This document shows positions 1-64,000 of a stretch of DNA of 64,000 bases, piece after piece (position 1 is the first letter of the stretch; every line of letters starts with the position of its first letter). The stretch lies in NCBI RefSeq assembly GCF_011745625.1, contig NW_027191457.1:1-64000 (forward strand). Direction: 5' to 3'. Source of the DNA: Cladosporium halotolerans (Eukaryota). The notes below the pieces were generated by a model. The model worked only from the letters and a program-made list of their open reading frames with translations. It was not told where the DNA came from and did not search any database. Position numbers and translations under genes: made by a program.

Positions 1-1890
1 CAGGATGCGCGGGCGGGGGGGAGGGTGCATTATACGGTTATGAATAAGGTTGAGGAAGAGGGGGAGGTGGAGAGGTGTTTGGGGGAGGTGAGGGGCGTGT
101 TGGGCCGGGGGGATTGGGGGAGGTGTGTGGGGTTGGGGCTTTGGAGGTATGAGAGGGGTGGTTGGGTGTGGGAGAGGGGGTTTGCGTTTGGGGGTGGGGA
201 GGGGGAGGGAGAAGAGGAGGTGGAGAGAGGGCGGTGATGGAGTTGGGCGTCAAGAGATTCGAAGTTGTGGGAGGGGTCTTTCATGCTGGTGGGAGAGGTG
301 AGGTTCCTGCTTGGCTTGGCTGTTCTTTATGTTCTTGCTCTTGGTACGTCGGATAGGTACATTGATGCAAGAGCGTTGGCCTCGTTTCAGTTGTGCTGCA
401 GCGGGAACGTGAATGGAGAGCTTCAGTGTCGATCGCGTTGATCCAGCGTCACGACGTGAAGCCTGCAGAATTGATCAGTCGCAAAATGTGTTATTGATCA
501 ATAAACCTTAGAAATTGGATGTGTTAGGGAATATGTTGTGCGCGGACAGGGCTCCTGCAGGCAACTCTGTCGAAATGCAAGTGGCTGATCAGCAGTTTCA
601 GCTCTCGGATAGTGCACCTTGGCTTCGGGTCGTGGACATCACTTGACGAGCTCAATGAGTGGTTTTAATACAACATTGTCGCTGAAAATAGGGAACGTCG
701 GACGAAAATGTGAATGAACATGGGAAGACTATCACAAAAGGCGGGATCCCAAGGTGAGGATTCACGACGAGCAACTCGTGTCGCCGGTGGGTACGACAGG
801 TAACATGAAGTATTACAGAGAACACCACAGTCTGCTGACCGAAATGCATGCCTCAATCGGCCATAGTGCAATTTGTTCCCGCCCGGCGTGAATGCGCTTA
901 TCCGTGTCGTTTGATGTATACCCCGCCTTGGGATGGTGAACGGCTGAAATCACCCGGCTATAGATGATGACTTTGCAATATCTATCGATCACGAAGAAAG
1001 ACCGGAGCTGTGTCATAACACGTCGATGGTATCATCCGAAGCGCAAGCACCGTTCAAGGGGTATTCGACAAGCGGAGCTTTGTGTTGGAAGGCAAAGTTC
1101 GTGATCGCACATCCGCATTTCTGATGCCTGAATGATCGGCGACACGTGCCCTAGCTATATATTAAGTTCGTACGTGATAAACCCTGTACATATCATGGGC
1201 ACCGGCTGAAAGCACTCCGGATCTGCCTGGGTTACCCCTGACAAGAGCAGGCTGGACGACAGCACCGGAGCGCGTGAGGTCGAGGCAAGAACCAGAGCGC
1301 TGGCAGGCTTCGTTTAGCGGACGATCACGAGCGGGTGGTGCACGGCGGCCGGAGCGTGTCGAAAGATGTGCTATCGCCAACGGTCGGTGGAGAAGCCGGG
1401 AAGGTCGAAATTTCGGCTCCTCGCTGGCAGATATGTAGGTACCTTATGCCTGCCTGCCCGACCACAAGGGTATGGTTGGCGGATAGAGGCGTGGGTCGGA
1501 TTACACTTTGGTTCCTGTGTCAGGGATGACGGGCGAGGCGCCGGCCGGCGGAAGGCTGAGGCAAGCGTGGCCGCGTGAAGGAAGTCAAGCGCCACGCTTC
1601 GGAGGTCGGCATTGGCTGCGGCCTGCAATCATGCCATGAATCAAACGGTGGGATGGAGACTCTACAGTAGTGTTAGGGCTGGACGGGCAGGAGGCAGGCC
1701 GTTCTCGCGTCCTCGGTACTACCGTATAGCAGCGACACGGCGTCTACGCGCTCCGTGGGCACTTTGACAGCCAACACATGGCAGGGTCCGCCCGCGGGCA
1801 GGATTCACCTCAAGGATGTCCCCACGCGGATCCGCACGCCACAGCGTGATGTGCGGCATATCACCGCGGCCGATATGTCGATATGGGCAG

Positions 1891-1950
1891 CGCGAGGCCA
1901 GGCAGGCGGCAGATCGTCCGCGCGAGGACAGGCAGGCGGCAGATCATCAC
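1891..1950. repeat. 30-bp imperfect tandem duplication
   Basis: cgcgaggccaggcaggcggcagatcgtccg is followed directly by cgcgaggacaggcaggcggcagatcatcac. Confidence 0.85.
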
Positions 1951-2329
1951 CCACGCGCGCGCCGGGCAGAGGCTCGGGAGCAGGTCCGAGGCAACAATAG
2001 CTGGCGCTGCTAACGCTGTGCCTCTTCGCTTGCCAGAGAGGGGGACTGATTGCCAACCTAACCTTCCCCATGTCCACCAGGGCTACGCGCGCTACCGCCA
2101 CGGCTGGCTGCCGGAAGGCGTTCGCGCTTGCGCACCCCTGCCCACGCCACGCTCGCCCCGGCCAGGGCCCGCGCATGCCGCCGCACGCTACCCTCGCATC
2201 TCCCCTTACCACCAACGCTCCGCGCGACCAGCGCCCGCCGATTAATATCGGCGCCGTGGCAGCTGCCTGTCGAGTGCCGACTGAAAACCCTCGCCGTCGC
2301 CCGCGCGCGTTGCCATTGATCCGCCGCGC

Positions 2330-2356
2330 TCTGCCTGCCTGCCTGCCTGCCTGCCT
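2330..2356. repeat. (CTGC)n microsatellite
   Basis: About 6 tandem ctgc units upstream of the 2539 ORF. Confidence 0.8.
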
Positions 2357-2538
2357 CTCGCTGCCTCCTCTGCCTCGGGCCAGCGTAGCCGGCCTGCGCA
2401 GCGGATGCCACCACTCCCACGCCCACCCGCCCGGCCAGAACGAGCAGACGAGCGAGCCCGCGAGTCACGCCGCACCCGCCATACAATCGCCCTTGAACTT
2501 TCCCACCACGCCCGACCTCCTTTCCGCTCTCGCACGCA

Positions 2539-5500
2539 ATGCGCTTTCGACGCCGAGATGCCGCCCACAAAGGCCCCCCCGCCGGTGCCCTGATCGAAGA
2601 TGTTCCCTTCACCACCAATCTGGATCACGAGTCGCAACTAGGACCGCCCAAATTCGGACACAGCGCTGAGCAACTGGCAAAGGCTGAGCGGGTACTGGGA
2701 ATCCCACATCGTCGCACCAGCCTCGCTCCTCCAGCGCCATACGAGCCTAAACAGCGTGTTGGCCGAACCGCTGTTTCAGACCAGGACGCCTTGGGCGGGA
2801 AGGAGTGGAGCCCGTCCGAAGCGCAAGATCAGCAGCCTATGGATACAGCGCGGAGCGCAAACGGTGGATTGAAGCCGTGGCCGACCCTGCAGAACAAGAG
2901 CAGCCATGCCCCAATGCACGACACGATGCCCACGAACGCCGGGAGGGCCCCGCGAGCACGCACTACGTCAAACAACTCGTCTCAGCCTCACGTGCCCCAC
3001 AAGCCTTCCAACTCTACTCTCCGCTCGCATTACGACGTCTCTCAGCCACCATCTGAATCTCTCCATGACATGGGATTTCGCAAAGGCTCGTTCAGCGCTC
3101 CCACGAGCAGGAACGGAGTTGATACCGATGGACGGCCTCTGAAGTCTGCCCTCAAGTACCAATTGCAACAGCCGGACGTCATGGAAAAACCAGCAAGCAA
3201 GAAGGAAGGTTCGCGATTTCGCGGATTTGGACACTTCCTGCCTAGGCAGAATTCATCGAATCGCACCATGCTCCAGCCCTCGCAGCAGTCACACTATGGC
3301 TCGACGTTATCGGTCGATTCTCCCTCTGCTAGTAGGTCACCCTCGTATAGTCACAGTGAGACTGTACGATCGCCGCCGCCTGAATCTTTGAACTCAGAAT
3401 CTACAGCACGACCGAAAGTCTTTGAGAGCGACGTCTTCGACTCCGCCAAAGTTCACGTCCACCGCCCACCGAAAGGAATTCAGAACTGGTTCGATGGTGT
3501 CGATGTGAGCTCCGATGAAGAGCAAGGCACAGGTGAGGCATTGCCCTCGACGTTCAGCCCATACGAGGACAAGCGACACCAGATACCACCGAGAAATCCA
3601 CCTACGCAAAGTGGCAGAACGCAAGACATACCCACCAAGACAAAAGCTCCTCCTCATAAGAATCCCAGAGTCAGCCAACAGCCCAGTCGACCTATCCAGA
3701 CTCGTCAACGCAATGTATCGGACGTCTTTGTGGAAGAGAATGCGCAGGCAATTGGCGTTGCACGTCAACGAATGCAAGCTATGCAGGTTGAACGCCAGCA
3801 ACAAGGTGCGCAGCGGAAGCGGCAGAACAGCAACGAGTCTTTCACGCCGAGCTCCTGGTCACATGGTCCAAGCTTGATATCAGGCGGTCTCAGTGCGCGA
3901 TCGGACTACGGCAGCACGAAGCACGGCACAGACACTAGACTTGCCCACTCGCAACGCGCGAACGAGAGTGTCCTGAATTTGTCTGACCCCTCAGACGATG
4001 AACGACGACCAGGCCAGATCCGCGACAGCGTGGGCGGTGCTAGCCAATACGCCGCAGACGTCGCCCAAGCATCTCCAGTCAGCGTATCACGTCCTTCGAC
4101 GGCTCCTAGACCATATACCAGCAGGCGATCAAAGACTAGAGAATCAACGATGACGACGCAGACTTCGGGCAGCATTCCCATCCACTGGAGCAATGATGAG
4201 GTAGAGCCTATGCCTGCTCTGCCCAGACGTAAAACTGAGGACAGCACGATCGATCACACGTCGGAAGCCCTGCGCAAGCTGATTGGCCGCGATCCGAGTG
4301 TCAAATACCGCCGTCCAAGACCCGCCTCCTCGAAGTACGAATCAGAGAGCAGCGTCGCCGGAGAGACTATTGGCAGTCTGCCGTCCGATATCTCTCGTAT
4401 GATGGCAGTGACGGAAGAGGAAATGGCCCTTCTGGAAATGATGCGACAGAAACGTGCTGCCATGCAAAAGGACAACTCTCCGGAAAGCACTCAGCACTCG
4501 ATGAGCAGGCAAGAAGAAGAGCACCTGGCGGCGCGGCAACGGACCGCGCAGAATGCCGCAAAGAAGCTGTTGAGGGCCAAGGAAGAACGACACAACAGTC
4601 GTCAGGACGACTGGATGCAGGATACTCGATCGGGAAGCTCACGCATTGCCGGTCTCAGCTCGCTCCAGGAAGACGACGTTGACGGTAACCTTGGGATCGA
4701 GCGCTTCCTTGCATCTGACACACCCTTGGACGATGTCTTCCCGTACCCTGAGCCATTGCATGGCAGAGGCGAAGGCGACGCGCCTCGAGAATCTCCCCCA
4801 ACAGAGGGTCTCCTGCTTCCACGGACTTACACACCTCAGCCTGGCAGCCAGAAAAGTCAATCAAAGACGGCCTCGCCCGTGCCACCGTCAACATCGCCAG
4901 GCCCCCGGCCACGGACTGCAAACACGGAAGATCTTGACGGTGATGAGGACGCTCAGTTGGCAGCAGACATGCGCCAGTTTCTCGGTGGCGATGGTCCTTC
5001 AGAGAACTCGGCTTTCCCGATGCCGCCGAAAGCATCCAAAAGAGTCAGTCGGCGTGTTCCTCGCACAAATGGCCTCCTCGCGCCCTCGCTGCCGAGTACC
5101 ACTGAGGAAGATACTATCCCTCCGATACCCTCGCGCAGCCCCAACCGCATGCCGTCTTTCGCAGAAGAGAGTGTGTTGCCCCAGCGACCTCCTATTCAGG
5201 CTCGTCCTGTTCGCCAACGTGCGGATTCGGATGCTCTTCACAATCTGCCTCCCATCGCTCCTCACTACAAACGTCCTGGGATAATACCTGAACCGCCCAC
5301 CCCCAGCGATCGATCAGAGCGGCTTTCGGCCTTCCTGGGCCCGAATTTCGAAGTCGGTTTCGATACTCTCGACCTGCAATTCCCCACTTCCGAGAGCACG
5401 AACACTTCCCAAATCAGCAACACCCGCTACGACAGCCCGTCGATCAGCACCTCGCAAGCCTCACCCTTGACTCCGACCTTCCCCACCCCTCTAGCTTCGA

Positions 5501-5826
5501 TCAACGAGAAACAACGCTCGATCGAGATCGCCAGCAACGACAATGCATCCTTCCACGCCTACGACGGCGCAGACCAGTCCAGCCTGCATTCGCACCGCAA
5601 CTTGAAGCCCGGGAACAAGTCTCAGGCGAGCTCAGACCGCCGCCAGAGCAAGGCCGTCGACATGCTGAGCCCGGCGACGTACAATAGCAGCACGACGCCG
5701 TCGCGCATGAGCAGTGTCGGCTCTTGCCGGTCTGCCAGCGACGACGTGTTGGCCGCTTGGGCTGAGCTGGGCGGCGTGAGCGAGGGGCTCACTACGCGCA
5801 GTCGGTCGCCTATGCACGCGCGGTGA
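2539..5826 (+). CDS. Large, mostly disordered Ser/Pro-rich hypothetical protein (1095 aa)
   Basis: Uninterrupted 3.3-kb ORF with short ordered-looking islands (PPKGIQNWFD, MMAVTEEEMALLEMMRQKRA, DDVLAAWAELGG). No recognised domain. Confidence 0.8.
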   Translation: MRFRRRDAAHKGPPAGALIEDVPFTTNLDHESQLGPPKFGHSAEQLAKAERVLGIPHRRTSLAPPAPYEPKQRVGRTAVSDQDALGGKEWSPSEAQDQQPMDTARSANGGLKPWPTLQNKSSHAPMHDTMPTNAGRAPRARTTSNNSSQPHVPHKPSNSTLRSHYDVSQPPSESLHDMGFRKGSFSAPTSRNGVDTDGRPLKSALKYQLQQPDVMEKPASKKEGSRFRGFGHFLPRQNSSNRTMLQPSQQSHYGSTLSVDSPSASRSPSYSHSETVRSPPPESLNSESTARPKVFESDVFDSAKVHVHRPPKGIQNWFDGVDVSSDEEQGTGEALPSTFSPYEDKRHQIPPRNPPTQSGRTQDIPTKTKAPPHKNPRVSQQPSRPIQTRQRNVSDVFVEENAQAIGVARQRMQAMQVERQQQGAQRKRQNSNESFTPSSWSHGPSLISGGLSARSDYGSTKHGTDTRLAHSQRANESVLNLSDPSDDERRPGQIRDSVGGASQYAADVAQASPVSVSRPSTAPRPYTSRRSKTRESTMTTQTSGSIPIHWSNDEVEPMPALPRRKTEDSTIDHTSEALRKLIGRDPSVKYRRPRPASSKYESESSVAGETIGSLPSDISRMMAVTEEEMALLEMMRQKRAAMQKDNSPESTQHSMSRQEEEHLAARQRTAQNAAKKLLRAKEERHNSRQDDWMQDTRSGSSRIAGLSSLQEDDVDGNLGIERFLASDTPLDDVFPYPEPLHGRGEGDAPRESPPTEGLLLPRTYTPQPGSQKSQSKTASPVPPSTSPGPRPRTANTEDLDGDEDAQLAADMRQFLGGDGPSENSAFPMPPKASKRVSRRVPRTNGLLAPSLPSTTEEDTIPPIPSRSPNRMPSFAEESVLPQRPPIQARPVRQRADSDALHNLPPIAPHYKRPGIIPEPPTPSDRSERLSAFLGPNFEVGFDTLDLQFPTSESTNTSQISNTRYDSPSISTSQASPLTPTFPTPLASINEKQRSIEIASNDNASFHAYDGADQSSLHSHRNLKPGNKSQASSDRRQSKAVDMLSPATYNSSTTPSRMSSVGSCRSASDDVLAAWAELGGVSEGLTTRSRSPMHAR

Positions 5827-6488
5827 AGAGCATGACAACAAGAGCACTGCTCTATCGCGTCTCACTAACCATGACTGGGCGACCGCACGGCCTTCTTTCC
5901 TTTTCATTTTCCCAATCTCCTTGCGTTTCCATCTCCAACTGCAATACCCTCGAACCTGCTATTTCATGATCTACATGTATTACTTTTTCCCTTGCACATC
6001 TACCGGCGGCGGAGGAGGAGGGAGGAGAAGGTCTGGACGGAATGTGGGACTGGAATATCATGTCGGACCGAAAATCTCACGACGGATCTGGACGTGGTCA
6101 TGTTTCGCTTTCTCTCTTGTTTGATTTGCTTCTCATCGCTTGCTGCTCTCAGCACCTTTTGTTTTATCTTTTTCTTCGTTTCCAAGATACCCATTTGAGT
6201 AGTCAGAGCTTATTGGAGATAGAGTATGAGTATCCAGGGGTTTATTCAGCGTTTACTATCTCTCTGGGCCGCAACGTACTGATAAGATCTCTAATCGTGT
6301 TCGATCAGGCGAAACGCGCGAGAACACGACGTTCGCGTGTGTCTCGTCCCAATGACGTCGGGCGGGCCAATGACGTCCGTGCGACCCTACTTCGATGGTC
6401 GAGAACCTCACGTCTTGGGCCATCACTTCTTCCTTGCGGTATCTCTGTACCTTTCTTTGCAATTGGCCAAAATAGGGAGAGGCCAAAC

Positions 6489-7906
6489 ATGTCTCCCATC
6501 CTCCCCTTGCTCGCCGTAGCATTTTCCCACCTGGCTCAGGCATGGCCTTCCCCGCAAGACGGCGCGGCGCAAACGCCTCTTTTGCCACAGGAGCATTCGC
6601 AGGGCTATGTGTTTGATCCTCTGCTTCACTTGCCTGGCATTTCACCGTAAGATCCACTCCACGCTTCGATTGCTCGCAACATCTAACGACTACTTCAAGA
6701 TACTTCGACGCTGTAGGCTTCGGCCTCAGCCACGAGGTCCCGCCCGGCTGCAACGTCACCGCCGCCTCCTACCTGGTGCGCCACGCTTCGATCTACGCCA
6801 ACGACGACGAGTACGAGGAGTACATCAAGCCCCTGCTCTTCGAGATCGAGAAGCACCGCGGCGGTTTCTCTGGCAGCCTGGAGTTCCTCAACAAGTGGAC
6901 GTCGCCGATCCTGGAGGATGCTCTGGAAGACGTCACCCCTGCTGGCAAACGCGATGCCGTGAAAGTCGGCGCCCACCTGCTGCAGCGCTACCCGCATCTT
7001 GTCCCGACTGCCCGACGGATTCTCGCGGACAAGAAGCCCAGGACATACGACACTGCCGTGGCGCTGGCTCAGGCTTTCCCTGACCCCGAGGGGATCGAAA
7101 TAGTAAGGGTTCTGCGAGACGTCAACGGCAGCATGGACGCGCTGGTCCCGCACAAATCCTGCCCTGCCTTCTCCAAAACCCCTGGCAAAAAAGAAATGGA
7201 GGCTTTCATCTCGCATTACGCGCCCTCCGTCTCCGAGCGGCTCTCCCCCGACTCCCCCTTCCCCCTCAAAGACACCCACATCATCGCCCTGCAATCCCTC
7301 TGCGGCTACCAGTCCGCCATCGAAGGCGCGCGCAGCCCGCTCTGCGCCGTCTTCACCGACGCCGAGTGGCTCTCGTACGAATACGCGTGGGACCTGCGCT
7401 ACGCGCACATGGTCGGCCCGCTGAACCCACTATCCCCCTACCTCGGCTTCCCGTGGCTACAAAGCCAGCTCGACCTCCTCGACTCCTCCGCGCCCTCCAC
7501 CCAGTCCGCCACCGGCTGGCCGCAAAACCAAACCTTCTTCCTCTCCTTCACGCACCGCGAAGTGCCCCCCTTCGTCGCGACCGCGCTCGGGATCTTCAAC
7601 TCCAGCTCCCCCGCGCGCGAGGAATTCCCCACCGACCGCGTGAACTGGTCCCGCGCGTGGCGCATGAGCGACCTGATCCCGTTCCTGGGCCACGTGGGGA
7701 TGGAGCGCATGACGTGCAGCGTCCGAGCGGGCGAGGAGGAGCGGGACTACGTGCGGTTCGTGGCGAACCAGGCGCCGAGGCCGCTGCCGGGGTGTCAGGG
7801 GGGCCCGGGGGCGAGCTGTCGGTTCGAGAGGTTTAGGGAGATTGTCGAGGAGGGGGCGAGGGGGTACGGGGACTTTCATGGGGTTTGTGGGGAGAGTCCG
7901 AAGTGA
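6489..7906 (+). CDS. Secreted histidine acid phosphatase (phytase-like, His_Phos_2)
   Basis: Signal peptide MSPILPLLAVAFSHLAQA. Intron 6647-6699 joins ...HLPGISP to YFDAVGF...CNVTAASYLVRHASIYAND. C-terminal FTHRE motif and a Cys-rich CQGGPGASC end. Confidence 0.85.
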
Positions 7907-8380
7907 GGATTTGTGGGGTTGTGTGCATTTTGAGGGTTTTGTTGTATCATAGATTTCTCGGACCAACGCTCTCAGCTCGTAGTGGGAGATAGAAGGACGT
8001 GCAGAGATCACGCTTGCGCAGATGGTTGCAGAAAGCTCGCATACTGGCATTGTGTAATAACAAGCTATGTGTACCATCATGAATACAGCCTTACACTGAT
8101 GACACACGCAGTCGAGTCGACCTTGAAGCAATCCTCTCGTTCCCTGCAATCATTTCTGGAGCATACCGTAGTTCCTCTATTCGGTCAAGTGGCCCGCCCG
8201 CCCAGGCCGATCAGCATCCCCACTTCAGGGCTCAGGAGCGTCGGCTTGCTCCCACATCGCTATCTGCTACAGATAAGGCATCATTCTATCGACTGGGCAA
8301 AACTCCGTCGATCGCTCTGCTACTTGCGATATGCCCGCCTCTCGATCGTCGGACAGCGATCATTTCCAAAACCGCCCGCA

Positions 8381-10694
8381 ATGGCCGACGTGATTAGACC
8401 CGCGAGCCGCAGGCGGGCAGGTCGCAAGACGAAGTTGTGCAGGCCGAGCCTGTCCTATACAGGGTAGGTCTAGCCAACATTCCACGATTTCTATCAGTTG
8501 AAGCTAATCTGCGCGACGAAAGCTGCTGGACGTGCCGCAAGCGCCGCGTCAAATGCGACGAGCGGCCTGTCGCCTGCAAGTGCTGCGAGAACGCCGGGCT
8601 GGCCTGTGGCGGATACGACGTCGAGCTGATCTGGGATGCTGGGGAGCGCGGCGAGGGTAGTGGGACTCGTCGATTTCGGAGGCAGATTAGGCCTGGTAGG
8701 TGTGGTGTTGCAGATGCACGTGTGGCGTTACGTGAAGGGGAAGCTTGCTGACAGACGGAAGATAGCAGTACTTGCCGTTTGATGACGGACGAGGAGATAT
8801 CGCAAACGCTGACGCGCGTGGATAGGTGCGCGAGTAGCTCGGAAGACGTGATTGCCGGTCCCTTTGCGGTGTTCAAGTTTGGGAGTGATGATGATGCAGG
8901 GCGGCTCCGATTGCGAGATGCGGGTAGCAGAAGTGTTGAGTCTCCGTCTCTGCCGGAGCCTTCTGACGACAATCTTGAACAAGATGACTATCAGGATGGC
9001 CAAGCTTCCGAGGATCCGTTCAATTCTTTACCAGGCATGAGCGTAGCGCTTGATGATGGTGACCTTCATCATTCGCAATTAGCTGGAGATTCCTCGGCTC
9101 GGACATCGCGGCCTATATCGCCCCATCCTCAGTCTGACTATACAAAATTACCATTACCACAAGAGACACTAGAATGGCAGCCTGCGTTGGTTAGCCCAAG
9201 AATTTGTGGTGAGACTCCTCTTCAATGAGGGCTGTTTAGTAAGTCAACTAACATAATCTCCAGAGCTCACATCCGAGTCCCAGCACCAGAGCTCTGCAAG
9301 TGGTGTATGTTCTTCATCTTCGTCGTCGTCTTTATTGGAATCTTCGGAGTTCTCGTCATCGATACAAGTCATGAGGCATCGGCCTTCTGTCAGTATACCA
9401 CGTCAGGTACATCATCACCTCTTTGCGCCTGACAACCGAGGATCAACTGCAAATCTTCTCATTAATCACTACGCAAATCACATGGTACATCTGATGCAGC
9501 CTATTACGCATCAATCTAACCCCTTTGAACGGATATACCTCCCGCTTGCCATCAGTGGGTCCTCGGATCTGGGCCAGGAGGCTTCATCAGAGGTGATATC
9601 CTCACCTCGAGTAGCTGTTTGTCATAGCCTCTTGGCAGCAGCAGCAAATAACTTACAGGGCTTGGGAAACGGAGAGGGAACGTTACGGGCGACGGCATGC
9701 TACCACAAACAAAAGGCACTCACAGCACTTCGCCATGCTTTAGCATCCCGGTCGGGTGCCTACAAGGATCTCATGACAGCGATGCTTGCACTTGTGTCCG
9801 TAGACGTACGAACCCTCCCTTCGCTTGTTTAGCAATATATTCGCTGACATGCTGTAGATAATCAACGGTGGTACTCAAGACCACTGGGTCCACCTCGACG
9901 CAGCAATGCGGCTTCAGGCGTCAAGGCACTTTGCCAAAATCATCAGCTCGGAGACACGCCAGCTCAACAGCATATGCACTATGCTCCATTTGTTCGCGCA
10001 AACGGCTCTCCTTGCTCCAGAGCCGAGACCTTGGACGGAGTCCTGTGATGCGTGGAGCACCGCCAATCTCGATAGGCTATCGCCAAGCATTGAATACATC
10101 TACGGCATCTCGACAGCTACTGCAACATCTCTCCTGAAGCTTTACAGACTCACTCAACACCTCTGCTACTACACGTCCCTTGAATATCCGGAATCTCTAT
10201 TGCAGGCTTGCGAGGATCTGGGAGACGAGTTATGTTCCTGGTCGATCGCTTTGGAGGAGTTCTCCGCAATTGGCCGAGAGCAGACCTCGATGCTAAAAGT
10301 TGCTCGCGCTCAAGCGACGGCTTTCCATCACGCAGCTCTCATCTACTACTATCGTTCCATCCAGCAATGCGCTCGTAGAGACCTCCATTCAGAGCAGCTT
10401 GCTGTCCTCGCCGCCATGGACGAGGCAGAGTTGCTCAAAAGATCTTCAGGGGATGATGTTGCCATGCCTGCGCCCATAACTTGGCCCGCTTTCATCGCTT
10501 CATGTGAGGCAGTGGGGGAAGACCGCGTAGGTTGGCGGGAGTGGTGGGCGCGAATTCAGCGATATCGGATGTACAACTATGCAAGACAGCAGGAGATTGT
10601 CCATAAGATATGGGAGGAGACGGACAGATCTAACGCCCCTTCTGACTGGAGAGAAACTCTGGTCAAGCTAGAGATCCGGGTGTTACCGGTATAA
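8381..10694 (+). CDS. Zn(II)2Cys6 transcription factor with Fungal_trans_2-type C-terminal domain (Arg81-like)
   Basis: Intron 8464-8523 yields SYTGCWTCRKRRVKCDERPVACKCCENAGLACGGY. Later exons encode LLINHYANHM...NPFERIYLP and APITWPAFIASCEA. Several introns. Confidence 0.9.
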
Positions 10695-10763
10695 GGGCAC
10701 ATGTCCTAGTCATACTCCAGCACCCTACCAAGTTGCCGAGATCGTAGGGCAAAGTATAAGGCT

Positions 10764-12575
10764 TTACTCAATGACCGACCATAGCTTGCCCCATCCTTTC
10801 CTCGGAACATATGGCAATTCGGCATCTTCGACTTCCTGCAGCCCAGTGTGCATATCGATATCCGCCACATTCAACGTCCACTTGTCATGCCTTGCCCAAA
10901 TTCGGTGGCCAAAGTACACTGCGAAGAAGATGGGAATGCTGACATATGAAGTCAAAAACCCATCAGCCGACCAATTTTGAGGAAAGAAAACCGTGAAGCC
11001 GTTTATCAGGCAAAGCAGAGAGAATGCCATCATTGCGAACCAAGCGCCGTAAGGCTGAAGCCTGCTGTGATAAGGCGATTGCACCTTGTGATAGGCACAC
11101 GCCTTCCTAAAACGAAGAAAGATGATCATGCAGCAAGCCCAGCTGATCATGCCCCAGGCGTTCGTCAAGTTCACAAACCAGGTGAAGACCGTTCCTCCTG
11201 AGTCGCTAACGTTGAGGTACGACAGCAGTGTGAAGACGGAAGAGGCAGCGACTGCGTATACTGGAATGCCAGAGGCGTTGCACTTCTTGAAGACGCGTGG
11301 CGCATTGCCCGCTAGGGCCAGAGAGTACAGTGAGCGGGCGCTCATGTATAAGAAGGAGTTCCCGGACGACCAAGCTGAGAGAAGAATCACCGCGTTGACA
11401 ATGCTGGGGAGGACGTCGATCCCGGCGTTTGCGATTGCGACGACGAACGGGCTGGATCCGGCACCTGCCTCCCCGCTGAGCAGCGACGGCGAGTCGCTGG
11501 GCGCAGTCTGATTCAGTCAGTTGGTGAGGCCTTGTCTTGATCGTTCAGTAAAACTTACGACGCCAATGGCTAAGACCCCCAGAATATAGAAGCATACGAG
11601 TCGGTAGATATATCTCTTTGCAGCTTTCGGGAGGTTTCGACGCGGCGACTCCATCTCTCCGGCCTGTATGTTATTAGCATTAATTACCGACTGACTGTTG
11701 AATGACGTACCGTGAAGATGATAAGCTCGGGTGCAAAGACGAACGGAAAGATGCAGTTGACTAGCGTTGCCCAGAAGGAGATCAACAGGCCAACATCTCC
11801 TTCGCGGATCATGGCGTGCGCGGCTCCAGGCTCGTTCCAATAACGGAATCCCAGGCGGTCTCGCGTAGGGCCACCGCCCCAGAAGAGGATAAACGACAAC
11901 AGCAGAAGGCCGATCATCAGAATGACTTTGGTGCCTGCGAACCAGAACTCAGTCTCGCCATAATATCGAACAGGCAGAAAGTTCAAGCCAACAATCACAA
12001 CAAGCATAATCGTCATCCAGACTGCTATATTGACTGGGTTTGGCCAGTAATCAATGACAAGGCCAGCCGCTGTAATTTCATACGGCACCAAAATCCCCAG
12101 CGCGTACCAGTAAAGCCATCCCAGGGCGAACCCCATCGACCGGGAAACGTATCGGCTCCCGTAGTATGCCATGGAAGCTCCATGCACAGGGAGATAGGTT
12201 GCCACTTCGACGATGGCTGTGACGACGCAAAAGATCAAGAAGGACACGATGATGAATCCAGCCAGGATGAAAGCGGGCCCTCCCAGGGCGAGTGTTCTGC
12301 CAGTGCCCACGAAGAGACTGATACCTCGTTAGAATATCACGCAATAAGTCGGCCGATCAGACTCACCCTGTACCAATCGATCCGCCTAGTGCAATCATCT
12401 GAGCATGACGACTTTTCAACCCTCTCTGGGTAGTCTTGATGCCCGGCTCGTTTAGTTGATGGTCCACGGTAGCGCTCATGACAGAGCCACGCCTGGCAGA
12501 AATCCCATCGCCATCTTTACCAGTCGCTGTGGTCCACTGGTTCTTCTCTTCGTCTACCATCTTGTTGGGATCCAT
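10764..12575 (-). CDS. Amino acid permease (APC/YAT family, PUT4/PrnB-like)
   Basis: Motifs KSRHAQMIALGGSIGTG, YYGETEFWFAGTKV and SSGNSFLYMSARSLYSLA; many TM segments; short introns near 12320-12366, 11665-11710 and 11508-11557. Confidence 0.92.
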
Positions 12576-13261
12576 TTTGTAGGGAAATGACAGAGATCAC
12601 GAACCCTAGCAGGAGTTTGCGTTCTCAAAACGTCAAAAGAGAATTACATCTATCAATTTCGATGCCATGTAGGCGTCCGCATATTTACACGATCTAAATA
12701 CTTCGGACCCTTCTGATGGCTGGTCCAGAAGCAGCGTAGAGATACCGATAAGCAGAGTCATTCGCGCCACCGCTGGCTATCGCCTAACTGCTGATGAACT
12801 CGTAGCTGATAAGGTCCTCGGTAGCGATGCTTCAGAAAGTCTGTCGCTCCCTCCTGCTGAAGTGAGCTGTCACCGCTGCGCACGTGAGCGATAGCTCCAG
12901 ATCGTCGGTCTGTCGATCCGCTCGGTCCTTCTGCATTCGGCGCCAAGTCTGCAGAGTGAATGGCATGCCTGTGCCGACACCAGCCACGACAGCTTCACGA
13001 CTCCACGAGCGCGTGTCGTTCCACGCAGAGAAGTGCGCTTATCGTCTCCAATTAGTCTGCTCCCGCGTTCACTGTTCTGAGTAGCTTACCATGCTGATCT
13101 TTGAGTGGCACACGCGTGTGAGCTCCTTGGTTGAGCGGGGCATGCTATGTTTTGAATCGGACAGAATTGAGTATTAATAAATGTAAGTCCCAAAAACCTC
13201 AGACCCCTCTGGCACCGTACGTACTCGATTTTCCACACAAGATTGTAATCGATCAATCACA
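12576..13261. promoter_or_regulatory. Divergent promoter with clustered HGATAR (AreA/NIT2-type) sites
   Basis: GATA sites at about 12650 (-), 12746, 12777 (-), 12807, 12889 and 13039 (-), between head-to-head permease and M24 genes. Confidence 0.6.
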
Positions 13262-14704
13262 ATGGGCTCAATCAAGCCTGTGGAAGTAAAACAGCCGAGG
13301 CCTTTCACAAAGGCCCTCCACTTCTCAAAGGATGAATTCCACCAGCGCCAGCAGCGTGCTTTGGGTCTGATGAAACGAGAAGGTCTTGATGGCTTTCTAT
13401 TGACGAAGCAGGAATCGCTCTACTACCTGACTGGTTATGATACCTTTGGATATGGTGAGTATCCACATAAGATGTCCTGCGACAAATAGTCTTCAATGCC
13501 TGACCGTCCGGCAGTCTTTTTTCAGGCGATGTATTTCTCTTCCGATGGATCCATGCGTCTGATCACGCGCACGCCGGACCTTCGCCAAGCTTTGTACACT
13601 TCAACCTTGAGCTCGAAAGATATCCTCATCCGCCCAGATGATGCCAGCAGCAACCCAGTCGCGCTGGTTCCCGAGGTTCTGAAAGAGTTTGGTATCAACT
13701 CTCCATCTAAGAAGATTGGATACGAGCCAGACTCGGCCACCCTGAACATGCGAATCGGACAGCTCCTGCTGGAAGCTATCGACGGCCTTTGCACTTTGGT
13801 AGACCACAGTACTTTGTTTGGCAGAGAGCTTCGCATCATCAAGTCAGAATCTGAAATGCGGAAAGTCCGCAAAGCCGCTTACCTTGCCGATTTCGCCATG
13901 ATCCGCACGCTCAAGCTTGCGAAGCCCGGGGCGTACGAGGGGGATCTGTGGCGCGAGATCGTCGGTACGGTTTACGAGGGAGGCGGAGACGATCCGGCAA
14001 ACGAGAACATCCTCGTCTCCGGAAACAAGGCTGTTCTGACGCGGTACTCTACCGGGAAAGACGTCGTCGACCGGCAGCTCACACTTGAGCACGCTGGCGT
14101 ATACAAGCACTACCACGCCTGCTTGATGCGGACAGTGCACATCGGCGGAGTCACTCAGCTCGCGCGACGCATGTTTGAAGTCAACAAGTTGCAGATGAAG
14201 GCTGCCATGGAGGCTCTGAAGCCTGGACACGAGATTGGAGACGTTTTCGAGGCCTACGCTCGTGTCGGCGACGAGAATGGCTTCAGGGAGCAGCGGTTCA
14301 ACGCCTGCGGCTACAGCTTGGGTGCTACTTTCGCCCCAACATGGATGGACTTCCCTATGTTTGTGCGGGGGCAGAGTGTCATTGCCCAGCCGGGTATGGT
14401 ATTCTTCATCCACATCATCTTGATGGACCAGGCCACGGACACCGCCAGCTCCATCGGACAGACTGTTGAGGTCACCGCGGGCGGCTGCGTTTCTCTATCG
14501 AAGCTGCCATTCTATGTCACGCGCAAGCAGACTCTTGCTGCTTGGAAAAGTATCCGGAAGGAAGACTATGGGTTCACCGCCGACGAAGAGGACGACGGTG
14601 AGAATTTGCAGGACATCGAGCTCTCTGATGGCGAGGCGGACGATGAAGACTATGACGTCGAATATGACTTCAGCAAGTACACACCATCAAACGCAGTGGA
14701 GTAG
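13262..14704 (+). CDS. M24-fold hydrolase (creatinase/ectoine hydrolase EutD-like; Xaa-Pro peptidase family)
   Basis: Creatinase_N-like start (FSKDEFHQRQ...ESLYYLTGYDTFGY); intron 13455-13514; LRIIKSESEM; LEHAGVYKHYHACLMRT; CGYSLGATFAPTW; PGMVFFIH; acidic C-terminal tail. Confidence 0.88.
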
Positions 14705-14852
14705 ATACATTTCTCAATGATCAATAACGCACACAGTTCAACTATTCGTTCGCGTGAAAGAATTACATTTTGTGGATTTCATATAGTGCAAATCATCGCT
14801 CGATACTTCATGAAGAGGCTTTCAACTTACGAGTGCCTCTGCTTGATTTTGA

Positions 14853-16040
14853 TCATTTGCAAAATTCTGACTCGATCCGCACGAAAGCGTCCACAAGGTG
14901 TTGGATGGATTCAATCTCCACCCATTCTTCGGCTGCATGCAGGCCGTAGCCTTTAGGCCCCCAGATGACACCAAAAATGCCTTTGTCGGCCAAAAGGGCC
15001 ATGTCTGTCCAATAAGTTTCACCCTTGATCTGTGGAGTGGCACCAGTGACCACAGTGGCATGTTCCGCAACCAACTTGACGAAGCTGTGATCAGAAGCGA
15101 CTCCAAAAGGACTTCGCGAGAAGCCAGTGCGCAAGCCAGCTGTGAATCCCGGGACTTCTCTAGTGAGTTTTCGTAGTATCTGCTCGAGTTCCTCCTGTAT
15201 TTCTACCAAATTCTCGCCAGGCACAGTTCTGCGTTCAATGGAGATTGTGCAAGAATCCGGATACGAGTTCACTTCAGCGCCACCTTTGATGACCCCAGCA
15301 TGAATGCTCGGAGCCCCAAGCTTCGGATTGCCCTGCTCGAGCCATCTGAGTTCCAGACGTTGTGAAAGTCGATCAATCTCTACCAGGAAGTAACCAGCTT
15401 TGCATATGGCATCAATTCCTAGATCCGGTCGAGAGCCGTGAGCAGCAACGCCAGAGACTTCTACATAGAAGACTGCTAGACCTTTGTGGGCGTTGATGAT
15501 TGACATCTCGGTTGGTTCTGCCACTATCGCCGCATTGGCTTGCCAGCCTGCTTGGAGCACTTGCTCGGTCCCGATGCTCGCCATTTCTTCGTCAGCAACT
15601 GCAGCAAGGATCACATCACCTTTGAGGTTCAGCGACTTTGCGGTCGCGAGAGCGATCATCGCGGCTGCAAGCCCACTCTTCATGTCAGCACTACCACGGC
15701 CATAGATCTTATTGTCCTGTATTTCTGCGCTCAGTGCATCTCCATCGTAGGTTGACAGGCTGACAGTATCTGTGTGCCCATTGAACATCAGGCTTCTGCC
15801 GCCTCCTGAGCCTCGAACTACGCCAACCACAGACGGCCGCCCTTTGGTTGGTTCGATTCGGTAGCATTCGATGTCGCGTGTTTGGAGCCATTGGCTGATG
15901 AAGTCGGCAATTGCAGTTTCACCCGCACCAGAATCGAGGCCGAGATCCGGGTTAGACGAATCGATTCGGACCAGCGCCTGTGTAAGGGACACCACATCGT
16001 TCAGCCCTTGACCCGGGGGAAGAGATAATCGGTGATTCAT
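14853..16040 (-). CDS. M20 family ArgE/DapE-like deacylase (acetylornithine deacetylase-like), intronless
   Basis: Motifs FNGHTDTV, YGRGSADMKSG, ADEE, AEPT, GVAAHGS and GLHAAEEWV give the full M20 metal-ligand set. Confidence 0.93.
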   Translation of the reverse strand: MNHRLSLPPGQGLNDVVSLTQALVRIDSSNPDLGLDSGAGETAIADFISQWLQTRDIECYRIEPTKGRPSVVGVVRGSGGGRSLMFNGHTDTVSLSTYDGDALSAEIQDNKIYGRGSADMKSGLAAAMIALATAKSLNLKGDVILAAVADEEMASIGTEQVLQAGWQANAAIVAEPTEMSIINAHKGLAVFYVEVSGVAAHGSRPDLGIDAICKAGYFLVEIDRLSQRLELRWLEQGNPKLGAPSIHAGVIKGGAEVNSYPDSCTISIERRTVPGENLVEIQEELEQILRKLTREVPGFTAGLRTGFSRSPFGVASDHSFVKLVAEHATVVTGATPQIKGETYWTDMALLADKGIFGVIWGPKGYGLHAAEEWVEIESIQHLVDAFVRIESEFCK

Positions 16041-17030
16041 GATTCGTCAAAGTGCTTAGAGATATGAAGTTACCCTAAGAAGCTGAGTTGATATTCTGCT
16101 CGAAATCTATTGCCAATGCCCAGGAAGGTCCCTAGTTGTAACGAGTTCTCTGGATCCCCCGCCCTTGAGCACAAACCGGTTCCAAGCTGCGTTTCGCTGC
16201 CCAGATTAGTTTTAATGTGGATCGGTCGACGGTACATTGATAAGCCCCGCAGTCCGTAACATGGTTTGATGGTCCAAACGTCGAAGTAGATAGGAAAGTT
16301 CCAAATAGGCTGTAGCGAGCGAACGCAGATCAGCGGACGGAACGGCCGTGTGGGAACCTTGTCTGATGACTCCGCACGCGCGTCCACGTGGAGGCAACCC
16401 CACTGTAGACATGCCTTCTACACTATTCTCGCCGGCACGTGAGCATGAGGAAATTCGGCTACTAGCCATATCATGCATTGGCATGATATTCTTAGCAAGT
16501 GGAGTGAAATGGGCGATCTCCGCATTTACGATTGTTCCGGGCCGGAACTTTGGTAAGCCGGTTTGACCATCTGAAATGCCAACATCGCAACAGTGTAACA
16601 CTTAAGTATACCTCGTTAAGCTCATGATCTTACATCTCAGATATTAACTCTTCACACAATGAGAGCAAGTAATCTAGTTTCAACTTTATTCGACGGGAAA
16701 GCGAAAGAAGCATTGAATGTCAAACGGAAGGTAGCCTGGACCTGAAGAGAGGATCTCGCAATTGAAGAAATTGAAAGATAACCGCACGAGAAACGTCTTT
16801 TCTTGAGTGAGCAATGGGATAGCTGGGTCATGAATATTTGGAACTCCTGCGCTTGTTAATGGTGTGTACGCTACCAATTCGACGAATGTCTTAGCGCCCG
16901 CTTCCTTTACCGTTAAAAATAGGGATTCTTACATGTAACATTTTCCTCTCAACTTGAGAGCGTGTTTTCCCTATAATCTAAGACTATTATTTAGCAGATT
17001 GACTCCTATTGAGCGAGCTATGTCTCCAAA

Positions 17031-18548
17031 ATGGCAGCCGATTCGAATCGCTTCGGCTCTAGCTGTCCTGCGAGACTGACTTCGGAGCCCCTTGAAGCCG
17101 TGCAACACCTCAAGGTCAGCATCGACAATCCCGAAACTAGCACAAACGACAGCCTGGACTTTGAGCGCTGTAGCGCTCTTCACAACGCTATAGCCAGGCA
17201 TACATGGCAGGCGCAAGGCTACGATCTTGCAGATCTCCCCACGACAACTTGGTGGCAAAAACCGGATTATGCGCCTAGACTAGAAGAACTTCAGGAACAT
17301 CTTCCCGAGAGCCTCATTGAGTTCTTGAAGCGAGCGCTGAGCCCGGCTGCAGAAGAGCTACCAGACAGCTCAAGATATTACTTTTTCTACTTATGTGATG
17401 GCCTCGCCAGTCCCGATTCTCTATGGCATGAAGTCGGAGAACCCGAGGGTGAGATGGGTGGGATTGAACGGATTGCTCTGTATCTAACCGACACTCTTAC
17501 TAGCGACGAGACTCTTGACGCCATCGTGTGAGTGTTTGTCGAACTGTTCCAGGGTGAATGGATTCTGATGCATCCAGATACGACTATGACGCCCACTGGT
17601 GCGTCTTCAACAGCTACCCTTACTTTGTTTTCGAGGATGACGACTCGTCGCCCATATGGCAACGCCTGGAAACAATTTTGACCGCCTGGATTGTGATGAT
17701 CGAGCGGCGAAAGGTAGCGGTGATGCACAAGGACCTCGGCAAGGGGCCAGATCCTGCGTCCGGCGTCTGCCTTGACATGAAGGAGCCGTGGGGATGGGCT
17801 TCGTGGACGAGGGCCGACCTCGAAGACGCCCTTGAAGCCTGGAACGATCTTATCGGTGCCATCAACGACCGACTTCCAGAACCCCGACCTGACCCCTTGT
17901 CACGCTCAAGCTTGTTCGAAGTGGACGACCTCCGCGCAGCAGAAATCGAAGAAGGTAGCTTTGCGTGGGAGTTCTATACCAAGGCATGCAAACCGTACTT
18001 CCAGTTCCTCGGACCAGGTTTGCAGCCTGCCTCCCGAGAACAGTTACTCAGCCGCCCGTTCAGATCGGTTTGGGAAAGCCAGAATCCACGGCCAGATTTA
18101 GGGAGCCCGGAGATCTTCCCACTGCCAATCCTGCTTGGCTCGCAGCTTGCGAACTCCTGGGTAGACAGCTACCAGTACGAAGTTGGGCCCGTCGCTTGGG
18201 GTCTTTACTTGGATATCTTGCATTCTCGGACACTATCATGCCCTTACGAGGACGCGACACGGCTAGTGTTGCCTTACGAGCTCGATGGATGGCAAGCCCG
18301 CGGTCGGGAATGCTGAGCTCTATCAGATCGGCCAGAACCCATTCGAGACAAATCGCGCGACCACGCAGCTGTGGCAAATGCTGAAGAATTTCACTGCGCA
18401 CGTCGACTCTGAAGAGTGGAGGGTCGATGCTAACGGAGTGAGTGAGCCGGCGACCGTGTTCGATAATTTCTTTGTGCATGGAACAGAGCCGGACAGCGAT
18501 GAGGCGGCGAATGTGCGTTACGCAATGCTCAAGAACATGTACCTTTAG
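17031..18548 (+). pseudogene. Fungal hypothetical protein with apparent frameshift near 18285-18300
   Basis: Exon 1 (17031-17527) and intron 17528-17577 join in frame to ORF 17558-18316. The protein-like C-terminus (ELYQIGQNPF...WRVDANGV) continues in another frame with no usable intron. Confidence 0.55.
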
Positions 18549-19196
18549 AACATGTTCCGCCAAATTGCAACGCTGCCTTCATTGCCTTAGATGAGGCAAA
18601 TGGATACATGATGGAACGTTGCCCATGTTGACAGCCAACACAGCTATTGATCGTCCGGAGTGAAATGTGATGTACGTGAGTCCGTAATATCCTGCCGTGG
18701 TATTTTGAGCACGAGAAAGCTTGGAGTGGAGATCGTGGTAGCGATAACACCTCGACACGGACATACGGATCCCAAGGCGCAGTAAGGCGGTGATATCGGC
18801 TTCCCTTTAGAGGCTTAATGCTTGGCTTTCTGGCTCAACGTCGTTTGGAGTTCCCTTTAGCGCTCTAGTTGGTCGCTCTGAACCCTGTTTGTTGCGTTGT
18901 GTGGAGTCGGTGCACGCCCTGGCTGGACGCAACGCCGGCGAAGCATGCACTTGGACAGCTCACCTAAGCAGCTAAAGGAAACCGCGAGCGAATATCAATC
19001 AATCGGCAATCATTACCACTATGGAGTTTACGTGCTACAGATAAGCACTGATAGTTGACAGAACCGTCGAACTCTCCCACAGAAGCCTGTAGCCACGCCA
19101 CTTCCCGCTCGCGTCTTCTTCACTCCTTGCAACATCTGCCATCACTACCATTCAAGGTGTCACACTAGATCACTCGAAACCTCCTGAAACATTACG

Positions 19197-21345
19197 ATGA
19201 TGCATCCATTCGATCCTCTGACATCGGAGGAAATTTACCGAGCGGCAGACGTTGTGAGGCCGCACTTTGGGCGGCATCGGCCCAATTTTCGTGTCCTGAC
19301 GCTGCAAGAGCCCCCAAAGCAGCAGATGATCCCGTTCCTGGAGCAAGAGCACCAACGGTCTCAGAGGTCGCCTCAGCGGCCCGTCCGTTGTGCCCGCGTT
19401 GAAGTCGTGGTGGAATTAGAAGAAGAGAAGAATGCCCTCTTCGAACTTTTGGTCGATCTCGATCAAGACAAAGTCATTGCCAAGCAGCATCAGCGAGGCA
19501 AGCATTCATACATCGATGCCGAGTACATGAAGCAAGTAGAGGCCGCCTGTCTTGCAGATGATCGGATCCAAGACCAGATTCGCACGCTGGATTTGCCCGA
19601 AGGATCCGTGGTTGTCGTTGAGCCTTGGGCCTACGCTACAGATGGTGAGAATGATATGAGCCAACGGCTATCTATGGTACGTGATGATGCCAATCTCGTT
19701 GGACCTCCATGCTGACATCCTGCAAGTGTTGGTTTTACCTTCGACTTGGTGGACACTCTGACTACAATTACTACGCCTACCCATTAGATCTCTGTGCAGA
19801 GGTCTCTGAGAATCTTGGGGTTGTCAAGATCTATCGTCTACCAACCTCTCCAAATGAACGCATCAACAATGAACAGCGCAAGTTTGACCAACGAAGGATC
19901 CATTCGTCATCTCTGAGTGAGTACCATCCCGAGTTGAGGCCTTCCCCAAGGACGACTACGAAGCCATACCAAGTAGTCCAGCCCGAGGGCCCTTCTTTCA
20001 GTATCCAGGGTCAAAAGGTATCTTGGGAGAAATGGACTTTCCGTGTCGGCTTCAATTATCGGGAAGGTCTCACGCTGCACGACATTTGCTACGACAATCG
20101 AAGTCTGTTCTACCGATTGTCGCTTGCGGAAATGTTTGTACCGTATGGTGATCCTCGTGCTCCCTACCCTCGCAAGGCTGCCTTTGACCTTGGAAACGAT
20201 GGAGCAGGCATCAATGCCAACAACCTGCAGCTTGGCTGTGATTGTCTGGGTACGTACAAAGAGACATCCCGGACAACGATTCATCAATGTTAACGCCGAA
20301 CCTTTCAGGCACGATCAAGTATTTCGACGCTTGGCACAATGACTCCAATGGCAAGCCAGTCAAGATGCCAAATGTGGTCTGCTGCCACGAGCAAGACGAT
20401 GGACTCCTATGGAAACACACCAATTTCCGCACCCAAAACGCCGTCGTCGCCCGATCCCGCATCCTCGTTTTGCAGACTGTCATTACGGTCTCGAACTACG
20501 AATACATCTTCGCTTTCCATTTCAGTCAGGACGCTTCAATACATTTTGAGGTGCGAGCGACCGGAATCCTCTCGACGGTACCTGCAGAAATGGATGCAGG
20601 GAAGGTACCCTACGGCACTCGAGTAGCACCGGGAGTGTTGGCTCCGTATCATCAGCATCTGTTCAGCCTTCGGATTGACCCTGCAGTCGACGGCCACGCC
20701 AACTCCTTGGTGGTCGAAGAATCAAAAGCTCTCCCCGTCAACGACCCAGCTGTGCACAACCCTTACGGGGTAGGTTACATCTCGGAGAGCAGCACAGTTG
20801 AATGTGAGGGCGGGCATGATCTTGACTTTACCAAGAACCGGACCTTCAAGATCGTCAATGAAAACAAGATGAATCCAATCACTCAAACGCCAGTCGGCTT
20901 CAAGCTATTGCCAGCTTACAGTCAAATGCTGCTCGCTGATCCGCAGTCCTTTCACGCGAAACGCTCAGAATTCGGCAAGCACGCGGTCTGGGTCACGCGC
21001 TACGAAGACAACGACCTGTTCCCGGCTGGGAAATACACGATGCAATCCAGCGGCGGAGATGGCATCGCATCGGCGATCGCCAAGCGAAACGCCAGTGGGC
21101 AATCGAAGTCCGTTCGGAACAGCGACATCGTGGTGTGGCACACATTCGGCTCTACTCATAATCCGCGTATCGAAGACTGGCCCGTAATGCCGAACGAAAA
21201 AATGATCGTTGGGCTGAAGCCTGTCAACTTCTTTTCCGGAAATCCTGGGCTGGACGTGGCGCCTTCTACCCAAGAGAAGAACAAAAGCGTGCTGTACGAT
21301 GAGAACGCGTCTGATGGAACGCCGTGCTGCCGTTCAAAATTATGA
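19197..21345 (+). CDS. Copper amine oxidase (TPQ), peroxisomal
   Basis: HPFDPLT N-terminus, TVSNYEY TPQ motif, HQH copper ligands, WHTFGSTHNPRIEDWPVMP; C-terminal SKL; introns at about 19677-19727 and 20250-20308. Confidence 0.95.
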
Positions 21346-21677
21346 GCGATGATGGCATTGCTGTGCTCGGAAATATATCAGGCAGCATTTCTTTCAACGG
21401 AGCACAACGATAGACTCTTTACCTCTCAAGCGTCGCAAGGATTCACGTAAAGACGAGGTGAATGTTGCTAGGATGCGGAGGGCCAAGCAAGGGTTCACCT
21501 GCGTATGCTCATGGCGAACAGCATGTACAGAATCTCCAAGTCTGCTCATGAGTCGTGTGATCGCGGAGGCCTAATGCATCGACTGCTCCGGACCGCTGAA
21601 AGAGGTGGTGGCGGCATACTTATTCAATTTAGACCTGCTACGTACATGAGTCAGCGATGTCTGTACTGAGCTGGCCA

Positions 21678-23894
21678 TCACTTCCCCTCTGCTCGTGCAA
21701 CAAGCCCCTCATCCAGCCCAACGATATCGAAGACGCCTCTGTCTCCCTTCCTTTGAGCCCACACGACGTCTCCCTTTAAGTATACGACGACGCCACCCTT
21801 TCCCGTTGCACTCGCTGTGATCCGGAAAAGTGGGAGTCCAGTGCTCTGATGCGCTTCTCGCAAAGGCACGAGTGTGAGGTCTTCTTCCGCGCACCACGAC
21901 TCGACAACGTCGCGGAAGTCGACTGCTTCTTGCACAGCAGGGGCTCTTGTTGGTGGAGCCGGCACGTTGAGCTTCTTCGCGGCTTCTTTTGCGATTGGGC
22001 GCGCAGGTCCAGCTGCTGGCGGGCGAAGAGTGGAAATATCTTTGCCCTCGTCAAGAAGGTCGAGAGCGGAATTGATCATCTCGCTGCCCTTCGCCCATTC
22101 TTTTTGCACGTCGGGCTGTGAGAAAATCGGTGCAGGAATCTGTTCACTCCACCATCTCACCCACTGACCAATCTCATCGAAGCTTGCACCTTCTGATGTG
22201 AGCCACAGATGTAAGGTGGACAGCCACTTCGGGAAGAATTCCGCAACAAAAAGCCGCGCTAGAATCTCGGGTTTGAGGAATGACTGCCACTTGAGAACAT
22301 CTTCCAGGGGAGTGAGGTCCTGGTCTGAGGGGTCGATTTCGAGGTTGGTAGAGAGATGCAGTGACAAGCGCGGAAGCAGGTGGCGCACGAACAGGTGATC
22401 CAGCTCGGTGGTCAAGAGGTTCCGCCATTCCTCCAAACCTGGGAGGATACCCGAAGACACGTCCCAACCATCGATGACATGCCTGATCTTGCGTTTCACA
22501 TCGGACATAAGGGAGTTCTGTGCTTTCGGGTCCAGTTGGTATGGTGGCAGATGCTGTAGCCAAGGGAAAAGATAGGCGTGAGGTTGCGTGTGCTTCAAGT
22601 TCGCATGTCTGTGATGATGGCTCCGTTTACGAGCATCCCAAGTTTGAAGAGCGGTCGCAAGTTTCGGTACAAGGAGCTGATCCGTGAGATTGCTGAAGAT
22701 GAACGTCGGCAGAAGAGGCCGCCAGGCGCTGATCAGCTTTGTAAGCGGCGCAGAATCCAGAACAGACCAATTTGTGATGGCTGTACGTATTTTCGGCAGC
22801 CAAAGTGTGTAGACCATCGTCTCGTAAGGAGACGTGGTTTTTTGACGTCTTGATTTCGTGTAAGGATTGCCCTGGTCGTGGATATCGCTCGCTTTGCTAA
22901 GGGAGTCGTGTGACTGTCCAAGAATCGTCTTTAGCTCGCCGAGCTCGGCCACCAACAGTTCTGGCTCTTCGAGCGGCTCCCAGCCATCCATCTTACGCTT
23001 GAAGAGCGGATGTAACGCTCCGACTGCGGCTTCCTGCAAGTCATACCGTTCAATGTCATGCTTGAATGTATTCTGCAAGTCCCTCAACTTCCCAATCATG
23101 ACTTCCCACGACGTCTCATCTTGCAGATCTCCGACCTTAAGCCCTTCCACGCCTTCCACTAGCTTAGCCATCCTCTCTAGGTCCTCTTTGTTTTGCTCGT
23201 CCTCGATCGCCAACCGCCCACCATGTTCTTCCATGTACACTCTTTGCTCTTGCAATCCATGCCAACTCTCAATGAATGCCTCCAGCTCTAATCTTTCCCT
23301 TCGCGCGATCTTCTCCGCTTCGGAGTCTTCCCTTCCTTCAGCGCCGGTAGGGGTCATGAGCCCAGCAGCAGACGTCAAAAGCTTCGTCGCACCGCCCGTC
23401 GCATCTACGATGCTATCCAGCATCTTCGCCGGAACTTCGAGGCCAGGTGCAGCCGCAGCAACATCCGCCGCAGTGCGGTACTTGGTCTTCCTCTTGCCCA
23501 TCCCCGAACTCCCACCAGGGGTGCTTGTCCCACTAGCTGTCCCACTTCCAATCCCTCCTTGAGCCTTCTTTCTCCTTTCTCGCCTTTTCCTCTTCTCATC
23601 CTCACTACTATCTTCGTACTCCTCGCCTCTCTGCTCCGCCTTGCGCCTCTGCTCCTGCTTGTACTGTGCCGTGCGCTCGCTCACCGCGCCAACACCAGCG
23701 CCTTGCGGGCGCATCTTGACCTCGATCGGGTTCACAATTCCCTCGCCTTCGGCTCCGAGACCCTGGCCTTCCTTGTAGCCCATTTTGGCCATCATGCGCT
23801 GCGCGAACGACATCTTGCCTCCGGCCATTTTGGGCGCTTTGTGAGGGCCGTCGTTTTGATGAGCGGTTTTGCGCTTCATTCCTAGGCCCTCCAT
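21678..23894 (-). CDS. G-patch spliceosome disassembly factor (TFIP11/Spp382/Ntr1-like)
   Basis: G-patch SFAQRMMAKMGYKEGQGLGAEGEGIVNPI, followed by a GCFC-like region (FFPKWLSTLHLWL). Confidence 0.88.
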   Translation of the reverse strand: MEGLGMKRKTAHQNDGPHKAPKMAGGKMSFAQRMMAKMGYKEGQGLGAEGEGIVNPIEVKMRPQGAGVGAVSERTAQYKQEQRRKAEQRGEEYEDSSEDEKRKRRERRKKAQGGIGSGTASGTSTPGGSSGMGKRKTKYRTAADVAAAAPGLEVPAKMLDSIVDATGGATKLLTSAAGLMTPTGAEGREDSEAEKIARRERLELEAFIESWHGLQEQRVYMEEHGGRLAIEDEQNKEDLERMAKLVEGVEGLKVGDLQDETSWEVMIGKLRDLQNTFKHDIERYDLQEAAVGALHPLFKRKMDGWEPLEEPELLVAELGELKTILGQSHDSLSKASDIHDQGNPYTKSRRQKTTSPYETMVYTLWLPKIRTAITNWSVLDSAPLTKLISAWRPLLPTFIFSNLTDQLLVPKLATALQTWDARKRSHHHRHANLKHTQPHAYLFPWLQHLPPYQLDPKAQNSLMSDVKRKIRHVIDGWDVSSGILPGLEEWRNLLTTELDHLFVRHLLPRLSLHLSTNLEIDPSDQDLTPLEDVLKWQSFLKPEILARLFVAEFFPKWLSTLHLWLTSEGASFDEIGQWVRWWSEQIPAPIFSQPDVQKEWAKGSEMINSALDLLDEGKDISTLRPPAAGPARPIAKEAAKKLNVPAPPTRAPAVQEAVDFRDVVESWCAEEDLTLVPLREAHQSTGLPLFRITASATGKGGVVVYLKGDVVWAQRKGDRGVFDIVGLDEGLVARAEGK

Positions 23895-24264
23895 CTTGCG
23901 CTCGAGGCCGTGATATGGCCGGTGAGGGAGAGTATAAGTCGTGTGAGGAGTTGATCATGTAGTGGAAGTTGATCGCAATGTTTCGCTAGGTCAAGTTCGC
24001 GACGCGGCGGCGTTCCGCGCTTGCATGTGAAAGGCGACGGGCAAAGTTGAGGTGCCTGACGAAAGCACGAAGTCAGACTTCATGGGTTGTTTCTTACAAT
24101 AATGTTCATGGTTTGGCATGATACTTTGAAATTGTAGTAATGACTAGGACTGTGACTCATCCAAGTACACAAAGGGTATCTCTCTATTGCTTTTGCCCTA
24201 CGTGACGAGCTCTCCTCTCCCACTCGCAATGAAATGTGCATGTACAATCTATTATGGTATATTA

Positions 24265-25407
24265 CTACTGCGCCTTTGACTTGCCTCCCCGACCGCGTCG
24301 ACCGAGCCTGGCTTCCTCCTCCTGTGCCTTCTTCTGGCCCCACTGCCACTCCAAGAGTACTGGCAGGAAGTGCCAGAGATCAAATTCAGGCCAGAGGATA
24401 TCTAGGAATCGGAGTTCGGTCCCTTCGTGGCACTGCCAAAGCATGAAGTCGCTCAGCCGGCTGACGCCTGAAGTTCGAACAAGAAGATCCAGGGGCGGCG
24501 CATCGCATGTGTACATGTTCTTTGTAAGTGTTTCGGCCGTAATGGTTTCGGGGTCTGGCAGGTGAGCTTGTGACGTGGGTTTGAGGATTGGTGATGCATC
24601 GTGGGATGTGCGGCTTGAAGGCGTATCGTCCTGGCGATTCGTGCTGCTTGCCGAGTGGTCTTGATCCGAGAAGGCAGAGTCGACATCAGAGCCGGTGGCT
24701 GCGTCCTCCTTCGATGGTGCATTCAGAAGTTCCTGTGACCTGTCGTCTTCCTCAACGACGGAGTAGAGTTGCCTCGACCGAATGTTTTGCTGGATGTGAT
24801 TCTCGCTGAACATCTTCTTGGCTTTTTTCTTTTCTGGTGGATTGCTGTACTCTTTTACAGTCTCTCGAATGCTGTGTGTGATCTCCTCTCGACTGGTGTA
24901 AGGGAAGCACACGTTCAGGACTGCTTTTCCGTTGTCCTTGGTCATCTCGACCGCGCGGTCAACTTGCTTCAGGACATCCTCACGGATGAGGCTGCGATCG
25001 CCAAGGATCTTTACTTTTGCTCCATATCTTTCGAACAGTTCTCCATGCGCGCTCATTTGCACCAGCTTCGTCTTTGCCATGTCCATCAATGCATCGACTT
25101 CCCACCGGCTGCGCTTGAAGTTCTCGATGCTGAAAGCATAAATCGTCACACACTTGACACCGCTTTTGTAGCAGACTTCGAGGATTCGCGCAAGAGCTTC
25201 GAATCCGAGGTTGTGGCCCTCGACAGTCTCAAGTTTCCGGGAGCGAGCGTAACGTCGGTTGCCGTCCATTACGAAGGCAATGTGCTCTGGTATGGGCCCG
25301 CACTGCAGCGATCGGATGAGCAGATCGCGAAGGTATGTGACTGCGGTTTCTACAGGAGGGAGAGAAAGCACCCATCGGCGGAGGTGAGTGCCATAATCGG
25401 CTGACAT
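24265..25407 (-). CDS. RER2: cis-prenyltransferase (dehydrodolichyl diphosphate synthase subunit, Rer2/Srt1-like)
   Basis: Motifs PEHIAFVMDGNRRYA, YAFSIENFKR and DLLVRTSGVSRLSDFMLWQ. Start placed at the ATG of MSADYG. Confidence 0.92.
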   Translation of the reverse strand: MSADYGTHLRRWVLSLPPVETAVTYLRDLLIRSLQCGPIPEHIAFVMDGNRRYARSRKLETVEGHNLGFEALARILEVCYKSGVKCVTIYAFSIENFKRSRWEVDALMDMAKTKLVQMSAHGELFERYGAKVKILGDRSLIREDVLKQVDRAVEMTKDNGKAVLNVCFPYTSREEITHSIRETVKEYSNPPEKKKAKKMFSENHIQQNIRSRQLYSVVEEDDRSQELLNAPSKEDAATGSDVDSAFSDQDHSASSTNRQDDTPSSRTSHDASPILKPTSQAHLPDPETITAETLTKNMYTCDAPPLDLLVRTSGVSRLSDFMLWQCHEGTELRFLDILWPEFDLWHFLPVLLEWQWGQKKAQEEEARLGRRGRGGKSKAQ

Positions 25408-26035
25408 GACGGCGTAGGTCTGTTGAATGGTAGGGCTGGGAGAGCGGGTGGGACAGGTCGAAGCTCGGTTGAATGCGTTGCAGGCGGTATTAATGGCGGT
25501 CGAAGAGCTCAAGTAGGTGTCGTGGGAAATAGATAGATTTGACGCCGCCTCAATGGCCTCGTGTACCGTAGAGGCTTTGCTGCGATGCTGCCTGCTGTTC
25601 CAAGGCCTAGCACAGCCAACTCCAAGAAACGCTCAGCCTCCGGAAACGCGTTCAGATGTGACGCTCGCTGGGTCGCTTCGGTGCTGAACCCGAGCTACCC
25701 GCCGCGGCCGGCCAAGAGGTCCGAGCCCGACCCGATCTCGCGCGTTCCATCAGATAACAAGCCCGCATCACACCTCCGCCTCTTCACACTTCACCTTACA
25801 AATTCACCGTCCCGCTCTCTTCTCTTTTCTTCACACCTCCACCAGCGTGTCGCATAGCACTGCGTCCTGCGCTCACGCGCGCACGATCCACACACGCGCC
25901 GGTAGATCACAGCATGCCGCGTTGGCTCGTGACTACTGCATAGGCCTAGCTCAAAACTCACCATCAGGCAGCACACGCTGCTCGAGAGAACCCTCTACTT
26001 ACGCGGGTAGACACTCATAATACTTGGTGGCTCGG

Positions 26036-27978
26036 ATGGATTATGCTGAAGCGGATCAGCTGGTTCGCCAGCTCTCCACTGGCTTCGAGACGTTACATGA
26101 AGAATATAAGAAGCTTTTTGGTCGGCATGAGGCACTGGAGAGGAAGCTGGCCACAGCAAGAGATCAGGTAAGCCACGCACCTTCCTTTCCCCCTTGCACT
26201 TACCCTGATGAGCAAACATTAGCTCTAGAACTGCAGTCCCTCGTGGACGGAGACAGATAACCCTTTAGCAACCTCTGAAATCGCAACATCCCTCTCGCTG
26301 CAACTTGGCTATCTACAATGAGAAACCCTCACTAACATAGCACTTGCAGTACAATGAGCTCGCCAAACTCTATGGCGCCGGTTCCTCTTCCACACCTCCA
26401 CTAAGCCTCACGTCTTCTCCTGGTCGGAAGAAAGACAGTGCCGACGCCCTGCCATCAGTCAATGATATCCTGGCTAGTCGGAGTGATCACTCGTCACAAG
26501 ATGCTGCGAAATCAATCCGCTTAGCAACCTGTGCATCCCAGCGCCTCAAGCCTGGCCTTCCCAAACTTCCTGCTTCAACAGCGGAAGGTGTCAAGATCTG
26601 GTCGGGACCTTCCGCAGATGCCGTGCCTACTGGCAGTCAAAAGATGCCTTCAATATCCGAGTCTCCGATGGAGCAGGACTTCACCATCGAGGGCATGCCC
26701 AGCAATCTCGGCTGTCCGTTTGCTAGCATGTCCGGCAAAAAGCTCTCTTCCCACGCCGCAAGTGTTCTCAGCCGCTACAATCCCGGCGGAAGTGCCGGAG
26801 GCGCCCCGTCTTCCACGCCCTTAAGTTCTGTGAGTAGGGTCAACGGTAGAGAAAGTTTCAACAACCGGAGCCGCCGTGAAAGCGCCGTCGACCGCGAACG
26901 CCGTGCAAGTCATCGTGCTAGTTTCAACGACCCCATCAAAGCCGAGATATGCGGTATGTCGGATCACGACGCAGCTCCAACTGAGGCTCCGGTCGTTGCC
27001 AAATCCGCCGTCGAAACCCACGTTCAGTCGAACGCTGAACCAGGTGTCTGTCCCATCCGCTTTCTTGACCAGCACTCGCCAGAAGAGGTTGCGAAATACT
27101 TCGAGAATCACAAACATGATCTTCCGCGTAGTCACGAGGTTTGCGTCAAGCGCTACCAAAGCAACGAAATGCAAATCAAGGAATTGGACGCTAGGTATGG
27201 CAACCTTGTTTCAATGATCCAAGGTCTGGGAGCAAAGCACCAGCCTATGCTGCCTGCTGAGCCACCCGAAGGCGAGCTTGCCGCAGAAGAAGACAATTCC
27301 GGTCTCGATGCTAAGGATGCCGAAAAGGTCCGCAACTGGGCCAACAGTGTCTCTCCACAGCCTCAAGCAGAGGGGCAGTCAACTGCTGCTCAAGACGGTG
27401 ACGGCAACATGGCAGACGACGAAGGAGCTGATTCCGACGCCTGCGAAGACCGACAGCCGCGTTTCGCTCGCCCGCTTCGCGATATTCGTGTTGGAGAGTC
27501 CCCTTCGCGGCCATGGGGCATTCCAGTTCCCGTTAAGTACCTGGAGAAGGTCGAGGGAAACGTGAGCGAGGCGAGCAGCCAGCCAGCCCAAATCGCCAAT
27601 CCAGATGTGAGGACCGCTCCAGCCGGAGGTTTCGATACAATGCCAGGAGAAGTAAAACCCAACAGCAAGGGCAAATGCCCATTTGGTTTCGATCAAAGTG
27701 GGGCGACGAAGCCAGCAGCCACCGTCGCAACTGGTCAGACTGCGCCAGGGAGCAATACTGCCCAGCCTGCTGGGCATGGCGAGAAGGTGGTGCCGGGACT
27801 CACGTTCATCGCACCAGAGACTTCGAACAGCGCCGAGCAGAAGGCAGAGGCTTCGCCAGCAAACGCGACTGCACGACACAACCAGAGTCGCATGGTGTTC
27901 ACTGGCCCAGTTTTTATTGGGTACAGCGCCGAAGATGCAGCGAGGATATTGAAAGACAGCGGCCTAGGAAGGCCTTGA
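26036..27978 (+). CDS. Fungal hypothetical protein with N-terminal coiled coil and CP motifs; snoRNA host gene
   Basis: Exon 26036-26167, intron 26168-26349, then a long exon. Core CPIRFLDQHSPEEVAKYFENHKHDLPRSHEVCVKRYQ; C-terminal FTGPVFIGY. Confidence 0.8.
26201..26282 (+). ncRNA. Intronic box C/D snoRNA, predicted 18S rRNA 2'-O-methylation guide
   Basis: Box C TGATGA at 26206-26211; 13-nt ATTAGCTCTAGAA (26218-26230), the reverse complement of conserved 18S TTCTAGAGCTAAT; D'-like CTGC; box D CTGA at 26275-26278; all inside an enlarged 182-nt intron. Confidence 0.75.
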
Positions 27979-28147
27979 GATCAAACGATTTTACGACAGC
28001 GCCCACAATTCTAATTATAATTACATGCCGCTTTTTAATCCCTGTGCTTCTTTTTTGAAAAGTCGCATTGATATTAATGATATTACAAAGCAGCTGTGGA
28101 GGATTTCAAGGCAGGCCACACTTGACAACAGTCGTCGCAATGGATCC

Positions 28148-29739
28148 TCATACTCCTACAGGAGCAAGCTCTTGAAGCTGTGCCTTGATGTTCTCGCAAA
28201 CCTCCTGGACGAATGCACTCTCTGGACCTTCACGCAAATCTAATACGCCGAGCTGCCAGGTGACGGTCATGACCAGCGGACCGCCTTTCGTGGACACCAA
28301 GTTGAAGTTCAAAAGAGCTCCGGCGGCATTGGCAGGCTGGGAGAAGATGGTCTTCTCGATCGCGATCGAGTTTTCGCCCGAGGGCTCAGGCTGCTCACTA
28401 CCCTTGGGATCGAACACTACGAGGTTGCTAATCTCGTACGAGGTTTCACGCTTCTTTCCAATCTGCTCCAGAGTCCAGGGCCTGAATGCGTTCAGATACT
28501 GCAGCAAGCCGATTGGCTGATTGTGCAGAGTCCCGGCAGTGTCGGCTAGGCCTGCACTGGTTTTGCGGGCAGCTGACCAGAATGGCGAAGAAGGGTTCGT
28601 CGCCCAGTCTGACTGTTGGGTGAGTTCTTGACTTGCAACGGTCTCGTTGTATGCTGTAACGCAGTTGGTCATGCTGTCGTCATTGAAGATGCCACCGAAT
28701 AGGTGGCGCATGTCGACTACGATCTGAGACGCAAAACCATTGGCGGATGAGGACGCGCCAAGGGCTGCACTCAGAGATCGAGCAATTATGTGATTGAAGA
28801 CGCCGGTGAATGTTGCTTGCCGGGCTTTGCAGTTTTGGAGTACTCGGCGCATCGTACCGTGGTCAATAGTGCGCAGCACCAATCCCGTGCGAAAGTTGTC
28901 TGCGTCAAAAGTGAGATCGTGGCCTCGCCAGATAGCGTCGTCTTGAGTGGTATAAGACGCCCGGAAACCGAACATCCTTGCAAGGAAGCTGGGCAAGTAG
29001 GCCCCGAGTAAAGGCGACAGCAGGAAAGACCATGACAAGGAAAGCTTCCCTGCTTGCTCGATTGGCGGCAGCAGTGCGGTTTCGGGTGCCTCACACGAAA
29101 ATTTGGTAGGCACGTTGTCCTCTGAGGGCGACATGTTCAGGCCTCGAAAAAAGGACCTGTGGAATGCAAGTCCACTTTTTCCATCGCCATGTGAATGGTA
29201 GTAAGCAAAGAGAGCCAAGAGCCTTGAGTTGCCAGAATCATTCTCCCGCGGCAATGGCATAAGCACGACCTTCCAGGGTGGGATTGAATCCACGGACGAG
29301 AATTTTTCATCGCTCACTTGAGCAAGAGCCTTTTCAATGGATACTTCTTCGGACGAATCAACAAACTCTCGGATCTCAATGTGCTTCTCTAGGTCCAGGA
29401 CCGTCGGTGTTGCAAATCCAGGTGCTTCGGTAGCACCGTCTGTGATTACAGTACTCAAAATTGGGTGCTCCTGCACGCAATTTTTAAGGGCTGTGACGAA
29501 GCGTACTTTTCCGTGCCGCAAATTGAGGATACTATCTGCTGCGCTCGATGTGTAGACGGCCCCCACTACCAGCATGCGTTGGTGCCCTACGTCCTGCCTG
29601 GTGATGCATCGGCGCTCGCTTGGGCCTGATCGCCGTCATCATCAGCAGCTACGATCAATGGATGCATAGTTTTGCTCGTACCCGCAAGTCGCCTCCTGGT
29701 CGCAAAGAGACTTTCAAAGAATCCACTGGATTGGGGCAT
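28148..29739 (-). CDS. Alcohol acetyltransferase (AATase) family protein
   Basis: HxxxD motif YYHSHGDGKSG; PPWKVV; SYEISNL; FSQP. Exon 1 MPQSSG...LAG and intron 29626-29681. Confidence 0.85.
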
Positions 29740-30162
29740 TCTGATAGTTGATCAATAAAAAGCTAGTCCAAGTGAGTAGAAGGAGTTCTCCACAGCAATT
29801 CTAGAAGTTGATGTTATAGCTGCTGCCTGATGCTCTAACCGAGTCGTCCGTGCGCACGGCACTTTTCATTTTTAAGACGCTCTGGTAATTGCTGTTGAGG
29901 CAGCGTAAGCAGGAAGAGGAAGAGGGCATATCCGCTATTGCAAAAAAAGTTAGCTTGTCCCTTAGTTTGGTGTTTTACTTATGCAGATGCCGCAGGAAGG
30001 CAACGCTAGGCTGTAGTTGGGTTAGTGGCACCTTCCTCATGTCGCCTGGCACGCCCTTTAGAAGACAGACAGGTCCGAGTATACAAAACACTGTTTCTAC
30101 TGGATTTGCGTCTGCTTATGCCAAAACCTTCGCAGATGTGGTATGATTGAGTCTTCGACAAT

Positions 30163-31755
30163 ATGGGATCCAAGACACCTGAAGGGGACCATGAAGGCCC
30201 AAATGGTGAGACAAAACTCCATTCTATGCAGGCCTAACTCTTATCCGCTTCAGGCTCGTCCTCTTGCAGCACCATTGCTGACGTCAATCCTCCTAAATCC
30301 GCTTCAGCCAGTGGACTTCTTCCTGGAACGCTTGATGGAGAAGGTGAGAATGGCGATGACGATGAAGATGATGCTGCAGCCGCCATAAAGCTCGGTCATG
30401 AGCCCACCAACGGTAGGTCGTCGAAAGGCTCTTCCTCTATTCGAGTATGACTAACGGCTACTTTAGGCAAGAAGAAAAAGCGCAAGAACAACCAAAAGAA
30501 GAAGTCGAAAGCGTCCAAGGCGCACCAGGCTGTTCCTCCGCGGATCGAGCTCGACGATTTGTTCCAAGACCAGTGCTACCCAGAGGGTGAGCTGGTGCAA
30601 TACGCATGCAGCAATGGTAATCTGAGACGGACCACTGCGGAAGAACTTCGCCATCAAGCCGCTATGGAAAAGATGGACGGCGAGTTTCTGAACGACTACC
30701 GCAAGGCGGCCGAAACTCACCGACAAGTCCGCCACTACGTGCAGACAATCGCGAAGCCCGGTGTTTCCATGAGTACGTTGGCTGACGAGATTGAGGGCGG
30801 CGTTCGAGCTCTCGTTGGTCATCAGGGGATTGGGACTGGAGATGCTCTCAAAGCTGGAATGGGGTTCCCGACTGGTTTGGCCTTGAACAACGTGGCGGCT
30901 CACTGGACTCCCAATCCTGGAGCCAAAGAGGTCATACTCCAGTACGATGATGTTCTCAAGATCGACTTTGGAGTCCATGTCAACGGCAGGATTGTCGACA
31001 GTGCGTTCACCGTTGCTGCAAATCCGGTCTACGACAACCTGCTTGCGGCCGTAAAAGCTGCCACCAACGCTGGACTTCAAGTAAGCATTCCGACTTCGTC
31101 GATGTGTACTTATCTGACCGATTCCCTTTTAGGAAGCAGGTATCGATGCTCGAATCGACCACATAAGTGAAAGGATCCAGGAAACTATGGAGAGCTACGA
31201 GGTCGAGCTTAACGGAAAGACAATTCCCGTCAAAGCCATTCGTGGCCTCACTGGTCATGATATCCTGCGGTACAAGATTCATGGCGAGAAGCAGGTGCCA
31301 TTTGTCAAAACGAAGTCTAACCAACGCATGGAAGAGGGCGACGTGTTTGCCATTGAAACCTTTGGGAGCACAGGGAGAGGTCGCATTAGAGATGATGTCG
31401 GCGTCTACGGCTATGGCCGCAACGAGGGCATGACACCTTCCGGTGCCCTCTCGCGTCCTGCCAAGTCTCTGCTCAAGACGATCGATGACAACTTCGGTAC
31501 TCTGGTTTTCTCCAGACGTTACCTTGAGCATCTCGGTGTGAAGAACTATCATCTCGGCATGAAGTCACTTCTCTCAGAAGGCATCGTGGATTACTATGAG
31601 CCTCTAATCGACATTCCAGGCTCTTATGTCGCGCAGTTTGAACATGTGAGTGAATCCGACTCGAGCTAGTGGAAGTTTCTGGCGCTGACCTTCCTCAGAC
31701 TGTGCTCATCAAGCCCAATTGCAAGGAAGTAATTTCTCGAGGGGATGACTACTGA
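30163..31755 (+). CDS. MAP2: Methionine aminopeptidase 2
   Basis: Motifs [17 protein letters not shown]...[34 protein letters not shown] and YVAQFEH; terminal exon [18 protein letters not shown]; four introns. Confidence 0.93.
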
Positions 31756-32306
31756 ACAAGCAAAGGCACCTGTGCCTAATTCTGTTGTGGTTCTCGCAAA
31801 TTTGATTTTTGTACTCTCTCTACAAAGCTGCAACAGCGGCAGAGAATGCGATCAAAAGCATCTCAACATGCTATCGGCGTTGACGAAGCTCCTCTACTGA
31901 CTCAATACAATCTTTCAAATCATACTTCGATTTCTTGACAACTCCGTAAATATTCCGATAGCTGTATGCCATGGTAAAGAGGCACGTAGGCTCGCCAAGG
32001 ATCTTCAAGTTGGAATGCGGCGACGGACATTTTCCAAACATACACCTTTCGGGCGCTTATATGAGGCTCAAGGGCGGCCATGTTCTCCCATTGAATTGTG
32101 TGGAGAGGACTTCACCATGGCTGCCTAGAATGTTAATGCGCTACGCGGTGATGAGGCTTACGACGCGGCCCCGCCAAGTAGGACTAGGCACACAGTGATG
32201 TTACATTCAACAGACACATAAGAAGCACATCACACTCGGTTCCTTGAGTGATCGAACCAGACAACCCGAAGCTCACTTTTCCCAATACCCACAGCTCGCC
32301 CCCGCC

Positions 32307-33320
32307 ATGGCCGACGAAAGACAACCTATGTCGCTGCAACAATTGCTCGACGAACCGAAGGGCAAGACAAAATACTTCGCTGACCAGGCGTTCATGCTCC
32401 ATGTATTCTGGGAAGCACCGGATATGGAGAGTGCTAAGAAAATTATCTCTGCGCTCCAACAATGCGCAGTTGCGACTCATCGCGACACACCCTGTGTTCC
32501 CACCTATCATTTCCGCGTCTCTCAACTCGAGGCAGATGTGGTCAGTCCGCAGCCTGTGACAGCCGGCGAGCACCCACAGCTGTGCGAAGCACACAGAAAG
32601 CTACGGATGGGCGTCCCTAGAGCTGCTGTCGAGGCCGATCTGGCTAGGAGATCCATCGATCCTGCACTACTGGATCTTGATATCAGCGACGCGCTACCGG
32701 CGCAGATGCAACTCAAACCAGTCATGATCGAATGCACAGAGATCTATCTGGACGAGAGATCCTTTTTCGAACACGCCGGGTCTAAAGATTACCTCAAAGC
32801 CTACGGCGAAGTTATGACGCCCGGGTTGAGTAACAAGGCCACGACAGTCCGTCTCGGAAGCCCGACAGCCTACATCATTGACAAAATCCTGGCCCCGATG
32901 CTGAAGGAAGATGTGAAGCCGCTGCAAGGAGACTGCGCGGTTTGGCGCCCGAATGGGGTCTTTCAGCCATCAAGCGCGTTGATGTTGTCGATCAACGCAG
33001 TCGGAACCGTGGATAGCGTCCTGTCAGCATTTCCCGTTGGACTGAGCTCGATTACTACGACCTTTGTTGCGTTCAACCACCCACTTCGTGAAGGAGTGGT
33101 ACGCATCATTTGTGTTTTACCACAAGTTCCAGACGACGCGGTGTTGGGAGGCTTGGGTGCCCTGAATGTTAAGGGGGCGGAAGTGCATTGTGAGGAAACG
33201 GACCAAGAAATTATAGTCGAATCCCTTCGCCGAGCTTTGCCAGACTTGGCCTGCGGTGTTAACTCATTACACTCCGGGTACGTTTTACATGATAAAGCCG
33301 CCCAGCTAGGATTGGAGTAA
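32307..33320 (+). CDS. Hypothetical protein, possible dimeric alpha-beta barrel (ABM-like) N-terminal domain
   Basis: Intronless ORF of about 337 aa. THRDTPCVPTYHF and CTEIYLDERSFFEHAGS resemble the ABM 'E-x-Y...AxxxH' pattern. Confidence 0.7.
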   Translation: MADERQPMSLQQLLDEPKGKTKYFADQAFMLHVFWEAPDMESAKKIISALQQCAVATHRDTPCVPTYHFRVSQLEADVVSPQPVTAGEHPQLCEAHRKLRMGVPRAAVEADLARRSIDPALLDLDISDALPAQMQLKPVMIECTEIYLDERSFFEHAGSKDYLKAYGEVMTPGLSNKATTVRLGSPTAYIIDKILAPMLKEDVKPLQGDCAVWRPNGVFQPSSALMLSINAVGTVDSVLSAFPVGLSSITTTFVAFNHPLREGVVRIICVLPQVPDDAVLGGLGALNVKGAEVHCEETDQEIIVESLRRALPDLACGVNSLHSGYVLHDKAAQLGLE

Positions 33321-33730
33321 GACAAAAATTTGTTGCTAGACCATCATAGAAATTACACGCCTGGAATATATTAAATTGATGTTAATTTCTGCATTTTCTC
33401 GAAGTGTAATAGCCTACCCTCCCACATAGAGCCTTTGTCCTGGCAGGTTTTACAGATGCGGCGGTAGAGCACCTCACTCCATGATCACTGAAACTGACAC
33501 AAAGACGATTCGTGAAATATCATTCGCGTGAAAAACAAAGCTGGGGTATATGAAAGTCTCGTTATGTGTCCTCGAATTCCATCAGCTTTTATGACTTTTT
33601 TGTCTCGCTAGAGAAAACGCTAACCGAGAAAGGACACACCCAGAGGCCTTTTCCATCCAAGGAACGCCTCTGGAAATGCTCATCCCAACGCGCGAGCATG
33701 GTATACAGAGAAGACTGGAAAGACCTAGGT

Positions 33731-34845
33731 TTAGATCTTGATGGCAGCCTCGAGGGCCTTGGCCTTCTTGGCGGTCTTGTCCTGGGACTTCTGGCCCATG
33801 ATACCACCACCCCAGTGCCTCTTGGCCTCCTCGTTCTTGTCCATGTAGCCCTCCTTGATGGCCTGGACGAGCTTGGAAAGCTCGGACTTGTCCTCAGAGC
33901 GGACCTCAGTGATGGCGGCAACAGCAGCGGTCTGGTGGAAATATTAGAAAGATTCATGCGAATCATTTGTAGGCAGGAGACTGACCTTCTTGTGGACGAC
34001 GGTACCGAGACGGGCCTTGCCCTTGATGATGGCGTAGGGGATACCCATCTTGCGGCAGAGAGCCGGAAGGAAGATGACAAGCTCGATCGGGTCAACGTCG
34101 TTGGCGATCAGGACGAGAGCCGGCTTCTTGGCCTCGATGAGGGCGACAACGTGGTTGAGACCGTACTTGACGACGTAGGGCTTCTTGCTAACATCCTCCT
34201 TCTTCTTGCCCTCAGCGACAGCGGTGGCCTCCTTCTGGAGACGCTCCTTCTTGTCGGCCTTGGTCTCAGGGCGGTACTTGTTGAGGAGCTTGAGGGTCTG
34301 AGCGGCGGTGTTGCGGTCAAGAACGTTGGAGAACTGAGCGATGGAAGGAGGGACCTTCAGGCGCATGTTCAAGATCTTGCGCTGGCGCTGCAGACGGACG
34401 TAGGCGGGCCACTTCACCATGCGCGACAGGTTACGGCGCGGCTGGATGTCCTGGCCAATGCCGAAGTTCTTCGGGCGGCGCTCAATGAGCGGGTTCTACT
34501 GGCGTGTTAGAATCGCATTGCTGGCTGTTGCAAGATAGTGATTTGATTTGCTTACCTTGGCATTCTTCTTGTTCACACCAGCCTTGGTCTGGGGGAACGG
34601 GGCCGGGGCGGCCTTCTTGGTGCCAGCTTTGGGAGGCTATCATTGAGAAGAACAGTCAGTGACCGTTCAATCTCTAAAGAGCATGTGAGTGCAGGCATTT
34701 CTGCCATGCGCTCGGCTCAAGCCATTTCACACCAGGCTCTGCAGCAAGCGCAGGCGGTGGATTTTGGGGTCATCACTACTGCATACTCGCGCGAAATGCG
34801 ACGAGCAGAGGCAAGCAGCTCAATGGTTCAGGTAATGCTTACCAT
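33731..34845 (-). CDS. RPL8: 60S ribosomal protein L8 (eL8/L7a)
   Basis: [17 protein letters not shown]...[21 protein letters not shown]. First exon is ATG only (intron 34637-34842), with two further introns. Strong codon bias. Confidence 0.97.
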
Positions 34846-35270
34846 GGTTAGTATGTCCGCTGCGGGTGGATTGAACGAGGGGTTGTCGGAGTCGTTGTCG
34901 CTGAGGAGGAAATTCTTCGACTTGAAGCTGGATCCAAAGTTGGGTGTGCGCGAAAATGCGGGAGCAGCCGCGCGCCGCAGAACGCCAAGTCTCCCGACCA
35001 CGCCGACTTCGAGATTCTCACGTGACAGCAAGCTCCACGGAGCATGATCGTCCGGGCGAGCCGCGCCGCTCGTGGCGACGAGCTTGAATGACATTCCAGC
35101 CTATCGCGGGCTTGGCTGGAAGACAAACATCCGGCTGAGGCGCTCTTCACGCTGAGACCTGTAGAGCGCCTCAAGCTTGTTGACCAGAATTCTATTCGAT
35201 CTTTCATCACTGCCATCTCATAGCCGATCGAGGAATCGTCGTGCTCCGTTCATGGGTGTTCCATCAGAGT

Positions 35271-36770
35271 ATGCACTTCGATGAGAGGCGGAGGCCAAGC
35301 ACCGAGCATCTGCTGCCTGACAGGGGCGCCAGCGTAGAGATGCAGCCCGTCAGCACATCCCAACATGATGCCGAAGCGAAAGCTGGAATCGATACATATG
35401 CACAAGGAGCCGTCGCCGAGATCTCGGATGCTTACCGTGAAGACGGCGACTCTGGCACCAGAGCAGATTCCCAAGATGGAGCTCAAACAGAGGACGTTGG
35501 CACAGCTTATCGAGTTTACAAACGTCGTTTCTTCGGCCTAGCTCAGCTAGTCTTACTGAACATCATTGTCAGCTGGGACTGGCTCACTTTCTCAGCAGTT
35601 AGCTCGACATCTGCCGAATATTTTGCCGTCTCCGAGAGCGCTATCAACTGGCTGTCTACGGGCTTCTTATTCGCTTTCGTGGTTGTCAGCCCGGGGGTTA
35701 TGTATGTCCTCAACAAGGGGGGGCCAAAGGCATCCATAGTCACCGCTAGTGTCTTGACGTTAGTGGGCAATTGGATTCGCTACGCTGGCACGCGAGCCAC
35801 TGGAGGGCATTTCGGGGTCGTCATGTTTGGGCAAATCATCATCGGCTTCGCTCAGCCATTTGTACTCAGCGCTCCAACCAGATATAGCAATGTCTGGTTC
35901 TCAGACAACGGACGCGTGTCAGCCACCGCCATTGCATCGCTTGCAAATCCGCTCGGAGCCGCCATAGGCCAGCTGGTAGGGCCGTTCTGGGCAACAGATA
36001 CTTCTGGCATCCCGACTATGGTACTTTATACCTCAGTCATCAGCACGGCTGCCTCGCTTCCGTCGTTCTTCCTTCCTTCGGCTCCACCTACGCCACCATC
36101 AGCCATCGCAGGAGACGAAACGCTGGACCTTCGCCAGGCTCTGCACGAACTACCGCGCAACGGATCATTCTATCTTCTCCTCTTCCCATTCAGCGTATAC
36201 GTCGGCTTCTTCAACGCAGCCTCGTCGCTGATCAATCAGATTTTTGAACCATATGGTTTCAGTGAGGACCACGCTGGGATCGCTGGTGCTCTCCTCATTG
36301 TGGTCGGCCTGGTTTCGTCTGCTATAGTTTCGCCGTACGTGGACAAGACAAAGCGTTACTTGCCTGTGATCAAGGCGATAGTTCCGCTGATCGCAGCGTG
36401 TTACTTGGCTCTGATATGGATGCCTCAAACAAGGTCGCTACCCGGACCCTACGTCGTCTGCTCGTTGCTGGGCGCAACCTCCTTCTCACTACTGCCTTGT
36501 GCTCTGGAGTACTTGGTTCTGATAACACATCCCGTCAGCCCTGAGATTTCTTCGACTATTTGCTGGAGCGCGGGACAGCTACTCGGCGCAGTTTTCATCA
36601 TTATCATGGATGCCTTGAAAGGCGGCTTGAAGGGTGAGCCAGACGGTAGCCTGAAACGTGCTCTTATATTTCAAGCGGTAATAGCTTGGGCGGTGGTACC
36701 ATTGCCTCTCTTTTTAGGATATCGGCGTCAGCGCATTGGACTTCGCCGCCTCGCCAGCGCCGGTACATGA
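35271..36770 (+). CDS. MFS transporter (FLVCR/SLC49-like)
   Basis: Motifs YRVYKRRFFGLAQLVLLN, GQIIIGFAQPF, WFSDNGRVSATAIASLANPLG and PPTPPS; about 12 TM segments. Start could alternatively be 35340. Confidence 0.88.
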   Translation: MHFDERRRPSTEHLLPDRGASVEMQPVSTSQHDAEAKAGIDTYAQGAVAEISDAYREDGDSGTRADSQDGAQTEDVGTAYRVYKRRFFGLAQLVLLNIIVSWDWLTFSAVSSTSAEYFAVSESAINWLSTGFLFAFVVVSPGVMYVLNKGGPKASIVTASVLTLVGNWIRYAGTRATGGHFGVVMFGQIIIGFAQPFVLSAPTRYSNVWFSDNGRVSATAIASLANPLGAAIGQLVGPFWATDTSGIPTMVLYTSVISTAASLPSFFLPSAPPTPPSAIAGDETLDLRQALHELPRNGSFYLLLFPFSVYVGFFNAASSLINQIFEPYGFSEDHAGIAGALLIVVGLVSSAIVSPYVDKTKRYLPVIKAIVPLIAACYLALIWMPQTRSLPGPYVVCSLLGATSFSLLPCALEYLVLITHPVSPEISSTICWSAGQLLGAVFIIIMDALKGGLKGEPDGSLKRALIFQAVIAWAVVPLPLFLGYRRQRIGLRRLASAGT

Positions 36771-37723
36771 CGGACTACTAGATTATGTGTGATCGAGTAT
36801 TTATTTGCAAGATCTGCCCAGCACTGACTTTTCGTTGCGGTTTGCTGCATGATCTCGTATTGAGATAGCTTTTCAGCTTCAAATACCACGTTGGACTGTT
36901 CCCAGCCGAGCATTTGAACGCCTTGACTTTCAGGCAGGTCGGAGAAATGGTCGTACACGCGAATAGCTGTCGCAGCTGACCTGGTGAAAGCCGCCTCGGG
37001 CCGCATTGTCGCCTCGCATCGTGCGTCTAGATAGTTGCGCCTTCAACCGTATCAGATTATTAATGTTTGCTGAGATTAGGCCGTTCTGGTATGGATGACT
37101 TTGCTGCACAGGCGCAAAAGTGCAACCCACTTCTCACCAAGAGGCGGTCAGTCGCGTGACCAAAATGTGTTCATGGAATCATACTAGCGCCATCACAGTG
37201 AGAGATAGATGTACTTATCCACGCATCCTTACGGAAGTGGGCCAGCATGCATGCGTTGCCACCAGTGAGGTTCTGATCGTGTGCTCAAGGTGGGTCTCTG
37301 CCGCGAATGTGGAGGAAAACGCGGTCGCTGAAGAGCGCGACAGCCGCCATCACCGCTCTCACGTCTTCATGCGACGATTGCCTTTGTCCACAGCGGAGAT
37401 GATTATTGGATCCAGCTGCCATCGCCTGCCGTCTAGGTTCAGGCAGTCTAGGAAGATGCGAGGCGATTTCTGTCCCTCGCATGACGTGAGCTAGTCCCGT
37501 GGACCTGGTCGCCGCCTCATTCTGCAAAGGCCAGGCTGAAGACTTTCAACTATACCTTCATGTAAGAATCGTATCCAGAAGTCATTATTCAAAGGTCAGA
37601 CAGCGCCGTGTATCATTTCCTTCAGCCCCGCCAAAATCTCTGCCGTGCTGCGGACAGAAGTCCCGATCCCTGGTTGGACGAACCGCTGAGCCACCCGGCT
37701 TGACGACATCCCGAAATAGAAGC

Positions 37724-39442
37724 ATGTTCGATGCGCCGTCAGAGCATCGTACCACCGTCCCTTTCTGCTCCAAGCTGCTGCGCAAACGAAGACAACGTCC
37801 TGACAGTGATGCCTTGGCCTACGGCTACATCCACCCAGACGAAATCTTCAAGCCGAAGCATAAACGCGCGTTAAGCCCAAGATCGCCACGCAAGATGTAC
37901 AGTCAGCAGGCGTACGGGCAGCCACCTCCGGCCCGGTTCTACCAGAACGAGTCTGCGTCGCAGTCATACGTGTCTTCGAGGCGCCGACAACCCCCGCCTT
38001 ATCGTAGTCCTTGGGTTTCAGAGTCGACGCTCGAGCTGCCGCGACAACGAATGGGAACAAGCGAAGAAGGCTGGTATAGTAGTTCACGTCTTACCAGTCC
38101 ACCACCAAAGCCTCCGCGCCCGGCAGGCAAACGGGTTCACTTTCCGAAACCTCAAGCAAATCACATGACTGAGGCGCCTACTGTGCCGCAAGGTGAATTC
38201 GCTACCAGGCCAGGAGGACGGGGCGCAGATTTTGGCCCACCGGAGAATCACAGGAAGCCTCCTAATGAGGAGCTTTGGATCCAAGAACTGGATCGTGAGC
38301 TCTGTCTTGTAGAGCAGGAGGAGGAGCAGGAGGAGCAACTGGAGGCCGAGCGCTCTGCAAGTCGCAATGATAAATTTCGTCACCAGGACAGAGGCGGCCT
38401 GATCAACTACAGCAAGACCTGGATGTTCGCCAATTCCAGGCTTCCTCCGCACCAGTTGCCATTCAAAACATACTTCGAGACCTGGCGTCTCATCTGCAGG
38501 GCGGCACGCTCCTCAGCTCAAGTCTATCAGCGCCCGAAACCCGACCAGCGCGAACACTTCATCGCCGCGGATCGACGGCATCGTACCAAGGCGATGGTGC
38601 TTAAGAGCACGCCACTAGATGACCAGAATCTTATCGTTTTCTCAATCCGCGGTAGCCAAGTCAGCTATTTCGACTGGAACACGAACCTTCAGCCAGCGCC
38701 GGCCGCGCCAGAAGGGTTCCTAGACGACGGTCTCAATGCCTGTCATTCGGGTTTTCTCAAAGTAGCCAAAGCCATGGTGGCTCCGGTGGCTGCGCGATTG
38801 CGGCAGCTTCTTGAACAAGATCCGTCTAGGTGTGCCAGTTCACTTCTCATCACAGGTCACTCTGCCGGTGGTGCTGTGGCAAGCTTGCTCTATATGCACA
38901 TGCTCGCGACCAGCGTGGAGTCCGAGCTAACGCTTCTGGCTGGATGCTTCAAACGGGTGCACTGCATCACTTTTGGTGTACCACCGATCTCATTCTTGCC
39001 GCTCGAAAAGCCAGATCACATGCGTGCGAGCAAGAGCCTGTTTCTCTCGTTCGTCAATGAAGGAGACATCGTCGTTCGGGCTGACAAGGCATATCTGATC
39101 TCACTTGCGAAGATACTCGCTGGAACGAAGCCGGCCAGTCATCCTTCTGTGAACAATCTTGCGAAGAAAGCGTCGCGGGTTGTCCTGGGCTCGACGAAAC
39201 CAGACAAGGAGCGGGCGCCATATTGGCCCGTTCCTGAAGCGCCTCTTTCGAACGCCGGCCGCTTGATAGTACTACGTGAAAAGCCAGGTGCGCAGGTAGG
39301 CACCTCAATCGAAGCGGTAGTGAGTAGCGACCAGAAGATGCGTGACGTGATATTTGGGGATCCGGCGATGCACGCCATGTCTCTTTATCAGCGACGGGTG
39401 GAGAGTTTGGCATTCGCTGCAATGTTGGGGGATGAGGACTGA
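37724..39442 (+). CDS. Class 3 lipase-like alpha/beta hydrolase
   Basis: IVFSIRGS, CHSGF, ITGHSAGG nucleophile elbow, FVNEGDIV and a C-terminal His (MHAM). Long disordered N-terminus; start uncertain. Confidence 0.85.
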   Translation: MFDAPSEHRTTVPFCSKLLRKRRQRPDSDALAYGYIHPDEIFKPKHKRALSPRSPRKMYSQQAYGQPPPARFYQNESASQSYVSSRRRQPPPYRSPWVSESTLELPRQRMGTSEEGWYSSSRLTSPPPKPPRPAGKRVHFPKPQANHMTEAPTVPQGEFATRPGGRGADFGPPENHRKPPNEELWIQELDRELCLVEQEEEQEEQLEAERSASRNDKFRHQDRGGLINYSKTWMFANSRLPPHQLPFKTYFETWRLICRAARSSAQVYQRPKPDQREHFIAADRRHRTKAMVLKSTPLDDQNLIVFSIRGSQVSYFDWNTNLQPAPAAPEGFLDDGLNACHSGFLKVAKAMVAPVAARLRQLLEQDPSRCASSLLITGHSAGGAVASLLYMHMLATSVESELTLLAGCFKRVHCITFGVPPISFLPLEKPDHMRASKSLFLSFVNEGDIVVRADKAYLISLAKILAGTKPASHPSVNNLAKKASRVVLGSTKPDKERAPYWPVPEAPLSNAGRLIVLREKPGAQVGTSIEAVVSSDQKMRDVIFGDPAMHAMSLYQRRVESLAFAAMLGDED

Positions 39443-39665
39443 GGCATCGAATTGAGTGTGATGAGGAGCTCGAAGAAGTGAATGCGGTTCGAGTGGGGCT
39501 GACCGCATCGCTGTCACATGATTGCGGGTGGACAAAGGCTGCACGTGCAACAGCACTTCACATGTGCATCTGCGCGGCTGGGATCAAAACCGCCAGTCCC
39601 TCCACACTCTCCTCTCTTCTCACCACTTTTACCTCAACATCTTTCTACGACTACGAACCACCAAA

Positions 39666-40592
39666 ATGACGGACGATAACCCAGGCACCTCGACAGGCAA
39701 TGGCACTCCGCCACCGCCGCCGACTCCTACCAATGCACCTACTGCGCCAGAGCCGCAGCCGGAGGCAGCGCAGCTCAACCTCACTTTCAGCGACTCCACT
39801 GGCAACTCTGTCAGTTTCAAAATGAAGCGCAGCATGAAGCTCGGTAAGGCCATGAACGCCTTCTCTGCCAAGGTTCAGCGCGACATCAGCCAGCTTCGCT
39901 TCCTCTTTGAAGGTGAAAGACTTCGCCCTGAGGACACCCCAGACATGGTAGGGACTTTCCAACAATCTCCACGAGCGATGGTTCACTGACGGACCCGCAG
40001 AAGAAAATGGAAGACAGTGACATCGTCGACGTCCACATGGAGCAGATCGGCGGCACTTCCTCCTTCGAGGACTGGGATGATTGGGTCGATTTTGTCCAGG
40101 AGGCGGATGATGAGCTCAAGGCTGTCCACCATGCGATTGCCAAAAGTGTCCTCAAGCCGACCTATGCTCAGATCCAGCGTCTGAACCAGAACATCATCAA
40201 CCTCACTGCGGAGAACATGGATCTCAAGGTCCAAATCTCCGAGCAGAAGCGCGCTCTCGAACACGCCAAAACCCTTGCTACCGTCCAGAAGGCTGGCGTC
40301 AACTGCGATGTCCTCTTCATCAAGGTCGAGGGCCGCAAGTGGGATTCTCGCTACTACCGCGTCAGGTTCTGCGACCCGTTGCACAGGGTCTTTGACAATT
40401 ACGCTCGTTGCGAAGGGATCAGCCCAGAGCACCTGGTCTTCACTTCCAAGGACAAGCAGACTGTCTACCGTGGCGAGCAGACCCCGATCGAGGTAGGCAG
40501 TGCTTCATTATAGTCCCGCGGCTCACAACTGACTCTTCCCGCAGGCTGGTTGGAAGGATCTCGATACGGTCATGGCCTTCTATGATCCCTAA
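39666..40592 (+). CDS. SUMO-like / helical linker / SUMO-like tandem fusion protein (about 273 aa)
   Basis: Exons 39666-39947, 40001-40492 and 40545-40592. Domain 1 reads SVSFKMKRSMKLGKAMNAF...LRFLFEGERLRPEDTPD...VDVHMEQIGG, followed by 161 more residues that include a second Ubl-like domain. Confidence 0.8.
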
Positions 40593-41293
40593 ATGCATCC
40601 ACCCTCGACGGTATGTAGTCGACCACTTTGACTTCGCCCTACCGAAACAGCAGCACGGCTGGCAAGCATATCGACTACGTCGAAGTAAGTATCGGCATTA
40701 TTTTCTTTTTGTCTGGGAGGAATCATGAAACGATTTGTGCAGCAATTGCAGGATCGGGTGGAAGGGTTCGGTCAAATGGACACCCAGTAGCGGCTATGCT
40801 CTCATACAGAAGGCTCTCAGCCTCTCTGTTGAGCTTGCCAGTATAAGCGAGACATTCACAATTTCTCCATCAAATCCATACCAAAAGTGAAATCCGAAGT
40901 TTCTAATGAAGTCTATCTTTTGTCTGTGGTACCTTACATATGCACAAGCTCCACGCTTATGTCATCACCAGCAGAAGCAAGTGGGTCTCGCATGAACTCG
41001 TACCGGTGCCGCCGGAACGTAACTTCTGGTGTCACGTAACAACCAGATACGTGTATTCGTTGCTCTTCCTGAGATAAACCAGAATTGAAGCGTGCCTCGA
41101 ATCCTTCTTGAGAACAGCAGTACGGACTCGGAGGACGAGCTGACGTTCGGAAGTGGGGCGTCACAAGCAACACCGCGTTGGGAAAGCTCGCAAAGTTACG
41201 ACCGTAAGCAAAAGATACGAGGCTTCTCTTGTTAAAGACACCGCGGCGGCTGCATACAAGATCCATCTAAACGAATCTGAGTCAATACTCGGG

Positions 41294-42739
41294 ATGCCAC
41301 TCACCGTACTGACCGATGATGATGTGAACCGTATCCTGCACTCGTTCACCCGAGACGACATCCTTGAGCTCCAGGAATGCCTCGGAGATGCTCTGCACTG
41401 GTACTCGACCTCAAGCGATGGCGCCGACTGCTGTTCAAACTTCCAGCCAGAACGCACCCACCTGAAGCGTAAAGATGGTTCGACGACGCTATTCATGCCG
41501 GCTAGCGGTCTGACGGGTCAAGGGATTAAGATCGTTAACATCGACCCTACGGATGGACCGGATGCTTCCACGCAGAACCTCCCGGACGTCTCGAGGCTCA
41601 GTCTTGACACTCAGGCTAGCCGCAGTAGTTCAAAGAGCGACGCGACCACACCGCACTCTACAGGGTCGGAATCAACGCCCACCACCAGGTCTTCGGTATC
41701 ATCCTTCCCAAACAGCACAAATGCCTCTGTCAATAGTCTCGCCACCGGACAAACCTCCATCTCCTCGGGCAGCAACAACGCAGATGCTCCAATTAAACCT
41801 GAATCCAGCATCCGTGGCTCGCTCACGCTTCTCGACAACCTAGGCCGCACCACAGGACTCATCAACGCAGAAGAAGTGACCGCCTTCCGCACAGCGCTAG
41901 CCTCCACAATGCTCCTCAAAAAGCGGCAATCCGTCCACGACGTGACCGTCTTCGGCGGCGGCAAGCAAGCATACTGGCACATGCGGCTGGCCCTCCTGCT
42001 CCGCGGCGAGGAAATCCACCACCTCAACGTCGTCACGCGCAACTTCGACACCGCCCGCAAATGCATCATGCGCCTGTACGACCCGCAGCCCAACGACCCG
42101 AAGTACGTCAATCCGATCGGTCCCAAGTACAACTCGCGCACGCAGAAATCCATCCTGACGCCCGCGCACACGGAGTACGAGCGGCTGCTGAAGGAGTACG
42201 TGCGCGGCAGCAACGTGATCTTCTGCACGACGCCGTCGACGCGGCCGCTGTTCCCCGCGAGCTACCTGATCAATCCCGAGGGGCGCAAGAAGGGCCGCTA
42301 CATCGCGTGCATCGGCAGCTACAAGCCGCACATGGTCGAGCTGGACCCGGAGGTGCTGCGGTATGCGGTGGCGCCGCACCACGAGCACCGGCACTTGCAC
42401 AAGCGGCAGAAAGAGGGCGGTGCAGTGATTGTCGATACGGTTTCGGGCTGTCTGCAGGAGGCTGGCGAGATTATTCAGGCGAAGCTGACGCCTGATCAGA
42501 TTGTGGAGCTGGGAGAGCTGTTGATGTTGAAGAAGGAGGCAGAGAAACGGTGTGCGAAGGGTGAGAAGGCGGAGCAGGGCGCGAATTTACAGGATGATAA
42601 GGGGTTGAAGGAGTGGTTGACGAGAGGTAATGTCATCTTCAAGTGCGTGGGCATTGGGTTGATGGATGTTGTGGTGGGGAATGAGTTGGTGCGAATGGCG
42701 AGGCAAAGAGGTGTTGGCACGACCATTGAGAACTTCTGA
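41294..42739 (+). CDS. Ornithine cyclodeaminase/mu-crystallin family protein (PrnX-like)
   Basis: Motifs TTLFMPA, NAEEVTAFRTALAS, VFGGGKQAYWH, IFCTTPS, IGSYKPHMVE and IFKCVGIGLMD; Ser/Thr-rich insertion. Confidence 0.88.
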   Translation: MPLTVLTDDDVNRILHSFTRDDILELQECLGDALHWYSTSSDGADCCSNFQPERTHLKRKDGSTTLFMPASGLTGQGIKIVNIDPTDGPDASTQNLPDVSRLSLDTQASRSSSKSDATTPHSTGSESTPTTRSSVSSFPNSTNASVNSLATGQTSISSGSNNADAPIKPESSIRGSLTLLDNLGRTTGLINAEEVTAFRTALASTMLLKKRQSVHDVTVFGGGKQAYWHMRLALLLRGEEIHHLNVVTRNFDTARKCIMRLYDPQPNDPKYVNPIGPKYNSRTQKSILTPAHTEYERLLKEYVRGSNVIFCTTPSTRPLFPASYLINPEGRKKGRYIACIGSYKPHMVELDPEVLRYAVAPHHEHRHLHKRQKEGGAVIVDTVSGCLQEAGEIIQAKLTPDQIVELGELLMLKKEAEKRCAKGEKAEQGANLQDDKGLKEWLTRGNVIFKCVGIGLMDVVVGNELVRMARQRGVGTTIENF

Positions 42740-43173
42740 GCAATTCCAGGCTGTTAGATGGCCGGAATAGATGAGTACAGGCTTAGAAGAGATTGTAGAG
42801 GCCAACACTAATTATGTGCCGGTGGATTCTCAGTGGTTTTATGATCATGAGCAGTACCGGGTGGCCTACGCATTATGATTTGATAGATGTTTTTTGTATT
42901 GCCGTTCGACGCTATTTGCCAACAGGCTTCCATCGTACTATTCACACAGGGTATAAGCTTCTTTGCACCAAGTAGTGCTCGGTATCGTACAGGCCGCGCT
43001 CGCCCTTCATATTCGTACAGCAATTCCTTCCATCCAGGCACTTGGTGCTCCTTTGCGGCCACACTGCGCAAGACAGCGTCCAGAGCTATCATTCCATGTG
43101 AGGGTCCTCATGCCGGAAGGCCGATATGCTCGCTCTCGCCGCGTCTTCAGATCTTCTCTTTGCCGTTCCACAA

Positions 43174-43559
43174 TCACAAAACGCCGCCATCCAACTTCCA
43201 CTGCCTCAGGTACTCCTTTCCATCAACCGCAGACTTCGACTCGTGGTGCTCCCAGTTCTCCGCGACCTTCTCAATGCGTTTGGCAACGAATGGCGTCAAC
43301 TAGAACCACGCGAAGAAAGAGGTCAGCCTCCAATTCCCTAATCCTCTCCACCCAAATCCTGCAAAACACTTACGTTGAAATCCGACAAGTCCGGGCAAAT
43401 GTACGTGCGCACTTTCTTGTAGTCGATCTTGTAGCCGCCGTACTTCGTGTGCCAGCCCATGGCGCCGGTGCGGTTGCCCTTGTAGAAGTCCTTGCCGGCC
43501 TGCTTGGTGTTAAGCGGCAGGCGGCGGATCGCACGGAAGAGGGGCGCGGTGGGACGCAT
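43174..43559 (-). CDS. MRPL27: Mitochondrial ribosomal protein mL41 (yeast MrpL27)
   Basis: RRLPLNTKQAGKDFYKGNRTG...KVRTYICPDL, then an intron at about 43301-43373, then LTPFVAKRI...WKLDGGVL*. Confidence 0.88.
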
Positions 43560-43798
43560 TTTCGCGGTTCTGGTGGTCCTGTAGGAGTCCTGGGAGATAT
43601 TTGCGGACCTCGCCGTCGTCGTGCGGTGCCTTCGGGAATGCTTGATGGGATGGAAGTCCGCGAGGCTGCGCGAGTCATGCGACTTTGGAGGGTTCGAGAT
43701 TTTGTGAACTTTCTCTGCCGAGCCGAGGCGGCGAAATCGATCTTGCGTCTTCTTATTTTCACACTGGACAAGTGCACAACTCGTTCAGGAAAGCAAAA

Positions 43799-46726
43799 AT
43801 GCCGCCTCGTATAGCGCGGTCTAACGCGTCGGCCGCGGCGCCCAAAACCGCGAAAAACAAGAGCAAAAAGCGACAGCTCGACGCCTTCGCCATCGCCTCG
43901 CACGATGCGCCGGACAAGCTGCGCATTCGCCAGCACCGCTTGGGCGAATCGCTAGGCGAGCACCCGCGGGCAAAGCGCAGACGTCTGGAAGATGACGACG
44001 AGGACAGCGAGGGCGAGGAGCGGATTGACAGCGCTCGCATGCGCCAGGAACGCAGTGTCGATAAGCGAACTGGCACCGGACGGAAAGGTGGTCTGGACAA
44101 TGAGGACGTTGAATTTGGCAGCGATAGTGAGGGAAATGAGTGGACTATGGGTGGGCTGGGTAGTGAGGAGGAGGACGAAGAGATTGACTCCGACGAGGCC
44201 TTTGGCGAGAGTGATGAAGAGCGCTTTGATGGCTGGACGTTTCGCGGCAGTAAGAGCACAGGAAAGCCTAAGAAGAAGCCTGCAACCAAAAAGCCGAAGC
44301 TTGACGAGGATGGAGATTTAGATTTGAACGAAGACGAGGAAGAAGAGGAAGAGGAGTCCGACTCCGATTTTGGAGACGAAGGCGTTGATCTTGCTACAAT
44401 GCTGGACGACTACGACGAAGACAATCTTGGTGGAAAGGACAAGACTAAGCAAGACATGGGCGAGGAGAGTGCGAGCGACGAGGAAAGCTCTGAGGGTGAC
44501 GACGAGCAATCAGAGAGCTCCTCCGACGAGGAAGACGATGAACCCGAGGATGATGAGCGTCACGCCAGGCTGCAGGACTTTGTGGAGGCTCTCGACTCGA
44601 AGCCAGCTGACGAGAAGGAGCGTATCACATCTGGTGAAGACGGTGGCCTGACCGTAGACGACCTCCTGGCAGACGCCGACCTCGACAAGGCTACAATGGC
44701 AACATTCAAACCCAAGCGCAAGTCTAAAGCGCCTCAAACGCTCGCAGCGCCGCTTCCAAAGCGTCAGCAAGACAAGATCGATCGAGAGATCGCTACAGAG
44801 AAGGCGAACGAGCAGCTCGACAGATGGCGGGACACTGTCATGCAGAACCGACGTGCCGAGTTCTTGAGTTTCCCGCTGAAGCGCTCCGACGAGAACGAGC
44901 CTATTGGCAAAGACAAATTCGTCACAACGCAAGAAGAGAAGCCAAGGACCGAGCTTGAGGAGAGCATTCAGAAGATCATGGAAGAGAGCGGCATGGCATC
45001 GAAGAAGGATGGCAATGCGAAGATCGACGACGCTGAGCAAGATCTGCTCAAGGCCGAAGAGCTCGGTACGAACAAAATGCCCGTCGAGGAGGTCCTTAGG
45101 CGACGTGCAGAGCTTCGTCGGAACCGCGAGCTTTTGTTCCGCGAGGAAGCTAAGGCCAAGCGTATTTCCAAGATCAAATCAAAGTCCTACCGTCGCGTAC
45201 ACCGCAAGGAGCGCGAAAGGCAAGCGGAGAAAGAGCGCCAGCTTCTCGATCCCGAAGGCCTGGGTTTGCCCATGGATGAGGACGAGAAGGAGGTCGCGGA
45301 CCGCCGCCGTGCTGAAGCTAGGATGGGCGCTAAGCACAAGGACTCCAAGTGGGCCAAGAGTCTGAAGGCCACCAACCGCGACGTCTGGGACGAAGGCGCT
45401 AGAGAAGGTGCGATTGAGCAGGCCAGGAGGCAAGAAGATTTGAGGAAAAGGGTGGCCGGCCACGACGTCAGTGAAGGCTCGAGCGATGGCATGTCTGACG
45501 ATGATGATGACTCTGAGGACGACGACAACTCGAGCGATTTGAAGAAACTGGAAAAGCTTCGCAAGAGCGACGATGCGCCAGAAAAGGGCATCGGTGCCAT
45601 GAAGTTCATGAAAGACGCAGACGCGCGAAGGAAAGCCAAGAACGACGAGGCTCTCGATGAGCTTCGCAGGGAAATGGGCGGAGCACAGAGCGATGAGGAA
45701 GAGCAAGAGGAGAGCTTGGGCAGAGCCATCTTCGGTCCAGCCGAGACGAAGAATGAGAAAGCCGAACCCAAGCCTAAGCGTCCTGAGATGGAGGAAGGTG
45801 ATCTCTCTGAAGATGAGGATGATCGACCTAGGGATGCCCCCAAGCCCGCAGTCGCAGAGACGCAAGATCGCAGACAGGCGAAGTCGAAGAAGAGCGACAA
45901 GGCGAGCGGTCCACTTGCTAAAGCGCAGACCAAAGACCGTCGCGCAAAGGAAGACTCGCCAGAGGCCGAGGATCAGCCCAACCCCTGGCTCGCCGGTCCA
46001 ACCAAGACCAAGAAGTCAAAGGCGGACAAACAGTCTCAACGGGACGATGATGCCACCCTTGTCTCTCTCGACCAACCCAGCAAGTCTTCCAACAAGCAAA
46101 AGAAGGCCGCAGCCGCCTCCACAGACAAGTCCGAAGCAAACGGCACCGCGGCTCCCTCCACCAACGGGTGGCAAACCGTACCTTACAACAACGATGCTGC
46201 CTCCGACGACGAGCCCGAGACCGACAACCCCATCCTCTCCGCTGCGGACCAGAAAGCCGCTCTCTACGCCCGCGCCTTCGCCGGCGACGACGTCAAAGCC
46301 GCTTTCGACCTGGAGAAGGCCGATCAAGCCGCTTCAGAAGACGAAAAAGAGGTCTCCACCGCCATGCCTGGCTGGGGTAGCTGGGCGGGCGCCGGGCTTT
46401 CCAAGTCTGCGAAGAAGACGGCCGCTCGAGCGCGCCACAACCCGCTGCACAAGACAAAGCTGCCGGGTGGCGTCAAGCAGGACGCACGTAAGGACCGCAA
46501 GCTCGACAACGTGATTGTCAGCGAGAAGAGCGACCGCAAGGGTAAGAAGTACCTTGCGCCGGTGCTGCCGCACGGATTCGAAAAGGGAGAGGAGTACGAG
46601 CGCAGTTTGAGGCAGCCGATTGGCAAGGAGTGGGGTACGAAGGAGGTTGTGCAGAGAAATACCAGGCCGAGGGTTGTTACGAGGCCGGGCAAGATTATTG
46701 AGGCGATGGAGAGGCCGATGGTTTAG
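43799..46726 (+). CDS. UTP14: U3 snoRNP / SSU processome protein Utp14
   Basis: Motifs APLPKRQQDKIDRE, KAKRISKIKSKSYRR, RAFAGDDV, MPGWGSWAG and YERSLRQPIGKEW. Confidence 0.95.
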   Translation: MPPRIARSNASAAAPKTAKNKSKKRQLDAFAIASHDAPDKLRIRQHRLGESLGEHPRAKRRRLEDDDEDSEGEERIDSARMRQERSVDKRTGTGRKGGLDNEDVEFGSDSEGNEWTMGGLGSEEEDEEIDSDEAFGESDEERFDGWTFRGSKSTGKPKKKPATKKPKLDEDGDLDLNEDEEEEEEESDSDFGDEGVDLATMLDDYDEDNLGGKDKTKQDMGEESASDEESSEGDDEQSESSSDEEDDEPEDDERHARLQDFVEALDSKPADEKERITSGEDGGLTVDDLLADADLDKATMATFKPKRKSKAPQTLAAPLPKRQQDKIDREIATEKANEQLDRWRDTVMQNRRAEFLSFPLKRSDENEPIGKDKFVTTQEEKPRTELEESIQKIMEESGMASKKDGNAKIDDAEQDLLKAEELGTNKMPVEEVLRRRAELRRNRELLFREEAKAKRISKIKSKSYRRVHRKERERQAEKERQLLDPEGLGLPMDEDEKEVADRRRAEARMGAKHKDSKWAKSLKATNRDVWDEGAREGAIEQARRQEDLRKRVAGHDVSEGSSDGMSDDDDDSEDDDNSSDLKKLEKLRKSDDAPEKGIGAMKFMKDADARRKAKNDEALDELRREMGGAQSDEEEQEESLGRAIFGPAETKNEKAEPKPKRPEMEEGDLSEDEDDRPRDAPKPAVAETQDRRQAKSKKSDKASGPLAKAQTKDRRAKEDSPEAEDQPNPWLAGPTKTKKSKADKQSQRDDDATLVSLDQPSKSSNKQKKAAAASTDKSEANGTAAPSTNGWQTVPYNNDAASDDEPETDNPILSAADQKAALYARAFAGDDVKAAFDLEKADQAASEDEKEVSTAMPGWGSWAGAGLSKSAKKTAARARHNPLHKTKLPGGVKQDARKDRKLDNVIVSEKSDRKGKKYLAPVLPHGFEKGEEYERSLRQPIGKEWGTKEVVQRNTRPRVVTRPGKIIEAMERPMV

Positions 46727-48300
46727 ATGTAGTGTTGTCTATATGATGATGGCTTCTGAGCGGCACCCGTATCAAGAATACATCTCCAAGAGATTGCCCT
46801 CATGACCCTTTCGTTGCAGCAGAACAGACTCATTCTTCTTCAATTCATCCGCTGCACATAGCACCTCCCCTCACCTCCTACGCCCCATCTACCAACTCGA
46901 AATCACAGCTATAACACAAACCTCAACTACGCGCCATCACATCTCGCCACCAACCTTCCATCCACATCCACCACACCACCTCACCAACCCCCTCCCATCC
47001 AAAGGACCCGTCTCCGACTCAAACAAACAGCGGTGAAAGAACACCAAAGTCGACAGGTCAGGCCAGGCACCTCCCGCACCCCACCACGCCACCACGCAGC
47101 CCCCAACCTTAGGTACCTTCCCAAGCCTCGCGCGCAAGCCGCCCCAAACCCACGAAGAAACGCGCGCGCCACGCCCCCGCGGCCGAAAAGGCAACGCGCA
47201 CACGATCCCCACCGCGCAGCGCCACAGCGTACCTTAGAACAATCTGCTCCCTTCATTTCCAGAACGGCGCCATCGCTTCGGCGCCAACATGGCGCAATAA
47301 TCATTCGATTAGGTCTTCTTCAGCCGCCGGGCGCTCTGCAGAAAATAGCACAGCGCTCCCGCTCGCTCGCTCGTTTCACCCTCGCCGTCGAAACCCAGCC
47401 GAAGCCGGGCGAGCGAGCGAGCGAACCCTTTCCGCCGAGAAAGCGGACTGGACGTCGCGCGAAACGAAAGCGGGAGAGAAAAATAGCGTAGCTTGTAGGG
47501 CAAAGGGCCCCACCTCACCTCACCTTACCTTGCCTGAGAGGAAATAATTCACCGTAGGGTGCCGCGTCCCGCGGACAGATCGGAAAGTTCGTGGACCCTA
47601 GGTAGGTAGGTACAGTAGATATGCGCCCTGGCGGACGCTTTATGCAGGAGCCTTTTTTTCCGCTTAGCGTACCGAGTTTTGGCATCTTGAGGCTGCCTTT
47701 AGGGAGTAGTGCGGTTTTGGGGAGTGTTGCATGTTCTGTTTTGAGATGCGTGGTTTAGCGAGGGGAGGGGAGGGTTTTTGCTTGAGGGGAGGGGATTTGG
47801 GAATGAGGGATGGAAATGCGATGCTGGAAGAGCGTGAAGTGGAAGAGAAGAGTGATTTGTTTGAATGAGTTTTCGATTGTTTTTGGTGGTCGCTGCCTTT
47901 GATGAATCTGCTTCTTTTCTAACAAATATGCATGCGTCTCGCTGCGCGCGCCAGATGTATCTCATCTAGCCGCCTTCTTCCTCTCACCATTCTTTGATCG
48001 ATACAGATGAAAATGTAATGCCCAAAAAAACGCCAGTGTGTCATGCAAGGTGTGGTATCATGTTTGCCCTCTCCAAAAAGACAATGAAAAACTCCGCCTT
48101 CATCCATCCATCCATGCAGAGTGGAAGACTCGCGCCAGTCGAGCTCCCCTCCCCAGCCCAGATCCCTCGAATGAACCAGCCGTATGCTTCGTTTTTTGTT
48201 GCTGTGTCGTGTCAGGTCGTCGCACGACAAAGCCCAGCCCCGGTCCCCGAAACGCCAGTGCGAAAATATGCCCAAAAACCAAAAGTGCTGTCACCGCGAT

Positions 48301-49362
48301 CTAGTACTGCGGGCGCGAAGCCATGGTCGGCAGGAAGCGGGCGAAGATGTTGCCGGCGCGCTGCTTCTTGACGGGCTGGGCCTCGACGGCGGAGGCCATG
48401 GTCATGGGAACGTGGTGCTTGGCAGCGGGCTGCAGGTTGACGACGGAGTCGTTGGCCCGGATGTGCACGGCGGGCTCGGCAGGGTCGCAGGAGTAGCTGG
48501 AGGAGATGCTGGCCGGGGAGGTGGAGGAAGAGCTCGAGGCGTAGGAGGAGGCGGAGTGGCTGCGGGTGGGCGGGGAGAGCGAGGGTGTACGCGAGGAGGT
48601 GGCGCTTCTGCTGCTGCCGCGGCTAGCGGGCGAGCCGGCGTAGTAGCTGCGCTGGGCGTAGTCGGCGACGGTGGGCTCGGCGTAGCGCATCTGGCGCTGG
48701 GCGAGCTCGAGCTGCTGCTGCTCGAGGGCGGCGCGCTCTTCGCGGAGGCGCTTCTCGGCTTCCTGGGCTTGCCAGCTGCGGATGGGGGCGAGGAAGGGCT
48801 CGAAGTGGTGGAAGAGGTCGGCCTCGCTCACGTTGAGGTCCCAGTCGAGAAGGCCGAGGAGCTGCTTCTCCATGAGGTTGACTTCAGTGATGCTGAAGCC
48901 GAAGTTGTCGTAGCCGCGGACGGAGGTGTAGCGGGCCCAGTGCTTGTTCTTGGGGGAGGAGTCGTTGAGGTTCTTGGCAGCGAGGATGAGGGAGGCGAGG
49001 AAAATGCGGTGGACTGTGCAGCGCATTCCCTTTGCCACCGGAGGCAAACGCTGGGCCAGCCTGTCGAGGTAGACCAGAGAGGTCATGAGGGTGGGGACCT
49101 GAACGTGAGAGCGAGTAACCAGGGTGCTGATGAAGAGCTCAACGGAAGGCAGAGAGGGGTCGATCAGGTCGGCGGACTCGTGAGGAGGGGTGCCAGGCGG
49201 GGTAAGCAGGCTCTTGTTGGATACTGAAGAGTCCTCGCAACGGATGACCTGAGACGCCTTGTGGGCGAGATATGAGACCATCTCCTGTGAGACATCGAGG
49301 TAGATGAAGTGCTCCAGGGCAGCGGCGTTCTCAGCCTGGGAGGGCGTGGGAGCGAAAGACAT
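48301..49362 (-). CDS. Pho85-type G1 cyclin (Pcl1/2, PclA-like)
   Basis: Cyclin box [16 protein letters not shown]...[25 protein letters not shown]...[14 protein letters not shown]-like tail. Confidence 0.92.
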
Positions 49363-52300
49363 GTCGGGTAGTGTTGGTGGTGGTCGTCGTGTAATTAATC
49401 CGGTAGGCGGTTGATCGTTGACCAGTGGTAGGAAGTCGGGAATGCAAGAGACAGATCTCTTATGTTTCGAGAAACGACGACTTATTGATCGAAGTGGACA
49501 ATAGCAAGCGTGGCTGGTGTCGGGTGGAGTGTCGCGGATTGTTCCAGACTATTGTCGTGCTGTCACAAGCTGGTGAGTGCTGGATAGAAGAATAGCAAGG
49601 CCGGTCGACAATAGGATTAATAGTCCAGGCAGTGAGTGCAGTTGGACCAAGGGATAATTAGATGGACGTTGATCGCTCCAGGCGTTGACGATATCCAGAT
49701 ATCGCCAGGCGGTGATGTCGGCGTGGGCTCGCGGGCAGCGCGTCGGTGGGAAATTGGGGAAAGACAGAATAACGGCGACCGCACGACCAGCGAGCAGGAG
49801 CAGCTAAGTGTATGGAGGTGTAGCTCGGCAGCACGCACAGGCGGTCGAACAGGAGAGCACGCGAATCGCGGTCTGTGGGCAAAATGTGGTACCGGTGGGG
49901 CGGCAGGGGAGGCGTGAGGGTTCCTGTCGAGGGGCTTGGTGCAGGAGACGGCGCAGGACGTGCAGCCGTTGGACGGGGATGACGAGTGTGCGTGACGGGG
50001 TCGGCGTAGCGGAGGGGAGGAGGAGGAGCGCGGTGTGTATGAGTCGGAGCGGCGATGGATGATGTGGTCTGCCTGGTGACCGGACGGCGTGGCCCTTAAT
50101 ACCTTGCCTGGCGGGCCTGGCGGGCATGCCGGCCATGCCTGGCGAGTGGTGGCATGCGCGGGCTGGCCAGCAAGGCGGGTGTGCTGCGCTGCTGGCTGCT
50201 CGACCCAAAACCTCACGGCTGGAGGGCCAGAGAATGTGGAGTGGGCGGCGGCAGGGCGCGCGCTGGTTGGCCGAGGTGGGCGCGCGCGCTAGCCAGGGCG
50301 ACGGCGCAGGGACTCACTCGGACGGGCTCTCCCTCGACAGCCTCCAGCGGCGCCCAGCGAGCCAGCAAGCCCCAGCAAGCCCCAGCATCTCGCACGCCTG
50401 TTTCACTTGCTGCGTGCGCGCCTCGCCCTCCGCCGTTTCACCCTGCCGCTCCAACCGCACGCCTCCATCGCCGCTCGCCAGACGCTGCTCGCCCTCGCCA
50501 CGGCGGTGAGCGGCGCTGCGCGGTAGCGCGGCATCGTCCACGCCTCACCACGCGCCGGCCTCGCCTCTACTCGCCTCTATCCCGCACCGCATGCGTTTCG
50601 CCTGGCTCTCGCCCACCGCCTGCTGGCCAGCCGTGCCTTGCAGTCCTGCCGCGCCCGCCGCCGCGCCAGACAAAGCGCGTGAGAGCGTCTTCACGCCAGG
50701 CACGCCTCGCGCCTTCGCGCCAGACACCGCGACACGTCGTGATACCCATGGCGCGCTCCAGGGGCAGCCCCGGCCATGACGCCGGTGCGACTATAGCCGC
50801 CGCTCTGCTAATCCCCTTTGGCTTCTGATGGACAGGCGTGGCGTGGAGATCTGCCAGCGTGTGGCACTGCGGGCGTTGCGATCTGCACAGCGCCCACCCT
50901 CTCCTCACCTCGTTATATTCACATGTGAAGTATGCACCATCGCGCAATAACGCCCTGACCGCGTCCCGTGGCCGCGTGGTGTGGTTTGGTATAGCTGGGT
51001 ATAGCTGGGCGTGTCCGAGCCGTCTGTCTGGCTTTGGCTGGTGGCGCAACAGCGCGACGCCCAACCTTCGTCGCTGAATCATCCCGCGCCACCGGCCGTC
51101 AAAAGTCTCAGCTGGGCGGTCGAGGGCGCGCGGGCGAGTGGCTCGCCAGCCATATCCACCGCCGCATCTACATCCCGCAACGCGATATAACAATGAACAT
51201 CGCTGCAGCCTCGCGCGCGAATGGGAGCGCACCAGCAGCCATTAGGTTCGCCGTCGGCGGGCTCGGCGGTCGGGCGGCAGCGCGCGTACTTCGACCCTGC
51301 TTCGCGGGCATCTCGGCTCCAGACACCAGTCGAGCTTCGTCTTCCAACCAGGCAGACCCTCACGACCCTCTGATCGTCCGTACGCCAATCACCGCCGCCT
51401 TGCCCGGCTCCTCCACCACGCTCCTGAAAGATATGTGTCACCTGCGCAAACCATATCATATCACGCGTCGTCGCCGTTGAAGCTATCGAGCCTCCAAACC
51501 GCATGACTTGCGCAAGCCGGGAACTCCTGCCCATCGCTCGCCGCCCAGTCACGCGCCGGCACACCGCACGAGGTGTGCGCATGCTTCGGCGACGGGAGGC
51601 AGATTTCTCGCGTGCGAGCGAGCATGCCATTCGGCCCTTGTGGTATATCTTACATACATGCGAATATCGACACGACAAGCTCGGTGGCGCACAGGGCACG
51701 CCCACACTCGCTCACCAACGCTCTCCAGCCGGACAGATCGTCTGCTGCGCCAGTGTCGGCGTTCATCATCAAGCGGGCCTCACGCGCACTCCTCCTCCAC
51801 AGGCCTTTGACTAGCGCGCAAAGCCCGGTGCTCAACTGATGATAGAGCGGTGGAGTCGAGTCAGAGCGCAAGTCCACCGCTTCGTGTCACGAGCCGTCCA
51901 TCCAGTCGCAACGACTCGCCACTCACGTGCATCCCAGACCCGCGCCCGAAACACTTTCACCACCGTGAAACGCCACGCCTCTATACATAGTCCCGTGCAA
52001 TTGTGTGACGCAGCTCATCGTATCAGACCGCGCACCTCGAGGCCTCACACTCAGACACAAAGCCCCATTGTTCAATCCCAACGACACGCTCTGCGTCGCC
52101 GCCAAGCGCGGCCTCTGAAACTGCACCGCCCTGTCCTGTCCTGCAAGCCCGCAGGTCGTACTTTCTCTTACCGCGCGTCAGTCTGTCTGTAGGGCTGCGC
52201 AAGCGCCGCGTTGGAGCCTGCGACCCATGCTCGACCGAGCAAAACATTTTCTGCTTCGCGCCAACACTTGGAAGGGCAAGGGTGCGAGTAATAATACATA

Positions 52301-53091
52301 CGGCCCATCAATGCTGACATATTGTAATCGCACGGCGCCTATCCGAGCTGCTGACGTGCCGGTGGTTCCTAAATTGTCTCGAGTATCGCTTTTTCCCGGC
52401 AGCCTTAACATGACATTCTCGGGCTTGGACTCCAGCACGCACGGCAAAGTCGTAGCGCCTCCTCGCTTCACTCTTCCTCTCGCTAGCATTGCGTCACTAC
52501 CTCCTCGCGACCGTGCGCTAACCGCTCTGTAGAAATGTCGCAGAGGAGATTTGAAGACGATGAGGCGTTGCAACCCTATCTATTCGGGGGATAAGACATT
52601 TTGCGCTATAGCTCCTCGGGCCCGCGGCCGAAAGCCCGCTGCGCTGCGATTCGCCGTTCGCGCGGCATCGCCTCTATAGCGACTCGGACTCCAGGTGCTG
52701 TAGGCCGCACGCACGTCCTGTGGCGCCGCCTTGTCCCCAAGAAGGCAGCGCATATACACATACGGCTCGCGGGCGGAAATTCGAAGACGTTTTGATAAGT
52801 TCAAGTCTTCTGCCTTGCCGTGTGTGTCCCGTCGATTCCTCGCATTCCGTCTGCTGCCTTCCATCCAAAGGGTCAGCCCCGTTCTATTCCGTAGCCTACA
52901 GGGGATAAGACACACCAAACGCTCTACACCGCGTCTCGCGCTCGCATGGCAGAGCAGAGCAGTTGCGCGACCCGAACCACGTCACCCGTCGTCCGTCGAA
53001 AGCTGTCTCACCGCCAGCGACGGTTCTGGCTCCTGCGCCTTCAGGTTCAGGAGGAGATTTGGATCGCGGGTGCGTTGGGGGTTCGGGTTCA

Positions 53092-53359
53092 GTCTCTCAC
53101 AGACAGACTCGGACGCGCGAGAGGGGCGTTGACGTGGGAGTCGGTCTCTCACAGACAGACAGACACGGGCGGGCTGAGCTTTTGGTTTGGGGATGAGACA
53201 GCTTTGCGTGGTTTGTTCCGCTCCGCCACCTTCCGGGCGAGGTACGGTTTGCGATGTGGCGGACGGTGGGGGCTGCCGATGGTTCTTGGTCTGTTCTTGG
53301 GGTTGGAGGTGGGAGCGCGAGGGTGGCCTGGTGAGGAGGGTGGTTTGGGGATGAGACAG
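53092..53359. repeat. Two pairs of short exact direct repeats
   Basis: gtctctcacagacagac at 53092 and 53144; tggtttggggatgagacag at 53183 and 53341. Confidence 0.75.
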
Positions 53360-54562
53360 GTTGCGAGTCTGGACTGCGGAGGTCTGACGGCGAGTTGAAG
53401 TTGTTCAAGCGATCACGGTTTGGTCAGGAAGGTGGATGGCGCAGAGCGCCGGGCTTGCCTTGAGTGGCGAGTGCGTGGACGTGGACTTCTCGTCGATGGT
53501 TTCGATGAGGTACGGTATGGCGTTTGGGACGGGTTTTCTTTTCCATCATTTGAACCACGTAGTGTCTGGTTGAGAAGTAAATGTTTCTGAGGAAGGATTG
53601 TTGTGCCGTGAAGTCAGCACTCGATCGCGTCATGGATTCGTTTGTCTACTGATCGCGAGGGCGTGATCATCCAAACCGGGTATTGATTGTTAGAGAGTGC
53701 AAGCCATCGATTGTTCACACGCAACGCAGAGAACGCCGAGTATGGGTTGAACACTCTCTCGTTGAAGAGTCCACGTTCCCCTGATGTTGGAACACGTTGT
53801 TTCTATCACGGGTCTGTTTTCCGAGTCAACCCACCGATATCTTTTTGATTTTGGAAGGTGTTCTGCACAACGACGAGTCTCCGGCTGTGCTGCCGACTGA
53901 TCGTAAATACCCCCCCATTGTCGACCCGAGTCCGCGTTCGATCTGAGGGATTGCCAGTGACAATGATGAGATGTGTGGATAATGTGCCACTCTGCGCATC
54001 AACATTGCACAGATGATGCTTTGTGGGCTGGAAATAGCTGTCAGAAGACCATCTACTAGGGTTAGGGTTGGGGCAGCTTGGGGTTCCCACTCTGACGGGA
54101 ATTGCGGATTTCAAGGCGACCGCTAGATTTAATCGTACGGATACAAAGTTGACATGGAGAAGAGAGTGTAGGCTATATTGCTGTGTAGTTCACATCCCTG
54201 TCTTGTACGCTGCTGCCCTTTGAACAGGTTCGAGCCCTCTGCGAGCAACACATGGTGTTTCCACAATCGACTACATGTAGCGGGCTTACAGAACTCAACA
54301 ACATGCAGATCGATCGTGATTCCATGTGATAAGCCGGCTTCACTGGTTGACCTGTAGTTCTACCATTGGATCTAGCCTAGGCTAAAGTAAGTTGCGAAGG
54401 AAGGAGCAAACCAAGGTGTTGACAGCGGGTTCGGGATCGGCTCGCGTTTCAATTTATTTACGCGAGATAACTTGAAGCTTCACGAGCTGATTGCACCGCA
54501 CCACTCAGCTTGCCCGACATCTCAACCACAACCTTTCACCACACAGCTGAGATCAAGCTGCC

Positions 54563-56822
54563 ATGGCCATGGATTGGTCCGCCTTTGTAGGCTATATGAC
54601 TCAGCCGCCGGAAGACGATGTAGACGACGAGGATTTCTACAGCTTCGGTCCAAACACCGTCAAAAGTGATGACCACATGCAATCGACCGCAGGCGCATCT
54701 TCAACTGGAAAGGTAGGTCACCTCCGACATTGTTCTCGAGTCTGCTGACCCATGCTTCTCTTGTACAGCTTGATGCAAACGTGTCAACAGGAACCGACGC
54801 AGTGCAGTCCAACAGCAATGCTCCGATGACACCTTCAGCCGATGATAACCAGAAAAAGTTCGAACAACAGAAACAGCTCGAGACCCTGCGCAAGAGGCTG
54901 CTTGCAAAGAGAGCAAGCAGTGCACGCCCTGAGACGCCCTCGAAGACGACGAAGTGGGATGTGACACCGCAAGTGCAAGTGCAACAAAAAGTCGAGCAAC
55001 AGAGCATCAAGAAAGCAATGCGCGCACAAACTGAACAGCCAAGCGATGAATATGGGATTGAATCATTACTTGCCGAAGGCAAAGCCGCAACAGAACAAAA
55101 ATTGGCTCGGGACAAACAGGCAACCGCTGCAGCACTGACAACAGCAATGCCCGACCCGGCGAGAATGAATTCACAGCGAGTATCTTCAACAGGCTCGGCA
55201 CATGTGGATGTCGATCATGAGCGGCTCTCCGGCTCCAACACAGGATCCGCAGGTCCAACTCAGAGCAACAATACAAGACCACATCAAGCTACTGACATCA
55301 CAACAGTCAACAGCAACTCTACCGCGCATCCCGTGAAACTGTCTGATCCGTACTACGAGGATCTTGCTGTCTGGCTTGAATTTACTGGTTATCATGACGT
55401 GCAATTCCGCAATACGAAACTTAGCACCTACAAAGAACGCCGGGCGCTTGAAAAAGAGGCGGCCCGTATTGCAGAAAGGCTTGAGAAGCTCAAGGAAGTG
55501 GAGAAAACTGACTTAGAATCCTTGCGAGCAACAACAGCACACCCAACACCGGCCTCGCAGATGGCGCCACCACCGCTGCCGTCCACGATGCCGCCGGGAG
55601 AGATTCGATCTGGTGCGAATAGCCTCAAGCGCCCACATTCACCAGACTCTGTCGCGGCTGGAAAAGCAAGCCGCAGCTTCACTGACTCCGGCTACAAATT
55701 TCGAGGTGCTAACGGACTAATGGGAGCGTCTCACGACCTCTTCAGCGCTTCACAGCGTCGTCAGAGCCATTCGAAACGTCGTAAATCGTACGATGAACGC
55801 CAGGAAAGGGACCCATCTCTTGAGCGCCGCCTCAGTAATTTCGGGCCTCGAGGCGATGAACACGCCCGCGGCGATCACTCACAGTGGCCGTCTTCTCGCG
55901 AGCCTCCACGACGTTCCAGCGCCCGTGAGCACGAGCGCGAAGCTAGGCTCGGGTTCGGCAGTGTCAACCATGCTGGTGGCGCGCTGAACTACAGTGGCCC
56001 TGCGAGGTTGGATCTCCACAGAGGCGGTCAGTCAGATTCCTATCGTCCAAATAACTTTTGATGTCATCGCTTGCGGCTCAATCGATCATTGAACGCAGCG
56101 GAAAAGACCTGGTAATCGAACCGCATCAGGAGGAGCACAAAGGGTGCTAATCACTTCACACTCACCAGTAGCATGTCTTCAGCAGTACTGTGGCAATCCC
56201 ACACTCAAGTCAATAGCTCTTAATCACTCAGAAAGAACAAACATCTCCCATCTCCCAAATTGCCAACTTGAACCCCCAGAAGCCCTTACCAACCACTCCT
56301 CACAGGCGTCCGCTACTTCATGATCAAGTCCTGGAACCACGAAAACGTCTCGCAAGCGATGAAAGACGGCCTGTGGGCGACGCAGGAGAAGAACGAGCGC
56401 CTGCTCACCGACGCTTTCCACACCAGCCGCCACGTCATCCTGCTCTTCAGCGTCAACCGCAGCATGGCCTTCCAGGGCTACGTGCGTTTCCCCAGCTCCA
56501 CGCACTTTCACATCTCCCATCTAACACCGATTTCACGCAGGCCCTCATGACCTCCCCGCCAACGCCCTCCCTCTCCCTCCCTTCTTTCTGCGCCAAACTC
56601 AACTGGGCCACGTCGCCGGCTTTCTCGCTCCGCTGGCTCGCGACGACCCCCGTGCATTTCCGCAACGTGGGGCACTTGAAGAATACTTGCAATCCGGATG
56701 AGAGCGGGATGCCGCGCGCGGTGCTGGTGGGGAAGGATGGGCAGGAGATTAGTCAGGATGCTGGGCTGGGGGTTGTGGAGATCTTGGAGGAGGAAGAGCA
56801 GAGGGAATGGGGGAGGGAGTAG
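54563..56822 (+). CDS. YTH-domain RNA-binding protein (YTHDC1/Mmi1-like C-terminal YTH)
   Basis: Introns 54713-54768, 56027-56305 and 56482-56540 give VRYFMIKSWNHENV...GLWATQ...VILLFSVNRSMAFQGY...GKDGQEI. Confidence 0.85.
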
Positions 56823-57182
56823 GATGGGGTCTTGGGGTTTGGAAGCGTGGGCAGTGGGTTGCTGGTGCTGGTGAGGAGTCGGCGATGTTTGGAGAAGCAG
56901 TGTAGCTATGATACGACATCGGTACGACGTTATGGGAATGATAGCAACCCTCAGAGATCCACTGGCTTGAGGTGGGCCCATGAAGTGAAGTTTAGCTTGA
57001 GCGCGCTCGATTCCAAATTGAAGCTTCTTTGCTTCTGTCGATTTCGAAAGCTCACATGCTTCTTGCATTCCGAGGAAACAAGGCAACGTGAACTGCTTGA
57101 CTTTTGTCTCTTATGGATTTGTGACATTGACAGGGATCACGTAGCCTAAGCCTTTTGCGTCTCACCGCCATGCGACCGCTCT

Positions 57183-59200
57183 TTAACGGCTGCACACATT
57201 GAGCCTCGCAACACTCGGGTCATGGTCACTAGCAACATCTTCCTCCGCAACCCAAGTGTTGACGTGCACGTGCTCGAAATCGCCCCTGCCAACCCTCCTC
57301 GTCGCCCACGAGCTAGCGTACATGTGGTCCAGCTGCTGCTGGCTCGCGCCGAAAGTGTAAGTATACCTCTCGTTCTCCGGCACCTTCCCGACGACATCCA
57401 AGTCCCTAAGCCCGGAGACCTCAACAAAGCGACGGAGGGGCTCAACGACGGCGAACTCGTTGAAGTCGCCCGCGGCGATGACGGCGGCGTTCTTGTCCTG
57501 CGCCAGGATCTCCGCGATGAAAGAGCCTGTCAGCTCGGCCTGCTGCGAGCGGCGGTCGACGCCGCCGTTGACGGGCGGGCGAGGGTCGCCCTGGAGAGAG
57601 GACGAGCCGCCCTTGCTGGTCCAGTGGTTGTTGACGGTGAAGAAGGTGCCGCTGCCGTCGACGAGCTCCCAGTGGGCCGCGAGCGGCTTGCGCGAGTTGC
57701 TGAAAGTCGTCCCGTCGTCGATGCGGCCGGGGTTGAAGCGCAGAGCCGGGCCGGCGACGACTTCGTTGACGTCCGTTGCGGTGCCGGGGTTGGGGTCGCG
57801 CAGGCGCACCTCGAGCGGGTTGTAGAGGTAGGCGGTCTGTATGTTGCCGCCGGGGACGCCGCCGTCTTGGTTGTTGACGGGGTCAACACTTACGGAGAGG
57901 TAGTCGATGCCGGAAATGTCGCTGACGGCTTGCGCCAGGGAGGCGAGGGTCAGGTTGGCGTTGGTCACGCCGTTGTTGGTTTCGCCGGAGTTGTCTTGGA
58001 CTTCCTGCAGGAACATGACGGAGGGCGTGTTCAGGTAGTCGACGATGTGCTCGGCGACCAGAGACACGCGGGAGTTGTTCGGGGCGAAGTTCTCGATGTT
58101 GTAGGAACCGAAGGTCAGTCCGTTGCAGCGGCCGTTGGATGAGATGCTCGAAGGCGGCGGGATAGCCTCCTGCGAGCTCTTCACCTTCGTGCCGGTCGTC
58201 GGGAGGATGGCGTAGAAGCCAAAGACATACTGGACGACGCCGGTGATATCCTCGAGCTGGTCGCCGAGCTTTGTCTCGTTGGTGTTCTCACTGCCATCCA
58301 AGGGCGCTCCAATGATTATGGTCTCTGGGTTGGAGTCCCGATTGGTGACAGTGAGTCCACCGCGAGAGTTCTGGCCTGAGACTTTCCAGTTGCCACGGAC
58401 CTAAGTTATGTTAGTTGAATAAGTCCAAAAGTGTTGGCACCGTGACACTCCAGCACTTACCCACTGGTCGCCAAAGTTGTTAGCCTGGCGTCCGAGAGCA
58501 GTGACACCCTTGACGGTGACAAGCTCGCCGGACAGAGACTCCCAGAAGTCCATACCATACTTCTTCGGGTCAAGGCGAGGGTTGACTTCAGAGACGCGTG
58601 ACTGCTCGTTAGGAACAGCAAAGACATCGCCATTGTCCAGGCCGCTGAACTGCTCCCTTGGAGGCTGGAGGTCCTTCTTGCCGATCAATCCGGAAGTCTT
58701 GCCCTCAAGCACAACGGCTGTGACGGTGTTGCCACTTGACTCGACACGGATGTTGCGAGGATTGATGATCTCGGTGAGATACAGGTAATCGTCGTTGGTG
58801 CGGTATTCGGTGACGTTGCCATTGATGGAGATCAGATCGCCGACGGTAACGTTTCCAAGTGCGTTGCGACCAAAGACATAGACGCTACATATGTCAGAAG
58901 CTGATCTGGTGCAACTCTGTGAGACTCAGGACCAACCTCTCCGAAGTGCGATCATCCTTGTCAGGTGTCGGGGAGCGGATCCAGAAGCCATTGGGCCCCT
59001 TCGCTGTGACGAGACCAGCAACGTCCTCGACGCCTAGTTTTGTATGTTAACTGATGTGTGCAAATTCTGTATTGCAGGTGCTTACCAGTGCCGTTCAATG
59101 GGGACAGGTATTTGTCTCCAGTGATCTGCGCGATGGTAGTGGCGGCAGCTGAGGCGCCGGCGAAGCTGAGAGCTGCAACGAGATTCTTAAGCACCGCCAT
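57183..59200 (-). CDS. Secreted endonuclease/exonuclease/phosphatase-family nuclease
   Basis: Signal peptide MAVLKNLVAALSFAGASA; motifs SYNIENF, FLQEVQD, NNHWTSK, AGDFNEF, QLDHMY and SDHDP; three introns. Confidence 0.9.
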
Positions 59201-60293
59201 CACGACAAGACCTCAATGCAAGTATAGCGCTGGCTGAATAGATGCTCATGGGGCATACAATGGTCTGGATATATAAATCATCAAAATTACCTGCTTCCAA
59301 ATGCCTGTCGGCGTACTGCGCGATAAGGCCATTCACAGTATCTCGACAAGCACGTGGGTCTTTGCAGCCCTCGGCCAACGCTTGATTGGGAAGTTGTCAA
59401 GAGAAGCCGTTCGACTTGGCGGACGGAAAGATGCAAGGCGCAAGCTAAATTGCTACCCAGTCAAGCTAGCGATCGGGGCTACAGCAAGGTACAAATTGGC
59501 ATACAGAGACGAGGCTGTACATTGCAAGTTCAATTGGATGACACAGGCGGGAAACTTGGAAGCGGACGGCAGGCGTGGGCATCAGCCGAGGCGTCTTAAG
59601 CCTAGAGACTCACCAATCGAGGCCGTGCTACCAGCATGCGGGAAAGACCGTCCAGTTTTTGGGGACACGGAGATGCGAAACCACGCTCGGCTAAGTGTTC
59701 TGATGTGCTTGTTGCGCTGCTGTTGGCTCGCGGTAAATGCGGTGGCCTGCGTACATGAAGACCATGCCACTAGCGCCATGATGCACGGAGGCTCGACCTC
59801 TGAGGACTACAGCGTGAGCACAACTTCTTGTGTCTCGCAAGAGATGACACGGGGAATGACATGTTTTGTCGTCTTACCAATCAGTGTTGGAGAAGCGTGA
59901 CTGTTGGAGGGTACGCAGGTCTGAAAGAAAAGAAGAGTCGCTAGTGACAAGTGGCGTCAACCCTAAAAGCTTTTCTTCAGCTCTCGATTTCGCTTAGAAT
60001 TGATATCTTGAACAATCAGATGAGGACAAGGGCCGCTCCCCCTTTGCAAGAGTTGCTCGCCCGATCAATAATCAATTGGCGAGACCGACAGGGGTTCAAC
60101 GAAGGTTGGCGGGCAGACCGCCCGCTAGTATCCGTAACGATCTCCCCGCGTCCTTATCGATTAGCCCAAGAATCTTAATCAAACCGGCCTCCAACGCCAG
60201 AAATGATTCATGAATTTGTCGGCCGCTCACAAAATATCTTACGAACTCATGACTGCACGATAACCACGACACTTCACAGAGCGACGACCCACC

Positions 60294-61658
60294 ATGCCGC
60301 CACGTGAGTGTGAGATCTGCCACACCAACCGAGCGCAGATCCTCCGACCGAAGAACCACGCCCGCATCTGCGCGCCCTGCTTCATTGCAATTTTCGAAGA
60401 CGAAGTCGCCGAGACTGTCACCTCTACGAACCTCTTCAATCCAGGCGAGAGAGTTGCGATCGGAGCCTCTGGCGGCAAGGACAGCACTGTGCTTGCATCT
60501 GTGCTCAAGACGCTGAATGACCGCCACAACTGGGGACTCGATCTCGTGTTGCTGAGCATAGACGAGGGAATCACGGGATACAGAGATCACTCGCTGGAGG
60601 CTGTGAAGAGACATAGTGAGCAGTATGACCTGCCGCTGAAGATCGTCAGCTATGCAGACCTCTATGGCTGGTCCATGGACCAGGTGGTGGCGCAAGTGGG
60701 AAAGAAGGGCAACTGCACATACTGCGGCGTTTTCCGACGGCAGGCGCTTGACCGCGGAGCGGCCATGCTCGGAGTCGGACACGTTGTCACGGGGCACAAC
60801 GCAGACGACGTGGCGGAGACGGTGCTCATGAACCTGCTGCGAGGCGACCTTCCGCGCCTGAGCAGAGCGACGAGCATCGTCACCAGCACGCCTTCTGCCG
60901 CGCTGCCGGAGAATGGAGAGGGTGAAATCAAGTTTACGAACGTTAAGCGTTCAAAGCCGCTCATCTACGCGTACGAGAAGGAAATTGTCATGTACGCGCA
61001 TCACAAGAAGCTGGACTATTTCAGTACGGAGTGCATATACTCCCCAGAGGCCTTCCGAGGATCCGCGAGGACGTTGATCAAAAACTTGGAGCGCATAAGG
61101 CCAGAGAGTATCTTGGATGTGGTGCGCTCTGGCATCGATATGGCCAAGCTCGTGCCGGGAGCGGAGGAACAAAATAGCCAGAGAGCATGTGGCGGAGAGA
61201 ACAAGGCTGCGGCGGCGAAGACCGACGAGGGCGACGGTCTTGGAGGTTGCGGTAGCTCGAAGGAGAGTGGTGGCGAGATGGCAGCTATGGAGCAGAAGTT
61301 GCTCCAGGACGAGGAAGCGCAAGCGAACGGGAATGAAGTTGAAATTAAGATGCCAAAGAAGACGGTGAACAGCCAGAACGGCGTCGCCAGGGACACCCAA
61401 GATGCGGCAGACGCCGAGATTGATGTGAAGAACGGCCAACAGCAGAGTCCTGCCCAGCAGACTGTGCCCATACGTACGAAGGAGGAGAAGAAAAGTCGCA
61501 AGCGAGGCAAAGATGCTCCGCCTCCGAAGCAGAAGCTCGGCCAGTGCGAACGCTGTGGTTACCTCTCTTCACAATCTGTGTGCAAGGCTTGCGTTCTGCT
61601 AGAAGGCCTGAACAAAGCTCGGCCTAGGACTGGGATTGAAGTTGGCGGCGGAGACTGA
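60294..61658 (+). CDS. NCS6: Cytoplasmic tRNA 2-thiolation protein 1
   Basis: N-terminal CxxC pairs, PP-loop [40 protein letters not shown] and C-terminal CERCGY...CKAC. Confidence 0.96.
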
Positions 61659-63006
61659 GTTTGGTCCATGGCACGGAGTTAAGCCAACACTACACATCAC
61701 AACGAGCAAGATAGCTCTTTGTTGCTGCGGGAGTCCGCCAGATGCTCCGCGGTCAACACTACCGTCTGAACACATGGTCGAAAATATCCGGCTACGTCGT
61801 GCTTTGCAGAACCCTATGAAACCTCACCTAAGAATTCCACGATACAACGGAGGGAAACATTCCTGACCCTCTCGTGGACAAGCACAATCGGATACAGAAG
61901 GCTCATACCGGACGAGTCGAGCTGCTAGCTCGGCCGAGCCAGTCGATCGTAGAAGTCACCCGGCATGTAGGATATAGGACTTCACGGAGATGAAAGGGAC
62001 AGACATATCGTCACATTCGATCGAACCAGACGCCTTCGCACCTACGAGCTCTTCTTGAAATAAGCCCCCTCACACGATCTACATAGCATCCACAGTAGGA
62101 AAGGAAGACAGATGTACACCTCACATCAGGCGGGGAGAAGATACAGCTACGATGTATTCGCACGACATACCTTAATCTCATGTCTTCTTAAGGCAATACA
62201 CATATCGAACGAAGCAGGCAGATACGCGAGTCCTCTGCTTCCAACTATAGTCGAACATGGTACTGCTGCCCATGTAAGTCTGAAGCATCTACAGTATGTA
62301 ACGTCTCGCCGGAGCACGCCCTCGACAACACTTCCAGATCGCCTTGAACGCATATCGAAGTAAGTGTAAGGCTGTACATGAGACTTTCGCACCTCGGGAA
62401 TAGCACACGCAAGCTTGCTTGCTTGGGCATTGCGTTGATACCGCGCTCCCAGCGGGTGAAGTCGGATCGGTTGGCGTTCATGCTTTCGCGGCTGTTCGCG
62501 GCTGGGTAGCGGAAGCGACATCGGGAGGATATCTTCACACCTCCATGTGAGCGGGCGCGAACGGAAGCTCCAGGCATTGCACGTGGGGGGAGGAGATCAT
62601 GGGAAGCTGTGTATTTCATGTCCTGGAGATCTGGGAACTGGGAGCATATAGATTCGAGGAACGTCACGTGACAGAAAGGCGCAAGATATTGCTGGTAGTA
62701 CAAATGAAACATGTTTCCCCAGCCATACGGCCAGGTATATATATGTATATACAGTACAGATGACGTTGCTTGCGCTCTGCCGCTGTTCCCGTAGAGTGGA
62801 ATCGAGAAGGTTGGGAACATCCGTTTGAATCATCGTAGGTGGTACAAATGGATTTGCGCTCCTGCTTTCTATCCATCTATCCGTCTCCAGACTACTGGTA
62901 CACGACCAACACCGGTACTACGCTGCTAGGCGCAGCATCGCACTGCTTTGTCTCCCCCATCGACTCGCATCCATCTCCATCTCGGTAGGTAATGGAATGC
63001 ACATTT

Positions 63007-63672
63007 TTACAGGAACTTGGCCATCATGGCAACCATGAGGTCGAAAAGCTGTGGTGGTTGGGTCAGCGGGAGTGTGCGGGGAAAATTTTGCGGAGACCTC
63101 CTGAGGCCATCTCCATCAAGGTTGGACGGAGATGGCGGGAAGTTCATCATCGGGTGATACGTACACCAATGGCCTCGACGAAGGCGAAACCAAGAATGGC
63201 GTAAGAGAAAAGCTGGCCACGGAGGGAGGGGTTGCGGGCGACGGCCTGGATGAGGGCGGCGAAGACGAGACCGATACCGACACCAGCACCGGCAAGACCG
63301 ATGGCGGCGGAGCCCATACCGATGTTCTGGGAGACCTGGACGAGGGCGTTGGCCATCTCAGAGGAGTAGGCACGCTTGGCGATGGGGGAGGCCTGGCGGG
63401 CCATCATCTGGGTGCGCTTCATGGTGTTGAAGACGGTGTTCTTGGGGACCGCTGAAGCATCGTTGTCAATGGCTGTTCTCATCTCTTTTCCGAAGGCATT
63501 GAGGCTGATGGAGCTCAGATGCGAGCTTTTCATAGCTTCAGGAGAGCTTACCAGAGTAGGCGCGGGTGAACTTCTGGAGCTGAGCAGCCTGGAAGGCCGG
63601 GCGGGCGACCTTCACGGAGGACTGGGCGGCCATGGAGGCCATCTTGGGGGCGGCGACGCGGAAGGAAGACAT
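63007..63672 (-). CDS. ATP9: Nuclear-encoded mitochondrial ATP synthase subunit 9 (c) precursor
   Basis: Presequence [10 protein letters not shown]...; mature [14 protein letters not shown]...[25 protein letters not shown]; last exon [13 protein letters not shown]; two introns. Confidence 0.95.
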
Positions 63673-64000
63673 TGTGATGGTGGGTGAGGTGGTGAGATGG
63701 AGAGTTGAGATGGGTGGTGATGGAATTGGGATGGAAAGTGTGGTCGGATGGATGAAGGTGGTGTGGAGTAGGAGCTCTGTCACGGGCAAAGTTGAGGGAC
63801 AGGACAGCTTGGGCGAATTTTCTTGGACAGGACCGCTTAAAGGTCGGATCGAGGGAAGGGAGGTCGGAGCGCGGCGCCTGGTCTGGTCGCCGCCAATGAC
63901 TGGCGAGAGGGCCTGCCCGGCCCCCTATCCGCGGACGGTGGCCTTGTCTGACCCACCCATTAGCGGGACCGGGCAAGGTATGTTCGCCATTGGGGGTATA

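What the first reader, a model, noticed from the sequence alone, without database searches (positions are those of the whole stretch)
8381..21345. Candidate undescribed fungal nitrogen-catabolic cluster (ectoine / cyclic amidine / N-acyl amino acid-like)
Seen in sequence: four adjacent genes, namely a Zn2Cys6 regulator, an amino acid permease, a divergently transcribed M24 hydrolase and a convergent M20 deacetylase, with a peroxisomal copper amine oxidase 3 kb further on. Established: bacteria degrade ectoine using an M24-fold ring-opening hydrolase (EutD/DoeA), then an N-acetyl-diaminobutyrate deacetylase (EutE/DoeB), then deamination; fungal catabolic clusters such as A. nidulans prn combine regulator, permease and enzymes. 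Inference: uptake, ring hydrolysis, deacylation and amine oxidation of a microbial or plant osmolyte or cyclic amino acid, with an M20 enzyme taking the place of the AstE/AspA-family EutE. The substrate cannot be determined from sequence.
Basis: partly seen in the sequence, partly recalled or inferred. Interest (0 to 1): 0.85.

Follow-up and report, generated by a model that had tools for sequence, protein, structure and literature searches.

The report
Fungal DoeA-like hydrolase–deacylase gene cluster
This fungus keeps a regulator, an amino-acid importer and two hydrolases side by side that look built to take up, open and strip a small nitrogen-rich compound (the bacterial osmolyte ectoine is one candidate); many moulds and black yeasts keep the two enzyme genes together, but the substrate is unknown.

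Summary
The window has a Zn2Cys6 regulator (8381-10694, +), a PrnB/Put4-like amino-acid permease (10764-12575, -), a Creatinase_N+M24 hydrolase (13262-14704, +) and an ArgE/DapE M20 deacylase (14853-16040, -). A copper amine oxidase ending in SKL lies at 19197-21345. Spliced RNA contigs confirm every intron.

The M24 is not a metallopeptidase: 4 of the 4 alignable metal ligands are replaced. Its nearest solved relative by sequence and by fold is the ectoine hydrolase EutD/DoeA, yet it scores far below NCBI's ectoine-hydrolase cut-offs.

The M24 and M20 genes share a scaffold in 19 of 19 named species where both identifiers were visible, and are numbered consecutively in 10. The permease joins them in 4 of 5 species. 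Conservation of the regulator and the oxidase could not be tested.

Against ectoine specifically: the closest bacterial homologues (42-50% identity) sit in other contexts, and close M20 relatives are fused to a diaminopropionate-ammonia-lyase-like domain.

Verdict: a real, conserved, uncharacterised uptake / C-N hydrolysis / deacylation module. It works like EutD/EutE but is not a member. The substrate is open.

The parts
8381..10694 (+). Zn2Cys6 transcription factor, 5 exons, 693 aa; candidate pathway regulator
   Evidence: Zn_clus 4.2e-07 and Fungal_trans_2 2.3e-36. Four GT..AG introns in RNA contig X2. The model translates open. Its conservation next to the enzymes was not tested.
10764..12575 (-). 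YAT-family amino-acid permease, PrnB/Put4-like, 4 exons, 554 aa
   Evidence: AA_permease 1.1e-49 and 1.4e-40. Three introns in RNA contigs; model. The best homologues are named proline or histidine permease. It lies within two gene numbers of the M24 gene in Hortaea, Knufia, Exophiala and Rhinocladiella.
12576..13261 (.). Shared divergent promoter region of the permease and M24 genes
   Evidence: Follows from the gene models. It holds one CGG-N9-CCG site at 12906, as do the TF upstream region (8182) and the M20 upstream region (16334). This is a post hoc, statistically weak hint.
13262..14704 (+). EutD/DoeA-like, metal-ligand-deficient M24 (pita-bread fold) hydrolase, 2 exons, 460 aa, with a fungus-specific conserved acidic C-terminal tail
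   Evidence: Creatinase_N + Peptidase_M24. Best NCBIfam match is ectoine hydrolase, below cut-off. Best PDB match by sequence is DoeA, E 3.6e-18. Best match by fold is EutD/DoeA, TM 0.90, rmsd 1.9 A. Ligand replacements. Intron seen in 4 of 4 runs.
14853..16040 (-). ArgE/DapE-family M20 deacylase, single exon, 395 aa
   Evidence: TIGR01910 at 240 bits, above its cut-off of 217.6. M20 + dimerisation domain. The His/Asp/Glu residues I take to be the metal ligands are invariant in 19 sequences. RNA contigs cover the whole gene. Consecutive gene numbers with the M24 gene in 10 named species.
17031..18316 (+). Neighbour, membership not shown: transcribed gene of unknown family, 2 exons, 411 aa as it stands
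   Evidence: No Pfam hit and no lead from the Atlas. Intron 17528-17577. A related strain's mRNA has 23 extra bases behind 18285 that join two window ORFs into one frame.
19197..21345 (+). Neighbour, membership not shown: copper amine oxidase with C-terminal SKL, 3 exons, 679 aa
   Evidence: Cu_amine_oxidN2 and Cu_amine_oxid 2.6e-112. Primary-amine oxidase NF008559 at 351 bits for the last exon. Introns and model. No synteny test was possible.

Best explanation
This is a conserved ascomycete catabolic module for a small zwitterionic nitrogen compound.

1. A PrnB/Put4-type permease imports the compound. This step is inferred.
2. A metal-independent EutD/DoeA-like M24 hydrolase cleaves a C-N (amidine- or amide-type) bond, most simply by opening a ring to give an N-acyl amino or diamino acid. 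This is inferred from the nearest characterised relative.
3. A di-metal ArgE/DapE-type M20 deacylase removes the acyl or carbamoyl group and frees the amino or diamino acid for general nitrogen metabolism. This is inferred from family membership.
4. The adjacent Zn2Cys6 factor is the likely pathway-specific regulator. This rests on position only.

Shown here: the genes, their transcription and splicing, the family assignments, the loss of the peptidase metal ligands, and the conserved M24-M20(-permease) linkage. Not shown: the substrate, the order of the steps, regulation, or any role for the copper amine oxidase 3 kb away. The M24 gene appears to have come once from Proteobacteria, and the pairing with the M20 gene arose in fungi.
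For: **Gene content and transcription.**

**The M24 is not a metallopeptidase.** Aligned to Pyrococcus prolidase 1pv9, the ligand positions read D->E, D->C, H->Y and E->H. DoeA reads E, P, Y, H at the same places. The identity of the ligand positions is recalled.

**Nearest characterised relative is EutD/DoeA.**
- phmmer against PDB: E 3.6e-18, ahead of prolidases; no creatinase at E<=1e-3.
- Foldseek: ranks 1-5 are EutD/DoeA (E 1.6e-30, TM 0.90, rmsd 1.9 A). Prolidases follow at rmsd 2.4-2.8 and creatinases at 3.1-3.6. The model has pLDDT 88.1.

**The M20 is a deacylase.** It passes the ArgE/DapE subfamily cut-off (240 vs 217.6) and its metal-ligand residues are invariant.

**Linkage.**
- M24 and M20 lie on the same scaffold in 19 of 19 named species where both identifiers were visible.
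- Numbers are consecutive in 10: A. nidulans AN1582/AN1583, var. acristatus, A. spinulosporus, A. nanangensis, P. rubens, P. chrysogenum, P. desertorum, P. mononematosum, Cyphellophora europaea and Hortaea werneckii.
- They are 3-6 apart in 4 more species.
- The permease is within two gene numbers of the M24 in 4 of 5 species.

**Related arrangement.** In two other fungal contigs (L002, L003) an 81-82% M24 orthologue sits with a different M20, a Thr-aldolase-like PLP enzyme and a paralogous amino-acid permease. That is again a hydrolase + M20 + permease set.

**Expression.** One metatranscriptome (X7) held contigs for M24 and M20 only, within 7900-21900. This is weak, because contigs cannot rank genes.

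**Precedents.** Bacterial EutD and EutE are both needed and their genes are juxtaposed (PMC8739950, passages). An M20 (YgeY) hands its product to a PLP lyase (YgeX) (PMC12507026, passages).
Against: - There is no experimental datum.
- Identity to EutD is only 22-27%, and NCBIfam scores are 75.3 vs 613 and 113.7 vs 575. Catalysis on a quite different bond or substrate is therefore possible.
- Bacterial homologues at 42-50% identity are not paired with an M20: 1 of 88 loci has one. Their neighbours vary: AraC/GlxA-type regulator + DUF1989 + Rieske oxygenase; MttB + BKACE + pyrroline-2-carboxylate-reductase-like OCD + PhyH; or lgt...prs housekeeping neighbours.
- TF linkage in other species was not tested.
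- The shared CGG-N9-CCG sites are not statistically convincing: 18 in the window against 20.9 expected.
- The M24 is far more conserved (79-84%) than the M20 (62-67%) over the same species pairs, and it carries a near-invariant acidic tail. A plain catabolic role does not explain either.
Confidence: 0.57

Rival explanations
1. The specific form of the reader's idea. The module degrades ectoine and/or 5-hydroxyectoine: the permease imports it, the M24 opens the tetrahydropyrimidine ring to N-alpha-acetyl-(hydroxy)diaminobutyrate, and the M20 replaces EutE as the deacetylase. The diamino acid is then handled by other enzymes, possibly the amine oxidase.
For: - EutD/DoeA is the nearest solved relative by sequence and by fold, and shares the replaced ligand pattern.
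- The hydrolase/deacylase juxtaposition matches the eutD/eutE criterion.
- ArgE-family enzymes act on N-alpha-acetyl-ornithine, the next higher homologue of N-acetyl-diaminobutyrate (established knowledge).
- The permease is proline-permease-like.
- The module is present in the extremely halotolerant Hortaea werneckii.
- In L002/L003 a Thr-aldolase-like enzyme sits beside the M24. It could split the beta-hydroxy amino acid expected from hydroxyectoine (inference).
Against: - NCBIfam scores are far below both ectoine-hydrolase cut-offs.
- The closest bacterial clade is not in eut-type clusters.
- M20 relatives are fused to a DAP-ammonia-lyase-like domain, not to anything suited to diaminobutyrate.
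- The family occurs in many non-halophilic fungi.
- No paper on fungal ectoine use turned up in four searches.
Confidence: 0.17
2. The module acts on a compound built on 2,3-diaminopropionate or a ureide: a five-membered cyclic amidine, guanidine or urea carboxylate, albizziin, or an N-acyl-diaminopropionate. The M24 opens or cleaves it. The M20 works as a decarbamoylase or deacylase, as YgeY does. In relatives the fused PLP domain turns the diaminopropionate into pyruvate and ammonia.
For: - 44 of the 120 best M20 homologues are 500 aa or longer, and most carry PF00291.
- The fused domain best matches diaminopropionate ammonia-lyase: 160-162 bits, covering model positions 27-385 of 402 in the 746-aa P0599.
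- Fused and M24-linked M20s interleave in one clade.
- An M24-linked M20 (P0145) keeps an N-terminus like that of the fused proteins, as if the PLP domain had been lost.
- YgeY + YgeX convert albizziin to pyruvate in E. coli (PMC12507026, passages).
Against: - The DAPAL match is below its cut-off of 276.
- No PALP remnant exists anywhere in the 64-kb window.
- I could not show that any fused gene lies beside an M24 gene.
- No natural five-ring analogue of ectoine is known to me as an abundant nutrient (recalled).
Confidence: 0.2
3. The M24 is a creatinase-like amidinohydrolase for creatine or another guanidino acid, releasing urea. The M20 acts on a side product or an unrelated substrate. This would underlie the creatine assimilation used in mould and yeast taxonomy (recalled).
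For: - It has a Creatinase_N domain and a metal-free pita-bread fold.
- Creatinases are structural matches with TMq 0.73.
- The sister bacterial group has a DUF1989 protein and a GbcA-like Rieske oxygenase next door. These fit metabolism of N-methylated or guanidino compounds (inference).
Against: - No creatinase was found by sequence at E<=1e-3.
- Creatinases rank behind EutD and the prolidases by fold, at rmsd 3.1-3.6 A.
- Creatine breakdown has no need for a deacylase, yet the M20 linkage is the conserved feature.
- A literature search for fungal creatinase found 0 papers.
Confidence: 0.07
4. Ordinary peptide salvage: the M24 is an Xaa-Pro dipeptidase or aminopeptidase P, as the databases name it, and the M20 a dipeptidase, with an amino-acid permease alongside.
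For: - Database names include 'Probable Xaa-Pro aminopeptidase P' and 'Xaa-Pro dipeptidase'.
- Prolidases are the second-best structural matches.
Against: - Four of the four alignable metal ligands are replaced, three of them non-conservatively.
- Xaa-Pro peptidase NCBIfam models score only 54-56 bits against cut-offs of 465-630.
Confidence: 0.04
5. There is no common pathway. The linkage is inherited synteny without functional meaning, and the M24 has a non-catalytic or moonlighting role, suggested by its extreme conservation and acidic aromatic tail.
For: - The M24 is 79-84% identical from Trichomonascus to Pezizomycotina, against 62-67% for the M20.
- Its 70-residue acidic tail is nearly invariant and is predicted to be disordered.
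- The arrangement differs in L002/L003.
Against: - Linkage persists across two classes, with gene-order changes that keep M24, M20 and permease within 6 genes.
- Residues shared with bacterial homologues and with DoeA at the active-site positions are conserved.
Confidence: 0.08

Closest known systems
EutD/DoeA + EutE/DoeB ectoine hydrolase-deacetylase bimodule of Proteobacteria (Halomonas elongata, Ruegeria pomeroyi)
   Same: - The first enzyme has an M24 pita-bread fold without the peptidase metal ligands.
- It is the best match by sequence and structure.
- Its gene is juxtaposed with the gene of an N-acyl-amino-acid deacylase.
- A dedicated importer and regulator lie nearby.
   Different: - Identity is only 22-27%, and scores are far below the family cut-offs.
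- The deacylase is an M20 ArgE/DapE protein, not the AstE/AspA-type EutE.
- The importer is a YAT permease, not a TRAP or ABC system.
- The regulator is a Zn2Cys6 factor, not EnuR.
- The host is a eukaryote. The 363 curated bacterial clusters are all proteobacterial (PMC8739950, passages).
- The substrate is unproven.
YgeY (M20) + YgeX (diaminopropionate ammonia-lyase) of the E. coli reductive urate pathway
   Same: - An ArgE/DapE/YgeY-type M20 frees a diamino acid that a fold-type-II PLP lyase then deaminates.
- Fungal relatives of this M20 are physically fused to such a domain.
   Different: - The window's M20 is unfused, and the window has no PALP gene.
- The upstream ring-opening enzymes in E. 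coli are amidohydrolase-superfamily proteins (SsnA, HyuA), not M24 (PMC12507026, passages).
Aspergillus nidulans prn (proline) and similar fungal catabolic clusters
   Same: A pathway regulator of the Zn2Cys6 class, a PrnB-like permease and catabolic enzymes lie side by side, with a divergent permease/enzyme promoter.
   Different: - The enzymes are two hydrolases instead of an oxidase and a dehydrogenase.
- No genetics exist for this cluster.
- The TF's linkage in other species was not tested here.
Creatinase (creatine amidinohydrolase)
   Same: Creatinase_N + metal-free M24 fold, acting as a small-molecule C-N hydrolase.
   Different: - It was not detected by sequence at E<=1e-3.
- The structural fit is poorer than to EutD.

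Membership tests
Ectoine hydrolase EutD/DoeA (NCBIfam TIGR02993, NF038259) | Score at or above the curated equivalog cut-off | tested here: not met
   75.3 bits vs 613 and 113.7 bits vs 575, for the 404-aa second-exon product.
Ectoine hydrolase EutD/DoeA | Pita-bread fold closest to solved EutD, with the peptidase metal ligands replaced in the EutD pattern | tested here: met
   Foldseek ranks 1-5 are EutD/DoeA, TM 0.90, rmsd 1.9 A. Ligand positions read E, C, Y, H against E, P, Y, H in DoeA.
Ectoine hydrolase EutD/DoeA | Gene juxtaposed with eutE/doeB (an AstE/AspA-family deacetylase) | tested here: not met
   The neighbour is an M20 ArgE/DapE protein. It is a functional analogue at best.
Ectoine hydrolase EutD/DoeA | Hydrolyses ectoine or hydroxyectoine to N-alpha-acetyl-diaminobutyrate; conserved substrate-binding residues | not testable with these tools
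   The structural paper (Mais et al. 2020) is not held, so its residue list could not be checked.
M24 metallopeptidases (prolidase / aminopeptidase P) | The five carboxylate/histidine ligands of the dinuclear metal centre | tested here: not met
   Against Pyrococcus prolidase the four alignable positions read D->E, D->C, H->Y and E->H. The fifth lies outside the alignment. Ligand numbering is recalled.
Creatinase | Detectable sequence relationship and best structural fit to creatinases | tested here: not met
   No creatinase among 35 PDB sequences at E<=1e-3. Creatinases rank 12 and lower, rmsd 3.1-3.6 A.
ArgE/DapE M20 deacylases (TIGR01910) | Score above the subfamily cut-off, catalytic + dimerisation domains, metal ligands kept | tested here: met
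   240 bits vs 217.6. Peptidase_M20 + M20_dimer. H88, D118, E150, E151, E174 and H365 (AN1583 numbering) are invariant in 19 sequences. Their assignment as ligands is recalled from DapE/ArgE.
Acetylornithine deacetylase proper (TIGR01892) | Score above the equivalog cut-off | tested here: not met
   192.9 bits vs 297.7.
Fungal catabolic gene cluster | Co-location of the member genes conserved in related fungi | tested here: met
   M24-M20: 19 of 19 species on the same scaffold, 14 of 19 within 6 numbers. M24-permease: 4 of 5 species. The TF and the amine oxidase were not tested.
Fungal catabolic gene cluster | Co-induction by the substrate and dependence on the cluster's regulator | not testable with these tools
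   Only assembled RNA contigs were available. They show transcription and splicing, not expression levels.
Copper amine oxidase | N2 and catalytic domains | tested here: met
   PF02727 and PF01179, 2.6e-112. C-terminal SKL.

The most novel reading that the evidence does not exclude
This is the first eukaryotic route for eating ectoine or hydroxyectoine. An ancestor of the Ascomycota took a EutD-like ring hydrolase from Proteobacteria. Fungi then built a new pathway around it, with a native ArgE-type deacylase in place of EutE, a proline-type permease and a Zn2Cys6 regulator. The module has been kept in moulds and black yeasts, including A. nidulans (AN1582/AN1583), P. chrysogenum and Hortaea werneckii.
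Probability: 0.17. Interest if true: 0.8.

Novelty: new variant of a known kind. Interest (0 to 1): 0.62.

Why it matters
- **A missing family assignment.** The family is annotated across fungi as 'probable Xaa-Pro aminopeptidase P', but it lacks the peptidase metal site. Those annotations are probably wrong.
- **A directly testable module.** The gene pair is conserved in genetically tractable species (A. nidulans AN1582/AN1583, P. rubens/chrysogenum). Its function can be tested with deletions and growth on a short list of compounds.
- **Ecology.** If the substrate is a bacterial or plant osmolyte, this would show fungi harvesting a nitrogen-rich solute pool so far credited to Proteobacteria.
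- **Pathway evolution.** It would also be a clear case of pathway assembly around one transferred enzyme.
- **An open puzzle.** The enzyme's unusual conservation and its invariant acidic tail are unexplained.

Tried and rejected
- **Whole-genome search.** No genome is held for this window, so paralogues such as a DAPAL gene elsewhere could not be sought.
- **Earlier notes of this scan.** Nothing by place or by sequence.
- **Complex prediction.** The job was counted and not repeated. It says nothing about binding.
- **Papers.** The structural paper on EutD (Mais et al. 2020) is not held by DOI or by PMC id, so substrate-binding residues could not be compared. Two other papers searched for residue information gave none.
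- **Literature searches that found nothing relevant.**
  - 'ectoine hydrolase' + fungi: 5 papers, none on fungi.
  - AN1582: 4 papers, none relevant.
  - AN1583/AN1581: 29 papers. One mentions AN1583 as a 'predicted hydrolase' down-regulated after long polaramycin B treatment.
  - DAP ammonia-lyase + fung: 6 papers, none on fungal enzymes.
  - creatinase + creatine + fungal + nitrogen source: 0 papers.
  - ectoine + nitrogen source + Aspergillus: 58 papers, 12 listed, none relevant by title or abstract.
  - ectoine degradation/catabolism + fungi/eukaryotes: 9 papers. The mBio 2013 paper's passages make no claim of fungal ectoine use.
  - Supplementary tables of A. nidulans transcriptome papers were not searched and may hold expression data for AN1582/AN1583.
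- **Promoter motif.** CGG-N9-CCG occurs once in each of the three promoter regions of the module. The window holds 18 such sites against 20.9 expected by shuffling. It was chosen post hoc and is not used as evidence.
- **PALP remnant upstream of the M20.** None found by tblastn with 7 fused proteins.
- **Unknown gene 17031-18316.** No Pfam family and no usable Atlas lead; best score 0.83.
- **RNA contigs.** Parts of 7900-21900 without cover in runs X7 and X8 are not evidence of silence.
- **Contig-length coincidences.** There are none between fused M20s and the listed M24s. This is uninformative, because only the 120 best M24 hits, all >=79% identical, were listed.

Full report
**What is there.** The window is fungal DNA with short introns. 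Pfam scans of stop-to-stop ORFs and of the rest of the window give this order:
- a histidine acid phosphatase (6617-7903, +)
- a Zn2Cys6 / Fungal_trans_2 regulator
- an amino-acid permease
- a Creatinase_N + Peptidase_M24 protein
- an M20 + M20_dimer protein
- a gene without any family
- a copper amine oxidase
- housekeeping genes (G-patch/GCFC 21681-23954, a cis-prenyltransferase 24268-25632, and so on)

Assembled RNA contigs from four public runs were laid on 7900-21900. Two runs are on record as RNA; two are guessed to be RNA but are spliced. They carry GT..AG joints at every intron I needed. With those joints each model translates open:
- TF 8381..10694, 693 aa
- permease 10764..12575 (-), 554 aa
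- M24 13262..14704, 460 aa
- M20 14853..16040 (-), 395 aa
- unknown gene 17031..18316, 411 aa
- oxidase 19197..21345, 679 aa, ending in SKL

The M24 intron is seen in all four runs. It overlooked only the gene between the M20 and the oxidase.

**The M24 protein.**
- NCBIfam ranks ectoine hydrolase models first (NF038259 113.7 bits, TIGR02993 75.3 bits), but the cut-offs are 575 and 613.
- Against PDB sequences the best hits are DoeA of Halomonas elongata (E 3.6e-18), then archaeal prolidases. No creatinase appears at E<=1e-3.
- In the alignment to Pyrococcus prolidase the positions I recall as metal ligands read D->E, D->C, H->Y and E->H. DoeA has E, P, Y, H at the same places.
- An AlphaFold model of the 453-aa orthologue P0007 (83% identical; pLDDT 88.1) matches EutD/DoeA best: E 1.6e-30, TM 0.90 on the target, rmsd 1.9 A over about 400 columns. 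Prolidases follow at rmsd 2.4-2.8 and creatinases at 3.1-3.6.

So this is a metal-ligand-deficient pita-bread hydrolase. It works most like EutD, but it fails the membership test for that family.

**The M20 protein.** It passes the ArgE/DapE subfamily cut-off (240 vs 217.6) but not the acetylornithine deacetylase equivalog (192.9 vs 297.7). The His/Asp/Glu residues I take to be the metal ligands are invariant in 19 orthologues. It should be an active N-acyl- or N-carbamoyl-amino-acid amidohydrolase.

**Conservation of the grouping.** No fungal genome collection was available. I therefore used locus tags and consecutive accession numbers shown by the protein searches and cluster look-ups.

For M24 and M20, identifiers for both were visible in 19 named species:
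- All 19 have the two genes on one scaffold.
- In 10 the numbers are consecutive: A. nidulans AN1582/AN1583, A. nidulans var. acristatus, A. spinulosporus, A. nanangensis, P. rubens, P. chrysogenum, P. desertorum, P. mononematosum, Cyphellophora europaea and Hortaea werneckii (several strains).
- In 4 they are 3-6 apart: P. egyptiacum, Knufia peltigerae, Exophiala oligosperma and Rhinocladiella similis.
- In 5 only the shared scaffold or contig is known: P. nalgiovense, P. flavigenum, A. lucknowensis, A. karnatakaensis and A. insuetus (on a 10.9-kb contig).
- I saw no species with both identifiers on different scaffolds. Species where only one protein was listed say nothing.

For the permease:
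- Its orthologue is numbered next to the M24 in Hortaea, E. oligosperma and R. similis, and two away in K. peltigerae.
- In A. nanangensis the best permease hit lies on another contig. That makes 4 of 5.

Two metagenome contigs (L002, L003) carry an intron-less M24 orthologue at 81-82%. They show a different but parallel set: M24, a Thr-aldolase/GntG-like PLP enzyme, an M20 of another subfamily, and a permease only 35% identical to ours.

**Origin.**
- At 50% clustering the fungal proteins collapse into one cluster. The next full-length relatives are 37-44% identical and of bacterial size.
- A scan of prokaryote genomes returned 79 loci at 42-50% identity, mostly Alpha- and Gammaproteobacteria.
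- In a FastTree of 83 sequences the fungi form one clade (support 100) on a long stem (0.9) with very short internal branches. Its sister, with unstarred support of 89, is a small gammaproteobacterial group.
- That sister group has the conserved arrangement AraC/GlxA-type regulator | M24 - DUF1989 - GbcA-like Rieske oxygenase.
- Other bacterial members sit beside an MttB-family methyltransferase (15 of 79 loci), a BKACE enzyme (12), an OCD-family protein (14) that scores 317 against a cut-off of 322 for pyrroline-/piperideine-2-carboxylate reductase, and a PhyH dioxygenase. Others sit in an lgt...pgeF-M24-prs housekeeping context.
- Only 1 of 88 loci searched has any M20 homologue, and none has a DAPAL-like gene.

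The likely history is one transfer of the M24 gene from Proteobacteria, with the M24-M20 pairing invented in fungi. The bacterial contexts speak of small zwitterions (betaines, cyclic imino acids), not specifically of ectoine.

**A second clue from the M20.**
- Among its 120 best homologues, 44 are 500 aa or longer and most carry an N-terminal PF00291 domain.
- That domain best matches diaminopropionate ammonia-lyase: 160.5 bits on a truncated copy and 161.9 bits on the 746-aa P0599, against a cut-off of 276.
- In a tree of 121 sequences, one clade of 40 is mostly fused (31). The other clade of 81 holds the window's M20, all 16 M24-linked copies and 13 fused ones, closely interleaved.
- One M24-linked protein (P0145, 426 aa) starts like the fused proteins and then runs straight into the linker, as if the PLP core had been deleted.
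- In E. coli the M20 YgeY and the lyase YgeX together turn albizziin into pyruvate (PMC12507026, passages read).

This suggests that the deacylase's product in at least some fungi is diaminopropionate-like. I could not establish whether any fused gene lies beside an M24 gene. The window itself has no PALP remnant.

**How it most likely works.**
1. Uptake by the PrnB/Put4-like permease.
2. Metal-independent hydrolysis of a C-N bond by the M24, most simply ring opening of a cyclic amidine, guanidine or ureide carboxylate to an N-acyl or N-carbamoyl amino acid.
3. Deacylation by the M20.

The neighbouring Zn2Cys6 factor is the candidate regulator. I put about 0.57 on this general scheme. Within it, about 0.17 goes to ectoine/hydroxyectoine and about 0.2 to a diaminopropionate-based or ureide substrate. 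Creatinase-like function, peptide salvage and meaningless linkage are less likely. The oxidase may simply be a neighbour.

**Unexplained.**
- The M24 is 79-84% identical between this fungus and species of four Pezizomycotina classes and a Saccharomycotina yeast. The linked M20 is 62-67% identical over the same pairs.
- A fungus-specific C-terminal extension of about 70 residues, rich in Asp, Glu, Tyr and Phe, is almost invariant. The model predicts it to be disordered.

**Novelty.** Ten literature searches found no description of this family or cluster in fungi, nor of fungal ectoine catabolism. The curated bacterial eutD/eutE set is entirely proteobacterial (PMC8739950, passages). I rate it a new variant of a known kind (a hydrolase-deacylase catabolic bimodule). 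It is of real interest because it can be tested directly in A. nidulans.

Noticed in passing
window 17031-18548 (+), indel at 18285: The unknown gene between the M20 and the oxidase is transcribed and spliced. The mRNA contig of a related strain (run X2) has 23 extra bases behind 18285. These would join the window's ORFs 17558-18316 and 18267-18548 into one frame. The window's copy therefore looks frameshifted and C-terminally truncated relative to that strain.
   Followed up: partly
window 14497-14704 (C-terminus of the M24 protein): A fungus-specific extension of about 70 residues: an amphipathic helix followed by an acidic stretch rich in Tyr and Phe. It is almost invariant from Trichomonascus to Aspergillus and Hortaea. 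It is absent from all bacterial homologues and is predicted to be disordered. This suggests a conserved binding partner.
   Followed up: partly
M24 versus M20 orthologues: The M24 is 79-84% identical across distant Ascomycota. Its linked M20 is 62-67% identical over the same species pairs. That is unusually strong constraint for an accessory catabolic enzyme.
   Followed up: partly
proteins P0125-P0240 and P0599 (relatives of window 14853-16040): Many fungal orthologues or paralogues of the M20 are fused to an N-terminal domain like diaminopropionate ammonia-lyase; a full-length example has 746 aa. One M24-linked copy (P0145) keeps a vestige of the fused N-terminus.
   Followed up: partly
L002:3246-9829 and L003:9794-16942: An alternative fungal arrangement around an intron-less M24 orthologue: a Thr-aldolase/GntG-like PLP enzyme, an M20 of the PRK08262 type, and a paralogous amino-acid permease.
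   Followed up: partly
L004:3697-7996, L013, L054, L008: In the bacterial sister group of the fungal M24, the gene sits in a conserved set of unknown function: an AraC/GlxA-type regulator divergent from M24 - DUF1989 - GbcA-like Rieske oxygenase. L004 also carries a second, near-threshold EutD (534 bits vs 613) beside a PhyH protein that resembles ectoine hydroxylase.
   Followed up: partly
L018, L031, L066, L067, L069, L077, L082, L085, L087 (Arenicellales and one unclassified gammaproteobacterial MAG), around position 8000-12700: The M24 homologue lies in a cluster with an MttB-family methyltransferase, a BKACE enzyme, a pyrroline-/piperideine-2-carboxylate-reductase-like OCD protein, a PhyH dioxygenase and a ferredoxin reductase. 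This is a possible betaine or imino-acid catabolic island.
   Followed up: partly
window 30451-31666 (+): A second, unrelated Peptidase_M24 gene, split over two ORFs (Pfam 1.9e-13 and 3.8e-05). It was not characterised.
   Followed up: no
window 41144-42736 (+): A 531-aa ORF with a weak OCD/mu-crystallin match (1.9e-06). OCD-family genes accompany the bacterial M24 homologues, but this one is 26 kb away and probably unrelated.
   Followed up: no
window 8182, 12906, 16334: There is one CGG-N9-CCG site in each of the three promoter regions of the module and none upstream of the oxidase. The count over the whole window is not above chance.
   Followed up: yes

Follow-up and report, generated by a model that had tools for sequence, protein, structure and literature searches.

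An M24-family protein of Cladosporium halotolerans without the canonical metallopeptidase site, and its linkage to an M20 deacylase gene across fungi

We analysed a window of 64,000 nucleotides from Cladosporium halotolerans (contig NW_027191457.1, positions 1 to 64,000 of the forward strand), in which a gene for an M24-family protein occupies 13262-14704 on the forward strand, with one intron and a spliced product of 460 aa. Exon 1 (13262..13454) encodes residues 1-64 and the start of a Creatinase_N domain (Pfam PF01321, E 1.8e-7) and is covered by RNA contigs; exon 2 (13515..14704) encodes the remainder of this N-terminal domain, the pita-bread domain (PF00557, E 2.9e-24) and a C-terminal tail. 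The two are separated by a 60-nt spliceosomal GT-AG intron (GTGAGT...CAG, 13455..13514), and contigs from three of three RNA runs, belonging to three studies and aligned to 10500-16300, skip exactly these 60 nt with GT..AG ends; in a fourth public run on the same stretch the intron region is covered as one unspliced piece. Read without splicing, the gene meets an in-frame stop at codon 76, and the spliced product is identical to a Cladosporium halotolerans record (KAL1588912.1, our P0306). The gene is fungal, integrated among fungal neighbours, and expressed. A preliminary description of this DNA, made from sequence alone, had proposed the same gene, intron and active-site motifs and had argued that the gene is genuinely fungal; both sequence and RNA splicing agree with it. 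Contamination can be ruled out through the splicing seen in RNA, the matching record and the host-like GC3 (0.67, where ten neighbouring frames span 0.52-0.67), and neither GC nor GC3 puts a foreign mark on the gene. Not every family member has the intron: a fungal metagenome orthologue (locus L087) is a single, intronless open frame.

The M24 gene lies among several genes that might act with it. Converging on it is a single-ORF gene for an M20 deacylase of the ArgE/DapE family (14853..16040, reverse strand; TIGR01910 240 bits, cut-off 217.6), whose ORF ends 148 nt from the M24 stop and which has an RNA contig in run X5. Its residues H88, D118, E150, E151, E174 and H367, which we take to be the typical M20 metal sites, are invariant in 31 rows, and the deacylase is intact. 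Divergent from the M24 gene is an amino-acid permease gene of the yeast amino acid transporter type (10764..12410, reverse strand, 5' end approximate; PF00324, TIGR00913), an intron of which is skipped at 11507-11559 in run X4, and beyond it lies a gene for a Zn2Cys6 transcription factor (8381..10694, forward strand, start approximate; PF00172, PF11951), a candidate regulator of the cluster. We note that Zn2Cys6-type CGG motifs occur upstream, in a list made without a control and given no weight. RNA contigs represent the M24 and M20 genes in run X5 and the M24 and permease genes in runs X4 and X6, although co-regulation is beyond the reach of such contigs. On the far side of the M20 gene, all on the forward strand, are a two-part ORF with no Pfam match (17013-18316), a copper amine oxidase gene (19188-21345) lying roughly 3 kb past the M20 gene, a second M24 gene that looks by eye like methionine aminopeptidase 2 (30451-31669; Pfam M24 match 30697-31083) and a 373-aa open frame (32199-33320).

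None of the five metal-ligand sites of the M24 protein is canonical: where prolidases have D-D-H-E-E it reads E256, C267, Y331, H364 and G379. In P. horikoshii prolidase (1WY2) the ligands are Asp212, Asp223, His287, Glu316 and Glu330 and the substrate His is His195 (PMC2814137). The first four sites and Arg241 were placed by a HMMER alignment to 1WY2; in a profile alignment to a Bacillus Xaa-Pro peptidase, read on the orthologue P0038, Gly379 falls opposite the Glu of that enzyme's 'GVRIED' motif. In the alignments Arg241 (14042..14044, forward strand, as for all the sites that follow) takes the pita-bread substrate-His site (1WY2 His195, EutD His238); Glu256-Cys267 (14087..14122) covers both Asp sites, with Glu256 equivalent to EutD Glu255 and His265 to EutD His264; N327-A328-C-G-Y331 (14300..14314) has Tyr at the His site and Ala against EutD Arg326; and His364 and Gly379 (14411..14458) stand at the two Glu sites. 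The M24 protein therefore has no canonical M24 metallopeptidase site, and the dinuclear ligand set has been lost. The reading first made from the sequence, with Glu and Cys at the Asp sites, no His and no Glu, is confirmed against 1WY2, and we can add that the fifth ligand is Gly, that the substrate His is replaced by Arg and that the site described as lacking Glu is a conserved His.

The altered site is shared by the whole family. Across 27 fungal and 151 non-fungal rows R83, D86, R241, E256, Y264, H265, Y331 and W341 are invariant (Arg at 241 in 27/27 and 151/151, that is 178/178), while His364 is found in 27/27 and 146/151 and Gly379 in 27/27 and 148/151. The conservation of Y264, H265 and position 267 is partly built in, because these belonged to the retrieval patterns; R83, D86, R241, E256, Y331, W341 and H364 lay outside them, and the family-wide invariance of the first six of these argues for a live active site. 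A pseudogene or pseudoenzyme is unlikely, given 78-90% conservation among the fungal orthologues and the invariant polar site.

A single ion might still be held by E256, H265 and H364, and on a rival reading the protein would remain a metalloenzyme whose one metal sits at a new site (Glu256, His364, His265 and optionally Cys267); it would work as a dipeptidase or amidase, and the M20 protein would be a second peptidase acting on the same imported peptides. Peptidase-permease clusters are ordinary in fungi, and we count this for such a peptidase, as we do the Glu, His and Cys at three of the five ligand positions, the near invariance of His364 and the pairing, at L087, of the M24 gene with a carboxypeptidase-S-like M20. 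However, 70 of the 151 non-fungal rows have Ala at position 267, Tyr stands where the His ligand would be and Gly in place of the bridging Glu; moreover, according to PMC2814137, loss of the His195 equivalent in related enzymes abolishes activity, and in this protein that His is Arg. We regard a single-metal peptidase as unlikely, and the name that UniRef gives the protein, 'Probable Xaa-Pro aminopeptidase P', is unsupported.

Both Pfam domains score above their cut-offs and a model of the orthologue P0038 has a pLDDT of 85, in keeping with the M24 fold. EutD, the ectoine hydrolase, is the top match by sequence (E 1.5e-25) and the top Foldseek match of the P0038 model, which also superposes best on EutD in VIA-align (Z 41.9, rmsd 1.8, 381 residues aligned), ahead of the best prolidase (Z 38.8), creatinase (34.4) and the DMSP lyase DddP (28.6). 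The suggestion in the preliminary description of an EutD/creatinase-type enzyme holds to the extent that EutD is the nearest characterised protein in both sequence and fold, but it does not hold for membership: identity to EutD is 26-27%, P0306 misses both NCBIfam ectoine hydrolase cut-offs (111/613 and 149/575 bits; models TIGR02993 and NF038259), and EutD His238 has become Arg. Counted along the alignment to 6TWK, EutD Glu255, His264, Tyr329 and Trp339 are kept as E256, H265, Y331 and W341, whereas His238 corresponds to Arg241 and Arg326 to Ala328; both DoeA types and more distant rhizobial paralogues keep His238 and Arg326. Mais et al. 2020 reportedly described the roles of EutD His238, Glu255 and Arg326 and the metal independence of the enzyme. 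Because the substrate-site His is Arg in 178/178 rows, the M24 protein is not EutD or creatinase itself; the family appears instead to be a distant sister of EutD/DoeA.

Like EutD/DoeA (PDB 6TWK, 6YO9) with EutE/DoeB, the fungal protein combines Creatinase_N with a pita-bread fold, lacks the dinuclear ligand set and is encoded next to a deacylase gene; unlike them it has His at a Glu ligand site, an intron and an acidic tail, and its partner is an ArgE/DapE-type M20 protein instead of EutE, with no DoeB or DoeB2 model among the 25 listed of 48 profile matches. It shares fold and domain order with prolidases and Xaa-Pro aminopeptidases (M24B; 1WY2, 1PV9, E. coli PepP; prolidases at Z 35-39) but none of their five ligands, and Arg stands in place of their substrate His. 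With creatinase (1CHM) it shares the fold but only 20% identity (sequence E 2e-4), ranking it below EutD and the prolidases, and creatinase's catalytic His232 would presumably align with Arg241. DddP, a metal enzyme transferred from bacteria to ascomycetes, is another non-peptidase M24 enzyme, but the fungal protein reaches just 20.7 bits against its cut-off of 600 (NF043017). Creatinase is described as a non-peptidase M24 amidinohydrolase (PMC3187862), EutD is said to need the adjacent deacetylase (PMC8739950), and the EutD/EutE pathway and bimodule are set out (PMC3187862, PMC8739950).

The closest non-fungal likeness is to bacterial proteins titled 'Xaa-Pro peptidase family protein' and encoded in an lgt-pgeF-prs block (WP_017961468.1, UIJ94092.1), a resemblance that the preliminary description had proposed without a search and that our searches bear out. 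These uncharacterised proteins are 41-51% identical to the fungal protein and carry the same active-site signature, and they make up its true orthologous family, but they have neither its tail nor a linked M20 deacylase. The tail is acidic, about 63 aa long (14513..14701, forward strand) and confined to fungi; it is mostly disordered, yet conserved. Its start motif is present in 116 of the 120 best fungal matches and the tail is absent from the bacterial rows; the motifs TRxQT, AAWK and EYDF recur in 112-116 of the same 120, about half of the middle part is Asp or Glu, and pLDDT falls below 50 over residues 418-456 of P0038, predicting disorder. The tail has no Atlas match at 0.9 or above.

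Several observations bear on the origin of the gene. Of 4780 candidate proteins, 3432 score E 1e-20 or better against the M24 protein; the best 120 of these are 78-90% identical, the self match aside, and all 34 that carry an organism name are ascomycetes, which we take to comprise 32 Pezizomycotina and 2 Trichomonascus. No non-ascomycete eukaryote occurs among the organism-named matches, in lists of best matches that are mostly nameless. A library clustered at 50% identity, which carries no taxonomy, holds one full-length fungal-type cluster before the next drops to 44%; the Atlas cluster of the M24 protein is 95% eukaryote, most commonly Ascomycota, and the next two clusters are 99-100% bacterial. 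Among 587 genome loci the best 80 are bacterial by title, with 42-51% identity, and come mainly from Alphaproteobacteria, Arenicellales, Desulfobacterales and SAR324, and the family profile (E < 1e-100) finds members in 32/151 sampled alphaproteobacterial genomes (the class of Thalassospira, G001). We also note that one alphaproteobacterial genome of 3.4 Mb (G132; L196, L199) carries eight family copies at E < 1e-120, four of them within 6 kb. In the host's own genome a search with the M24 protein found only itself, and the other M24 genes (8 loci of 13 Pfam matches; three of these eight show ligand-type motifs at several sites) reach at best 25% identity over at least 100 residues, as against 41-51% to the bacterial family; the protein thus does not nest in a pan-eukaryotic M24 clade.

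All three maximum-likelihood trees (244 rows, FastTree; 71 rows, IQ-TREE with LG+C20 PMSF; 44 rows, LG+F+G4) recover a single fungal clade inside the bacterial family. In the 71-row IQ-TREE analysis the fungi are monophyletic at 100/100 on a stem of 1.42, inside a family of 65 rows that is split at 100/100 from EutD/DoeA-type outgroups. The fungal sister group varies, being Arenicellales-type gammaproteobacteria with FastTree and Thalassospira/Reyranella/Desulfobacterales/SAR324 at 84/81 with IQ-TREE. AU tests on 44 rows, for which the constrained trees came out of short searches, do not reject a fungal position beside the core bacterial clade as its sister (p 0.38 under LG+F+G4, 0.25 under the mixture), and a position sister to the whole family is borderline (p 0.082 and 0.044). 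The phylogeny nests the fungi in the bacterial family in every tree, while the AU test keeps a placement beside the core bacterial clade. Of the horizontal transfer from a proteobacterial source proposed beforehand, a bacterial origin is likely and a proteobacterial donor is a candidate only, since the sister group shifts with method. We note in addition that the Trichomonascus copies (P0083, P0112), from the budding-yeast lineage, group with Aspergillus terreus inside the moulds (FastTree 94, IQ-TREE not resolving), hinting at fungus-to-fungus transfer or hidden paralogy.

Transfer from bacteria is the economical reading because of the narrow eukaryotic range seen: an ascomycete ancestor would have acquired the M24 gene once, with the tail and, in this lineage, the intron gained afterwards. 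Alternatively, there was no lateral transfer, and an old gene, for example a mitochondrial one of alphaproteobacterial descent, was kept only in ascomycetes. The place of the family in a conserved alphaproteobacterial lgt-pgeF-prs block, the long fungal stem and an AU test that does not reject placing the fungi outside the core bacterial clade are compatible with such retention. It would nevertheless require many losses, and it sits badly with the purely ascomycete set of named organisms (34/34 among the best 120 matches), with the fall to 44% after the one fungal-type cluster and with the change from a eukaryotic to bacterial Atlas clusters; we consider it very unlikely.

The linkage of M24 and M20 genes across fungi was absent from the preliminary description and is new here. 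Consecutive locus tags are found in Aspergillus nanangensis (FE257_003699/003700), Cyphellophora (HMPREF1541_11070/11071) and Penicillium psychrofluorescens (PFLUO_LOCUS7071/7072), and in Knufia the two genes are six locus tags apart. We compared the best 120 M20 relatives (76 closest plus 44) with 220 M24 records, using an identical size of the longest contig as a proxy for a shared contig. By this measure 27 of the 76 closest M20 relatives match an M24 record in exact size, 11 of the 27 on contigs shorter than 15 kb, against 0/44 of the remaining listed relatives and a jitter control with a mean of 0.6 and a maximum of 4. With the best 120 M20s compared, at least 16 of the best 120 fungal M24 matches are paired with an M20, as are at least 3/56 in the M24 group whose tail ends in 'GDP'. 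A second cluster layout is seen at L087 (3246-9829), where a threonine-aldolase-like gene, a carboxypeptidase-S-type M20 and an amino-acid permease lie beside the M24 gene.

The history of the M20 gene appears to be a separate one. Its best plasmid matches are bacterial proteins of 47-49% identity. All 27 linked M20s belong to a single clade of 80 rows (FastTree 99), which is itself nested among lyase-M20 fusions; an N-terminal lyase-like piece persists in 13 of the 76 closest M20s, none of which (0/13) keeps the GVG[SA] loop, and the loop is kept in 27/29 among the other 44 relatives. The M20 thus descends from a fusion with a diaminopropionate lyase, of which the lyase half has decayed. No lyase remnant was found in positions 8001-22000 of the window. 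A search for M24 fusions (593-2000 aa) gave 0/3439 candidates scored, which is weak evidence.

It is possible, in view of this ancestry, that the module releases 2,3-diaminopropionate from a five-ring amidine, ureido or N-acyl derivative, to be broken down by a stand-alone lyase-like enzyme. The host genome, which has only one close M20, does encode a diaminopropionate ammonia-lyase-like protein on its own (C46:474581-475624), with the Lys motif kept; the gene (L195 393-1655) is 45% identical to a Paenarthrobacter protein, has one apparent intron and ends where the lyase-M20 fusions of other fungi continue, so that it is a further bacterial-type gene and apparently a split fusion. In bacteria, three of four M20 relatives examined (L186-L188) adjoin a diaminopropionate ammonia-lyase-type gene, two of them also with RidA and a permease, and the lyase occurs in 18/32 alphaproteobacterial genomes with the M24 family as against 16/119 others, a difference uncorrected for kinship and genome size. 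This co-occurrence is unspecific, however, EutD-like genes showing a stronger one; in the M24-linked clade the lyase half has degenerated or been lost, and the lyase is found at 0/162 non-fungal M24 loci. Release of diaminopropionate is, in our estimate, unlikely.

Those 162 non-fungal M24 loci (median 12 kb) give the bacterial context. Neighbours include pgeF at 67, lgt at 52, prs at 50, MttB-like genes at 12 and cyclodeaminase-like genes at 8 (22-30%); M20/EutE-type neighbours amount to three weak matches (30-34%), and no eutA and no close eutBCE genes occur. As the bacterial orthologues lack a matching deacylase, the module is taken to be fungal, and the bacterial function may differ. A minority of bacterial loci carry MttB-like, BKACE, cyclodeaminase-like, PhyH, agmatinase-like or proline-dehydrogenase genes, which are loosely connected by the breakdown of N-methylated or cyclic amino acids; no single pathway emerges from the bacterial neighbourhoods, and six further loci hold scattered amino-acid catabolic genes. 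A recurring Arenicellales cluster (L013, L017, L024, L047, L055, L066, L071) combines cyclodeaminase-like, PhyH, M24, MttB-like methyltransferase, BKACE, ferredoxin reductase, SDR and PaaA-like genes and is probably an undescribed catabolic locus. More distant M24 paralogues adjoin M20s, oxoprolinase, creatininase or carbamoylase genes.

The nearness of EutD raises the question of whether the substrate could be ectoine after all. On this reading the M24 protein, its active site rearranged, would be a genuine hydrolase of ectoine or 5-hydroxyectoine that yields N-acetyl-diaminobutyrate, which the M20 protein converts to diaminobutyrate, and the fungi would eat bacterial ectoines. Beyond the nearness itself, DoeA in Tsukamurella comes with DoeB2, a deacetylase of the M20 type; decay of the lyase half of the linked M20 is expected if the product is not diaminopropionate; a product with a beta-hydroxy group would fit the threonine-aldolase-like gene at L087; and the copper amine oxidase gene is just 3 kb away from the M20 gene. 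Yet the residues His238 and Arg326, kept in both DoeA types, are never kept in the M24 family, the scores fall far short of the ectoine hydrolase cut-offs, and the 162 bacterial loci are devoid of eutA and of close eutBCE genes. Furthermore, 19 of the 23 alphaproteobacterial genomes with an EutD-like gene also carry the M24 family (151 genomes, uncorrected for kinship), which suggests a different substrate. Given the different catalytic signature and this co-occurrence, ectoine is most likely not the substrate of the fungal module, and we hold a true ectoine hydrolase to be doubtful.

We favour, at a probability of roughly 0.58, a hydrolase-deacylase module in which import by the permease, metal-free ring opening by the M24 protein and deacylation by the M20 protein would follow one another, as in EutD/EutE. 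The M24 protein would be a soluble, probably dimeric pita-bread C-N hydrolase. The permease would bring in a small N-heterocyclic amino-acid derivative, such as a cyclic amidine or lactam; the M24 protein would open a C-N bond without a two-metal centre, with Glu256 and a His (364 or 265) serving as acid/base and Arg241 taking over carboxylate binding from EutD's Arg326; and the resulting N-acyl amino acid would then be deacylated by the M20 protein. The reciprocal swap of His238 to Arg and Arg326 to Ala suggests a relocated carboxylate-binding Arg, with the acid/base role passing to another His (364 or 265). EutD/EutE logic would thereby have been built from two separately acquired bacterial-type genes. 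Against this module stand the bacterial orthologues without a matching deacylase, of which 67/162 lie beside pgeF in a housekeeping block, and the fungal M24 genes without this M20, such as that at L087 with its carboxypeptidase-S-type M20 and aldolase. The small share of fungal M24 matches paired with an M20 (at least 16 of the best 120, against the best 120 M20s) also counts against it, as does the AU result on the position of the fungi beside the core bacterial clade.

M24 enzymes that are not peptidases are a known kind, as are transfers of genes from bacteria to fungi. We found no paper on this M24 family or its fungal members in the main texts of the open-licence literature, and the M24 gene may already figure in horizontal-transfer catalogues published as supplements or in subscription papers. 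The findings nevertheless suggest an undescribed two-step route for consuming a small nitrogen compound. A more specific proposal, that ascomycetes hold an EutD/EutE-like pathway made from two independently acquired bacterial genes, an M24 hydrolase with Arg in place of His and an M20 deacylase freed from a lyase fusion, and consuming ectoine, hydroxyectoine or a related ring osmolyte, is possible but improbable; if true, it would mean ectoine-type catabolism in a eukaryote with a new catalytic arrangement, and would name a function for a family present in about one fifth of the sampled alphaproteobacterial genomes. More generally, a family labelled as peptidases, found in 32/151 alphaproteobacterial genomes and in many ascomycetes, is without a peptidase site, and fungi have apparently assembled a catabolic module from two genes of bacterial type that do not adjoin each other in bacteria. 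Whereas the bacterial housekeeping context does not make the substrate directly testable, the fungal cluster, with its permease, hydrolase, deacylase and regulator, does.
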